Below the pieces are notes generated by a model. The model saw nothing but the letters and a program-made list of their open reading frames with translations. It searched no databases and had not been told where the DNA came from. A stretch of DNA of 64,000 nucleotides from Pecten maximus (lineage: Eukaryota). The stretch is from positions 41,478,001 through 41,542,000 of the forward strand of contig NC_047018.1 of assembly GCF_902652985.1 (NCBI RefSeq), in the 5' to 3' direction. Of the stretch, positions 1-64,000 are shown one piece after another; the first letter of the stretch is position 1, and each line of letters begins with the position of its first letter. A program made the translations under genes and the position numbers.

Positions 1-404
1 AATTGATCTTGAGACAAAAATCATTTGAAACATGTTTGAGCTTCAATGGTTTTATATAAAACTTTTTGAACAGAAATTCATTTCAAAGCATTTGTGAAAT
101 TTCAGTTATGGCCAACAGATTCAGTAATGAGTTTTTGCACTACTTATGTACAGTGATTTTGCTAAAGTTACATGAACTTGAACCGGTGTGTATTACACAC
201 CAATTACAGCAGAGATTCTTATCAATGTCATTTCTCAAATTGTTTAATTGAAGTATTTTAAGAACTACCATCCTTATAAAATGCATCTGTAAGCAAGGAA
301 AGTAAACTCAAATTTTATTACTGGGTTAAGGCTAAGTAATATACTACTTATTTACATTTTCATCATAATCATATTTTGCAACACTACTATTCTACCATAA
401 CTAA

Positions 405-800
405 TATATGTCAACATACTTAAGGCTGTATGCTACTATAGCTAACATCATACCATACTTAAGGCTGTATGCTACTGTAACTAGTACGTTACCATACTTA
501 TATGCTACCATAACATAATATGCTACCATACTAAAATGGCTGTCATATTGTAACCATAACTTAAATATGTTACCAAACTTAAGGCTGTATGCTACCATAG
601 TTAATATATGTTACCGTATTTAAGGCTGTATCCTACCTTAACTCAATATGTTACCAAACTTAAGGCTGTATGCTACCTTAACTTAATATGTTACCATACT
701 TAAGGCTGTATGTTACCATAGTTAATATATGTTACCATACTTAAGGCTGTATGCTACCATAACTTAATATACTACCATACTTAAGGCTGTATGCTAGCTA
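405..800. repeat. Minisatellite, ~39-41 bp unit (TACCATACTTAAGGCTGTATGCTACCATAACTTAATATGT-like), about 9 degenerate copies
   Basis: TAAGGCTGTA recurs at 421, 460, 580, 621, 661, 701, 742, 782. Confidence 0.9.
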
Positions 801-3249
801 CCAGGGCTTTTTGCCATTACTTAATGCCATAATGCTTCATTATGAGTATTTTGCCATATTTAAGGCTGTACTCATATTTTGCCAAAATTTTTACTATGAT
901 TATAGGGTATCACTTTGAAATTATTTCCATAACCAAAGTTCTCTGTACTGAGAACCTGAAGTACCTGTACAATTGAGCATTATCCTACAATAAAATATGT
1001 TGTAGACAACCTAATTGAGAGTATTGTGAGGTCAAAATAGCTTAATGGAAAATTGTGAACATTTTGTTAATGACTATAGTTCTCTTAATGGAGTAACTCT
1101 TGGCTTAGTTGTGTTACAAAAATAACAAAATACTAAATTTAAAAGTGGTGACTGAAATAACAGATTAAACTGGATTTATAAGTAGGTGCTGAGAAGATGT
1201 TATAATTATAGGTATTTTAGAAAATATGGTATTAAGTTTATCAAAAAGGATGTAATTATGAAAAATATGGTTATTGTCAGAGGGGAGATTAATCAGAAAG
1301 ATATATTGTAGTTGTCAGATGGGATTTAACTGGGGAAGTATGGTAGTTATCACGGGGAGGTAATTGGTGAAAACAGAGTTGTTATTTGGTGTAAAATGGT
1401 ATTTATCACAAGGGGAGGTAATTAGGAAAAGTAGGTTGAGTTATCAGTGGAAAGGTAATTGGAGAAAGTATGGTAGGTTTCCCATTACTCCAATCAAGTA
1501 TGCCTCAGTATGAGTTATTGGTAACAAATACAGACTGACAGCTGATTATCAGTGATCAAGACACAGGAAGACTGATAACTGACCAGGAGGGGTAGATACT
1601 GACCAGTGGGCAGTGGGAGGAAAATACTGACCACTGCCAGGACACATGGAGGCTGATAACTGGCCAGGAGTGGGGGATTACTGACCATTACGCAGTGGGA
1701 GGAAAATACTGACCGGGACATGACTGACAAGACTGGCTCCTGTCTCTAGAATATTAATATCATAAATAAAATTGAGCTTTATGATTTTGGTCTCAGGGCT
1801 CTGTCTGATTCCTCCACTGATTCAACCTAAGGGGAGACAATCTGGATATCAGAATATAGCTGTAAGCAGTAAGGGGAGCACTGACCAGTATGTGATAATG
1901 AATGTTTGGTCAGAGAAGTATTGACCAGAGACCCTAGAGCAGGGTGGTCAGTTTTACTACTGACCATTAGCATAGAGTTTTTAGCCCCTGATGCTAATTA
2001 GGGATGTAGATTTTTGGAATACTCTGTAACTGACCATGAAGACCAATTTAACCAGAACGGTTTGGCATTGCTTTCCAGTTTTAATCAGAGGGAGGTTTGA
2101 ATTCAAACACCTCCAGAGGAGTACACAAGACACTGTAGATTCCCTGCATACTGGAGAATTTGTTCTGGGATACCAGCAGGTGTACATTGTGACATACATG
2201 GCATTCTAAAGTCTAAGCAAATGGAGGAGTATCATTAACTAGCTGGCATTTTCTGCATTATTTTGAATTAGGAGGAAATTAGGAGGAAATTGGTGAGATG
2301 TGGTGCATAGGTGCAATAGGATATAGGAAGGCAATTTAAGGGACTAAAGAGGGACATATCTGTGTCATAAGATGAATGGGGTTATATATATATATATATA
2401 CTGTATATCGGCAGGGTCTTGTAAGTTACAGTTGAAAAGATGATCAGAATTTGTGGGGAAACAAAAATTCTTCCTGGATTGACCTGCAATGGAGTAAGCA
2501 CAATAATGCATCCATCTTTTCAGCCCATTTTGAAATTTTCAAAGTAACTTGCTGAAGCAAATCCTGTGTAAAACCATAATGATTTGGGAAAGATGCTGTG
2601 AGGAATAGGGTAGATAAAAGGAGGCTCACAAGGAGGGGGAATCGAGGAAAACCTCATTTTGTGCTTCATCCAAGATGAATCATATTTCACTGCCATGAAG
2701 TCATACTGAAGCATGATTGATTGAAAGGAAACAAAGTGTTATGTTTCCCATCAGACAAGAAAAAATAAATATTTCATTAAAATGAAATAAAACAAAAACA
2801 CATTACAGTTATGGTGAAGATTATCTGAGAGTTAGAATAAAACAACAGTTTTGTCATCTGTTTAGTCACTTCGAATTTTGAAATCATAACTCTGTGATAA
2901 TGATTAAGACGCTAGAAATGAATTTAACAGTACAGAGTAAAATAAACTCAGAGGACTTTTAAAAGTATGTGTTCAAATATAATTGATATATCAGCTAGAT
3001 AACGATGAATTTATAATAAATCAAAATGGTATAAGACATTAGTTATCCTAAAATAAGCCCATGGGGCCAACACATTTTACCCTATAACTAAGGGGCAGGC
3101 TTATCGAAGGCCAATGAAAGCATTGTTTTTTATATCTAAATGGATAGGCATACTTTCATAAATGGGCTTATTACCATATAAATGCAGTAGTTTGAAGAAA
3201 AGGGTCAGTGCCTACATGTATGCGGCACTAATGAGTCATTCAACAGGCA

Positions 3250-4800
3250 AGTTTGACATCTCTGCTGGTCCATTACACTAGTTTGACATCTCTGTCAGAC
3301 CATTACACTAGTTTGACATCTCTGTCAGTTCATTACACTAGTTTGACATCTCCATTACACTAGTTTGACATCTCTGTCGGTACATTACACTAGTTTGACA
3401 TCTCTGTCAGACCATTACACTAGTTTGACATCTCTGTCAGTCTATTATACTACTTTGACATCTCTGTCTGTCCATTACACTAGTTTGACATCTCTGTCGG
3501 TCCATTACACTAGTTTGACATCTCTGTCAGTCCATTACACTAGTTTGACATCTCTGTCAGACCATTACACTAGTTTGACATTTCTGTCAGTCCATTACAC
3601 TAGTTTGCCATCTCTGTCAGTCCATTACACTAGTTTGACATCTCTGTCAGTCCATTACACTAGTTTGACATCTCTGTCGGTCCATTACACTATTTTGACA
3701 TCTCTGTTGGTCCATCACACAAGTTTGATATCTCTGTCGGTCCATTACACTTGTTTGACATCTCTGTCAGTCCATTACACTAGTTTGACATCTCTGTCGG
3801 TCCATTACACTAGTTTGACATCTCTGTCAGTCCATTACACTAGTTTGACATCTCTGTCAGTCCATTACACTAGTTTGACATCTCTGTCAGTCCATTACAC
3901 TAGTTTGACATCTCTGTCAGTCCATTACACTAGTTTGACATCTCTGTCAGTCCATTACACTACTCCGACATCTCTGTCGGTCCATTACACTTGTTTGAGA
4001 TCTCTGTCGGTCCATTACACTAGTTTGACATCTCTGTCTGTCCATTACACTAGTTTGACATCTCTGTTGGTCCTTTACACTAGTTTGACATCTCTGTCAG
4101 TCCATTACACTAGTTTGACATCTCCGTCAGACCATTACACTAGTTTGACATCTCTGTCAGACCATTACACTAGTTTGACATCTCTGTCCGACCATTACAC
4201 TAGTTTGACATCTCCATTACACTAGTTTGACATCTCTGTCCGACCATTACACTAGTTTGACATCTCTGTCAGTCCATTACACTAGTTTGACATCTCTGTC
4301 AGTCCATTACACTAGTTTGACATCTCTGTCAGTCCATTACACTAGTTTGACATCTCTGTTGGACCATTACACTAGTTTGACTGACATCTCTGTTGGTCCA
4401 TTACACTAGTTTGACATCTCTGTCGGTCCATTACACTAGTTTGACATCTCTGTCAGACCATTACACTAGTTTGACATCTCTGTCAGACCATTACACTAAT
4501 TTGACATCTCTGTTGGTCCATTACACTAATTTGACATCTCTGTCAGTCAATTACACTAGTTTGACATCTCTGTCAGTCCATTACACTAGTTTGACATCTC
4601 TGTCAGTCCATTACACTAGTTTGACATCTCTGTTGGTCCATTACACTAGTCTGACATCTCTGTCAGTCCATTACACTTGTTTGACATCTCTGTCAGTCCA
4701 TTACACTAGTTTGACATCTCTGTCAGTCCATTACACTAGTTTGACATCTCTGTCGGTCCATTACACTACTTTGACATCTCTGCTGGTCTTTTTGACATCT
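3250..4800. repeat. 30-bp tandem array (CCATTACACTAGTTTGACATCTCTGTCAGT), about 50 copies, intronic in TIKI
   Basis: Directly visible 30-bp periodicity; produces the spurious TSLTSLSVHY ORFs. Confidence 0.97.
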
Positions 4801-7800
4801 CTCCTGGTATGTTATGTGGGGCATGTGAACTTGTATAAGTGTACTATATTGTTACTTTACCCATGCATTTTCAAAACATTATCATGCACAGAGTCCCTCT
4901 TATCAAAGTAAAATGGTAATAATAAAAAACATTAAAAAAAAAGCTTTCGCAAAAAGTGAGCCGATGGCCAAAAGAGAAAGACAAAGGGAGGTAATCTTAT
5001 TAGAAACAATAAGGGTTGGAAGAGGTTAAAAAGAGAGGAGAGCATTTAGGATCAACAAGGATCTGAAGAGGGAAAGTCAATACATGAATAGTGGAAGGAA
5101 ATTGAGGCAGGGGATGACCAAATGAACCAAGGGCCTAAAGAAGATACCAGGAACACCACCCAAACAGAAGGTGGTTTTGAGGAATTTGTTGGGGTATAGA
5201 CAGAAGGCTACCGAGACCTACTTAGATTGAAAATTGAGAACTGATAACTTTTGCAGTCAGTGTATAGATGGCTGAGGTGCTAGTTGCCAATTCAATACAA
5301 TGCTAGGTAAACAGTTTCCAGAACATTAAATGCTGGAGCCATACCTGTACCATAGGCCTGTGGTCTGGTATATGTGATTGGGACACGATGGTTGTATAAA
5401 CACCCACTACACCACCGATTTCTGTTTTAGAGATTTTGGCACCGATCACACCGATACTTGGCTGTGCCGACCAGTTACATGACTTGAGATGAAAATAACA
5501 CTAAAGTTTACACTGATTTCTTGTCATTTCCTTTTCTTTCATCTTAAGAGGCCTAGGCTGTTCCAATGATTACAGTACCTATAGCCTCTGCTGTTAAAAT
5601 GTCAGATTGCTAAATAAGCTATTTTTTCCTTTCCAGAAATTTTGTAGATAACCTGGAACTTACCCGCACTAAAAAAAAAAAAAAATATTAAACACCTTCC
5701 TTCTTTGTTTTTTTTTTCTCTCAAATTTACTTAACAAACTAGGTCTTAGGTTGTTCCTGGAAAATAAAGGGAGGGGGGGGGGGGGGGGGGGGGGGGAACA
5801 GATGCAGGTACAAACATTTCTTTCTCAAGAAACTTCAGTCAGGGAAAAAAAAAACCAGATTCACATCATAATAAATTATTCCAAATTTACAACTATTTGC
5901 TCAATTCTCCACACAAAACACCAGGATTCTTTTCCCGAAATAGCTACAAAAGCCCTAATGCTACAATTAAAATATATTGCAAATTGCTTTGAGAGGGGAG
6001 ATAACCCTGTTGAGTAGTTTGATCCTGTGTCATAATTTTAATATTTTCATTTTCTTACCAGCTATCTGATTATTTGGAAAATTATATAGTAAACTTAAAA
6101 GAAATATTTTCACTATCGCTCTAAATATTCAAAATAAAAGTGATACAAGTCTTTAAAAATATTATACGAATTACGATTAGAAATTCTTGCCCAGCTGATG
6201 GGAGTTACGGAATATCATGAAAAAGTACTGTTAAAACAACTATTGGCTAGAAGCACCTGCTGATGGCCTATCTTAGCTAAGTAGGCCTCGATCATCGGTT
6301 AGATTAAATCTCACATATTTTTGTACAAATGAGAATAAACTTGGTGAACTCAACACCATGCAATATTGCTCTCTGGATTTTAAAGAACTCGAAACTAATA
6401 AATTCCTAATGAAAACAATGTTTTTTTACATCCATGAAATGAGAGCTATTATTCTAGGATACCAGAGGGTATACTGTATTGATGGATCTCGAGTTTTACG
6501 TAGTATTTAACATCTAGGATATCAATTACTTTTCTGTTCTACTTTTGTAAAACATTGGTGTAAAAAAAGCATACACCTTGCTAGGAAGGGAAATTAAAAT
6601 CCCATTCTAGATTAGTGTGTATAAATTGAAGACTTAAAAATTCAATAACAGTAAAAATTTGAGACCAGACAGACGTTGCCCTGGAACAGACTATTGTGTT
6701 TTGATGTTGGGCTGCTGTAGGCTGTTTAGGGAGTCAGAATATTTTTTTTCTTGGCTGTGTCGCTTTAGATTTGATTTACCTGTGGGGTGCATTTGTCATA
6801 ATTTGATACTGGAATGCAGTTTAGTCTTTGATCTTTCCTGTTTCAACAGGTAAACATTATAATCTGTAGCTTTAAGCATGCTCCATGCTGCTTCTGTCGC
6901 GATCGTTGTTGACAGCTTATATATTTTGTGGTCAGCAGTCAGTCATATCATATCTGTTTTAAGTCTGAGGACTGGAGACAGTGTCTTCTTATACAATCAA
7001 ATGACATGAAAAAATGGATGTTATGTATCAAAAAATGTAATATTCAAATGTCCTTTTGCCCAAGACATATATATTCTACATATTTCACATTCTTGTAAAA
7101 TATTACAAAACTTTTTTTTGTGTCATGGAGTTAATCAGTACACTGAAGTCCTCCCATTTGTGTTTTAATGTTAATTTTGCACCATTTAGATTTTTTTTTG
7201 ATTTTTTTTCCACCAGTCGTTTTAGAACTACTGAAGGGTCCTGGAAGGAAAAAAGAGCTCCATGTGGCAAGTGATAGAGGGCTAATATAGGCATTAGCCC
7301 GTTGCCCAATATCCATTAAATTATTTGTCAAATGAAAAAATGAAGTGCAGTTTTTTATTTATTCTTAAGCACAATAATTAATACATCTGTCTTTAACCCA
7401 TAGTTCAAGTAGCCTTTTCCCTTGATGGCATTTGTACCTACAGCCACTGTATCAGATTTTAAGGCTAATCCGGGGTGGTACATTTTATGCTAAAATGGGA
7501 ACAAAAAATATCCGGGGGTTGGGGAAGTTGTGGGATGTCTATAATATGTATATCAAGATTTGATATGTTTTTCCTTACTTGGTTGGGCATGGGTGGGGGG
7601 TCAAATATACTTGTAATTGACAGTTTTGTGCACTCATTATATATTTTCACTACACAGATTGATAAAATTAAAATTGAAGGTTTTTGGTTGGTGGGTTAAC
7701 TTTTATGGGGAGGAGGGGGTACCTTTTTGTAGGGTATAAAAATACTCTGGTACAGGAAGTACATATTATGCATGACACCGGACAATGGAAACGGTGTAAT

Positions 7801-8925
7801 TAACTAAATGATATGGCCATGCACTCTTAAAACAAGTTTTTAACAAATTTGACTATTTAGAATTTGATGTATAAGGTCTCATTATATTACTATTTGATAA
7901 GTTGAAAAAATTGAGACTTCCTAAATTTATAATTAAAATCCACACCTGATACATTACAGGTATAGTGTTAGAAGTTTGTGATATTGGTAAGTGATATCCA
8001 GCTGTAAATTTCAAAGACTTCATTCTCTATGTAATATAAAAACATATTTTTTAACAGAAACATAATCTGTGTTAAATGATTACAATGTTTACCTATTTAC
8101 ACAAGAAACAATGACCTGATTTCTATTTCATCATTGTACATACTAGTTAGAAAGTTACCAAGTACGTACAATATGAGCTCAAGTGTTTAGATAATTACAT
8201 CCTCAAAATTTTTGATGAAAACTATTAAGGAGGAGTTGTCCAGAAAAAATCTTTTATGCAAACAGACTGATAATTTATTCTTATTGCGATTACCATACAT
8301 TAAAAACATTGTTTGTTGAATACTGGAATGTGGTTCTAAACACTGTATGTGATGTTTCTATTGTGCAAGAATAGGGTCATCTGTCGGGTGACAGTGACCT
8401 TTTTGCACTACATACAAGCTAAAAAGTCCCATTTCTTTACAATACCATATTCTACCTAAAACCATGTTAGTACACTAGTGCACTATGTGCTTAAAAAAAT
8501 TCACGAAATAAATGTACTGAGAAAAAATTCTGTATGAGAATTTTGCATTATTTTTTTATGCCCCTACCATGAAATTTTTTTTTGGGGGGGGGGGGGCATA
8601 AATTGTTACCCATGATCGTCTCGTCGAATCTCGTCCTGCCACGTCTGGACGCAATGAAACTAGCTAGTCTCAAGAACTGCTAATGCGATCCTCACCAAAT
8701 TGTGTTACAGGGTGTCAACTGGCAGTGGGGGGATTATGTCTTACAGATATTTTCAATTTTTTTCATCATTTACATGCTTTTACATACTTTTTATTTGTTT
8801 CAATTAGTTCAGCTATCTTCTTCCTGAAAAAAGCTGGGGATGCACTTATAGGAGCAGGTGTGCTTAGTTCAAATATGGTACATTTGACCATGTTAGTAAT
8901 CTTTTGTAAACTTTGTTTGTTGTAG

Positions 8926-11285
8926 GTCATTTCCTTGGAAACAACACAATTCTTGACCGACTGTGGGAGGAAGGGTACAGGGTGGAGCATACACCCGCAG
9001 ATAGCATCATTCCAAAGTAAGTCATCATGGACCAGCATCCATTTAATCTGTATAGAACTTAAGGGTGTATGCTGCATCTATTCCTACATAAATGTACAGC
9101 AATTTGGGTTAAGAGTTATCTCCCTTGAACAACTTATAACGATATTTACAAGTCTTAATTCATTCAGAATAAATCTGAGGTTAAAGAATTTTACACACAT
9201 ACTGTGCTCCAGTTTCATCAATGCCCCTTAACTTCAGGAAATTCCTTAACTTAACCATAGGAAAACATATATTTAACGAAAACACCTTATTTAAGGAACT
9301 TTCCTTAAATTTTATCAGCAATTATTTTCCATGATAAAATTAAGTTAATAAGTTTCCTTAAATTAAGAATATTGATGAAACTGTCCTCTTATATTTGGTT
9401 TAGAGTTATCTCCCTCTAATTTCTTTGAAAATGCTTCACTGGTCATTATCCAGAACAAGTGAATAAGTGTTATTAGCTACGTACATTATCAGTTCTTGTA
9501 AAATGCAATATTTATGATATGTACTTGACAGTGTCACAGTAAGGTATTACAAACCCTTAAATTATCATTAGCGTTTATCTATCCAAGGGAGATAACTGGT
9601 TAAGAAAAAATTACAGTTGATTAAAGTTCTAAATTTTCTTATTCTTTTTTTTGCAGACATAAAAATTCTAATAAGCATCATGGAAAAAATCATAGGAAGA
9701 AAGGGAAGAACACGTCATTTCCAAATTATGACAGTTTTAGTGATTTCTGGTTCCAGTTAGAGTCAGACACAGATTACAGGTAAGTACAGAAGGGCTTTAG
9801 ATATATCTGGAATTAAACTTTATCCCAAGACTAAGATGACAACTGTATTTCTAGAGCCACTGGAATTAAAGTAGAATTTTGATTTACATTTAAATATCAG
9901 TGGCTTAATCTTGAAAACCACTGACATTATAAACCTGTGCTAAGGGGGTTGATCTGATATTTTTCTGTTTTTGTTTTTGTTTTTTTGTTTTAAATCTTTA
10001 TTGATGGGAGGGGGGGGGGGGGGGGGGGGATTTATTCCAGGTACCTGTAACAGCTGGCCAGTGGGTGATTAAGAATGTAATTATTTAGGCTAACTAACTT
10101 TTATAGTTCAGTTAAAATGCTTACGAATACTGTTTCATTGTCCAGCAATAAGCCAACCCCCAACTTAGATTCAAAGTTTGTGTGGCAAATTTTCTCCAAG
10201 GCATATTTGGGAATAAGGTATGTTTGGAAATTCTTTGTTCTTTGTTTAAATGAAATTTCTGTCAAAATTAAAGTGGATGATATACAATTGTAAAATGAAT
10301 TCTTTGTTGCAGTGATTGGTTAAAGAAGAGGGATAAACACAGAAAGAAAATCTACAATCGGTATAAGGAAAAACCTTTTAACGACCTCTGGGTAAAGATG
10401 GATGCAGAAACGTATGTATAAAGTGTATACTTCGCAAAAAATAGAAAATACGACACCATTAATACCTTTCTGTTTTTAACAATGTAGCTATATTTTAGTT
10501 GAACTTAATAATGTTGGCAAAGTATGAGAATAACTCTGAACAAGAGTAAACATAGAGTAAACTGGTATGGTAGACCATCAGTCTTCTATTGAAGATTAGC
10601 GAATGACTCTTAGGCTGCAGAACTAGGCAATACGGAGGTAATACTCACAGGTATGAAAACTGGTCTGCACGGTTCTGTAGTCGGAATTATGAGAGTGAAG
10701 TTTAGACCTCTCGTGGAAGCGATGTTCAATCAGGGGAGATAACTCCCAGAATTTCAATTCATGTTTCACCTGGGTGCCAAGGTCAATTGGTCAATGCCAC
10801 AGTTACTGTTTATAGAAAATCTTTGTCATTACTCTAGCAACTTCATTTCGAAACAGAATTTATATCAAACTTCACATACATTTGTATTGGTCAAAGTATA
10901 AGAATATGTACCCCAAACAAGTTTGTGTTGGCGCGCACATTGGGAAATATCATTTGCGATGCGTCGTTTTGTTTTTTATTAGATTGTCACATTCTTTAGC
11001 AAAAAGGAATTAATTCTTACTTAGCTATATATTTCTGTACTTAGTTATAAACATTGATGTTAGAATATATCTTTATGAGCAATGGTTTATCATTTCAGAT
11101 CTGATTTGATGAATCAGTTAGCTGAGAGATATATGTCCTCAAAGGGAGTCACTCAGGAACAGACTATCAGTGAGGATCACCATGGTTACTCGCATGGTAA
11201 CAGACTGTCGCCATGGCAACCATCATGGTTATGGACTTTTGTATTAGTGCTTAATGTGATACAGTACCTGGTTCATTCCTGTTAG
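8926..11285 (+). CDS. TRABD2: Metalloprotease TIKI homolog (TraB/PrgY family, TRABD2A/B-like), last four coding exons: 8926-9016, 9657-9779, 10313-10411, 11099-11285; upstream exons not found in the window
   Basis: All exons bounded by AG/GT with consistent phases (entered in phase 1, then 2,2,2). First exon reads GHFLGNNTILDRLWEEGYRVEHTPADSIIPK, the TIKI GAGHFLGNNT motif; later FNDLWVKMD motif and a hydrophobic C-terminus (WLWTFVLVLNVIQYLVHSC*). Confidence 0.88.
9209..9382. mobile_element. Small MITE-like inverted-repeat element in a TIKI intron
   Basis: CAGTTTCATCAATGCCCCTTAACTTCAGGAA at the left end versus TTCCTTAAATTAAGAATATTGATGAAACTG at the right end (imperfect terminal inverted repeats). 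Confidence 0.55.
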
Positions 11286-12416
11286 GTCATGCGTCTTTCA
11301 AAATGGCCGCCATGGGCAGACGGTCATTGCTGATTGGATGAGAGGGCAGATGGTCACGGATGATTGAATACCTGTGTTATTAGACAATAGTGGGGACTTC
11401 GGAAATGAGGGTCATGACTTTGGAATGAAAAGATCACAGAGTGCCAAGTGATTACAAAATATAATGTTACATGCATGAATTGGTTAAATATATATAATAA
11501 AACAACCTTGAGAGATTGACCTAATGACCTTGTGAAATTTGTAAAACGACCTTGAGAGATTTACCTATGACCATGTAAATTTGTGTTACATCGACCTTGA
11601 GAGATTTTCCTTATCACCTTGGGAAATATATGTCTAATGACCTTGACCTTAAGGTTGACATGTTAACCTTAAAAGGTTGATATATTTACCTTGAGAGAAA
11701 TAACTTTGAGAGGTTAAACTTCTTTTTTTTCTTTCTTCTAATGGTTTTTTACAAGAGTTAAATTTTTCAAAGTTTTCTTTGCTTAATTACTTCTAAACTA
11801 TAAATTTTCAAATTTGTTTTCTATTTCTATTTACCAGACAATGAGCCGTCGAGAAATATCAACTTGTCTGATGCTGAACTGTTTTTAACTCCACCAGTCG
11901 GCATTGTCTATTTCTTGCATTAATTAATTATTTTAATGATCCGCTGTGTTCGTTTTCTGTATATTTGGTACACCTTATAGTATGTCAAACTTATCAGTAC
12001 AATGATACTGTTATCATTGTTTTTGTGTGCATATAAACAGAAAGCCCGAGACGGGCAAAATGATATTTCCCACATTTATTTTCACAATTATCATTTTCCA
12101 TTAATGGCATAATGTTATAGCTGTTTTGTTATGGTCATCCAAACGCCACAACCCTGTGATAATGTGTATTTGATGGATGTTCATTGTGTATGTCATAATG
12201 TAATATTGTTTTTTTTTAATCTTATTTGTAATTAATTGTATATAATAATATATATATATATTGTAAAGCATTATGTCAAATTCCTACATTTTAAATTTGA
12301 CAAAATGAAAACTTAGTTAATAGAATATAAAATGAAAGACTTTGTCCTTTACTGTACAACATATGATATTGTAAACATCAAAAAATGAGAAGTGTTATTT
12401 GAGGTTGAATGGATTA

Positions 12417-12745
12417 AGGAATAATTAGATTATTATTTCAAAATCTATGCATCTTAATGTATTTTCGACTTTATTGTCAGAAGGTACGTATTTTACCAAT
12501 TAGTTATTGAATATTCAGTATGACTTTTACTCATTGAATATTCAGCAGAATTTTACTTAATGAATATTCAACAGTACATTTTTTAGGCTTTGAATATTCA
12601 ACAGAAAATTACTGTAAAATTTAAAGTAAAATTCAACTGCATATTCATGAATTCTGTCATATATTTATTAACTGAATTCTGCTGAATATTATGAACTAAT
12701 TGGTAAGAAAAAGATTATGATGGAGATACTATCATTAAATTCTTT
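12417..12745. mobile_element. MITE-like inverted-repeat element downstream of the TIKI stop codon (possibly in the 3'UTR)
   Basis: TTACCAATTAGTTATTGAATATTCAG (~12493) versus CTGAATATTATGAACTAATTGGTAA (~12681), with internal GAATATTCA repeats. Confidence 0.5.
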
Positions 12746-13882
12746 TTCCATATCATAAGAATATATCAACAACCAAATTGTTATGATCTTTTGAATATCC
12801 CAATATTGTCTTTGAGACCTTTCTATAAGTTTAATAATGCATATAAGTTTCAAATCAAAATCTTCCTTATATCCATCTGGTCATGTTCATCAGAAATTAC
12901 AACATTGTTTTTTCGAAGACTCCCTTTCATAAATTTTATGAATTTCCATAACCATATCGTAACATTTTTTTTCTCACACACTCTTTTTTTTTATGTTCCA
13001 TATTTTATGAAATGAAAAAATTTCTCCCTCCATGCCCTTTAATACTCTCTAAAACCTTGCTCATTCATATACTCATGCTACAGGGTCAAAACTTTGGGGT
13101 AAAAATGGATGAGGTGGGGGGGGGGGGGGGGGTTGTCAGGGTATCTTTTTTTTATCTTCTTGACCCTGTTAGATATTGTTTTTGATATTGTTATAAATGG
13201 TATGAATTTATTGTCGCAGACTGGTGCTGTGTATCTCCTATTAAAAGCGTTTTACGAAACATCAGCATTAATTCCACATGCCAATGTCACTGTTCTTTTA
13301 GGCTACGAGTAACTTCATTGTGATTTTTGTATTCCTGTTCCATTGTCGAATCTTAATTGTCCGTGGCTTGAATATGAATGACGGACTGAAAATAATCAAT
13401 ACCTAATACAAGGATTCAAATATAATTTTCTCGGTCGTTTCAGAAGCATATTATCGGGAGCAGGGGGACGAGACGATTCTCCTGACTTAGAATTAACATG
13501 TAGAGACTGAATATGTTTGATCAGTTTTATTGGGTTGAAGCTGATAAAAAAATGCCTTCATAGTCAGTCACAGGAAAATATGAAATTCTTGGTCTCTAGT
13601 GACACCGATATCATTTAATTGTAATATAATAAGGACAGAATTGTCCTTTCTATGTTGGAAAATCTGACAATTCTAATTAAATATGCTAGCTCCCTTCTAC
13701 AGCCATAATTGTCAGTCGGGAGTCTGAGGTGCCACTGGGAATTTTTTGGCAACGACTGATAATCATTAGTGTTCAGTATCATATAAACCAGACTTCATCC
13801 ACGTTTATAAATAGAGAAATTGGCTCATCAATCTAAAAATTTACCATAATTTTTCTGCCAGTAGGAGCAATGGTCTCCATTT

Positions 13883-15396
13883 TTAGCCCACCATCATCAG
13901 ATGGTGGGCTATTCAAATCGCCCTGCGTCCGTGGTCCGTCGTCCGTCCCTCCGTCCCTCCGTCCGTCCGTCCGTCCGTCCCTCCGTCCGTAAACAATTCT
14001 TGTTATCGCTATTTCTGAGAAAGTGCTGATGGGATCTTTCTCAAATTTCATATGTAGGTTCCCCTTGGTGCCTAGTTGTGCATATTGCATTTTGGGACCG
14101 ATTGGAAAACAACATGGCCGACAGGCAGCCATCTTGGATTTTGACAATTGAAGTTTGTTATCTCTATTTCTGAGAAAGTATTGAAGAGATCTTTCTCAAA
14201 TTTCATATGTAGGTTCCCCTTGGTGCCTAGTTATGCATATTGCATTTTGGGACCGATCAGAAAACAACATGGCCGACAGGCAGCCATCTTGGATTTTGAC
14301 AATTGGAGTTTGTTATCGCTATTTCTGAGGAAGTACTGAAGGGATCTTCCTCAAATTTCATATGTAGGTTCCCTTTGGTGCCTAGTTATCCATATTGCAT
14401 TTTGGGACCAATCGGAAAACAAAATGGCCGACAGGCAGCCATCTTGGATTTTGACAATTGAAGTTTGTTATCGCTATTTCTGTGAAAGTACTGAAGGGAT
14501 CGTTCTCAAATTTCATATGCAGGTTCCTCTTTGTTCCTGGTTATGCATATTGCATTTTGAGACTAATTAGAAAACAACATGGCCGACAGGCAGCCATCTT
14601 GGATTCTGACAATTAAAGTTTGTTATCGCTATTTCTGTGAAAGTAATAAAGGGATCTTTCTGAAATTTCATATGCAGGTTCCCCTCAGTGCCTAGTTATG
14701 CATATTGCATTTTGAGACCAATCGGAAAACAACATGGCCGACAGGCAGCCATCTTGGATTTTGACAATTGAAATTTGTTATCGCTTTTTCTGTAAAAGAA
14801 CTGAAGGGATCTTTCTCAAATTTCATATGGAGGTTCCCCTTGGTGCCTACTTATGCATATTGCATTTTGAGACCAATCGGAAAACAAAATTGCTGACAGG
14901 CAGCCATCTTGGATTTTGACAATTAAAATTTGTTATCGCTATTTCTCAGAAAGTAATGAAGGGATCTTTCTGAAATTACATATGCAGGTTCCCCTCAGTG
15001 CCTAGTTATGCATATTGCATTTTGAGACTAATCAGAAAACAACATGGCTGACAGGCAGCCATCTTGGATTTTGACAATTGAAGTTTGTTATCGCTATTTC
15101 TGTGAAAGTACTGAAGGGATCTTTTTCAAATTTCATATGTAGGTTCCCCTCAGTGCCTAGTTATGCATACTGGGACCAATACGAAAACAACATGGCCGAC
15201 AGCCAGCCATTATAGCTAAATCTTAAATTCTATATATAGGTTCCCCTTGTTTGAATAGTACTAGAGGGCTGTTTCTGAATTTACACAGATAAGTAAGACT
15301 TAGAGGAAGGGAAAAGTAGGGAAAAGATCAATCTGACATGGAACCTATAAAGATCATTCAATGGTGGGCGCCAAGATCCCTCTGGGATCTCTTGTT
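13883..15396 (+). mobile_element. Non-autonomous Helentron-associated element (HINE / pearl / DTC84-like) carrying a 155-bp satellite array
   Basis: 5' subterminal inverted repeat AGCCCACCATC..GATGGTGGGCT, (GTCC)n microsatellite, about 8 tandem 155-bp units (starts at 14001, 14156, 14311...), 3' subTIR ATGGTGGGC, hairpin AGATCCC-TCT-GGGATCT, T-rich flanks. Confidence 0.85.
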
Positions 15397-16764
15397 TATC
15401 TTGCATGCACATTCAGTTTGTGCAAAATTCACTTATTTCAGCATTTGGAATTCTGAATTCATTTGTAAAGTTCAAAATGTTCAAAAAGTTGGTTGGTACA
15501 TTATAGAATAGAAAAAAGGATCACAACCAGGCCTTTTATAGAACATTTATAAGAAATATTATTTAGAAATTTAAAAAGATATGTTTTGATTTTAATTTTG
15601 TGAGATAAAGATAAATTTGCTGAAAATTTCAAACTACTACTGTTTTTTTTTTATGTAAATGATGAAAATAAGAGGATGTACAGAATGCAGGTGGTTAAAA
15701 GATAGGAAAGTGAGACATTTTTTTGAAATTTTGTGAAAATACTTGAAGCAAATGACAAACTGATGACAAATGACAAATAAAGGACTCTTTGAGATTCTGT
15801 CATTTCTATACTCAATATTTTACCTCTGTATAATTCGAGATGAAAGGTTTTGTTTGCTGTATTTAGAAATGAAATTGATTAACTTGAAGTAGTGTTGATA
15901 GTGCAATATATTGCGTATGGTGTATTGGATGGTTGAGGGAGCAACATTGCGAGTCACTTTGTTTGTGAGAGTGTAGCTTGTTACAAGGAAGTCAATTATG
16001 AACAGGAGAATATGTGATTGTAAGACGTTTTATTTTAATCCATTTAAAAATGCCAGTACAATATTGATGCATAAAAGAATGTGATGTTATAAAATTGACT
16101 TTGAATACTTTCACTGCACTAGTTTCAAGTAAGGGTTTTAAGTACCAAAAATCCCCAGAAAGCTCAATAAATATTTGTCCTATTAGGCCTTTAAGGAGAT
16201 ATTGTGATTATAACAATACATCTATTCCGATAAAATAATTTCAGAATACAGAAATGGTATCCTAAATTATAGATTTATAAGTTGGCAAAATACAGGAACA
16301 GGCAATAAATTTAGATTTTAGAAAAAAAAGTCTTAGTGGCAGTCCAAAGGTATCAAATGGTAGAGGGGAGATAACTCGATTTATTCAATTCTGTTAAGAG
16401 GGGAAATTTAACACGCATTTTATAAATCTTTTTTACGTTCCATTTCGTACCAAAGTGTTTATAAAATAAACTTTCCTTATTAATTACATCCTGTTGTGTA
16501 TATTACAGAATATTTATATTAAAATCCTGTTGCGCTGCCAAGATGAATCTGTTCAGTAAATTTTCAACATTTTAAAAGAAATTGGCAAGATAAACTGAGA
16601 GAGAAATTGTAAAACTGATAGAAAGAAAAGAAAACCTTGACCTAATTATATTGCATGTTGATATTAATAATTCAATGTAATAAAAACATTTTTCGTCGCG
16701 GTGTGTTAGCCTATGAATATCTGCGTCAAATCACATGACCCATCTGAGCAACAGCAATCAAAAC

Positions 16765-16885
16765 CACAGGTGCTAGTAACAATTTATTTTCCTATTTGGC
16801 TGGCCACTTATATACATATGTATATACATGTATATCTATTTAGCAGCCAACCCATAGCGAAATAGAATGTTACAAGCACCTGTGT
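16765..16885. mobile_element. Short palindromic MITE-like element
   Basis: CACAGGTGCTAGTAACAATTTATTT versus AAATAGAATGTTACAAGCACCTGTG. Confidence 0.55.
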
Positions 16886-17439
16886 TCAAAACCTCTGTAC
16901 AGTAATAATACTGGCAATCCCAAATAAAATTGTGTACCTGTGAAATATATTACATGACATGTTTGTTTTTTTTAAATGTGTATAAAGTAAACCTTTATTT
17001 GTTAAAAGAACGTAAGGAAAACCTCAGATTTAATTACTTACTACTTACTAAATTGTTTTGTTTTATACAATAACAAAATATTTTGTTTGATATTTCTTAT
17101 CTGAAAACACAATCGACTTACCTACCTTTTTGTAGACACTTTAAAAACATTTGCCTTAATTCTTTACACCTTTAATTACTGTCTGAGGGAATTATTATAT
17201 TCAATAGCAGAAACACAGGGCTAGGACAGAACTGGTTTAGGTCAAAATATGAGTTAAAGAAAAGGAGTGTGGGCATTAATTGGTACGTATCTTGAGAATC
17301 AGTGCTTGTATATACTGTGTCAAATTTAGGTGGATGAATTGGAATAAAGAACAAACTAGACATTTAAAGATTAAACGAGTCATTCAAGATAAAAATGTCA
17401 CTAAATATTGGGAAAATATATTAGAAATTTCATGAGTCT

Positions 17440-17590
17440 TAGTAGACAAAATATTGTACAAGTCACTGGTTTGAGAAATAATTTTAGGGTCAAGTAGACA
17501 AAATATTGTACACGTCACTGATGTGAGAATTAATTTGAGAGTCTAGGTAGACAAAATATTGTACACGTCACTGATGTGAGAATTAATTTA
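17440..17590. repeat. ~53-bp tandem repeat x3 (GTAGACAAAATATTGTACACGTCACTGATGTGAGAATTAATTT...)
   Basis: Three visible copies. Confidence 0.85.
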
Positions 17591-18410
17591 TATAACATGG
17601 TAGGTACTGCTCCCCTTTTATTTATCTACCTCATTGTAATATTGTAACATTTGGCATTGTAACCCTCAATGACTGGGGGTTAAATAGGTTTTGAGGAGAT
17701 ACAAAATAAAACTACCTTCAATAATAACTTGTTTTTGTGTTGTTGTTATTGTTTACTTCACAGAACAATGCAGTAATCAATTAATCAAATTTGCATATTC
17801 TACATAATCAGAACTGAAAATATCTTGTTAAAGATATTACTGTCTGATTCGATGTCTCCGAATAATTTTTGGTAGAACGAAATTTTATGGAACAAAACTT
17901 AAAACCTGTTTTTCCTTTTCGTTTTGGTGGTGAAATTTAACCAGGTCAAGTCAGTCGAAACAAGCATCAAATAGCATTTTCGATATAACAGCCACAATCG
18001 GATCAAAACATCTCTGGGTGGATTCTAGGTGAGGATATATATTGTATTTATTAGATAATATATGAAAGAGATATTGTTGAAAATTATGTTATATAAACTT
18101 ATTAATGGCAAATTGTCACCCTGAGTCAAGCTTTTCTGGAGACAGGATTTTTATGGATGTCGTTCATTGATGACTAGCTACACGTCTTTATCGCCATTTT
18201 CGCGAAATATTGTTGTCTACATAAACAAAATGGCGACATCATGCTTAGCTAGTCAAACAACATACCATGTCCTGTTGCAAAAATAGAAACAAGGAAAATG
18301 TTTTTATGAAAAGAAATACACCATGTTGAATTTTGAGAGAACAAATTCAAACGATTGCACCTTTTAAGACACGCCAGATATTAATTAGCAACATTTGATA
18401 AAAATGGTGA

Positions 18411-18454
18411 GTTGGACCAGAGACATATATATATATATATGTCTCTGGTTGGAC
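18411..18454. mobile_element. 30-bp perfect palindrome CAGAGAC(AT)8GTCTCTG flanked by 7-bp direct repeats GTTGGAC
   Basis: GTTGGAC 18411-18417, palindrome 18418-18447, GTTGGAC 18448-18454. Confidence 0.6.
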
Positions 18455-20978
18455 TAGCGCCAAAACTGAATACAAGTTACAATACTAGGGTTCGTCAGTC
18501 AGTGATGCTCAAGGCCCAAAGAGTTGATACCTAGGAGACAGGGAACTCAAAGTGAGTCGAACAAAATGTCGAAATCTCTTAATTTACCTGGTCAGTAAGG
18601 AATTATAACTCAACGTTTCCGATGCTTTACCATATAAACATTCATTCTTCACTGTCAAAAGAGCAACAGAGAGTTGAGTAAGGAGAAAGATTTTGGGAAC
18701 GGTATTTGTGTGGCTAGTCCATCTTCCAAGCATCTTCGTTGTATGATTTACGAGGGGGATTCTGTGCCGTAGGGCCGTATGAAAGAGATTCAAAATGCAT
18801 TTCATTTAAAATTCATTTTGTTTAAACAATATTTTATTCAAATACATTTGTTTTATTATCCCACCAAAGCTCAATACAATCAATAAATATCATTGTATGT
18901 TTTACATAGGTCTTTGTAATTGTATTTAGTTACTGAAATACATTTCATTAAAAAAAAGTGTATTGATCATTGTTTTAGCAATGTACCGCCTCGGTCGTCA
19001 TAGACTGTTAAAGTGTTTACTTTTGATAGACCAATTCAATTCAATTCATTTCCAAATGCAACACAGCATATAGGATTCCAAGATACACATATATCATACA
19101 ACAATTCATGCATACAAAATGGCGGAGAACACGGCCGTGATAATTCGGACTAGACTACTGACATGTCTATAAAATTCTAATAATACAATGACTGTGTTGG
19201 CTTCATATTTAATATATGACTAATTTACGAATTTCGCCAATATTACTGACACACAGCAATCGGATAAGTTTATACAATGACGGTTTGTTCCAGTAAAAAG
19301 GTTTTAGATCATGAACACTTTTGCATACTACAATAAAATGATACTCATCTTCAATATCTTGTTGACATAAAGTACAAAGTCTTTGTTCTCTTGGTAAATT
19401 AACATATCTACCTGTCTCGATAGCTAAATTATGAGCAAATCGTCATAGCTTCGTAAGACAGGATCTATATTTTACAGGTATATAGAAAATGTACCTGTCA
19501 AATAAAACTGTAAAATGATGAGCCAAATATTTATTAAGTACGCATTTTGACTAGGTATCAAGTAAACCTCGGAGATATTGCTGATGTTGATAAAATTCTT
19601 TGTTTTATCAGTAAAAGGTTGTTTTTTAATTATAAGTGTAATGGTATACACATGCCTCATCAAAGCAAAGAGAAAAAAGGCAATGTTTAACATGAGCAGC
19701 CCAGTTATAAATAGCAATTACCAGTATTGTTATTACATAAAAAGGAGTAATCTGTGTTCAAAATACAATTGCTCGTGTTCATTAGTTTGAACTTATATTT
19801 AATAATTCTGTATTTTCTAATACATTCAAACGGATATCGCCCAAGTTAAAAAAAATACATCATGGACGAAGCGATTACGTGTGCAAGTGTTAAAGACAAA
19901 TAGAATCTTGCCGAACACTGGACTTGCCGAGTGTTTGGCAGCTAAGAATCAGGGACAGGGGAATCCCAATCCGAGGGTGACGAGGATTTGTCTAGTGTTT
20001 GGCACCTGGAGTATCATACCCCCGAGGGTCGAGATTCCTCCGTCTCACTTCCGTGGGGGTGAATGATTATTTTTCTCTTACCCTGTTTACCCTCTTATGT
20101 ATCTAATATAGATGTTACATCAATACAAGAAAATGTTGACGTGACGTGATTAAATTGTCGACTCGATGGTATATTGTCAGAAAAACGTCATGGTATAGAC
20201 CCATGTTTGATTATTTTTCACACATACAAAAATTAATGTACATTTTGTACTTGCAAGCAAATGAAAGTTTTTATGAAAGTTATTTCATCGCGCTATCTGC
20301 AATGTTCCTTGGACTGTGCGTCAAAATTAATTACGTCATCATTTACGACTTCGTTACTCAACGTAAAATATCACACCGGTAAAATTGTGAATATCCCTGT
20401 CCAGGGTATGAACCGTATATATTTATGTGTTTTTGGTTTCACAAAAACTAAAACTAAATCAATTTCAAAATATAACAATCGTTCAGAGAGTGAGCAAACT
20501 TTAAGAATTGTTGTTTGTAATATTTTGGTGAATCGAAATATCATATCTCGAGATCTGTTATACAGGTAAGTTCAAACCCACGTTTTCTATTTCCAGATTA
20601 CCTTATAATTAAATAGAAAGACTGCATGTATGGGCCTGTAGCCCGAAGCATGAAACCTAAAACCTCACTATGTTGAAATCGTTTGGGCTCTATTGATTTG
20701 ACCTTGAATTTTCATTTTTGTTTTTAAACTACACTTAAGAGTTGTTGAATCACAGTTGTCTGGGGTTGGGACTTACAAACGAAGGGAATAAACTCTTACA
20801 GACATAAGACAAATTTAGTAACATCCCGTGAACACCATCGTCGGTAGCCCACGTGCACGGTCGTGAGCGTCAGGGCCGTATGGGTTCCCGACGATGGTGA
20901 ACGCATGTGTACCAATATCTGGTGAATGAGAGAAAAATACATTCTTTACATACTATCCTAGAAAATCCCACTATATCC

Positions 20979-21313
20979 ATTGCAGTCACAGGGACTTGAG
21001 AATTAGTTACAGTCTACATGCATTTTTGGACATCCCCTAGTGTGTATAGCACATTTTCAGACGTGTTGGGGGGGGGGCTAGATTAAAGTTCGGTAAAAAT
21101 GTCACCCCCGGTGTTTATATATACGGAAAGCATTTTTCTCTACACTCAACAGATTTTTTTTTCATCGAGAACCGTAGGCGGTGTCGATTTTGTCACAGGA
21201 AGCTTCCTCTCTTTTCGTATATATGAACACCGGGTGAAAATGTTTTATACACACTAGGGGAGGTCCAAATACATGTAGACTGTAACTAGTTCTCAAGTCC
21301 CTGTGATTGCAGT
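20979..21313. mobile_element. MITE with long (>100 bp) terminal inverted repeats
   Basis: TGCAGTCACAGGGACTTGAGAATTAGTTACAGTCTACATG...CCCCTAGTGTGTATA versus TATACACACTAGGGG...CATGTAGACTGTAACTAGTTCTCAAGTCCCTGTGATTGCA. Confidence 0.8.
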
Positions 21314-24300
21314 ATATAAGTACAGGTAACTCGGTTCAAAACATCGGCAGATATCCCTCCAGTGTCTATTTATCCGACCTTTAAAGATGTTAACGTTTTT
21401 GACTTCTACTACAGTTGTGGTATTCTGTCGACGAAGGCGATCATTCACTTTCTTTTCTTCCTTTGTCTGCCCTGCAGGTAGGGCGTAAGAATTGTACCTG
21501 CTGCACCCATTGCATGATCGTAAGAGGCGACTAAATTTGGGATCTTATCTTTTCTCTTCTTTCCTGCAACTTAATTACTTCTGACGGGTCCTTGCCACTG
21601 CCCACATCTGGCCTTTAGCTGATCACGAGCGTTCGCCTCTGTGATGAAGGCTTTGGGTTATTACTCCTGACCGAGACTATTCTCTTTCTCTCCATGGCTT
21701 CCATTCCTTTCTCTGTTTTCTATTTGGATTTATTTTTTCGTTACTGGTACCTGTTTTTCTGTCATCCTCACCACTGTTTATATAAAAAGACTTTCTAAAT
21801 AGATTTTTGCCATTTGTCATCCAGATTCAATTGATTGTGTTGAGTTTTAATTCTTCGATTTCTGTTTCTGACATTTCAAATCTCCCATCCGTGTCATCCA
21901 TTCTTTGACGAGTATTGTCTTTTACCTTTTGATATTGTACCACAAGGCTAAAATTTGGGGAGTTGATGAACTATACGTATTGTACACGTACATGCCCGCT
22001 TCAATTTTCCCAAGATACCTTTAACTTCTAAATCAAGGAGCTCATTTGTCCCTCTAATGATTTTTAGGGAACCAAAACTCACACACTTCACTTTATATTG
22101 CATTTGTTTACAATATACTTATAGGTCTAACAGTTGCTGGCCCCGTCACTACTTTTGCTTTTCATTGCATCTTCTGATCGAATAAAGCATATTATTTTCT
22201 AGGCGAATATAGCGTATTGTTTTTGACATATACAGCATTGTTCTATTTGGACAAATAAAGAAGATTTCTCTTTCTTTCTGGACAAATAAAGCATTGTTTC
22301 ATTTGGACGGATTAATCATTGTCTTTTCTGGACAAATACAGCATTGTCTTTTCTGGACAAAGAAAGCATTGTGATTCTACACGAACAAAGTCTTATATTA
22401 TCTGAAGTTGAAATGCTGGTGCAAGACAACATAACACCAAACGAAATGTTTCAAACATCATTATTTATTGAATTTTAATAAAAACAAAAACAAAGTGCTT
22501 GTGTTCTCAATAATCTAACGCTGATTGTCTATACTATAATTGGTATTGTGTTATAATGCTTTGTTACCAGAAGTTTTGATTCCTATAGACCGATGGACCA
22601 TTTTTCTAAACCTCATTTGTATCTCAACTTATCATAATGATTGTGAAAAAAAAATTTTTCAAGATAATGATTATGTTTCCTGTGATTTTAAAATTCACCG
22701 ACAGTATGACAAAATGAACGAATAGTTATTTTTCTATAGTTTGATTATGGTTTTTTATTGATACCCAAACCTGCCTGGAATTCATAATCAACGGTACGGT
22801 GAAAATAGGAAGCTGGAAATGTAAAAAAAAAAATCAAATATACGAGACTAATGAATATTCATATAACTAGAGCCCTAATTTAATGTCTAGCATTGTGTAT
22901 AATATCGACCAGTTAAATGGTCCACTTGACGGGTTGGCTAGACACAAGTATGCCAGTATTTTTCAATTTTATGTGTTTCAAACTTATTTTTTTCTAAACT
23001 CGACCACGAAAAAGAACATTTTTTTCTCCATTTAAACATAATTAGAATGCTATCTTCCAATATGGATATCGATTGAGAAGTCTGGCCTTGAGATGAGCCT
23101 TTCTGGTCTAGTAAACATGGCTACCTTGAGCAGTTCATTTGAGCGGTTTTGTCAAACTTTTAAAAGGTAATTTTAAAAACCTGCATGCAAAATTACGGTC
23201 AGATTTCGTATCGGCTTCCAGAAAAAAGGAATCAATACTGAAGAAGCTTACAAAAAGTTTCGTATTTGATTGAAATAATTATACACAATTTATACAACTT
23301 ATATTGAAAACCTGACGTATTAAATGTTGTAAAAACCTGCCATATCGCTATGATAGGTGATGAACATATACCCGGGGCCGCTTAAAACATAGTGGAATGA
23401 CACACCTGTGAGCAATACTTTTATATATGCGAAATAAGTAATATGTATGGAAGTTGGTGAACAAAATGTGGATCATTTAGGTTTTCCGTCCTTATAGGAC
23501 ACCTCATGATCAGTGATAATAAAAGTAAAACATTATGGAAAATCAGGCGGAATGTTATGGAAACCTCAGCGGTCTTAAATAACAGACATGACAATATAGA
23601 GGTTGACCCTCTCACCCTGTGTTTGGATACTTATCGACAATACTGCTTCGGCTAAAAACACGTAACTGAATTCCTCAGCGGTTAAAACACTAGTTAGCCT
23701 CAAATTAGCGACTTCAAACCACGGGCTTATAGTAGATTTAATATAAGTCAGTACTACAAACAATCAGACCCATAATATTACGTCTCTGCCCTGCCTAATA
23801 TACATATAAGTCCGTGGTCTATTTCAACATACGGAAACAAATGATACACATGACCCTGGTATTATTTGCATGAAAATAACAAAAACAAAATTTTACATTG
23901 TAGTTTCTATATTAGAAATAGGGCATGATGTATCACATAATTCGTGATTAAATACGATCAAATAGAATTAAGAAAATTAAGAAAAATTAATATAAGTTCA
24001 TGTTTTGCTTCTTCACATGCTATTTATAATTAACATTATTCAAGATTTCAATTAAAAGAGTTTTCAATATAAATTATAAGGATTAAGCATTAGTATTAGT
24101 ATTATCAACAACTAAGAAATTCAGAGCAAAAATCGAGTCATATTCAAGTTCAGAAGGTAAAACTAAAACTAAACATATGAGATAAGATATCTAATATATA
24201 AATAAATGTTAATGATACAATAGATAGGTTAGAATGTTACATATTATCATATTAAATAATTAATCAACATCGTTTTCGCTTAACATTCCCGGGCTGCAAA

Positions 24301-25132
24301 GGAGATGTGACAGGTACCACATGTGGTGACAGGAGACATCAATATGGTTACCATATGTGGGAATATATATATATATATATATATATTTAATCTGACGGTA
24401 ACACTTTCGAATTAGGAATAGATCCATAAACCCTTTTTAATTTAGAAAAAAAACAGCTTATGGATATAATACATGTATATATCATGTACGTAAAACATAA
24501 AATATTGCATTGGTTATAAATAGATCTAAATTAGAAACAATTAAACATGGATGTGTATATGAGTAAGGCATAGTAGAATGACAGGCAACACACGTGCAAA
24601 TGAGAAGATGAAAACAAAACAAAATAAATAGTTGTTGAATTGAGCGGGCACGTTTGGTACTACATGATTCTAGCACCAGTTAATTTGTATTGTATTATTA
24701 AAGCTTTTCAAATAAAACAAATTTGGTTTGGCGTAAGGTGACCGAATTGGATTGGTAATATTCTATAAATAGAATTTCATGAATAAAGAATTAACTCAAA
24801 AACGGCAAACAGTATTCTTCAACATATTGAATTTGACACAGCTTCATTTTTGGCGTAGTATAAAAAATGGATGGATAGGGGAAAATGGAAATATAAATAG
24901 AAACACATTATCATTATACGATTAATTGAGTATGGCACTTTGTGCTGTTAATACATCACATATCATAGTACTAAAAGCCATATAGTAAATCTGCCATTTT
25001 AGATCTAGAATTAATTATGCAAACTTTCATAACAATTGGAATATCCTATACAGATAATACAATGTCATATATATTGCATAGAGATATATTTTATGCTCAT
25101 AGCATCAGTTTCTAAGATATAGGATAGCGATG

Positions 25133-28100
25133 TTAACGAGACACAGCTTTCGTGCTTCCATTTGAAATTCCGTTGGAATGTCCGTTTGTAGTTTTATGTA
25201 CTCCATTGTTAACAGTGCCATTTGAACTGTCTTCAGCTTTTTTGGCTTCTCCCAGTCGCCTCTTTTTGATGTAAGCATTGAGGTAGAAGTTTCCAAACAA
25301 AACAAGCATGCTGATCATGTACCTGGAAATTATGTTAAGATTCAGATCAGTAGCCGAACATGATAATCAACACAAAAAGTAACACATTTTATTCACACCA
25401 AATTGCTATTTTTCACTAATTTTGATAAGGCCACAGGACTCCCATGAAAAAACCCCAATATCTCTCGGTTGTGATAAGGCCACAGGGAGTTCCATGAAAA
25501 AAACCCAATATCTCTCGGTTGATTTCAAAAACAGATTCTAAATTATTTCATTCTCATTCGGTTGATACTTTTTCTCCGGTTAATGAAACCACGTATTGAC
25601 CTCACCAAAAGCCTATAATTGTGTAACATAATTAGGTAGAGATCAATACCAGTCCTTGAATATATCAACACTGTTTAAACAACTGATAGATTATTACTGT
25701 CCGGCTAAGGCTGTGGTCACTTTGTTTACTCGATCGAACAAAATAGACTCAAATGGAAACTGGAATGACAGACATTTTAAAAGAGTCTCTAAACACAAAT
25801 GGTGTATTGATAGAAGCAGGTGATGACATCTGTCCTTACTGAGAACGAATTTCGTTTATGCTACTGATCTCTGATTTTAAACTAGGGGTTTCGTTCTCTT
25901 TACTTACTTGGGAACATGAAAGAGAACAACATTTATCTGCTATCCATATCGCTATACTTAAGATCTTTATCTTTTGCTTTCCTTCATGCTTTCTCATATT
26001 TCTGGTATTTCGCCTGATTAAGTTCCTTTGATACTCGTTCACATGAATTATGACCTTGACTGTGGCGAGGCCGTTAAACCTTAGACAAACGAACAAACAA
26101 GAAAACAGTTTAAATTGGACCAAATGAAGCGATTGCTTACCCTGTTAGTAAATACTGGCCCCACATTGGGTAGTCACACCCTGTGTATGTCGTCTGTACT
26201 GTATGGTAGAGGATTAGTACAAACTGGACCTGTAAATAGTTAAACAAACGTGGAAGTATTTGTAGTAAAGGTATAAATACATTAACTTAATGTCCCACTC
26301 TTCAAACGTAATGGACATATGGTTTACATTTCAGTGATTATTTCCAAACCTGACATTATCTTACTTGTTTAGAATACTGTATAAAAATGTCAATTTCATT
26401 CGTGACTTTTGTATTGGGACATCATCAATGCTTAAATGCTTACGGATCTTGACCTCAATGCATGTGTACAAGTTAGTCTACGAAATACATTGATGGGCGA
26501 GACAGTGTAAGTCAATATTAGCGACAATACAGAAATCTTTTTTTCATATCTCCTTCCTTACTTACAAAGTTACAATATCTTCATATATTTTTGGTACGGT
26601 ATCAATGCAATTTTGGATGATATAATTTTCTTTCTCTAATATTCATGTTATTTTGCACTAAACACACTGATGAGTGAAAAAAGAAGGTAATTTAAATGAC
26701 AATACATGTACATACATCTATTTTATTTCCTAATTTACATTCAAGTTACAAACCCTACATATATTTTAGTACGGTATCAATGTAATTTTGGACGATAACA
26801 ATTTCTTTCTATGACATACATATTATTTAGCACTACATACCATTGGCGGGTGAAACAGAGGGCAGAGGAGGTAATATTAGCAACAGTACAGATTTTTTTT
26901 CATATAAAGTTACAAAAACTGCATATATTTTAGTACGGTATAATGTAATTTTCGACGATATACTTTTCTTTTTATGGCATACATATAGTTTTTGCACTAC
27001 TATTATTACACTAGCAACAGTTTATGATATAGTTGTAAAATATTCTGATGTGTTTACTTACTAATTGAAATTTGGTGATGTATTTTTTCCACCAAAGTTT
27101 GCTCCTCATGGACGGAATGGCGGCAAGTGCGTAATATAGATACATGACGACATGGACGGAACAGTTCAGACTACTGGAGAACCAGGCTACAACGTAAAGT
27201 ATGGACATATAATATAGACACATAACGACATGGACGGAACAGTTCAGACTACTAGAGAACCAGGCTACAACGTAAAGTATGGACATATAATATAGACACA
27301 TAACGACATGGACGGAACAGTTCAGACTACTGGAGAACCAGGCTACAACGTAAAGTATGGACATGTAATATAGACACATAACGACATGGACGGAATAATT
27401 CAAACTACTGGAGAACCAGGCTACAACGTAAAGTATGGACATGTAATATAGACACATAACGACATGGACGGAACAGTTCAGACTACTAGAGAACCAGGCT
27501 ACAACGTAAAGTATGGTAATGACAGCAAACACAATTTACGTATTCATTTATTCCAATACAACATCCGTCGTGATTTCTAAATTGTGTTTGATTAACGGAG
27601 TTAATCAACACGAAATTAATATGGTTAAATTTTCAAAAAAATTACAGTTTATGGTCAGAACTGAGCAAATAACACAAAACTATATTTAATTCACGCTATT
27701 CCCATAGATCGAAAGAGAAATGACGGCAACAGAAGAAAAAAATTGAATGCTACATTAAAAATCGCAACAGATACAATATATGCAAAATAATTCCTTCACT
27801 GATACATTCAAATACATCATACAGCTGTGTAGTCCTTATAGGATTACTCAGCGCCCAAAAGTTTAATTTGACCAGTTTGATAATTTGATATTGGATACAG
27901 GGGAATTTCATAAAAGCGCATTTTCACTCAGACACAAGTTATCGTGTATACTTAAACATGAAGCTTATCCTATATTTCCCGACAACCTCTTATTGGAAAA
28001 AAACATAAGGATACAGGAAATCATTATCCAGCTATAGTAAGTCACATGTTCACAATTTATCTTTATCGAAAACGAACAGAAACACAACGTGTATATTATC

Positions 28101-31100
28101 CAAAGTACATAATACTTCTAAAAAAGCGAATTCTTTCAATTTGGCTACTGTACCGGTATCATACCAACAGGCCTAATACGAAAGCGCACCACCACACAAT
28201 AAAATAGCCGTATACTGTAAATATTGTTGTATTCAAGGGGATTCATTTTCGAGTTACTGTAAATATTGTTGTATTCAAGGGGATTCATTTTCGAGATTTT
28301 CAAGCATAGAATAAAATAGTAAAATATCATATACGTGTATTGAAAGTGAAATTGATAAAGAAAATTATTTTCATTTCTTCAAAACCTGCATCTGTTTTAA
28401 GATTTGAAGTATCGAACAAATATTTACAACTCATCATAAATGCACTGTTTCCGAACGACCTATCTATAAATACAAGTGAATAAGTTCGGAGCCAACCACC
28501 AATATGAAATAGGACAGTATTAGATTAAAGCCTTACACTGTCCTCCTGGGAGATACGTTGTAACCCACCACCAAATGTTGAACATGCTAGAGTGATGATA
28601 AACATGTAGGAATGTTATTTGATCATTCTTCTTTCTCAGTACCATCAATATGGTGTCCATAAACTCTAATAGCTTGGAGATAAAGTACCACCAGAACACG
28701 TTCGCTAGCTGCAACAAAGAAAACAATATTTCATTAATTTATTCCAATGATTTGGTGCATATATACTTAATGCTACTTCATATTTACAAAGTTTCGAATT
28801 CAGATTGATAGTCTTGGGAATATTAAAACATCATGTCATCTTAACGACTTAAGCAATGTTCCTAGGTAGATTTGAATTTGCAGTACAATATAAGTAGGTG
28901 TTTCATTTCCATTATCTGAGGCACCATTGAAAAAAACACATTTAAAAATGAAACCTTGTAATAACGATAACACCTTGCAATTCGAGTTGTGTGAATTGAG
29001 AGAGAATGAATATATATATACATGTATATACAAACGTGTTATGTAATGCGATGTAATTAATGACATGTTGTACACATAAATGTATTTAAATTCTATCTTT
29101 CAACAATAAAGCGTCCATTTGTATGTTCGCTAATCATACTTTTAAAAGTATATTATCAAACTAGTGTGCAACATCTACAAATATTAATCATGGATCAGGT
29201 TCCAGTATTTGACCTGCTATAACTGAAGTGCAATGTATAAACGATCGTAGAATTAAACGCTCGGATGACTCATACTTGCACCTTTGTTGATCAATAGGAC
29301 ATTTATGCATAATTGACAATACATGTATACCTTGTATGGAGTTATTGTTACGTGTGCATATCAAAGCACCATATCAAAGAAACACATATAGGTGTAATGC
29401 GCATGTATCAATGATTTAAATATCTTTTGTAAACGTTTTATATGTAGTATTTATTCAGAATTATATGTTATAGGTTTATATGCGTGTATAAACAATGGTT
29501 GCGTCTTTCAAGGTTTAAGGTAGATTGTCCCAACAGTCTATGTTAGATATCTCTAACACCGGAGAGTTTGATAATACTCCGAATTAACGGTCGTTACGTG
29601 CGAATTTGCAATAACATTCTTGTTTGTTTGGGTTTAACGTCCTCACAACAGCCAGGGTCATACAAGGACAGGTGTCTAGGGAGACATCAACACAGGAATA
29701 TGTCGTGTCACCAAAACAGAGAACATAGGAGAGTCCACTCTCGATCCTGTCAGCAGGATTCAATAGCAAAGCATATATTATTAACCCGCCATCGCTTACG
29801 CTTTAGGTTGTACATATTATGTTAAACGTTAAAAGCAACATAAGTTGAATTGGTAGTTCTTTCACTGTATAACTCTTTGAAAGTAGCCCGAACCAATAAT
29901 TATCTTGACAGGAACAGAGATGTAGCATACATTCAACAAGCACGAAGCGTCATTTCCAGACAAATGTACAAGTGGATACAAGTTGTGGAATCCTTATTGT
30001 AACTTTTGTACTGAACAACAGTATATTTATATGTAATATATATCACTTACCCGGAGCTCTCTTGGATTCTTATGCGTATCTTGGTTGTATATACAGCACA
30101 AAGGATCTTCTTTAAAATAGCCAATATCATACGCACTCGCAACAATCTGGAAAAAAATGTAATCGTTATAGAATTTTAATTCGAAGATAATTTTTCCACG
30201 AAAAAAAAGAGTCCTGCATTGTTGAAATTTGAACAACACTTCGAACAACTCATGTCTCAACGGATTTATGAATTATAAAGCCATGAAATTTAAGAACAAA
30301 CAGAAAAAATATTTCTTTAACTGTAATTGTTGTCTTACCTCTATCATTAAATATAGTGACATGAACACTAAGCCGAAGTTGTAGACAACCATGAATTTCT
30401 GCAAATTGAACGGTTTCCGGTTCTTCATTACTTTCGGACCGATGACAACAAAAGCGATGTATGATGCTGTAAGGAGCCATACGTGAAGTGGGTTGTCGTC
30501 CAGTAGAAACCAGTACCGCGTGCGGGGGTCTGTAAAGTGAGTTTAAAAACATGTAAATGAAAGTTATTATCAATTAAAAACAGTTAAATGTATTTGTTTG
30601 CATGTTCACAATAACAATGTAGTAACGCTTCATGATTGACTTAAATTGTAATTATTAAATGGGTATTTTATGACTGTTTAAGGATATCTTTAGCAATCAA
30701 TCATTAGTTAGTACATGTAATGTATTTTTGTAAAAAGAAATATGGTTTTATGAAATCTGACAAAATGCAAAATAATAGAGGTAAAGAATATCCTGGTCAC
30801 AACACCAAACATGTATTACTTTACAGCATTTGTGATTGACACATAAGACAAAACAACACCGTATACTTCTTATAAAATTGGTGGTACCATTTGTATTCGA
30901 ATGCTTAAAAAACGACACAGTTTAATGCACTGTTCCCTTATCAGAAACACAGGTGTGATATGAAATACTTCCTTTGGGTTGTTAAGTAAGTAAAGATATT
31001 CGTATATTAGAACTAGCTATGAAAATATGGCATTTCGGTGACTGAATGATGCAGTTGACAGTGTAGGCTGCACAGCTTTACAAATAAGCTTTGTTACTCA

Positions 31101-31499
31101 TTATACTCAAAACGAAAAGTGTATAGTTTTATCTAATTATGTTGTCTTTTAACACAACTATCATTTATATATAGTTTTCATATACTATCAATCTGAATGA
31201 GAAAAAAATTTCGAGGAAGACACTTAAACTTACTACTGGAAACGAAAAGAATAATCAATGATTAAATGTTTTGTCGTAGTTTTAAACATATACTTGCATA
31301 TCATTATTGCGAAAAATGAGAGAAAAATATTGACACTTTCATTTGATGTTTAAAACAAAAACTATCTAGGATACGAAAATATGGTATAGCTAAGTCATTC
31401 TTCCTTCTTTTATAAATAAACGTTCAGAATCTCACCTCTGGTCGACTTCCCTTCCTCAAAGGCCTGCAGTATACTGCTTACAATAGAACCGTTATTCAT
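25133..31499 (-). CDS. ELOVL2/5: Elongation of very long chain fatty acids protein, Elovl2/5-like (~308 aa). Coding exons: 31499-31436, 30529-30339, 30146-30051, 28708-28537, 27186-27062 (alternative acceptors up to 27498), 26229-26141, 25322-25133
   Basis: All junctions GT-AG with consistent phases; motifs [13 protein letters not shown] (KxxExxDT), [10 protein letters not shown] (His box), [35 protein letters not shown] resembles Elovl2/5 more than Elovl4. An acceptor 10 nt before the ATG implies a non-coding first exon further upstream. Confidence 0.95.
27132..27516 (-). repeat. 78-bp tandem repeat x5 spanning the intron/exon-5 boundary of the elongase
   Basis: CCATACTTTACGTTGTAG|CCTGG acceptors with exon starts at 27498, 27420, 27342, 27264, 27186. 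Confidence 0.95.
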
Positions 31500-32399
31500 G
31501 GTGTGATTCCTGAAACAGAACAATAAATTAAAGTACAAGAATACTAGAAGCATGGTGCATCATTGTGTAGGAACGACAATATGTCGGTTGGCAGGGCTAT
31601 TTGATTTTGTTGTATTTAATGCACAATAGACGACAAGGACAAAATAAAAACTGAAACTCGTTACGGAAAAAGTTCAGAAACAAGATGAAACCAAATTAAA
31701 AGTATACATCATGAAAGAGATGTCCTAACTATTGAAAATCGGAAATGGGGATAATAATTCACAGAACTAAAGAATATCTGGTGGTGCACATGGGGTCAGG
31801 GTAGACATATATCTCTAGTCTGTAGGTGTTAACATTGGCAGCATATGTTGTTGTTTCCGATCAATATTCATCAGAACACCGCCACGACACGCTGTAAGAG
31901 GGGAATACATGCCGACTCTATCAACTGATAAATAACACAATGTTGCTGTCCTCTCGCTGTTTGTAGTTATCTCTTGATGTTTGGTTTTGGAGACTTGTAA
32001 TTCTTTGTCAAAAATTAGTGATTTTTTTTCCTTTTTAAATAGGTTCAGAAACAAGATGACAACACATTAAAGTTACTTGTAGACATCATAAACAGATGTC
32101 ATAACTTTTGGAAATCAGAAATTGGGATAATTAATCATAGAAATAAAGAATATCTGGGTAGCACAGAGGATCAGTTTAGACATGGATTTATATTACAAGA
32201 AAAAGTGCATATAGTCCATATAGTAGCCGACACCAAATGTAAGCTTCTTTATGCTGATTTTTTAAAACGCGTTTAAATACTTGTTAAAACACTACATTAA
32301 AAATGTTACATAAAACACACTTCCGGTTGCGTATTACTATTTCAGAGGACACATAACGGATAAAACGACATAGACAAGGACAATGACCATAAGATCTAT

Positions 32400-32935
32400 T
32401 AGATCTGGAGAAAATGAAGCAATCTTGGGACAATGAAGCAATCTTGGGACAATGAACCAATCTTGGGACAATGAACCAATCTGGAGACAATGAACCAATC
32501 TGGAGACAATGATCCAATCTGGGGACAATGATCCAATCTTGGGACAATGAACCAATCTTGGGACAATGAACCAATCTGGAGACAATGAACCAATCTGGAG
32601 ACAATGATCCAATCTGGGGACAATGATCCAATCTTGGGACAATGAACCAATCTGGGGACAATGAACCAATCTTGGACAATGAACCAATCTTGGGACAATG
32701 AACCAATCTGGAGACAATGAACCAATCTGGGGACAATGAACCAATCTGGGGACAATGCTCCAATCTGGGGATAATGAACCAATCTTGGGACAATGAACCA
32801 ATCTGGGGACAATGCTCCAATCTGGAGACAATAATCCAATCTGGGGGCAATGAACCAATCTGGAGACAATGATCCAATCTGGGGACAATGAACCAATCTT
32901 GGGACAATGAACCAAACTTGGGACAATGAACCAAA
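32400..32935. repeat. 19-bp minisatellite (GGGACAATGAACCAATCTT), about 28 copies
   Basis: Visible 19-bp periodicity; gives 19-aa repeating ORFs in three minus-strand frames. Confidence 0.95.
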
Positions 32936-35900
32936 ACCGCTTGTTCAGATTTTATATTCCTTCAATTCAAGCCTATCACTTCTTTCATTATTCTATCATA
33001 TAATTTTGTAGCGTGAAGGATATTGATATCTTATCTATTTCCAACTCCATATTCTCCACCGGAGAACTGAATTGCGATATCCTTATACGGACATAAGAAA
33101 CCATTGTTCTAACTAAAAAAATAAATCGAGGGAGAAATATAAACAAAGAATATGCATTCGTATGGGAACCTTGAACAAATGCCAGGAGAAAGAAACAGGC
33201 GTTTCAATAGGGTAAGCGTCTTGTTTGTTTTATATTGCACAGGAAAAAGAATATTTCCATATGACATCTTGATGTCGACCATAAGTCTTCCATATGGTCT
33301 TTAATAACCTGAGAAATGTTGATAATATCATTAGAATACAGATATCTACACATGAAAAGTTTTAACCGAAAGTATTCTTTAGCTGAGTTATCTAACCCAA
33401 CCCTCGCGAAATCGTTAAATTAGTTAAAGATCAATTGTTTAACCTAACGCGTGTAATGGACAAACAAGACTAAGGTGAATATCACATATCAATATATTTT
33501 CAGTAATGTAGAGCGTACACGCCGAATAATTGATATAAAACTGAAATATACAGCTGGTTCAGCCGTCTAGGACCCATCAGTGATGGTAAGTGCATTTAAA
33601 TCAATTATCATATAAAATATAGCAAATATTGAAGGGAATACCTAAGTGGCGTTGACATAAACCACTGCTATTAGAAACGCAATTGTTTCCATCTAACTTG
33701 TCAGGATATATCGAATAAATTTTTATAAATTTGTAATTATTTCATTCTCCTGTGTATATTATAATTATATCTAAGGCCAGCTAGCCACAGCATTTCCATC
33801 TCTCAACGTTAGTACACGTGAGTGAATTGATTGTTGGACTCCAAGTCGATATTAAATGACCTGGCAACCCCATCAGGTAATGTTTGTAGATCACTGTGGG
33901 AAATGTCACAGGTCAGTACGGACACAAACACACACTACTGATACCCGTGTTAGATTTCACTCATTTGTTATTTTACCTTCGAGGTATCTCACTGAATGTC
34001 GCAAGAGGCGACTTATTGTGGGTCCATCTGGGCAACTGGACCGTGGGTAGTTTTCCCGATGTCCACTTTTTAAAGATTCTGGAGACCGACCCTAAAACTT
34101 ACGCCTACTGTATCCTTCTGTGTTAGATTATAAAAGGCGACTTAATGTGAAAATGTCCGAATGAGAAGGAGGAGGAGCGTGGAAGGACCAGATAGGTTCT
34201 TGTATTTTCCCTAGTGTCATCCGTTTGCAAGGACATTTGTAGAGGTAAAATACAATGGTGCAAGGTCGAAAGCTTTACAACAAAAATCAGCTGAATTCAA
34301 ATAAAAATATGCAATTATTCTGTGAATAATATTGTGACATACTTCAGTCCTCATCAAGGAGTAAATAATTTTTCGCGATAAGATAAAGGTTCAGGGACAA
34401 CTTGACGGTCATATTACGACAGTCTGATTAAATACGCAACCTCATAAACCAGCATATTAATCGAACAGTGTGAAGGCCGAGAAATGACATCATCCAAAAT
34501 GAAATTAGCACACGTTATATAATTCAAAGAATGACAAAGAGAAAATAACATTGACAGAGAATAAATTCAGGACTGGTTTTGCCAAGTTCCTCAAATCCTC
34601 TTTACAACATTTTTATAATCTTTTTATTGGCCCTTCCTAAGGCGAGAATCCTCTTGTGCCCATCAATGTTAAAGAAATTGCCTTACGGCTGAGCCACGCT
34701 TTTGTTGTCATGACGTAAAGACCTTCTTAATTGCCTGATTATGGTATGGTCTATGTAACATATTTAACCACGATGGTGGAAAAGCCCATGGATACTTTAG
34801 TTGTTTTCAAGTACTGTTCCCCACTCATCAGAATACTAGTATCGGGAGGTCACCATATTAGTCGTCTCTCGCGCACATGTACCAGGTGACAATTAATAGC
34901 TGTTGTGTCCCTGACATTACAGAGGTGATGAAAACAGGAAAACATGACAGAAATAAAAAGAAGCAACTCGGATACCAATGTGTCATGCAAGACATAATGA
35001 ATAGGATCAGGTGTTCCTAAAGGTTAAGTGTCTTAGTATTTACCTACATCCTCCATACAAAGGAAATTTAGGTAATGTCATGTTTTCAACGTGAGAATCG
35101 AGACAGCGACAATTTCGTATCTTATTTATTGTTAATATATGGTTCATCTGATGACATAGAAACATAGGAACGGGGATGGAAACAAATCAGTGTTAGCGAC
35201 TGGACAGTTACGCTGAAATGAAGGTCAATAGACAGCGACACTTGAAACCTTCCTGGATATGATGACCACTGATATTTGATAATCAGAGTTCATATTTGCT
35301 ATGCAGAAAGTAAAAACATCACTAAATTTAGCTTTTTTCTCACTCTCTCTCATTTTTTCTTTCCCTGATTCTTGATTTTGAGACGAAAACAATGGAAATC
35401 CAGTTTATTTTTGTGATCTTATGTATTATTCTATATATATCAGCTGAGGTTAGTGTGATATAGCATCTTCGTTTGAAATAGAAAAAAAAAATCATTTGCA
35501 TTTAGAAGAGTTGTCAATACAAATACACACAGTAGGTCCAACTCAAAGTCTGTCGTTAAACAATCTGGCGTTTGTAGGTCACTCGACACATGCCTATGTC
35601 AAATACACTGTACAGAATTGTACTACATTCTACCTGGTAGGCTAATAAGTCTTTATGCTAATGCACGTTCAGTGTGAATTCTGTGAAACACTGAATACCG
35701 GTCAGTCTTAACTGTGACCACTAATCCCTTCATCACCCTGAAAGACTAATCGGATATGCCTTTTGTTTAAACATAATACGTTGTAATGACAGTTAATGTT
35801 CTAATGTTTTGTTTGAAGTGTTAAGCCTGTCGTTAAAAGTGCTGATTAAACAGTTACACGACGGATGTACCGTTTGTGTATTTACACATATGATGTTTCG

Positions 35901-36074
35901 AATTTGCATGTACCTCCATGATGAAAAGTCACTTAAAGTTCTAAAATTGAGAACCACTTTTATCTGACACCATGATAAGGAACCGCATCATCAAAATAAA
36001 GACCCATTTAAAGTGCTGCTATACTGTATAGCCACTTTTTAAATTGCCACCTTCCTAAAGAGCCATACCATCAA

Positions 36075-36325
36075 AACAAGCATGCTGGGTATTGATAAAG
36101 CAGTGCATGTCCCTTACTGTCCCCCGCTTAAAATAGTAACAGTGATCTTGACCTTGACCCAAACCCCCTGTAACCTGAACTTGATCTATAGCTACTGATA
36201 CTGACGTTATATACCAACTAATATACCGTGAAGCATGACTGAGAAAAGTGTGGAAAACTGAGTGGACGGACGGACGGACAGACAGTCGGCCGGGCAGGAA
36301 GCCTAAAGTCCCTCGGTTTCAAGAG
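36075..36325 (-). mobile_element. Short or degenerate HINE/pearl-like element in reverse orientation
   Basis: Begins AACAAG, contains TGACCTTGACC motif and (GGAC)n/(AGAC)n microsatellite. Confidence 0.45.
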
Positions 36326-36691
36326 ACAAAAGGACGAAATGCCACCAAATTACATGTAAAGGAACAATGAAAGTCCTACCACTAATGGCTGCTGAAGTGC
36401 CATAGCATAGAAACGTCATTGAAACTGCCACAAAAATAAGGAAGAATAATTTTCATGTGCCTTAGAGCTGAGAGCAACATTACCAAATTAAAGACGTCTG
36501 GAAGATGTCATTTTCATGTGTCACCACCATAAAGAGTCATGTCATCAAAATAAAGAGATTCATTTTAAATTGCTGTCACGCTGAACACTCACGTACGATG
36601 CCGCCACATTGAAGAGCTGCTTTGAAACAACTTAACGTTCCTCCACATTGAAGTGGTACATCCTAGACAAGGTTGGATACCATATCAAGCC

Positions 36692-36785
36692 TCGTTATTC
36701 TGACAAAAAGCTAAAAGAATTTTTCGTTATTCTGACAAAAAGCTAACAGAATTTTTCGTTATTCTGACAAAAAGCTAACAGAAAT
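36692..36785. repeat. 32-bp tandem repeat x3
   Basis: TCGTTATTCTGACAAAAAGCTAA at 36692, 36724, 36756. Confidence 0.9.
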
Positions 36786-39688
36786 TTAAAGGGGAGACAA
36801 CTAAATAAAAATCAAATTTACAATCAAAATTAATGACAACACAAATCTCTGTAACGTGTACTAGTATTTGTATCATCATCATCTTGCTTAACAAGACGAA
36901 ACAAAAACGCTAGATTCTGTAATCAACCATCGTCTTCTCTGTTTATCACGCGCCCAACATCAATAGCAAGCCATTTATGGATTATTAAGATGTATTGAAT
37001 TATATTCACATGGATATTTAAAGTATACGATTGGTATGGATGTGCACATGATTTGGAAGACATTGACGGGTTGAACATTAGCGCGTTACCCTGCCAATAA
37101 CTGTTCAGGAATTCACCCTTTCTGCGTTGACCACGTATAATAGTTGTCCTGCTCAGCCAAGCAGCAACAGGTCTAGTTTCATTCGAAGTGTACTCAGTTA
37201 TTTGGCCTGTATGTTAGAACTATCATGAATACACTGTCGGCTGTTCAATGGTTTGAAAACGTGTACGATCATTTATAATCTTAGAGCTTTTTCAGTCGGA
37301 GATTGTCACTCAAAATAGTTGATCAATAATGATAAAGGCGCCGGTTCGCGGCTAAGTCACCCATACAAATTTACACACAACAACGCAATTCATAGCACTC
37401 CGCGGGGACACTAACGTCGACTATATACAATCTAAAGGATGCAATGACAAGTACGGCTATATAAACGATATACTAATATAAAGGGGGACATGTTCTGTTT
37501 ACACCAAGGTTCACTCGGAACACAAAACTGTAGACCCAATGTTTGGTAAACGGCTGAAACGATCTCCGGCGTTGTTTTTCCTTTTTTCTTTTCATTTATC
37601 TAACTGATCGATATGAAATATGATCTTTTTAATCACTCGTGAACTTTTGTGTCATTTATCTATTTTGGCAGATCGATATTGATTTTATTTTTTCGACAAA
37701 TATGATTTTTGTTGTATTGAATTTCTTAGATGTCTTTGTCGTTCGATATATTTTAATCGTCCCTGTATTCTGTCATGAACATTTTTTTTCTTCAAAATCT
37801 CAAATATGTGGTGCAAAGTTGAAAAGGGTAGGAGAGAATCTTTTCGAAAATTCTGTAAAAGATCAAACAGGGGTTGGACGCAATTGTAGATAAATGAATC
37901 ATGTTTATATTTCGAACGCCATGAAGAGGAGAAATGAAACCTACCTTAGTTGCTAAAATACTTTTGTTTATTTCTGAAAGGCTATGAAAGACTTCGGGAG
38001 ATTACGAAGGTTTGTCAAAAGCCGTCTGCTGAAGCGGATGGTAATTGAACAGAGCGTTGCATTATTAAGTGTTTTTTATTGTTCTTTTAAAATAAATGTA
38101 TTGTTTAAATCCACATGATTGTACTCGATTCGTATTACTTACATGAACGACAATAAAGAACTAGAACTTCGGTTGTTTGAATTACGTGGGACTTGGAAGC
38201 CGACGACATCAGAAAAACACATGATTTGACATGTAATTTTCTTTTGACAAAGGATTTTAAATACGTACGCTGTTGTGGAAAGGGTTTTGGCGTATAAACC
38301 AAACATAATATATGAATTATAGATAGGATTAGTATTAGCGAAATAAATGATTCCTAAAATATGATTAATTCATAGTTTGGAGTTGTACACACCGATATAT
38401 CACAGCAATATAGCTATCTCAAAACGGTTCGCAATTTATTATTTGATGTTGTTGGACATTTAGCAACCAACAAATCTCCGTCTCAACTCCCTGTGGTATT
38501 CAGCCGGAGCTGCCATTTCGCCAATTTCACACATTTCTTGCACTGCCCTACAACGTACGTATTTAGAGCGGAGTCGACTGAAACACATTGGAGCAAAGTA
38601 TCTTGTTCAACACAGCGCTCGCGCCGGGACTCGAACTAGCGACCCTTTGGTTACGTTGCGTCCTACCGCCAGACCACCATGCCTAAGTACATTTCGAATT
38701 ACATAATATAATATAATATAAATAATGTATTTCAAAACTCTCAGGGTCTTTAGGCATAAATATGCGTATTTGCTTAACCGGGATGTCCATTTTTGTTTCT
38801 ACCATTTCGTTATTCAATAACAATTTTAACAATTTAATTTGGGAGGGGTAGTCTTGTTTTTTAACCTTACGAGAACTACTACCTGTACCAGTATAATGTA
38901 GTCTAGACATGAGTCATCGCCAGATTTGTACATGTATATCAGTGCGTGACCGTTTCTTGGGTCAGTAGTCTGGTCATGATCATAGGGATTCCCCAATACG
39001 TGTAATCAAGAAAATAATTATTTAAGGCGATTACATACCTAATGAAAAGGTATACGGTTTTGTTGCGCTGACAGGCCGGTACACGTGTTATACTAGTACA
39101 GCCAGCTAGTATTGAACTACCTGTGGTATTGGGCAAAACAATTGTATAACAATGCTTGGCTGTTGTTTACACACACATACCAGCGATTATCCTAACAACA
39201 GAATTCGAAACGAAATTCTCACCCTTTTTAATGTTCAAGCAAAAATAACAAAAGACTATACTTGTGGTAGTCAGTAACTAGAATGGGACCACTTTAAGGT
39301 TTAAAAGTAGGGTTTAAAATTTTCAGGAAAGCCTGGTCAACTTGTTTGGTTACATTGGAAATATATTAGGTAGGTCTAACGTTCGGATGGGGGTTGGAAG
39401 GGGCAATTGAACATCTTCTCCCACAAAAAGAACGTGTATACTCTGCACACTTTTTATTTTTAATAAATTATTTTCAAATTAGATAATATTTGGAAAGACA
39501 TTTTCTGTATCATTCACTTTTCAACTCTTTTCTGGAGAAATATCTTAATATGCTGTCAGACAAGAACGAACGCTCGCATGTGTTTACTGCGTGTCCAAGC
39601 AATAAATCAATAAAAAAATTATCCATGTAAGAATGTTATCAATGAAAAAAATATACATATAATACAGAATATTTCTTCCATTGCTTAC

Positions 39689-40565
39689 CTTTATCAGACA
39701 CCACTTTCCTCCTATGTTTACCTGTAATTAATTAGCATAGGTATATCACGTCCCAAGTATATGTTGACCGAATGGACTGTCGTGGTATGTGCCGGGTATA
39801 TGAACCACACGTGGTACACCGCGGCTCTCAACGCTAGTGTTGCTTCAACATGACTCGGCGTGTGTCGTTAAGGTGAAAGTAGGTCAATGCCAACTCGTAA
39901 TTATAAATGCAAATATATATATATATATATATATCTGAATGTGTTTCACTCCTCACCCTATAACTCAATTTATATATAGATCACACACACACACATGTGT
40001 ATTTATGTTCCAACACGTTGAAGAATACATACACATGTACGTTGTACATCGGCGCGGTATAACACACATGAAACTCTCACCCACGTGTTCGTCAGATCCG
40101 TACGGACCTTTACATATCGCTGTCTGCTAGACCTGTACTTTAAATGATCAACTCGAGTGAAAATAAGGACAAGATTTGATAGAGGTAAATACAGGTATAG
40201 TGACTTACTAGCTGACCCCACGTGATCGGGGTCTTTCTCTCCTCTAGCTGACGTATGTACGTGGTACCAGTGCTGGAGGTTGATACAGTGATGCGCCGCG
40301 TGGGTGTTGACATAAATTGGGTGTAACCAACACCTGACAGGCGGCTCGAATAACTAGCGTTGATATGAGGTCAAACAATATCACGCCACTTGATACCATA
40401 CACATACAATTTCTATAATACAAAACTGCACCTTAAATCACCTGATCACGTGACTGGACTTACCCCAGTGACAGGAAATCTTCAAAAACAGATATCGTTC
40501 TTTAAAATAAAAATATCTTACACACTACACCACAATACAATTACATCTACCAGAATGATTGGACA
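39689..40565 (-). promoter_or_regulatory. Candidate elongase promoter and non-coding first exon with SREBP-type and NF-Y motifs
   Basis: Minus-strand donor AAG|GTAAGC at 39688; ATCACGCCAC 40380-40389, ATCACGTGAC 40445-40454, CCACGTGAT 40218-40226, ATTGG 40558-40562; locally CpG-richer. Confidence 0.35.
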
Positions 40566-41049
40566 ACAAGCTATACGCTTATATTGATTCGATCTATTTC
40601 CTTCCTACTCTGGAAAGTGTTATCTCGTATGGCACACATGCTTAATATGATTGCCTATTCCGGAGGATCCATGTGATTAACTTTGCTCTTTTCATTTATT
40701 ATTAATATGTCCTGTTGTTTTTACATCCCTAACTTCCCTTGTTTGTAAATCACTGTAAATCCGGCATAATTGCTAATTTCAATTTCTTAAATATGTTTGG
40801 TATGACCAAGTCACCCAGCAGAGAAATGATGGAACTTGTGCACAGGAACTTGGCACGGATTTCAAACTCACGGTCCATATAATGATATACAGCGTATACA
40901 ATTTGTATATATGTATTACACGAATTCCCAACTCAAGATCCATATATGCATGTTTTGTAGATATATTTAAGCATTAGCGCGCTTCATGTTGAATTTGCAT
41001 CTGTCCAGTTGGCATTCATATTGACTAGTTGGCAGTTCATAAGCTGGTG

Positions 41050-41274
41050 GTTTGGTTTGGTTTGTTTTTGTTTAACGTCCTATTAACAGCCAGGGTCATT
41101 TAAGGACGTGCCAGGTTTTGGAGGTGGAGGAAAGCCGGAGTACCCGGAGAAAAACCACCGGCCTACGGTCAGTACCTGGCAACTGTCCCACGTAGGTTTC
41201 GAACTCGCAACCCAGAGGTGGAGGGCTAGTGTTAAAGTGTCGGGACACCTTAACCACTCGGCCACCGCGGCCCC
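41050..41274 (-). mobile_element. Full-length tRNA-derived SINE with V-domain-like core and 11-bp target site duplication
   Basis: Minus strand starts GGGGCCGCGGTGGCCGAGTGGTTAAG (A box), GAGTTCGAAACC (B box), core GGTTTTTCTCCGGGTACTCCGGCTTTCCTCC, (AAACC)n tail; TSD ATAAGCTGGTG at 41039-41049 and 41275-41285. Confidence 0.88.
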
Positions 41275-42889
41275 ATAAGCTGGTGAACTCGCAACTGAAT
41301 TGGTAGGGTTATATAGTGGCAGTGCCATACAATGGTAAATATAGTATAATACATACATATGTATATGCATGGACCATGGGTTTGGAACTGTATTCATAAA
41401 ATGGTCATTAGACCTGGAGAGAATGGGCTTGTATCCAGTATACTCTAACACAATACTTATATATCGTTGAACCGTTATGCTTGTATGTGTATTGCCACCA
41501 AATTGCTTATGTTATCATGATTGTGCAATACAATTTTTAGTTGGATTAAAAGTGCACGATCAAATCACATGGACAATGGTTTAATGTACGTGGATATACC
41601 GAATGTGACATATATATTCGAGATTTGAGATGCTGTGATTGATACTTTGCGGGAGTTTGCATTTTGGTATCTGTGCGTAGTGTACGAGAATACCAGCTGG
41701 GCTTCAGGTGTGAAACTTATCAACGAGTGACGTAACATTATATTCGTGCTGCTAACAATATTATCTAAGCTTATTGATGTAAACACATATAAATCCCTTT
41801 CTGGATCGAGGGAATCGGAGACGGACCTTTCTGCGGGGATTTTGATAAATTCGAGTTAAGCTTATACATTGTACAAAAGTATGGCCCTAATTAACTGTCC
41901 ATAGAACATGGCAAATAAAACTGGGGGATTTATATTTTTGATTTCGTAGAGATCTGTCCAGTTCCTTAAGTTTTTAACTCTGGGGAGATAGCCGATAGTA
42001 ATAACATATAGAATGCAAAACGATGGTTCTTTACAAAAAACTGTGGGACTTGAACAAGTCTAACCCACAGATTTAAAGAACTTATATTTACGCAAACCGC
42101 GTCTGTCAATAGAATATTGGTGATTCAGAAAGTAAACAAAAGTTCAATAACGTGGGACACGTATGTGCAATCTTATAGACAGATCGAAGACAGAAAGGTT
42201 GGGCGTGGACAGTGTCTATACTTGTATATTTACACACAAGTCTCACATTTTTAGATTCTCGATTGACTAATTTGACGTGTATGAACGCACAGACAGGATT
42301 GTACCGAACTACAATGACAATGCTTGTATTGGCGATTAACAGGTTGGCATTTAAATTTGAAATATGTGAATCTATTCACTCGGGAGGGAAAACATGCATT
42401 TTGAAAGAAATTATTAAAATATATATATATATATAATTGTAGAGCACCAAGCTGTCAAATTGTACTGTTGTCAGCTTAAACTTGTTCTGAACCAAATTGC
42501 TTTTTTTTCTTCTCTTTATTTCTCTCTCGTCTTTCGTGTGTTCTTTTTCAATCTTCATGTATATATATATATACCTAAGGACATAATATACTAGTACATT
42601 ATGTACACGTTTATCACACGTCAAAATTAATATAAAATGGCAGAATAATCTAGATAATTAGTTTGTGTTGATAAATGGCCTTAGTTAATCATCGTTATCA
42701 GACTGTATGGACGTATTGACACTCGGAACATAATAGTAGCTCGGTGGATTTACAAACACAGTGTGTAAACAATATAACGACACATTAACGAACCCTTTTC
42801 TGAGCTACACTCACTCCTTAGATATCTCGAACTACAGCAAGTCTACAACTAAAATGTATAAATATACTACCAATACAAGCAGTGGCTTA

Positions 42890-43200
42890 CTTTTTGCGGT
42901 GAATGCGTATGTGTGTTTTGGGAGGCTGCGGTATGTTCGTGTAAATTCTCCTTGTGATAGGCCGGACCTTTGCCGATTTATAGTGCTATCTCACTGAAGT
43001 ATACTTCATGAAGTATTGAAGACAACCAGTAGGACACCCACCCGGTCACATTTTACTGACAACGGGTGAACCAGTCGTCTCACTAACAAAATGCTGAGCG
43101 CTAAGCAGGAGTAGCAACTTTCATTTTTAAAGACTCTGGTAAAACCCAAAGCCGTCATCACAGGGGCTAACACACAGCTGAAGGCAAAACATGAGGCATT
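42890..43200 (-). mobile_element. Degenerate SINE fragment (Meta-domain-like)
   Basis: TTTATAGTGCTATCTCACTGAA..., CCGGTCACATTTTACTGACA, GCTGAGCGCTAAGCAGG, recalled as typical of mollusc SINEs. Confidence 0.45.
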
Positions 43201-43847
43201 TTCCGATAGCAGTAGAAATCTACCATAAACATTAAAACAATACTAATGACAATAAATAAAATACGTACTTGTTATACGTCATACTCCTGTTGATGAATGG
43301 ATTCCTTCCAGTTGTTAGTATCCGATATCGTAAACAGCTGAACCATTTTAATATCAACTCATCAATGCAGTGTATGTGTTTACTTAACTGTCGATATCTG
43401 AGTCAAGGATGAATGTTGCCGAACCTCGCTATATCCAGACACGTTTATATCACATGATCGACCTGTTATCACAATGCCCTTGAAACATTTTTCCATATAC
43501 AAAATGTGTGTCACTTGTACGATATACTGTACTAGTATCTTTTTTAATAGCTGCGCCAGTCAGATATATGTCGATTGTGACGTCATACATGTGATATTGA
43601 CAGTGACGTTACGTCATGAATTTAAAATGGCGCCACAAAAGGCTGCATCTATTTGATTTTGTCCTGCACATTTTGACTTAAACACCTGTCAAATATGTGT
43701 TCTTAGTTGTGTGATATAATGTAACTAAAATTATTTATGAATACTCATTAAATATAAGAATAATAATCCAAAGACTCATTTCATGAAATTTCAAATGAAA
43801 TAAAAACTCATTTTAGATTCCATATAATATGAACCTCCAAACTTTAG

Positions 43848-44120
43848 AAGCTGTGATTGGCTGTAATATGATAATACCTAGCGGAGCTGTGCATGGATGT
43901 ACGTTTAATAATACGTAGGGGAGATGTGATTGGCTGTAAGTTTAATTACACATAGCGGACCTGTGATTGGTTGTAAGTTTAACAATACCTAGCGAAGCTG
44001 TGATTGGCTGTAAGTTTAATAATACCTAGGGGAGCTGTGATTAGCTGAACGTTTAATAATACCTAGCGGAACTGTGATTGGCTGTACGTTTGATTATACC
44101 TAGTAGAGTTGTGATTGGCC
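43848..44120. repeat. 37-bp tandem repeat, about 7 copies, most containing GTGATTGG
   Basis: TGTGATTGG near 43852, 43925, 43962, 43999, 44073, 44110. Confidence 0.9.
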
Positions 44121-44564
44121 TTTAAAAAATCGTCATTGATTATGCACAGCCCATAAAATGAACCTCTTTGTGACGAATATCATGACGTCAAAGATAAGGA
44201 ATCAAGATGTCGCAGCTTTCGATTCAATAAAAAACCACACACACACATTCTCCCCAGAGACATGTCATTAACATTTTTTTATGGAATTCGTTTATAACAT
44301 AACGTGCCCGTTCTGTCATGTCATACGGCCATGTCATAAATATCACAAGACACGTGTAATAACAGTATTGTGACGTCATAATAAACATGTTACGTCGCAT
44401 GATTGTTTGGGTAGACGGAAACGTCCCATCCGAAATGTATTAAACTTGTTCAATAATTTGAACATATCAAATTGGTGAACTCGTTTAATAAATTCCATTT
44501 GAATTACCTCGTATCCTCTATATCCAAAACATGAGCTTGATGAATTTTGGCAATATATATTTAA

Positions 44565-44917
44565 AGGAGCATTCCTTCGTTTAAATTAAGTTTAGTTTGT
44601 CAAAATTAAACTTTTTGGAAAATATGATTTTTTCCAAATAGCAAAAGTTATAATCTTAACATTAATAAGGCAGTTTTACTCTCAAGATAAACCAAAGTTC
44701 TTCAAGTATAAAGTCCTGAAAATTCTTAATTCGACCCGAAGTATCACTAATTATCGCAAAGACATAGGGTACTTGGATACGATAAGCCTTTTTCCTGTAC
44801 ATTTCGGCGTTAATTTCATTACCTGTAGGCACAAACACTCATATAATCATCGTTCGGACATAGATTTCATCAATAGAAATTGTGCATGTTTCTGACGTCC
44901 GAACGAAGAATGCCCCT
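44565..44917. mobile_element. Non-autonomous TTAA-flanked DNA element (Kolobok-like); second copy at 47199-47552
   Basis: TTAA|AGGAGCATTCCTTCGTT ... AACGAAG(G)AATGCCCCT|TTAA. Confidence 0.7.
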
Positions 44918-45475
44918 TTAACTCCCCCTCGTTAAACTATCATGTGACCTCATTCAATATCCTCTACATCACACGTCTGTATTCGCTATGCACTGTTTAC
45001 TTCGGACAGTGCGGCTCCATCTTCATCACCAAAGTCTCTTCTATGACTTCTACCAACAAATACCACATACACATATCTATATATGTTAAACTTTCTTTCT
45101 CTTAGATCTGCATGTGCATTTCAAAGTACCAGAACGAATGTGCTTTCCAACAGTTAGTGCAACGTTCTAGAACAAAAAAAAAATCCCATAACGTGCTAAT
45201 TTTATTGAAGGAAGACATTTTGGTAAAATGACAACGTCCCATCATTATTTTTTTCTTCGATTAAAATTACTCTTTGTCGGCGATGTAATATCTATGCTAA
45301 GCAGCGTTCGTTAAAATGACCCATGTCGTACACAAGAAATGAATTAAAATGCATGTACATGTACAAAGACGTCATAGAACTGTTTCAATAATTGACACGT
45401 TTTATTTAAAGATACAAAGCTACATAAACCCGTTGGCTGGGTAACGACGTATTTATCGAATTCATGACGTCACGT

Positions 45476-46850
45476 CTACGAATCGACGTGGATTAGATGA
45501 CCGGCAAATGTACTATACCCAGCAGGCAATACTGCAGTGTCTGCGCTACCAAAATGGCGAACCCAGACATGCTGACCCTCTGCACACCCTACGATGGCTA
45601 CCTGTGTGCCCTGGTCATAACCGTAAATGGTCGAATGGAGTCTAGCTACCCTTGATCCTTCCTGGACAATCTCCGCGTCCAGGTTCTTGTTGTCACCATC
45701 GGAAACAATAGTTGCAGCAAATTCGTACAACCCGCTGTTGGAAAGACATTTAAGTATTAATCGATCAGTCACTCAAAAGGGAAATATACTGGTATTCGGA
45801 TTTGATGTTAAACGGAAATAAATACATACATATTCCAAGTTATCTTCATGTTAACTTAACTCGATTACATTCACGACTCTAGATCACATGGTTATAGAAT
45901 GATATAAATCATCTGGATGGTTATAAATCCAGGAAAAGATATTAGAAACAAAAAGAGTTTTTTTTTTTATTGTTAAAATCCTTCGTTATCTCAATTAGAT
46001 ATTAATAAACAAAAAATGACGATGGCGGTCGGTCGGTCATACACCTGAGAACTTGAAATAAAGGTCTCGGAATGTAACTGATAGGGACAGCTAACAACTA
46101 AGCCGCATGATAAGCGTTGTGATTTCGGTTTTTCTATTGTTAACTTTCCATTTCTAGGCTGTAACATCCGTGCTTCCCGAAACATGTCTCAGTTGATAAA
46201 CAAGGAACTGTTCCCAATATCACGATTACCATTGACACTTAGGTTGATGAAGACCATTTTGCTCATTGAAAACTATGATTTCCTTTGCGATATTAAGTTA
46301 GATGTGTTCATTTCTAGTGTATATGTCTGCTGGTTGTGCTGTCATCATTTCGGCCTTCGTATTTTCGAAGGTAAACATTATAGGAAAAGTATAGTCTGTT
46401 TCATAATCGTCTAAGATTAAAAATTATAGAAAAAATATAGTCTGTTTCTTAATCATTAAAGGCAAAAAAAAGCAAAAAAAAAAGAAAGGCAAAAAAAAAA
46501 CAAAAAACAAAAAACACAAACAAACAAACATTTGTCCGTTTCTTAATTAACACAATACAATAATCCGTTTTGGTAAGCCCGCGAAATTCTAACCATGAAC
46601 AAAGAGGGAATGGACAGTATCCATACAGACAAAGTTGTACTCCATTAAATGTATACTTTACAAAATGAAACATGAGTAGTAACTAATCCTGTTTACTTAC
46701 CTGTAGGGACACATAAACATGCCTGTGGTGGGATCGTACGCTTGTCCAACATTGGTCAGTACCTGGTCAAATACGATGGCCTGGCGGTCGTTGAGGTGAC
46801 CAACATTTTGGTTAAGCCTCGCGGTGAATCCAATTTTTTGGTCAGAGGCC
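45476..46850 (-). pseudogene. Partial duplicate of C1q-domain gene A: 5'-truncated exon 3 (46850-46701) and complete exon 4 (45734-45476)
   Basis: Peptide identical to gene A exons 3-4, but the native acceptor, first codons, and signal and coiled-coil exons are absent. Confidence 0.75.
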
Positions 46851-48098
46851 TTCGATTCAATAAAAAAACCACACACACACAATCTCCCCAGAGACATGTC
46901 ATTAACATTTTTTTATGGAATTCGTTTATAACATAACGTGCCCGTTCTGTCATGTCATACGGCCATGTCATAAATATCACAAGACACGTGTAATAACAGT
47001 ATTGTGACGTCATAATAAACATGTTACGTCGCATGATTGTTTGGGTAGACGGAAACGTCCCATCCGAAATGTATTAAACTTGTTCAATAATTTGAACATA
47101 TCAAATTGGTGAACTCGTTTAATAAATTCCATTTGAATTACCTCGCATCCTCTATATCCAAAACATGAGCTTGATGAATTTTGGCAATATATATTTAAAG
47201 GAGCATTCCTTCGTTTAAATTAAGTTTAGTTCGTCAAAATTAAACTTTTTGGAAAATATAATTTTTTCCAAATAGCAAAAGTTATAATCTTAACATTAAT
47301 AAGGCAGTTTTACTCTCAAGATAAACCAAAGTTCTTCAAGCATTAAGTCCTGAAAATTCTTAATTCGACCCGAAGTATCACTAATTATCGCAAAGACATA
47401 GGGTACTTGAATACGATAATCCGTCTTCGTGTACATTTCGGCGTTAATTTCATTACCTGTAGGCACAAACACTCATATAATCATCGTTCGGACATAGATT
47501 TCATCAATAGAAATTGTGCATGTTTCTGACGTCCGAACGAAGGAATGCCCCTTTAACTGCCCATCTGTGACCTCATTCAATATCCTCTACATCACACTTC
47601 TGTATTCGCTATGCACTGTTTACTTCGAACAGTGCGGTTCCATCTCCATCACCAAAGTCTCTCCTATGACCTCTACCAACAAATACCACATACACATATC
47701 TATATATGTTAAACTTTCTTTCTCTTAGATCTGCATGTGCATTTCAAAGTACCAAGACGAATGTGCTTTCCAACAGTTAGTGCAACGTTCTAGAAGAAAA
47801 AAAAATCCCATAACGTGCTAATTTTATTGAAGGAAGACATTTTGGTAAAAATGACAACGTCCCATCATTATTTTTTTCTTCGATTAAAATTACTCTTTGT
47901 CGGCGATGTAATATCTATGCTAAGCAGCGTTCGTTAAAATGACCCATGTCGTACACAAGAAATGAATTAAAATGCATGTACATGTACAAAGACGTCATAG
48001 AACTGTTTCAATAATTGACACGTTTTATTTAAAGATACAAAGCTACATAAACCCGTTGGCTGGGTAACGACGTATTCATCGAATTCATGACGTCACGT

Positions 48099-51000
48099 CT
48101 ACGAATCGACGTGGATTAGATGACCGGCAAATGTACTATACCCAGCAGGCAATACTGCAGTGTCTGCGCTACCAAAATGGCGAACCCAGACATGCTGACC
48201 CTCTGCACACCCTACGATGGCTACCTGTGTGCCCTGGTCATAACCGTAAATGGTCGAATGGAGTCTAGCTACCCTTGATCCTTCCTGGACAATCTCCGCG
48301 TCCAGATTCTTGTTGTCACCATCGGAAACAATAGTTGCAGCAAATTCGTACAGCCCGCTGTTAGAAAGACATTTAAGTATTAATGGAACAGTCACTCAAA
48401 AGGGAAATATACTTGTATTCGGATTTGATGTTAAACGGAAATAAATACATACATATTCCAAGTGACCTTCATGTTAACTTAACTCGATTACATTCACGAC
48501 TCTAGATCACATGGTTATAGAATGATATAAATCATCTGGATGGTTATAAATCCAGGAAAAGATATTAGAAACAATTTTTTTTTAAATTGTTGAAATCCTT
48601 CATTATCACCATTCGATATTAATAAACAAAAATGACGATGGCGGTCGGTCATGCACTGGAGAACTTGACATAACGGACTCGGAATGAAACTGATAGGGAC
48701 AGCTTACAACTAGGCCGCATGATAAGCGTTGTGGTTTCAGTTTTCCTATTGTTAAGTTTCCATTTATAGGCTGTAACATCCTAGCTTCCCCAAACATGTC
48801 TCAGTTGATAAACAAGGAACTGTTCCCAATATCACAATTACCCTTGACATTGAGGTTGATGAAGACCATTATACTCATTGAAAACTATGATTTCCTTTGC
48901 GATATTAAGTTAGATGTGTTCATTTCTAGTGTATATGTCTGCTGGTTTTGCTGTCACCATTTCGGCCCTCGTATTGCTGAAGGTAAAAAGTATAGGAAAA
49001 GTATAGTCTGTTTCATAATCGTCGAAGATTGAAAATAATAGAACAAAATATAGTCTGTTTCATAACCATCGATGGCAAAAAAAAGCAAACAAAAAAGAAA
49101 GGCAAAAAAAAAACAAAAAACAAAAAACACAAACAAACAAACATTTGTCCGTTTCTTAATTAACACAATACAATAATCCGTTTTGGTAAGCCCGCGAAAT
49201 TCTAACCATGAACAAAGAGGGAATGGACAGTATCCATGCAGTTTTACTTCATTAAATGTATACTTTACAAAATGAAAAGTAGTAACTAATCCTGTTTACT
49301 TACCTGTAGGGACACATAAACATGCCTGTGGTGGGATCGTACGCTTGTCCAACATTGGTCAGTACCTGGTCAAATACGATGGCCTGGCGGTCGTTGAGGT
49401 GACCAACATTTTGGTTAAGCCTCGCGGTGAATCCAATTTTTTGGTCAGAGGCCTGGCGTCTGGCTGAAAATTAAAGGAAATTACGAGAAACTAACTAGCA
49501 CATCTCGCGAGTGATACTGTACCATTAACTTTATATGTTTTTATGAGTTGGTTTAGATAGGCTGGAAGAGTGCATTTACTTGTCATAGAGAATAAATATC
49601 TTTAATCTTAATACAACCAGACTTGTCAAGTATCTGAAGAACTTAACGCGGTACCCGTATAGTGGGAAATTTAAAAACATTTTCAATGAAACAAATTAAA
49701 GAATATTCCCTTATTTCAATCTCATTCGCACGAAATAGTTCTAAAACTACGTTTTGATAAAACAAGTAAAAAAGTATTATTTATGTAAAGTGTTCCAAGA
49801 CATTGTACTGGTTCAACAAAAATTAATACCGAGATGATAATCACGAGTAACAAATTAGCATACTTCGGGATGTTTCCCTGCAAAAATGTACAGGAAAAAG
49901 GTTAAATACATATAAAGGGAGACAACTGCGATTTACTTAAGAGTACGCAATCAATGATGATGATTACGCCCAAAAGCATATAGCACTGTCGTATGTATAT
50001 ATTTGTTATTTATGTTTGTGTGGCGTTTTTGTTGTCTCTCACGCGCAAACGTACTTATGTATTTAACCGGTTAAGTGAGAGTTCATGGATGGACGCACAG
50101 TTAACGTTCTCGAGCTATTACTGACGGATAGTTTTCTCTATTTACACTGCGTTAACAATATGTGAGCCATTCTTCAGACACAGTAACGGACTGCGGTAAG
50201 TCTATCTTTATATAACTGTGTCTGTCTTACTGTTACCTTGGTCCATTTCTTAGTAAACTTGGGTAAATACTCGTAAGAACGTGCGCCTCAAAGATGCGTA
50301 GTATAGGTACTATTATCTAGTATGCTAATTAGTGAAGCTATTTTCAAATATTGGCTTATTTGCTAAGAATATCCTGATTGGCGCTATATGAATGTATTTT
50401 TACAGTTATTATCACTTATACTTATGTCATAACTATAAAGAGCACTCAGGCGAGATGGTATGCATTTTGAAAAGTATGGAAGCCGTGAGTGGACATATAC
50501 TGTTTCGTTTATCGTTTGCAAGATAATTATCAGGATGTTCTGAGGCCGCACGAAGTCGTTGGTAATGGTACAATGTGTTTTGGTTATATTCAATAGTAAT
50601 TTAGCTAATAGATAATTATCCAGTTTTATGTATTAAATGAAAGTGATGTGCAGATTTGTCTGGGAAAGAACAGGGAACACACAATCGAACCCGGGTCTCC
50701 GGCGTGATAAGCCTCGGCTCTACCTCTTAAGCCAAAGAGTGACAGACCTATTTAACACTATTTTTTAACACTATGTACAAGCCACACCGATCCGTTCCTT
50801 GTACACTTGTATGGAAGTATTTGACAACTTTCGTTATTGTTCTTTAAGTTCCATGTGACGGCCACACCATCCATCAAAAGTCAACCAAGACCCTGGTCAG
50901 TGTGTAAGGAGTGCCAGCTCTAGGACAATCAGACAGGAAGGGAAACCAATACACAGCTTACAGAGCGCCAGGACAGGTCAAGAGGTGGACATTGAAGGTA

Positions 51001-52612
51001 ACATGCATGGATTGCGTCTTTAAGACGAAAGTATTGTCGTGATTGTTATGATCTGTAGACAACAACAGCTGTATACTCTATAATGATTTGACATGATTTA
51101 CTACTGAACTATCCTATGTGGATAACCGACTGCGGTTTGGAAATCACGACACGTAGACCAGCGTAGTCTACAGTTACGCAGCAAGTTTGATTATGTGAGG
51201 GGTTTATACAGCGACAACTTACTTTTGGGCAGAGCCTTATTTAACTTTGTGTGAATCTGGGTAGAAGTGAGAGTAAATTATTAATTTGAAACAAAATGTT
51301 GTTTCTCATATAACTACATCTGTCCCTTCTTTAGATTAGTAAAGTTAGTGACTGCATTCATACCACCGTAAACGCAGTGAAAAAAGGCTCATCGGATTAA
51401 TAAGCGCGGGAATCGGTAACATAATCATGACGTCGTCTCTTTGTGACGTTACAAAACGTCAATTAGACGGCGCCATTTTGAAAGGACTGATGAACGCAAT
51501 TTTAGCGTTTTCTCCTGTTACCCGATGGTCCCTGTACAAAGAGCAAACCTCAAGTAAATATTTTGCCAAAAACCAAACTGGATATTGCGGAAATTGGTGC
51601 ACATTTAACTTCTCCACGAGGTTGGCTAACAACAAATGGCTGAAGCGTACAGCTCCTATAAAACATTCGACCACGTCACTAACTACTAAATCTGTGTCAA
51701 TCCGAGACGGAAATTGTGGATTTTGAATATATCAACTATTGAAATCGCAAAAGGCATTAAACAAGCATGTTGAGGTATTTCTTTTAATTTTGTTAACAAT
51801 ACTGGTATCTTTACGTAGATTCATTAAAAACAAATTATCTTAGCAACCACACCTATCGTACTTACCAACATCGCAGCCCATCCCAACAGTTACTTTCTTC
51901 CTACGGTATTTCAACGATTTTTCTGTATATTAGTTCATTAACCGGTAATGATATTATAATGATGTATACCAGTATACCGATATACATGTTTAACAAAATT
52001 GACATCATAAATATCTATACATATACCGAATGTGAGATTAAAAGTTATATGCATGCTGACGATATCGGAAAATGATGAATATGATAATAGATAAAGCTTG
52101 ACTCACTAATGGTGTCTTTAAGTTCTCGAACTGACATTTCCTTGGTTCGGAGTTGGGCAGTCAACGATTGAATTTCACGTGCCTGTTGCCCAACAAAAGC
52201 TTCAGCTTGTCGCCATTCATTTTCAAGATTGCCTAGAAAAAAATACACGTATTGTAACAAAAGTCAAACTTATGCTTTCATGTATTCGAACTGCATTGTT
52301 GCAAAAAAAAAAAAAAAGAAAGAAAGAAAGAAAGAAAAAGCCAAATAAATAATGTTAAAAGTAGTTTAGATATATTAGTAATGGAACTGTCGCATCTCTC
52401 CTTTCCGAATTTTGACATTTATTTGAAGTTACATATCGACAAAATATCTTTAAAAATATGAAACAAACTACTGTTATCAACTAAAAAACATTAATTAGAA
52501 TATACTAGTGCTTTATGAAAAAACACGTACCTAGGCGCTGAGACAAGTCTAATTGACTGCAACTGACTGTGGACAGAATTGTCACAACTCCGAACGCGAT
52601 TGAAGCCTGCAT
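48099..52612 (-). CDS. Secreted C1q-domain-containing protein A (~208 aa; signal peptide, coiled coil, gC1q). Exons 52612-52531, 52232-52107, 49463-49304, 48357-48099
   Basis: MQASIAFGVVTILSTVSCSQ signal; heptad-like LENEWRQAE..IQSLTAQLRTKE; gC1q motifs IGFTA, IVFDQVLTNVGQAYDPTTGMFMCPYSGLYEF, GQHVWV, STFAGHLI; phases 1,1,2 consistent; AATAAA on the minus strand near 48025. Confidence 0.9.
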
Positions 52613-52766
52613 GATGATACCTGTTCGAGTAGCGTTGTGGGTCAGTCTAGTGATCAGATGATAAGTAAACGGAGCACGTGCTCTGTCCACTGATAAGAGA
52701 CGCATAACAATCTGGTGTTATTCCTGTCTCGTTGTCTTTACCACACCTGAACTGTCCACCAGAAGA
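52613..52766. promoter_or_regulatory. Putative compact bidirectional promoter / 5'UTRs between C1qDC A and B
   Basis: 154 bp between divergent ATGs; palindrome GAGCACGTGCTC 52672-52683 flanked by TGATAAG at 52659 and 52691. Confidence 0.65.
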
Positions 52767-55150
52767 ATGAAGTTGTTTCTTTGCGTCATCGTTCTTGCAC
52801 TGAGTGCTGTGGGCCACTGCCAGTCTTTCGAAAGCAGGGTAGGTAAGTTCTTCGACTTTATACATTTTATTGAAATTAAGTAGCCTTTTAATAGTATGAA
52901 TTCTAAATTAGAATAAATTATTCATTCTCAAAAGAACATATCATTCGTAGATGAAAAGTTCAGAATAAGCGGAAATGACCAAGGTCAAATTGATAGCCTG
53001 CCGGTTAAGCAAGACTATCAAATACATGAATGAAATTCACTCTGGTGCCTAGTACATGTATCGATTGATATAAATACCCATGTCCCTTTCTGAACGCGTT
53101 ATTCTCTTTGTAGATGGAAGTTTTTCAAATTTAGTGTTTATATAGGTTTTCTCCATAGAACTGTAAGTACATAATGTTAACTTCCCAAAAATCTCACAAA
53201 TGTGAGGATAAAAAATGAATACGCATTATAAAATGTCTCTTAAACATGAAAACCTTGACCAATTTATATTTCTATTGCACGTTCTCGGATTTGCATCTTC
53301 TGTTATTTTCCAGTCACCTGAAAATTTCATCCTCAACCTTCATAAATTGGCCAACTATTCTTTAACATATATATTCTGTTGTTGATTATCAATAAGTCAT
53401 TTTTCTTTAGATGCACTGGAGCGGATGCTCTTGAAGGTTAAAACAAAAACCGGACACCAGAGCAACGTCATAGCAAATCTTAAAAAACAGCTCGAGACAG
53501 TCGCACGCTCGGAGGATACCCTAAAGAATGCCTTAACAGGTAAGATTTTTTTTTCATCACTTTTACTCACAAGAATAACATTGAATATAATTTATAAAAC
53601 CTGTCAGCCACATCAAAAACAAGTGAATCAGTTTTATAAGATTTCTACTTTTATGTAATTCGGTAATTATGCTTGCAATATCCGGAACTTCAACGACATT
53701 TTTGTCATGAAAAAATATTTTGGTGAGAAGAGAGGTAGAAAGTTTTATTTACAATTGTTGTATTAGAATGCATGTATAATGAACTATATAATGATATTCA
53801 ATGTGATTTGTCGTTTTCTTTTCTCTCAAGGGAACATATTTCAAGTGAAAATCAAAACCTAATGCAACAATGCTGTCATGCTATTTATATTCTCTCAAAA
53901 TCAAACCAAAGAACAAATGTTGTATAAATTCAGTTCTGAGACATTCCAAACAACTACCGGGCCTCTTATCGTAGCATTTGTCCCTAACACCATCACAGCG
54001 TCCTCAATACTCCAGGAGTTACGAAGAAAGTACTCCTAGGGTATCGAGGATGGCATCTCTGAAGAGTCATCGAATAGAGAAACAGTTGTGTAATAAAACT
54101 TTATGCTGGATAGATCTAGTCGACATAATTTGTATATTTCATCCATTTATTTGAAGTAAATCCATGTAACTGTTCACTATTGTACAATAACAAAGCCTTT
54201 GTGACATATACATACTATAGGCTCCTTCTTGTTTTACAGTTGACAAGCGACAAGCCGCTCAACCTGTTGTTGCTTTCATGGCAACTCGACAAGCAAACCT
54301 CACTCATTTATCTCGGCACCAGACCATTGTGTTTGAGGATGCCAGTGTCAATGTACATCATGCTTACAACAACAATACCGGGGTGTTTACATGTCCCTTT
54401 ACTGGACTCTACGAGTTTGCTACTACGATCGTGTCAGCAGGGGAGCAACGTAATCTCAATTTCGAGGTAAATTTGCTTTAATGTAAATGTATAAACGTAT
54501 TCAATAATACATCTTTTTGCACAATTTTGATCAAAATACACAAATGCACAAATAATTTGACATTAGATAAAACACATTGTTGGGTGGGTGACAGCAGGCA
54601 TCAAGAAGGAATATAAATGGTATACTTGAAACATCTTTGATTTTTCCATGAGTCGAGATCAAATTCAAACGAAGAAGATATTCATCCGCTTTACAAATGA
54701 CGTCACGTTTCAGATCATTCATTGATATGGTATTGTAATTTTGATCCACATTTAATATTTAAAAATGTCCTTCCTGATATAAGGTCCAGGTAATGAACCT
54801 TTTATATTTGTTCTTCATGGAAACATTAATACATCAATATTTAAAAATGTCCTTCATGATATTAGGTCCAGATAATGAACCTATGTGATTTGTTTTTCGT
54901 GGAAACATTAATACAAAAGGGCGAATTACATGATATCTTTTAACGTAGCACATTGATTTTGTAGATGATGATAGATACTATGCGAATCGCATACGTCCAT
55001 GCCACTTTATACGAGTACGACATGGGCACACAGGTTGCCGTCGCCCACTGTAACCAAGGCCAGCACGTGTTCCTCAGACAGGACAAGGGTTCTTTCGGAC
55101 TTCCGGGCGGATTCTGTACATTCTCCGGACATCTTATTTCTATGTTATAG
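52767..55150 (+). CDS. Secreted C1q-domain-containing protein B (~205 aa). Exons 52767-52842, 53411-53539, 54240-54466, 54965-55150
   Basis: MKLFLCVIVLALSAVGHCQ signal; coiled-coil exon; gC1q motifs VAFMA, IVFEDASVNVHHAYNNNTGVFTCPFTGLYEF, GQHVFL, TFSGHLI; phases 1,1,0; AATAAA at ~55159. Confidence 0.9.
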
Positions 55151-56899
55151 TTTCTGGAAATAAAAAGAAAAGAAATCTATCCTTTGTAACCTGTTTCTTA
55201 TATTATTTCAGATTGTTTTAATGTGAATAATAAGGTAAAATTTATATATATGCCCTAGCACTATTCAGTAATTTGTGGATGTGAGAATGGTAAAGTTTTA
55301 CCCTTTGATTTAACTCTGAAAGATGCTCACCAAAATATAATAAGATGTAACGATACTATTGTGTTAACATGACTTAATCAGTTTATAGACTATTTCATAT
55401 ATATCGCCAAAGTCTTGCTTAACAAATATTGGTAGCACTACGAAATTTGCTGTTTTAAAACGGATTGAAGTGTTGCTTTTATTTTACATTACATATAAAC
55501 ATATACTTCCAAAGAAGATCATGCAACATGAAATAAAATCCTCAATAATAATATTGAGAATTGTCAGACATGCGAACTAATGTTTATAGATAAAGCGCCG
55601 TTCAAATATAAGAATTTTCGTACGAAGTATACATATGTGTGTAATTATTTTGGTACAGCTTTCCAATATCTGTATAATATTTATTCATAATTTTTTTGAA
55701 TATTGTATTTCATACTTTTGGAACATTCGATGACATATACTACCTGTAGATATTCCGGCCTTTTTTGGGCAATTCTCTTACTGACAAAATATGCCCAGTC
55801 CAATTTAATTTTGCTTTCAACAAATATCTATTTTCGGTGTGGAAGTTCTGACATTAGACTTCAAGTTTAATTACTGTTATTCCAGAGGGTTACTATTGGA
55901 TTAAGTTCTGTCACCTTAAGTGACAATATCTGTTGAAATGTTTGTTCAAAGTCTGACACACTGCCGAATGGCTTCTCTCTCTATATTTTTGTAAAAGATA
56001 CAGTATATGGCGGATAACGAATACACATTTGATACGTTTCGTATATTGAAATAATTATGGGACATTCGGGGGGAGGGGAGGGAAGAAAAACAACAACACA
56101 TTAGTTCTTAACTTCATTGAAGAGCTAAACATTCTCACCAAGTCTTAAACAAAAATAAAATGATTATCAAATTTAACAAATCTAGCTATTCGTATTGAAG
56201 TTATTGAAGACGCTATAATAGCTCTCCACCAGATTTTGTCATTTCTTTCGACATTTTTTTTTTTTTTTCTCTATTTCCTCCGTCGCCATCAAGGTATCTG
56301 CCATTGGCCCTTAGAATCACTGAAAAGACCAAGAAGGACGAAAAAGCTGCTCGGTGCACTTAAAATTCTTATTTTACTCTGCGATATCCAACTCACAATT
56401 TGTATTGATATGTACTCATATATTGTACTTTTTCTATACATTTTTTTTAGAAATGTGCAGGCAACTTGTTATCTAATTGATTTGAGTAGTTGCACGGTTA
56501 ATAATAAACATATGTACTTGACTTTTCTTTGAAATTTTACATTGAAAATTATGAATTTTATTGAATAAAGGGTTGCTGCACCTTCCCATCCGAATTTCGA
56601 CATTTCTTTTGACCTATTTAGAGTTTTCTTTTCTTTTTTTTCCCAGCTTGTATGATCACTTTAGGCCCTTAGCGCCATTGAAAAGACCTGATAGAACGAA
56701 ACAGATGTATGATGCAATTAATCTCATTTTTGACGATTCTGCATCTAACTCTCTTGATACATAAATGCTCTTATATCTTGTGTGTCGTATAAACAATTCC
56801 CTGACGTATTTGTACTAGGCACTGTGTGTCATGGGAACTCAAGACGACTACACACCTACGGAAAGGAAACACACATTGACCCTGTCTTGGTATGTTGAG

Positions 56900-57600
56900 G
56901 TACAATTTCTATGAATTGCGGTTATCTCATTGCCTGATATAGATATAAGACAAATCACAGTGAGGTGGGAGGTACTGACATTGACTGATATATATATATA
57001 AGACCACAGTAGGATGGTATAAAATGAGTGCAACCTTACAAGACCCAAAGATGAAAAATCTAGATAGCAATGTATTCAACTGAAGACCTTGACTTGGTCA
57101 GAATTGCAATGCATTGAAATTAACACATCAAGTGACATATATATCAGGCAAATCACAACACACTGAGGTAATGGCATTAACTGAATTAGATCTAGGACAG
57201 AAAGACGATGGGATGGGTTATGGCTCATACAATGAGAACAACCTCTACAAGACCCAAATATAAGATACCTAGATAGTAACGTATATAAATGAAGACATTG
57301 ACTTGACATGATAAGGTCAGAATTTCAATGTATTGAAATTATCCCATCGACTGACATAGATGTAAGACAATGCTATGATGGTAGACAATCAAAGCAACCT
57401 ATACAAGACCCAAAGATAAGATAGCTAGATAGTAACGTATACAAATGAAGACCTTGATTTGGCATTATGAGGTCAAAATTCCAATGTATATAGGTTATCT
57501 CATCGACTGACATAGATATAAGACAATGCTATAATGGTATACAATAAAAACAACTTCTAAGGGAACCGAAGATAAGATAGCTAGATAGTAACGTAAACAA
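56900..57600 (+). repeat. Degenerate ~156-bp tandem repeat x4 directly upstream of C1qDC C
   Basis: CAAGACCCAAAGATAAGATAGCTAGATAGTAACG variants at ~57039, 57248, 57404, 57560. Confidence 0.8.
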
Positions 57601-57624
57601 ACGTATAACGTATTATTGACAAAT

Positions 57625-59342
57625 ATGGCCTACTCCGTGAAGCGTGCAGTGACCTGGACAATATTTGTTCTTTGCTACAGACAACTTGTTGCAGCTGATA
57701 CCACTGTGACTCTTATTGGTGAATACATTACATAATTATAAGTTGTGTACATGTTCTCATTTTAATTGCAAATGTCAGTTATCGTTTCATAGACTCATGA
57801 ATGAAAATTTCTGCCATTACAGAAATTTGTGTCGTCATCATATCGATACTTGTAAGATTACATTCAGTTATAGTGTACCTGTAAGTTCCAGGAGTGTAAT
57901 TGTGTAATACTAATAAACTTGTCACTTAAAGAGAGTTTATTTTTCTTTCGAGAACTTAAACCTACGAAGGAACAACTTATGTTGGGGATTTCAGTGTTTA
58001 CAGAGAAACAGTGAAGGTCTGGGTTCTGAAAGTTTAGGAACGGGAGGTTTGGTTGCTGGCATTTCTTTCCTGCTGTTAAATAAAATCCATTTTGAAACAA
58101 GAGGGTATGCAATAATCACTTTGTCTGTGCGTCCGTTTTTTGTATTGGTCGCCTAAAGCATAAACAAGATGTCTCGTGCGCCCATAAACTGATTAAGTGA
58201 TGTTAACACAATAGTATCCTTACATCAAGGTTAGGATCTGATTATAGTTTGGTGGGCATCTTTCAGACTTAAAAGCAAAGGGTAAAACTTGACCACTTTA
58301 AAAAAATACTGACATACACAACTTACTGAATAGTGCTAGGGCATATATATGCAAATAGGGAGAAATTGTTGAAGCCTAAATTATATCCAAAGGATGGAGA
58401 TTGCTTTTGCATGATTATAGAAAGTTGACCTCCGTATTATCTCGCTTTTGTCTTTCTAGCTGATCTTGAGAAACTGGCTGCTAAAGTAGAACTGTCAGTA
58501 TACACTAATACCAATCAGTTGGATAAACTACACCTTCGAGTTCGTGAGCTTCAAGATGACACGAGAGCGGACCAAGGAAAGGGTTACATAGGCGTTCCAA
58601 ATCAAGCTTATTCTTTTATATTCTTTAAAAGAAACCTTTTTGAAAGTTATATTGAATGAATTGAAATCGAAAAGATATTATTTTCATGAAAGCGATAAAA
58701 TAATTAAGTAGTCAGTAACGAAGTACAAACGCTATTGCAAATGTTAAATATTAAAGAGAATTGATGACAAGGAAGATTTTCTATCCGAGTTCAATTGAAA
58801 TTTCTGTAAGTTCATGACTTTTTGAAGCTACCCATACATACGTGTGTAATTTTGGACATTATTACCATGAGGGAAATAATTTAAACCCATTTCTATTATG
58901 TGTTCTGTTTTTTAATGTTAGTAAGACGAGCGGCTGACCCGAACATTGGCTTAGATGCTCTTGTGGTAGATGTCAATACCAATCTTGGTGATCAACAGGC
59001 AATTCTCTTCGACAACGTACAAACAAACCAGGGCTCTGGTTACAACCCTGCCAGTGGAAAATTCACCTGTCCAAAGAGTGGTTCTATCAGTTTGCATCAA
59101 CCATCCCGTCCCAATTGAACGGCACCGTCGACTGTGAAATGGTCATGGACAACGTTCAAGTTGGACGTCTCCGAGCTTATCATCCGGGGTTTGACCAGGC
59201 GACACAGGTATTGGTTCTTGAATGTAGGACCGAACAACAGGTGTGGCTCCGACATTTCCATGGAGCTAATGACACCGGTATTCTCTCCTCAACTCACAGA
59301 CAAATGGCTAGTTTTAGTGGCCATCTTATAGCTTTGATGTAA
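57625..59342 (+). pseudogene. C1q-domain gene C, frameshifted as assembled. Exons 57625-57718, 58460-58582, 58922-59342
   Basis: Close paralogue of gene D; 1-nt deletion at ~59082 (GGT-TCTATCAG versus GGGCTCTACCAG) splits gC1q across two ORFs; weak exon-2 donor GTTACA; IGF changed to IGL. Confidence 0.75.
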
Positions 59343-59439
59343 TAAAGATTTTGCCTCTATATATTTAGTTTCTTTTGATGATGAATAAAACGTGGTTGAC
59401 GAAACTTGTTTTATCATAAATAATGACAGGATATTATTA

Positions 59440-60288
59440 TTATCCCCCGCGAAACGCGTTTGCGGGGGATATTAAATTGGGCTCCGTCCGTCCGTACGTC
59501 CGTCCGTACGTCCGTCCGAGATTCTTTTCCGGGCTATAACGCCATCACCGTTCAACGCAGCTCCTTGAAAATTTCTGTATATATCAGACTAGTGCCCTAG
59601 TTGTGCATTTTGCTATTGCGGACCTTCCATTTTCGGTATTTTTTCTGTCACCATGGAACCTTAGTCAAAAATACCAAATTACTGTTTCCTTTTGTTTCCG
59701 GGCTATAAAACTCAAAAACCGTTCGACGCAGCTCCTTGAAAATTTCTGTATATATCAGACTAGTGCCCTAGTTGTGCATTTTGCTATTGCGGACCTTCCA
59801 TTTTCGGTATTTTTTCTGTCACCATGGAAACTTAGTCAAAATACCAAATTACTGTTTCCTTTTGCTTCCGGGCTATAACTCAAAAACCGTTCGACGCAGC
59901 TCCTTGAAAATTTCTGTATATATCAGACTAGTGCCCTAGTTGTGCATTTTGCTATTGCGGACCTTCCATTTTCGGTATTTTTTCTGTCACCATGGAAACT
60001 TAATCAAAAATACCAAATTACGGTTTCCTTTTGTTTCCGGGCTATAAAACCAAAACTGTTCAATGCAGCTCCTTGAAACTTTCTGAATATATCAGACTAG
60101 TTGTGCCTTTTGCTATTGCGGACCTTCCATTTTCGGTATTTTTTCTGTCACCATGGAGACTTAATCAAAAATACCAAATTACTGTTTCCTTAATAACTCT
60201 TACTTTGAGCTTGATATATACATGTATTTGGGTTTTTATACCAACTGCGGGGCGCGGGGGATAATGCCAAGCTTTGCGGCTCCTTGTT
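59440..60288 (+). mobile_element. Second HINE/pearl-like element with a ~170-bp satellite array (about 4 units)
   Basis: 5' IR TATCCCCCGC..GCGGGGGATA, (CCGT/ACGT)n microsatellite, units starting CCGGGCTATAA at ~59529, 59698, 59868, 60037, 3' subTIR GCGGGGGATA, ends CTTGTT. Confidence 0.82.
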
Positions 60289-60735
60289 ATTATTTTTAAC
60301 GGTAATTCGAAAACTGTTTTAACTGTGGTTTCTATGTTTACTCTTCATCGCTTTAGCCGACATTCAATACTTTCAATATAATCTGACGAGAAGTATATGT
60401 CGCCAGTAGACTTTCCGGTTGCCTGATGAACGCAAATCGAGCGGTTATTTGCGACCTCTTCAGCATCTCGGACTAAACTCAACCAGTATAGTTTACCTAA
60501 AACACCTTCTAAAATGATCGCAAACGGATGCGCAAATGTCAAATACAAATTCATTAAAAACATAAAATAATAAGCTGAGACAATGGATATAGGTTAAACA
60601 CGGCATGGATTCTGGACAAATCCAGGTTAGCCTTGCCCAACTTTGTAGAATGAGAACAACCTCTACGGTACATATATAGAGATAAGATAACTGAATGGAT
60701 AGTGGAGTGTTCACATGTTACTAAGATTGACAAGT

Positions 60736-62947
60736 ATGGCGAACCCCACGATGCATGCAGCGGTTTGGGCAATATTTGTGCTCAGCTATGGACAACTTGA
60801 TGCAGCAGCTGACACAGAATCCCGTCTTGGTGAGTAATTGGTTCAATGTAACAAGTGTGAATATTATCTACAGCTAATTACATTTATGTATATTACAACC
60901 GAAATTGCTAGTTTCAGTTGTATTTACTTTGACAGGTTGGATGAAAAGAACAAATGATTTACCATGCCATTCCGAGAATATTTTATGTCATTATATTACC
61001 TACGATATATGAAAATGAACACATGTAACACTAACAGTACTGTATTTGACGGAAAAACATAAATTATTTGTATTCAAGTGAACTTAAGATGGATAGAGAT
61101 ACATGTATGCTGATTTCTGATAATCACATTTTAATTATTGTATGGTCTTTGAACACCTTTAAACTTGAAAATTTCTTCTCTCCGTTGGAAATTGAGAGCC
61201 ATTAATCATACTCGACATATTTCTCATCTCTTATCTACAATATGTTCGCAAGAGGCACTTGTTAGATGAACTGCCTTACCCAATAAACCATTTAAACAGG
61301 GTTGTCTACCGGAGAAACATTAACCTACGACGATATTAATTCTTCCCTATTTCCATTTACAGTCTACAATCATTTCATAAATGCTGACTAAAATATTGCC
61401 AATATTTCGTTTTTAACGTAGTAAATTGCTGACATAACGGAAAAACGTTGACATTTATTTATTGTGGAGCAGACTCTTTAAGTCTCACAGAACAATAATT
61501 AGACATGTACTTTAAAAATCATGCATTTACATTTTTTTTTATCAACTCTACAATCATTTCATAAATGCTGACTAAAATATTGCCAATATTTCGTTTTTAA
61601 CGTAGTAAATTGCTGACATAACGGAAAAACGTTGACATTTATTTATTGTGGAGTTTATCTTGTCATCATATTTTGAAGTTGTTTCTATAAAGTTCTAATT
61701 TTGCCCCTCCTATGAGTATTGATGTAGTGGTAAATATATTAAATGTCTGAAAAGAAAAATAAATATACTAACCATCACAACTGTCCCCTTATTTCCCTGC
61801 ACTTATTTATTCCTTCCGTCATGGAACTTATTTTATACTTTATTTGAAAATATTCCAAAACGCTAATGCATCTTTTGATATATGTAAGATACATGCGCAA
61901 ACTTAACATTATGTGAATAGTTGTAAACCTACATGTTATTTTATTCATCTTCTTATGAAGTAATATGGATTGAGATGGATTGTTAAAGGCTACATGAAGA
62001 CTCCGTTTTATCTTGTTGTTGTCTTTTCAGCTGATCTAGAAGAACTGGCAGCTAAAGTTGATTTGTCTGTCTTTACTAATACGGCTCATTTGGAAAAACT
62101 CAGCCATCGAGTTCATGAGCTTCAAGGTGGCACGAGAAAGGACGAAAAAAGCGGTACATAGATGTTTTAAATTATAACTTGTTTTTCTGCGATTTAAAAC
62201 GTTTTAATCATAACACAGTCTATGTTGAATTCCCACTTAATTCCACTGAATTAAAAAACAAATTGATATGTATTAAATTTTAGAGAATTGACAAAATAAT
62301 CCTGTTCTTCCGCGATTTACATACTAGACTTTAAACATGATGGTTATATATGGGTCGCATTTCTACAAGCGATCGTTTTTCAAAGGAATGTCATTATTAG
62401 ATTTTTGTGAGTAAAACTGTGTCATTTAAGATGCAATTATGGATGAGTTTAATCGAAAATAAATGTTATAAAACAATTTGCATTACTTGTCAACTTTTCA
62501 TTTATAGTAAGACAAGTGGTGGATCCCAATATTGGTTTTGACGCCGTGGTCAGCAATGTGACTATCAATCTTGGTGACCAACAGACAATTCTCTTCGACA
62601 AAATACGCACCAACCAGGGTTCTGGTTACAACGCTGCGAATGGCCGATTCACTTGCCCCCAGAATGGGCTCTACCAGTTTGCCTCGACCATCCCGTCTAA
62701 ATTGAATGGCACCGTCGACTGTGAAATGGTCATGGACAACGCTCAAGTTGGGCGTTTCCGAGCCAACCACCCAGGGTTTGATCAGGCGACACAGGTATTG
62801 GTTCTCGAATGTAGGAGCGAGCAACAGGTGTGGCTCCGACATTTCCATGGAGCTAACGACACATCTATTCTCTCCTCAACCCACAGATATATGGCCAGTT
62901 TCACTGGTCATCTTATAGCTTTCAATGTAATAAAGTTTTTGTCTTGA
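60736..62947 (+). CDS. Secreted C1q-domain-containing protein D (~218 aa). Exons 60736-60829, 62031-62153, 62508-62947
   Basis: MANPTMHAAVWAIFVLSYGQLDAA signal-like; coiled-coil exon DLEELAAKV..; single-exon gC1q with IGFDA, ILFDKIRTNQGSGYNAANGRFTCPQNGLYQF, QVWL, SFTGHLI; phases 1,1. Confidence 0.9.
61363..61653. repeat. ~107-bp exact direct duplication in intron 1 of C1qDC D
   Basis: TCTACAATCATTTCATAAATG...TTATTGTGGAG at ~61363-61469 and ~61547-61653. Confidence 0.85.
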
Positions 62948-63628
62948 ATGAAACAGAATTTATAAAATAAAACTGAAATTTAGAATGTTGGTTTTCAATA
63001 CTTTTTCTTCATATTGATGCCGTTTGTTTTGCAACAGAGAATTCCATGATTGTGCTATTCTTTGAAATTTTTTAACACAAACATCCATATTTACTTGTCA
63101 ACGCTTTAGCTAACAATCAATATATCTAATAGTGTCTGGCGAGAAGCATTTGTCAAGCAAGTCGGTCTTTCCACTACTTGGTGAACGCAGCCTTCATCAA
63201 GGATTCTTTATTTGAAATGTCGCTTAAAAAGAGAATATTATTTAAAACTACAAAATGTAAAGATTTTTCACATTTTGTGAACTGCCTCTCGGTATCATTA
63301 GAACAACACCATGCCCTTTAATCCGATTTTCTGGTTCCAAAGATGATTCATAGTGATTTTAAGTGCAGAATGAAATCATAAGTCAAAAGTGAAGATAAGA
63401 AAAGTATTAAGTGGATGTACTCTAAATTGGTAATTAGAAAATTGTATATTTTTAAAGAAACCCTTTTCAGTATAAGCAAGAATCAAAACATACGTGGTAT
63501 GCTGGGTTACGACAAACCTCAGGGACTAAAATCCACCAGCAGTGACTTTCATCAAGCTTTCTGAGATGATTGCAAAAAGACGCACAGATGTTTCATAAAA
63601 TGTGGGAGGTAGTAATAAAGGACATGAA

Positions 63629-63725
63629 AATCAGCTAGAGACAACTGATTGGTCAATTTGAATCAGCTAGAGACAACTGATTGGTCAATTTGAATCAGCT
63701 AGAGACAACTGATTGGTCAATTTGA
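63629..63725. repeat. 32-bp tandem repeat x3 (AATCAGCTAGAGACAACTGATTGGTCAATTTG)
   Basis: Copies at 63629, 63661, 63693. Confidence 0.9.
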
Positions 63726-63885
63726 AGAACAAAACTACACCTTCACCTTACACCTACGGCGTATTACTATCAAGTGATGACTTCCTTTAAGGAAGGTTAT
63801 AAAAATACAGACATCTGCCGTACACATGTGTACAGATAAGATAGCTGGACAGTGCAGTTTACACACGTTTCTAAGATTGACAAAT

Positions 63886-63979
63886 ATGGTAAACTCCCTG
63901 AAGCATATAGCGGTCTGGACAATATTCATTCTCAGCTATGGACACCTGGCTGCGGCAGCTGACATAGAATCCCGTCTTG
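63886..63979 (+). CDS. First (signal peptide) exon of another C1q-domain paralogue E; gene continues beyond the window
   Basis: MVNSLKHIAVWTIFILSYGHLAAAADIESRL then G|GTGAGT; same 94-nt length and high similarity to exon 1 of genes C and D. Confidence 0.85.
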
Positions 63980-64000
63980 GTGAGTAAATGATATCGTTAT

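What the first reader, a model, noticed from the sequence alone, without database searches (positions are those of the whole stretch)
52531..52842. Two divergent C1q-domain genes head-to-head with start codons 154 bp apart
Seen: the ATG of gene A (-, 52612) and of gene B (+, 52767) each begin a signal-peptide exon with a phase-1 donor. The spacer must hold both 5'UTRs and any promoter, and contains a perfect 12-bp palindrome GAGCACGTGCTC (E-box) bracketed by two TGATAAG GATA sites. A and B are clearly diverged in sequence, so this is an old arrangement and not a fresh inversion. Established: gC1q domains trimerise, and collagen IV chain pairs use similarly short bidirectional promoters to co-express heterotrimer subunits. 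Inference: a co-regulated pair that may form a heterotrimeric invertebrate C1q-like recognition or matrix protein.
Basis: partly seen in the sequence, partly recalled or inferred. Interest (0 to 1): 0.8.

Follow-up and report, generated by a model that had tools for sequence, protein, structure and literature searches.

The report
Conserved two-way promoter between scallop C1q genes
Two old sister genes for secreted C1q-type recognition proteins in the king scallop sit back to back and share a roughly 150-base control region that three scallop genera have kept almost as well as coding sequence, so they are probably switched on together, but whether their proteins join in one complex is untested.

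Summary
Gene A (- strand, ATG 52612, 208 aa) and gene B (+ strand, ATG 52767, 205 aa) are real, spliced, four-exon genes. Each encodes a signal peptide, a coiled-coil-like stalk and a gC1q domain. They are 39% identical, with 154 nt between their start codons.

RNA contigs from four studies confirm every splice site. One library carries a template-switch adaptor at 52743, which puts B's start site 24 nt before its ATG. A's start site is not mapped.

The same head-to-head pair occurs in Argopecten irradians (157 nt) and Mizuhopecten yessoensis (168 nt). The spacer is 60-68% identical between species, like the first exons, while the first introns are at shuffle level.

Both GATA sites are invariant in all three species. 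The 12-bp E-box palindrome is found only in Pecten.

A sense GATAAG box 35-90 nt before the ATG also marks the neighbouring paralogues, the closest relatives in other bivalves, and 9 of 40 other scallop C1q genes.

Best reading: an old, GATA-driven bidirectional promoter that co-expresses two paralogues. The heterotrimer idea is neither supported nor excluded.

This is a new example of a known arrangement and is of moderate interest.

The parts
52531..52612 (-). Gene A exon 1, coding part: ATG at 52612, signal peptide MQASIAFGVVTILSTVSC..., phase-1 donor
   Evidence: Sequence. Splice joint 52231/52530 (cut +1) in four runs. Translation. The in-frame ATG at 52705 is closed by stop codons in the two other species.
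52107..52232 (-). Gene A exon 2 (126 nt), coiled-coil-like stalk
   Evidence: Joints 49463/52107 and 52231/52530. Translation. Weak coiled-coil-type Pfam hits.
49304..49463 (-). Gene A exon 3 (160 nt), first third of the gC1q domain
   Evidence: Contigs in four runs with no differing letters. Pfam C1q 37.9 bits, profile positions 2-42.
48099..48357 (-). Gene A exon 4 with stop codon, rest of the gC1q domain. A twin exon at 45476-45734 encodes the same residues and may be the one actually spliced.
   Evidence: Loose ends before 49304 mapped. Pfam C1q 28.4 bits. Frame closes at 627 nt, giving 208 aa.
52613..52766 (.). 154-nt spacer between the two start codons: both 5'UTRs plus the shared promoter. 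It is a conserved non-coding element.
   Evidence: Alignment A1 of three scallop species. Identity 0.60-0.68 against 0.32-0.42 for first introns and 0.20-0.35 for shuffles.
52636..52641 (-). Invariant TGTGGG (CCCACA on A's strand), 24-29 nt before A's ATG. Proposed initiator and start site of gene A (inferred).
   Evidence: Invariant columns. Mirrors B's mapped CCACACC start block. A's start site itself is not mapped.
52659..52668 (+). GATA site 1, TGATAAGTAA. The GATAAGTAA part is invariant in the three species.
52672..52683 (.). Perfect 12-bp palindrome GAGCACGTGCTC with E-box CACGTG. Specific to Pecten.
   Evidence: unique in the window. Not conserved. Intact in the X1 contig of another sample.
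52689..52698 (+). GATA site 2, ACTGATAAGA. TGATAAGA is invariant in the three species. It lies 46-52 nt before B's start site, roughly midway between the two genes.
   Evidence: The same GATAAGA box occurs in relatives.
52703..52719 (+). Conserved block CATAACAATCTGGTGTT (CATWACAWTCTGGT), unassigned factor site 25-40 nt before B's start site
52741..52756 (+). Conserved block CCACACCTGAACTGTC with B's transcription start at A 52743. It fits the initiator consensus YYANWYY.
   Evidence: The X10 contig starts at 52743 and is preceded by the template-switch oligo tail GGTATCAACGCAGAGTACGGGGG. The X8 contig starts at 52744. Conservation.
52743..52842 (+). Gene B exon 1: 24-nt 5'UTR, ATG at 52767, signal peptide MKLFLCVIVLALSAVGHC..., phase-1 donor
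53411..53539 (+). Gene B exon 2 (129 nt), coiled-coil-like stalk
   Evidence: Joints. Splice sites and translation.
54240..54466 (+). Gene B exon 3 (227 nt), first half of the gC1q domain
   Evidence: Pfam C1q 49.4 bits.
54965..55185 (+). Gene B exon 4: rest of the gC1q domain, stop codon at 55148-55150, poly(A) added near 55185
   Evidence: Joint 54464/54963 in three runs and an A-run loose end after 55185 in X10. Translation.

Best explanation
The 154-nt spacer is an old, shared, TATA-less bidirectional promoter. It drives two paralogous genes for secreted proteins of the type 'signal peptide + coiled-coil stalk + gC1q head' (sC1q-like type II C1qDC).

Shown:
- Both genes are spliced and expressed as modelled.
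- B starts at 52743, 24 nt before its ATG.
- The head-to-head pair and its 154-168 nt spacer are kept in Pecten, Argopecten and Mizuhopecten.
- The spacer is conserved like coding sequence, while the introns are randomised.
- The invariant blocks are two same-orientation GATA sites (GATAAGTAA and TGATAAGA, 32 bp apart), a CATWACAWTCTGGT block, and a CA-rich initiator-like block about 25 nt before each ATG.

Inferred:
- A starts near 52638, which would give about 105 bp between the two start sites.
- A GATA-family factor bound at the two central sites activates transcription in both directions, so A and B are made in the same cells at the same time.
- The GATA box is the ancestral promoter element of this C1q subfamily. 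It sits in sense orientation before B, before paralogues C, D and E, and before relatives in other bivalves.
- Gene A, which reads the same sites in antisense, depends on B's promoter.
- The E-box palindrome is a later, Pecten-specific addition.
For: - Gene models and splice joints.
- B's start site from the template-switch adaptor.
- No joint from either first exon to an upstream exon in four runs.
- Orthologues P0001 (A, 76% identical) and P0010 (B, 72% identical).
- Head-to-head in M. yessoensis (L002, 168 nt) and A. irradians (L003, 157 nt). Species names.
- Alignment with both GATA sites invariant.
- Spacer identity 0.60-0.68, first exons 0.54-0.76, first introns 0.32-0.42, shuffles 0.20-0.35.
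- Sense GATAAGA 34-88 nt before the ATG in B, C, D, E, an Argopecten paralogue, Pinctada L012, L004 and L013, against 0.007 expected per 60 nt.
- GATAAG ranks first of 60 letter permutations before signal-peptide-like starts of 40 other scallop C1q genes. It hits 9 loci; the other permutations average 1.6 and reach at most 4; 1.9 are expected from motif density.
- Both mRNAs are present in all four runs laid, with k-mer depths within about two-fold.
- The runs listed are close to bimodal. Ten hold 0.13-0.22 of the words (about both mRNAs), one holds 0.07, and 13 hold almost none.
Against: - A's start site is not mapped.
- Contig depths are not expression measures, and the runs were selected for holding this stretch, so co-expression is not shown.
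- No binding data exist for any factor.
- GATA site 1 could serve A and site 2 could serve B independently.
- Antisense GATAAG is not enriched genome-wide (7 hits, against a maximum of 8 among control permutations). Orientation-independent use by A is therefore an assumption.
- One X1 contig runs through the whole spacer. It is most simply explained by low-level unspliced RNA or DNA, but it leaves other start sites possible.
Confidence: 0.65

Rival explanations
1. A and B are kept head to head because they are subunits of one hetero-oligomer (A2B or AB2 gC1q trimers on a mixed coiled-coil stalk). On this view the bidirectional promoter secures matched amounts, as in the collagen IV gene pairs. 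This adds to the promoter reading and does not replace it.
For: - 1:1 orthologues of both genes are retained together in three genera.
- The two genes share the same architecture, near-equal length (208 and 205 aa) and equal stalk exon lengths of 42-43 codons.
- Contig depths are similar in three runs.
- gC1q domains in general form homo- or heterotrimers (review PMC10672478).
Against: - There is no direct evidence.
- There is no consistent charge complementarity. Net charge and pI of stalk and head vary between orthologues and do not oppose each other.
- There is no collagen stalk as in C1q A/B/C.
- The review I read describes no invertebrate heteromeric C1qDC.
- Any two gC1q paralogues would probably be modelled as a trimer, so one structure-prediction job could not tell this reading apart from homotrimers. 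No job was sent.
Confidence: 0.2
2. Two independent minimal promoters merely abut. GATA site 1 plus the CCCACA block serve A, and GATA site 2 plus the CCACACC block serve B. The spacer is conserved because it is densely packed, not because anything is shared. Expression need not be correlated.
For: - Each ATG has its own conserved CA-rich block and one nearer GATA site.
- Unidirectional relatives work with one GATAAGA box, or tandem boxes, on one side.
Against: - Both GATA sites point in B's sense direction, and none is in sense for A.
- GATA site 2 is almost equidistant from both proposed start sites.
- The spacing has stayed within 154-168 nt in three genera, although indels are free in the introns.
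Confidence: 0.2
3. The GATAAG boxes are non-canonical TATA boxes that position the start site. On this reading they are not sites for a GATA factor.
For: GATAAG differs from TATAAG by one base, and in other C1q genes it lies 35-82 nt before the ATG. That range is where a TATA box would lie if the leader were short.
Against: For B, the only mapped start site, the box begins 51-52 nt upstream. That is well outside the usual TATA distance of about 30 nt (textbook knowledge), and the -30 position holds no TATA-like sequence.
Confidence: 0.07

Closest known systems
Collagen IV gene pairs COL4A1/COL4A2 and COL4A5/COL4A6 (head to head with a shared bidirectional promoter; PMC4936713, PMC2120565)
   Same: Two paralogous genes for secreted, trimer-forming proteins are transcribed divergently from a very short shared promoter, and the arrangement is conserved in evolution.
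   Different: The collagen IV chains are proven partners in heterotrimers; here no partnership is shown. The proteins are unrelated in stalk type (coiled coil, no Gly-X-Y). The conserved sites here are GATA boxes.
Head-to-head (bidirectional) gene pairs in general (Li et al. 2006, PMC1487180)
   Same: The start-site distance falls in the commonest class (101-200 bp). Separation is selected against, and the two genes are functionally related.
   Different: That survey covers vertebrates. The expression correlation reported there for most human pairs is not measured here.
Bivalve sC1q-like type II C1qDC genes (Gerdol et al. 2019, PMC6835236)
   Same: Signal peptide, coiled-coil tail and C-terminal gC1q domain. 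The genes are members of a tandemly expanded cluster.
   Different: That paper's text never uses 'orientation' or 'heterotrimer' and uses 'promoter' once, in another context (term search). A and B each carry an extra intron inside the gC1q domain, at different places. Most scallop C1q domains are single-exon.
Vertebrate C1q A/C/B gene cluster (from my own knowledge, not checked here)
   Same: Clustered paralogous gC1q genes whose products must be made together.
   Different: As I recall, the vertebrate genes lie in the same orientation, carry collagen stalks and form an obligate heterotrimer. None of this is shown for A and B.
GATA-driven gut and immune promoters, such as the C. elegans ELT-2 'extended TGATAA' sites and Drosophila Serpent sites (from my own knowledge)
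   Same: ACTGATAAGA in the spacer equals the extended TGATAA-type site. A GATA box close to the start site recurs across a family of secreted defence-type genes.
   Different: No scallop GATA factor has been tied to these genes. I found no paper linking GATA sites and bivalve C1qDC genes.

Membership tests
C1q domain family (Pfam PF00386) | A complete gC1q jelly-roll domain matching the family profile above the curated cut-off | tested here: met
   - A exon 3: 37.9 bits (profile 2-42). A exon 4: 28.4 bits (44-127).
- B exon 3: 49.4 bits. B exon 4: 17.5 bits alone.
- Full-length orthologues P0001 and P0010 score 81.4 and 69.7 bits over profile 1-127; the cut-off is 23.7.
sC1q-like type II C1qDC (Gerdol nomenclature, PMC6835236) | N-terminal signal peptide | tested here: met
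   Both first exons encode M + hydrophobic core + small residues before a polar stretch, and both pass my simple signal-peptide filter. No dedicated predictor was available.
sC1q-like type II C1qDC (Gerdol nomenclature, PMC6835236) | Coiled-coil region between the signal peptide and the C1q domain | tested here: inconclusive
   The second exons are 42-43 codons, rich in heptad-like L/V/I spacing and charged residues. Only weak hits to coiled-coil families were found (MAP70, ATG16, HAUS1). No COILS-type tool was run.
Collagen-stalked C1q (type I; vertebrate C1q A/B/C) | Gly-X-Y collagen repeats before the gC1q domain | tested here: not met
   No Gly-X-Y run in either translation.
Collagen-stalked C1q (type I; vertebrate C1q A/B/C) | Obligate heterotrimer of the paralogous chains | not tested
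   One complex-prediction job could not separate hetero- from homotrimers, so none was sent. The charge comparison was uninformative.
Bidirectional (head-to-head) promoter pair | Divergent genes with start sites less than 1 kb apart and no intervening gene | tested here: met
   B's start site is at 52743. A's ATG is at 52612, and no contig joins its first exon to an upstream exon. The start codons are 154 nt apart. A's exact start site is unmapped.
Bidirectional (head-to-head) promoter pair | Arrangement conserved between species | tested here: met
   The same pair, the same intron positions and a 157 or 168 nt spacer occur in A. irradians and M. yessoensis.
Bidirectional (head-to-head) promoter pair | Correlated expression of the two genes | tested here: inconclusive
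   Both mRNAs are present in four of four runs laid, and the run shares are close to bimodal. However, contigs give no levels and the runs were chosen by content.
GATA-factor-dependent promoter | Conserved WGATAR sites close to the start site | tested here: met
   Two sites are invariant in three species. The same box occurs in paralogues and in other bivalves. It is enriched before other scallop C1q genes.
GATA-factor-dependent promoter | Binding of, and dependence on, a GATA factor | not testable with these tools
   Needs EMSA or ChIP and reporter mutagenesis.

The most novel reading that the evidence does not exclude
A and B are obligate partners in a mixed gC1q trimer, which would be the first heteromeric C1qDC described in an invertebrate. 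On this reading the GATA-driven bidirectional promoter has been held in place since before the scallop radiation to keep the two chains in step. More broadly, a GATA factor would be a master switch for a large part of the expanded bivalve C1qDC repertoire.
Probability: 0.15. Interest if true: 0.65.

Novelty: new member of a known kind. Interest (0 to 1): 0.4.

Why it matters
Bivalve C1qDC genes number in the hundreds and are treated as interchangeable, fast-evolving tandem copies. How they are regulated is almost unknown.

This pair has stayed together with a 150-170 nt control region through the divergence of three scallop genera. That gives a compact, well-delimited promoter with two invariant GATA boxes. 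It can be tested directly with a reporter, EMSA or ChIP.

The recurrence of the same box before other C1q genes gives a concrete hypothesis for how part of the family is switched on together.

If A and B also assemble into one trimer, combinatorial mixing of chains would become a new source of recognition diversity in invertebrate immunity.

Tried and rejected
1. E-box palindrome as the core shared element: rejected. It is not conserved in Argopecten or Mizuhopecten.

2. N-terminal extension of A from the in-frame ATG at 52705: rejected. It is closed by stop codons in both other species.

3. X1's 2116-nt contig running from A through the spacer into B as evidence for overlapping transcripts: not accepted. 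The same run retains B's intron 3 and has low-depth intron contigs, so background unspliced RNA or DNA can bridge the gap.

4. Other divergent C1q pairs in this genome (five fetched, L007-L011): they are only 30-35% identical to A and B, and my signal-peptide-exon heuristic found no other tight pair. This is inconclusive, because the heuristic misses many true first exons.
   - My hand count of adjacent C1q matches within 15 kb is about 42 same-strand, 5-6 divergent and 2 convergent.

5. Closest relatives outside scallops (L004 of GCA_032062105.1, Pinctada imbricata L012, ENA contig L013): single-exon gC1q, and no tight divergent partner detected. This is no proof of absence.
   - P0004 lies on an 811-nt contig and P0009 is not on record.

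6. First genome-wide GATA test, requiring phase-1 donors: it failed and returned mostly repeat-derived false starts. The motif-anchored test was indecisive (21% against 20% for the antisense control). The permutation test on signal-peptide-like starts was the usable one.

7. Charge or pI complementarity of A and B: none consistent.

8. Literature: no paper on head-to-head or bidirectional C1q genes in bivalves, and none on GATA with bivalve C1qDC.

9. Complex prediction: not sent. A pass against unrelated controls would not distinguish a heterotrimer from the generic ability of gC1q domains to trimerise.

10. Joined (spliced) A and B models were built only inside the sandbox from window.fa. 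There they were used for frame checks and for local tblastn against fetched loci. They were not typed or sent to any database search. Database searches used one exon by reference and returned protein ids, so no exact look-up of the scallop's own full-length A and B proteins was made.
Full report
**What is in the sequence**

The window is G000:C4:41478001-41542000 of a 918-Mb assembly. Earlier notes of this scan call it the king scallop. The size and contig number fit the Pecten maximus reference as I remember it.

At the finding, 'cat' at 52610-52612 is the ATG of a - strand gene (A), and ATG 52767 starts a + strand gene (B). 154 nt lie between them.

**Gene models**

Logan contigs of four RNA runs from four studies were laid on 49250-55249. 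They give every splice joint.

| Gene | Exons | Protein |
|---|---|---|
| A (- strand) | 52612-52531, 52232-52107, 49463-49304, 48357-48099 | 208 aa |
| B (+ strand) | 52767-52842, 53411-53539, 54240-54466, 54965-55150 | 205 aa |

All introns are GT..AG and both frames close. B's poly(A) is added near 55185.

Each protein reads as signal peptide, then about 45 residues of coiled-coil-like stalk, then a gC1q domain. Pfam C1q matches the exon pieces and matches the full-length orthologues at 70-81 bits. This is the 'sC1q-like type II' architecture of bivalve C1qDC proteins (PMC6835236).

A and B are 38.9% identical overall and about 50% identical in the head.

**Start sites**

In run X10 a contig begins at 52743 and is preceded by GGTATCAACGCAGAGTACGGGGG. 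I recognise this, from my own knowledge, as the 3' part of a SMART template-switch oligo. A contig of X8 begins at 52744. B therefore starts at the A of CCACACC, which fits the initiator consensus, 24 nt before its ATG.

No contig joins either first exon to an upstream exon.

A's start site is not mapped. An in-frame ATG at 52705 is closed by stop codons in the two other species, so 52612 is the conserved start codon and A's start site most likely lies between 52613 and 52704. By analogy with B, I propose the invariant CCCACA block at 52641-52636.

One X1 contig runs from A through the spacer into B. That run also retains an intron and has low-depth intron contigs, so I do not read it as overlapping transcription.

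**Age of the arrangement**

A whole-library HMMER search with A's last exon (by reference) returned two orthologues:
- P0001, 206 aa, 76% identical to A.
- P0010, 205 aa, 72% identical to B.

Their genomic places show the same head-to-head pair in two more species:
- Mizuhopecten yessoensis (GCA_002113885.2, L002), 168 nt between start codons.
- Argopecten irradians (GCA_041381155.1, L003), 157 nt between start codons.

Both loci have the same intron positions as Pecten. In Argopecten an ELO gene lies beyond A, and ELO-like exons lie at 39.5-41.2 kb of the window, so the wider neighbourhood is syntenic too.

**Constraint on the spacer**

| Region | Pairwise identity per alignment column |
|---|---|
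| Spacer | 0.60-0.68 |
| First coding exons | 0.54-0.76 |
| First introns | 0.32-0.42 |
| Shuffled controls | 0.20-0.35 |

The spacer is a conserved non-coding element.

The invariant blocks are:
- the sequence around each ATG;
- TGTGGG (52636-52641);
- GATAAGTAA (GATA site 1);
- TGATAAGA (GATA site 2);
- CATWACAWTCTGGT;
- CACAYCTGAACTG, which contains B's start site.

The palindrome is not conserved. The aligned sequence is GAACACGTCTTT in Argopecten and AAACAAGCCTCC in Mizuhopecten.

**The GATA box is a family trait**

The + strand paralogues downstream carry AGATAAGATAG about 35-65 nt before their ATG. These are C at about 57.6-59.3 kb, D at 60.7-62.9 kb (equal to P0013) and E from 63.87 kb.

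The closest relatives elsewhere each have one sense GATAAGA 44-58 nt before the ATG. They are L004, Pinctada imbricata L012 and L013. The background is 1.2e-4 per strand-nt, or 0.007 per 60 nt.

For A the same site is antisense; A has no sense box of its own.

I also sampled 40 other C1q genes of this genome. Sense GATAAG lies 35-82 nt before a signal-peptide-like ORF start in 9 loci. It ranks first of the 60 permutations of its letters; the others average 1.6 and reach at most 4, and 1.9 are expected from motif density. Antisense GATAAG is not enriched.

**How it most likely works**

The spacer is a compact TATA-less bidirectional promoter, with about 105 bp between start sites if A starts near 52638. 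The two central GATA sites recruit a GATA factor that fires both initiators, so the two paralogues are made together.

The GATA box is ancestral to the subfamily. After an inverted duplication, A came to depend on B's boxes.

The distance of 51-52 nt from GATA site 2 to B's start site argues against the box acting as a TATA substitute.

Co-expression is suggested only weakly. Both mRNAs are present in all four runs laid, with similar k-mer depth. Of the listed runs, ten hold about both mRNAs' worth of words, one holds 0.07, and 13 hold almost none. The runs were chosen by content, and contigs do not measure levels.

**Heterotrimer idea**

Nothing here tests it. There is no collagen stalk. Charges of stalk and head are not complementary in a consistent way. 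The review I read lists no invertebrate heteromeric C1qDC, though gC1q domains can form homo- or heterotrimers in general (PMC10672478).

I did not send the one complex-prediction job. Success against unrelated controls would be expected for any two gC1q domains.

**Comparison with known systems**

Head-to-head pairs with 101-200 bp between start sites are the commonest class in mammals. They tend to be conserved, correlated in expression and functionally related (PMC1487180). The collagen IV pairs are the classic case of partner chains on a bidirectional promoter (PMC2120565, PMC4936713).

I found no paper on such an arrangement, or on GATA sites, for bivalve C1qDC genes. I file this as a new member of a known kind.

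**Method note**

Joined exon models were built only in the sandbox from window.fa. They were never typed or sent to a database search. Database searches used a single exon by reference or returned protein ids.

Noticed in passing
window 44229-49454: Young tandem duplication of a 2.6-kb unit (92-100% identical) holding gene A's last two exons. The downstream copy's exon 3 (46701-46851) lacks the first 9 nt and the acceptor. Its exon 4 (45476-45734) encodes the same residues. In all four RNA runs, the 30 letters read across the exon 3/4 joint carry the base of the 45.7-kb copy (A where 48353 has G), so the twin exon may be the one spliced, or the site is polymorphic. The Argopecten locus has no such duplicate.
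   Followed up: partly
window 48358-49303 and 54467-54964: A and B each have an intron inside the gC1q domain, at different places: A after residue 122 in phase 2, B after residue 144 in phase 0. Both positions are kept in Argopecten and Mizuhopecten. Paralogue D, the relatives in other bivalves, and most of the 150 or more C1q matches in this genome have a single-exon domain. This points to two independent intron gains before the scallop radiation.
   Followed up: partly
window 57616-59342: Paralogue C (exons near 57616-57714, 58456-58575, 58921-59342) has its C1q exon split over two reading frames that overlap by about 20 residues. This looks like a frameshift, so it may be a pseudogene.
   Followed up: no
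window 51250-51850: A stretch inside A's intron 2 is covered by several RNA contigs with many loose ends running into unrelated sequence. It probably belongs to a transcribed repeat family, not to gene A.
   Followed up: no
window 60715-62947 and 63871-63984; G000:C4:41544224-41548502: The + strand C1q cluster continues with D (225 aa, equal to P0013, three exons), the first exon of E at the window's end, and two further C1q exons just beyond the window. C, D and E share an alignable promoter with a tandem AGATAAGATAG box.
   Followed up: partly
window 39555-41177: Exon-like matches to the ELO (fatty-acid elongase) gene that flanks the A orthologue in Argopecten.
   Followed up: partly
window 3365-4911, 27011-27532, 32284-32934: Long open frames made of short tandem peptide repeats (for example HYTSLTSLSV units). 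They are most likely minisatellites and not genes.
   Followed up: no
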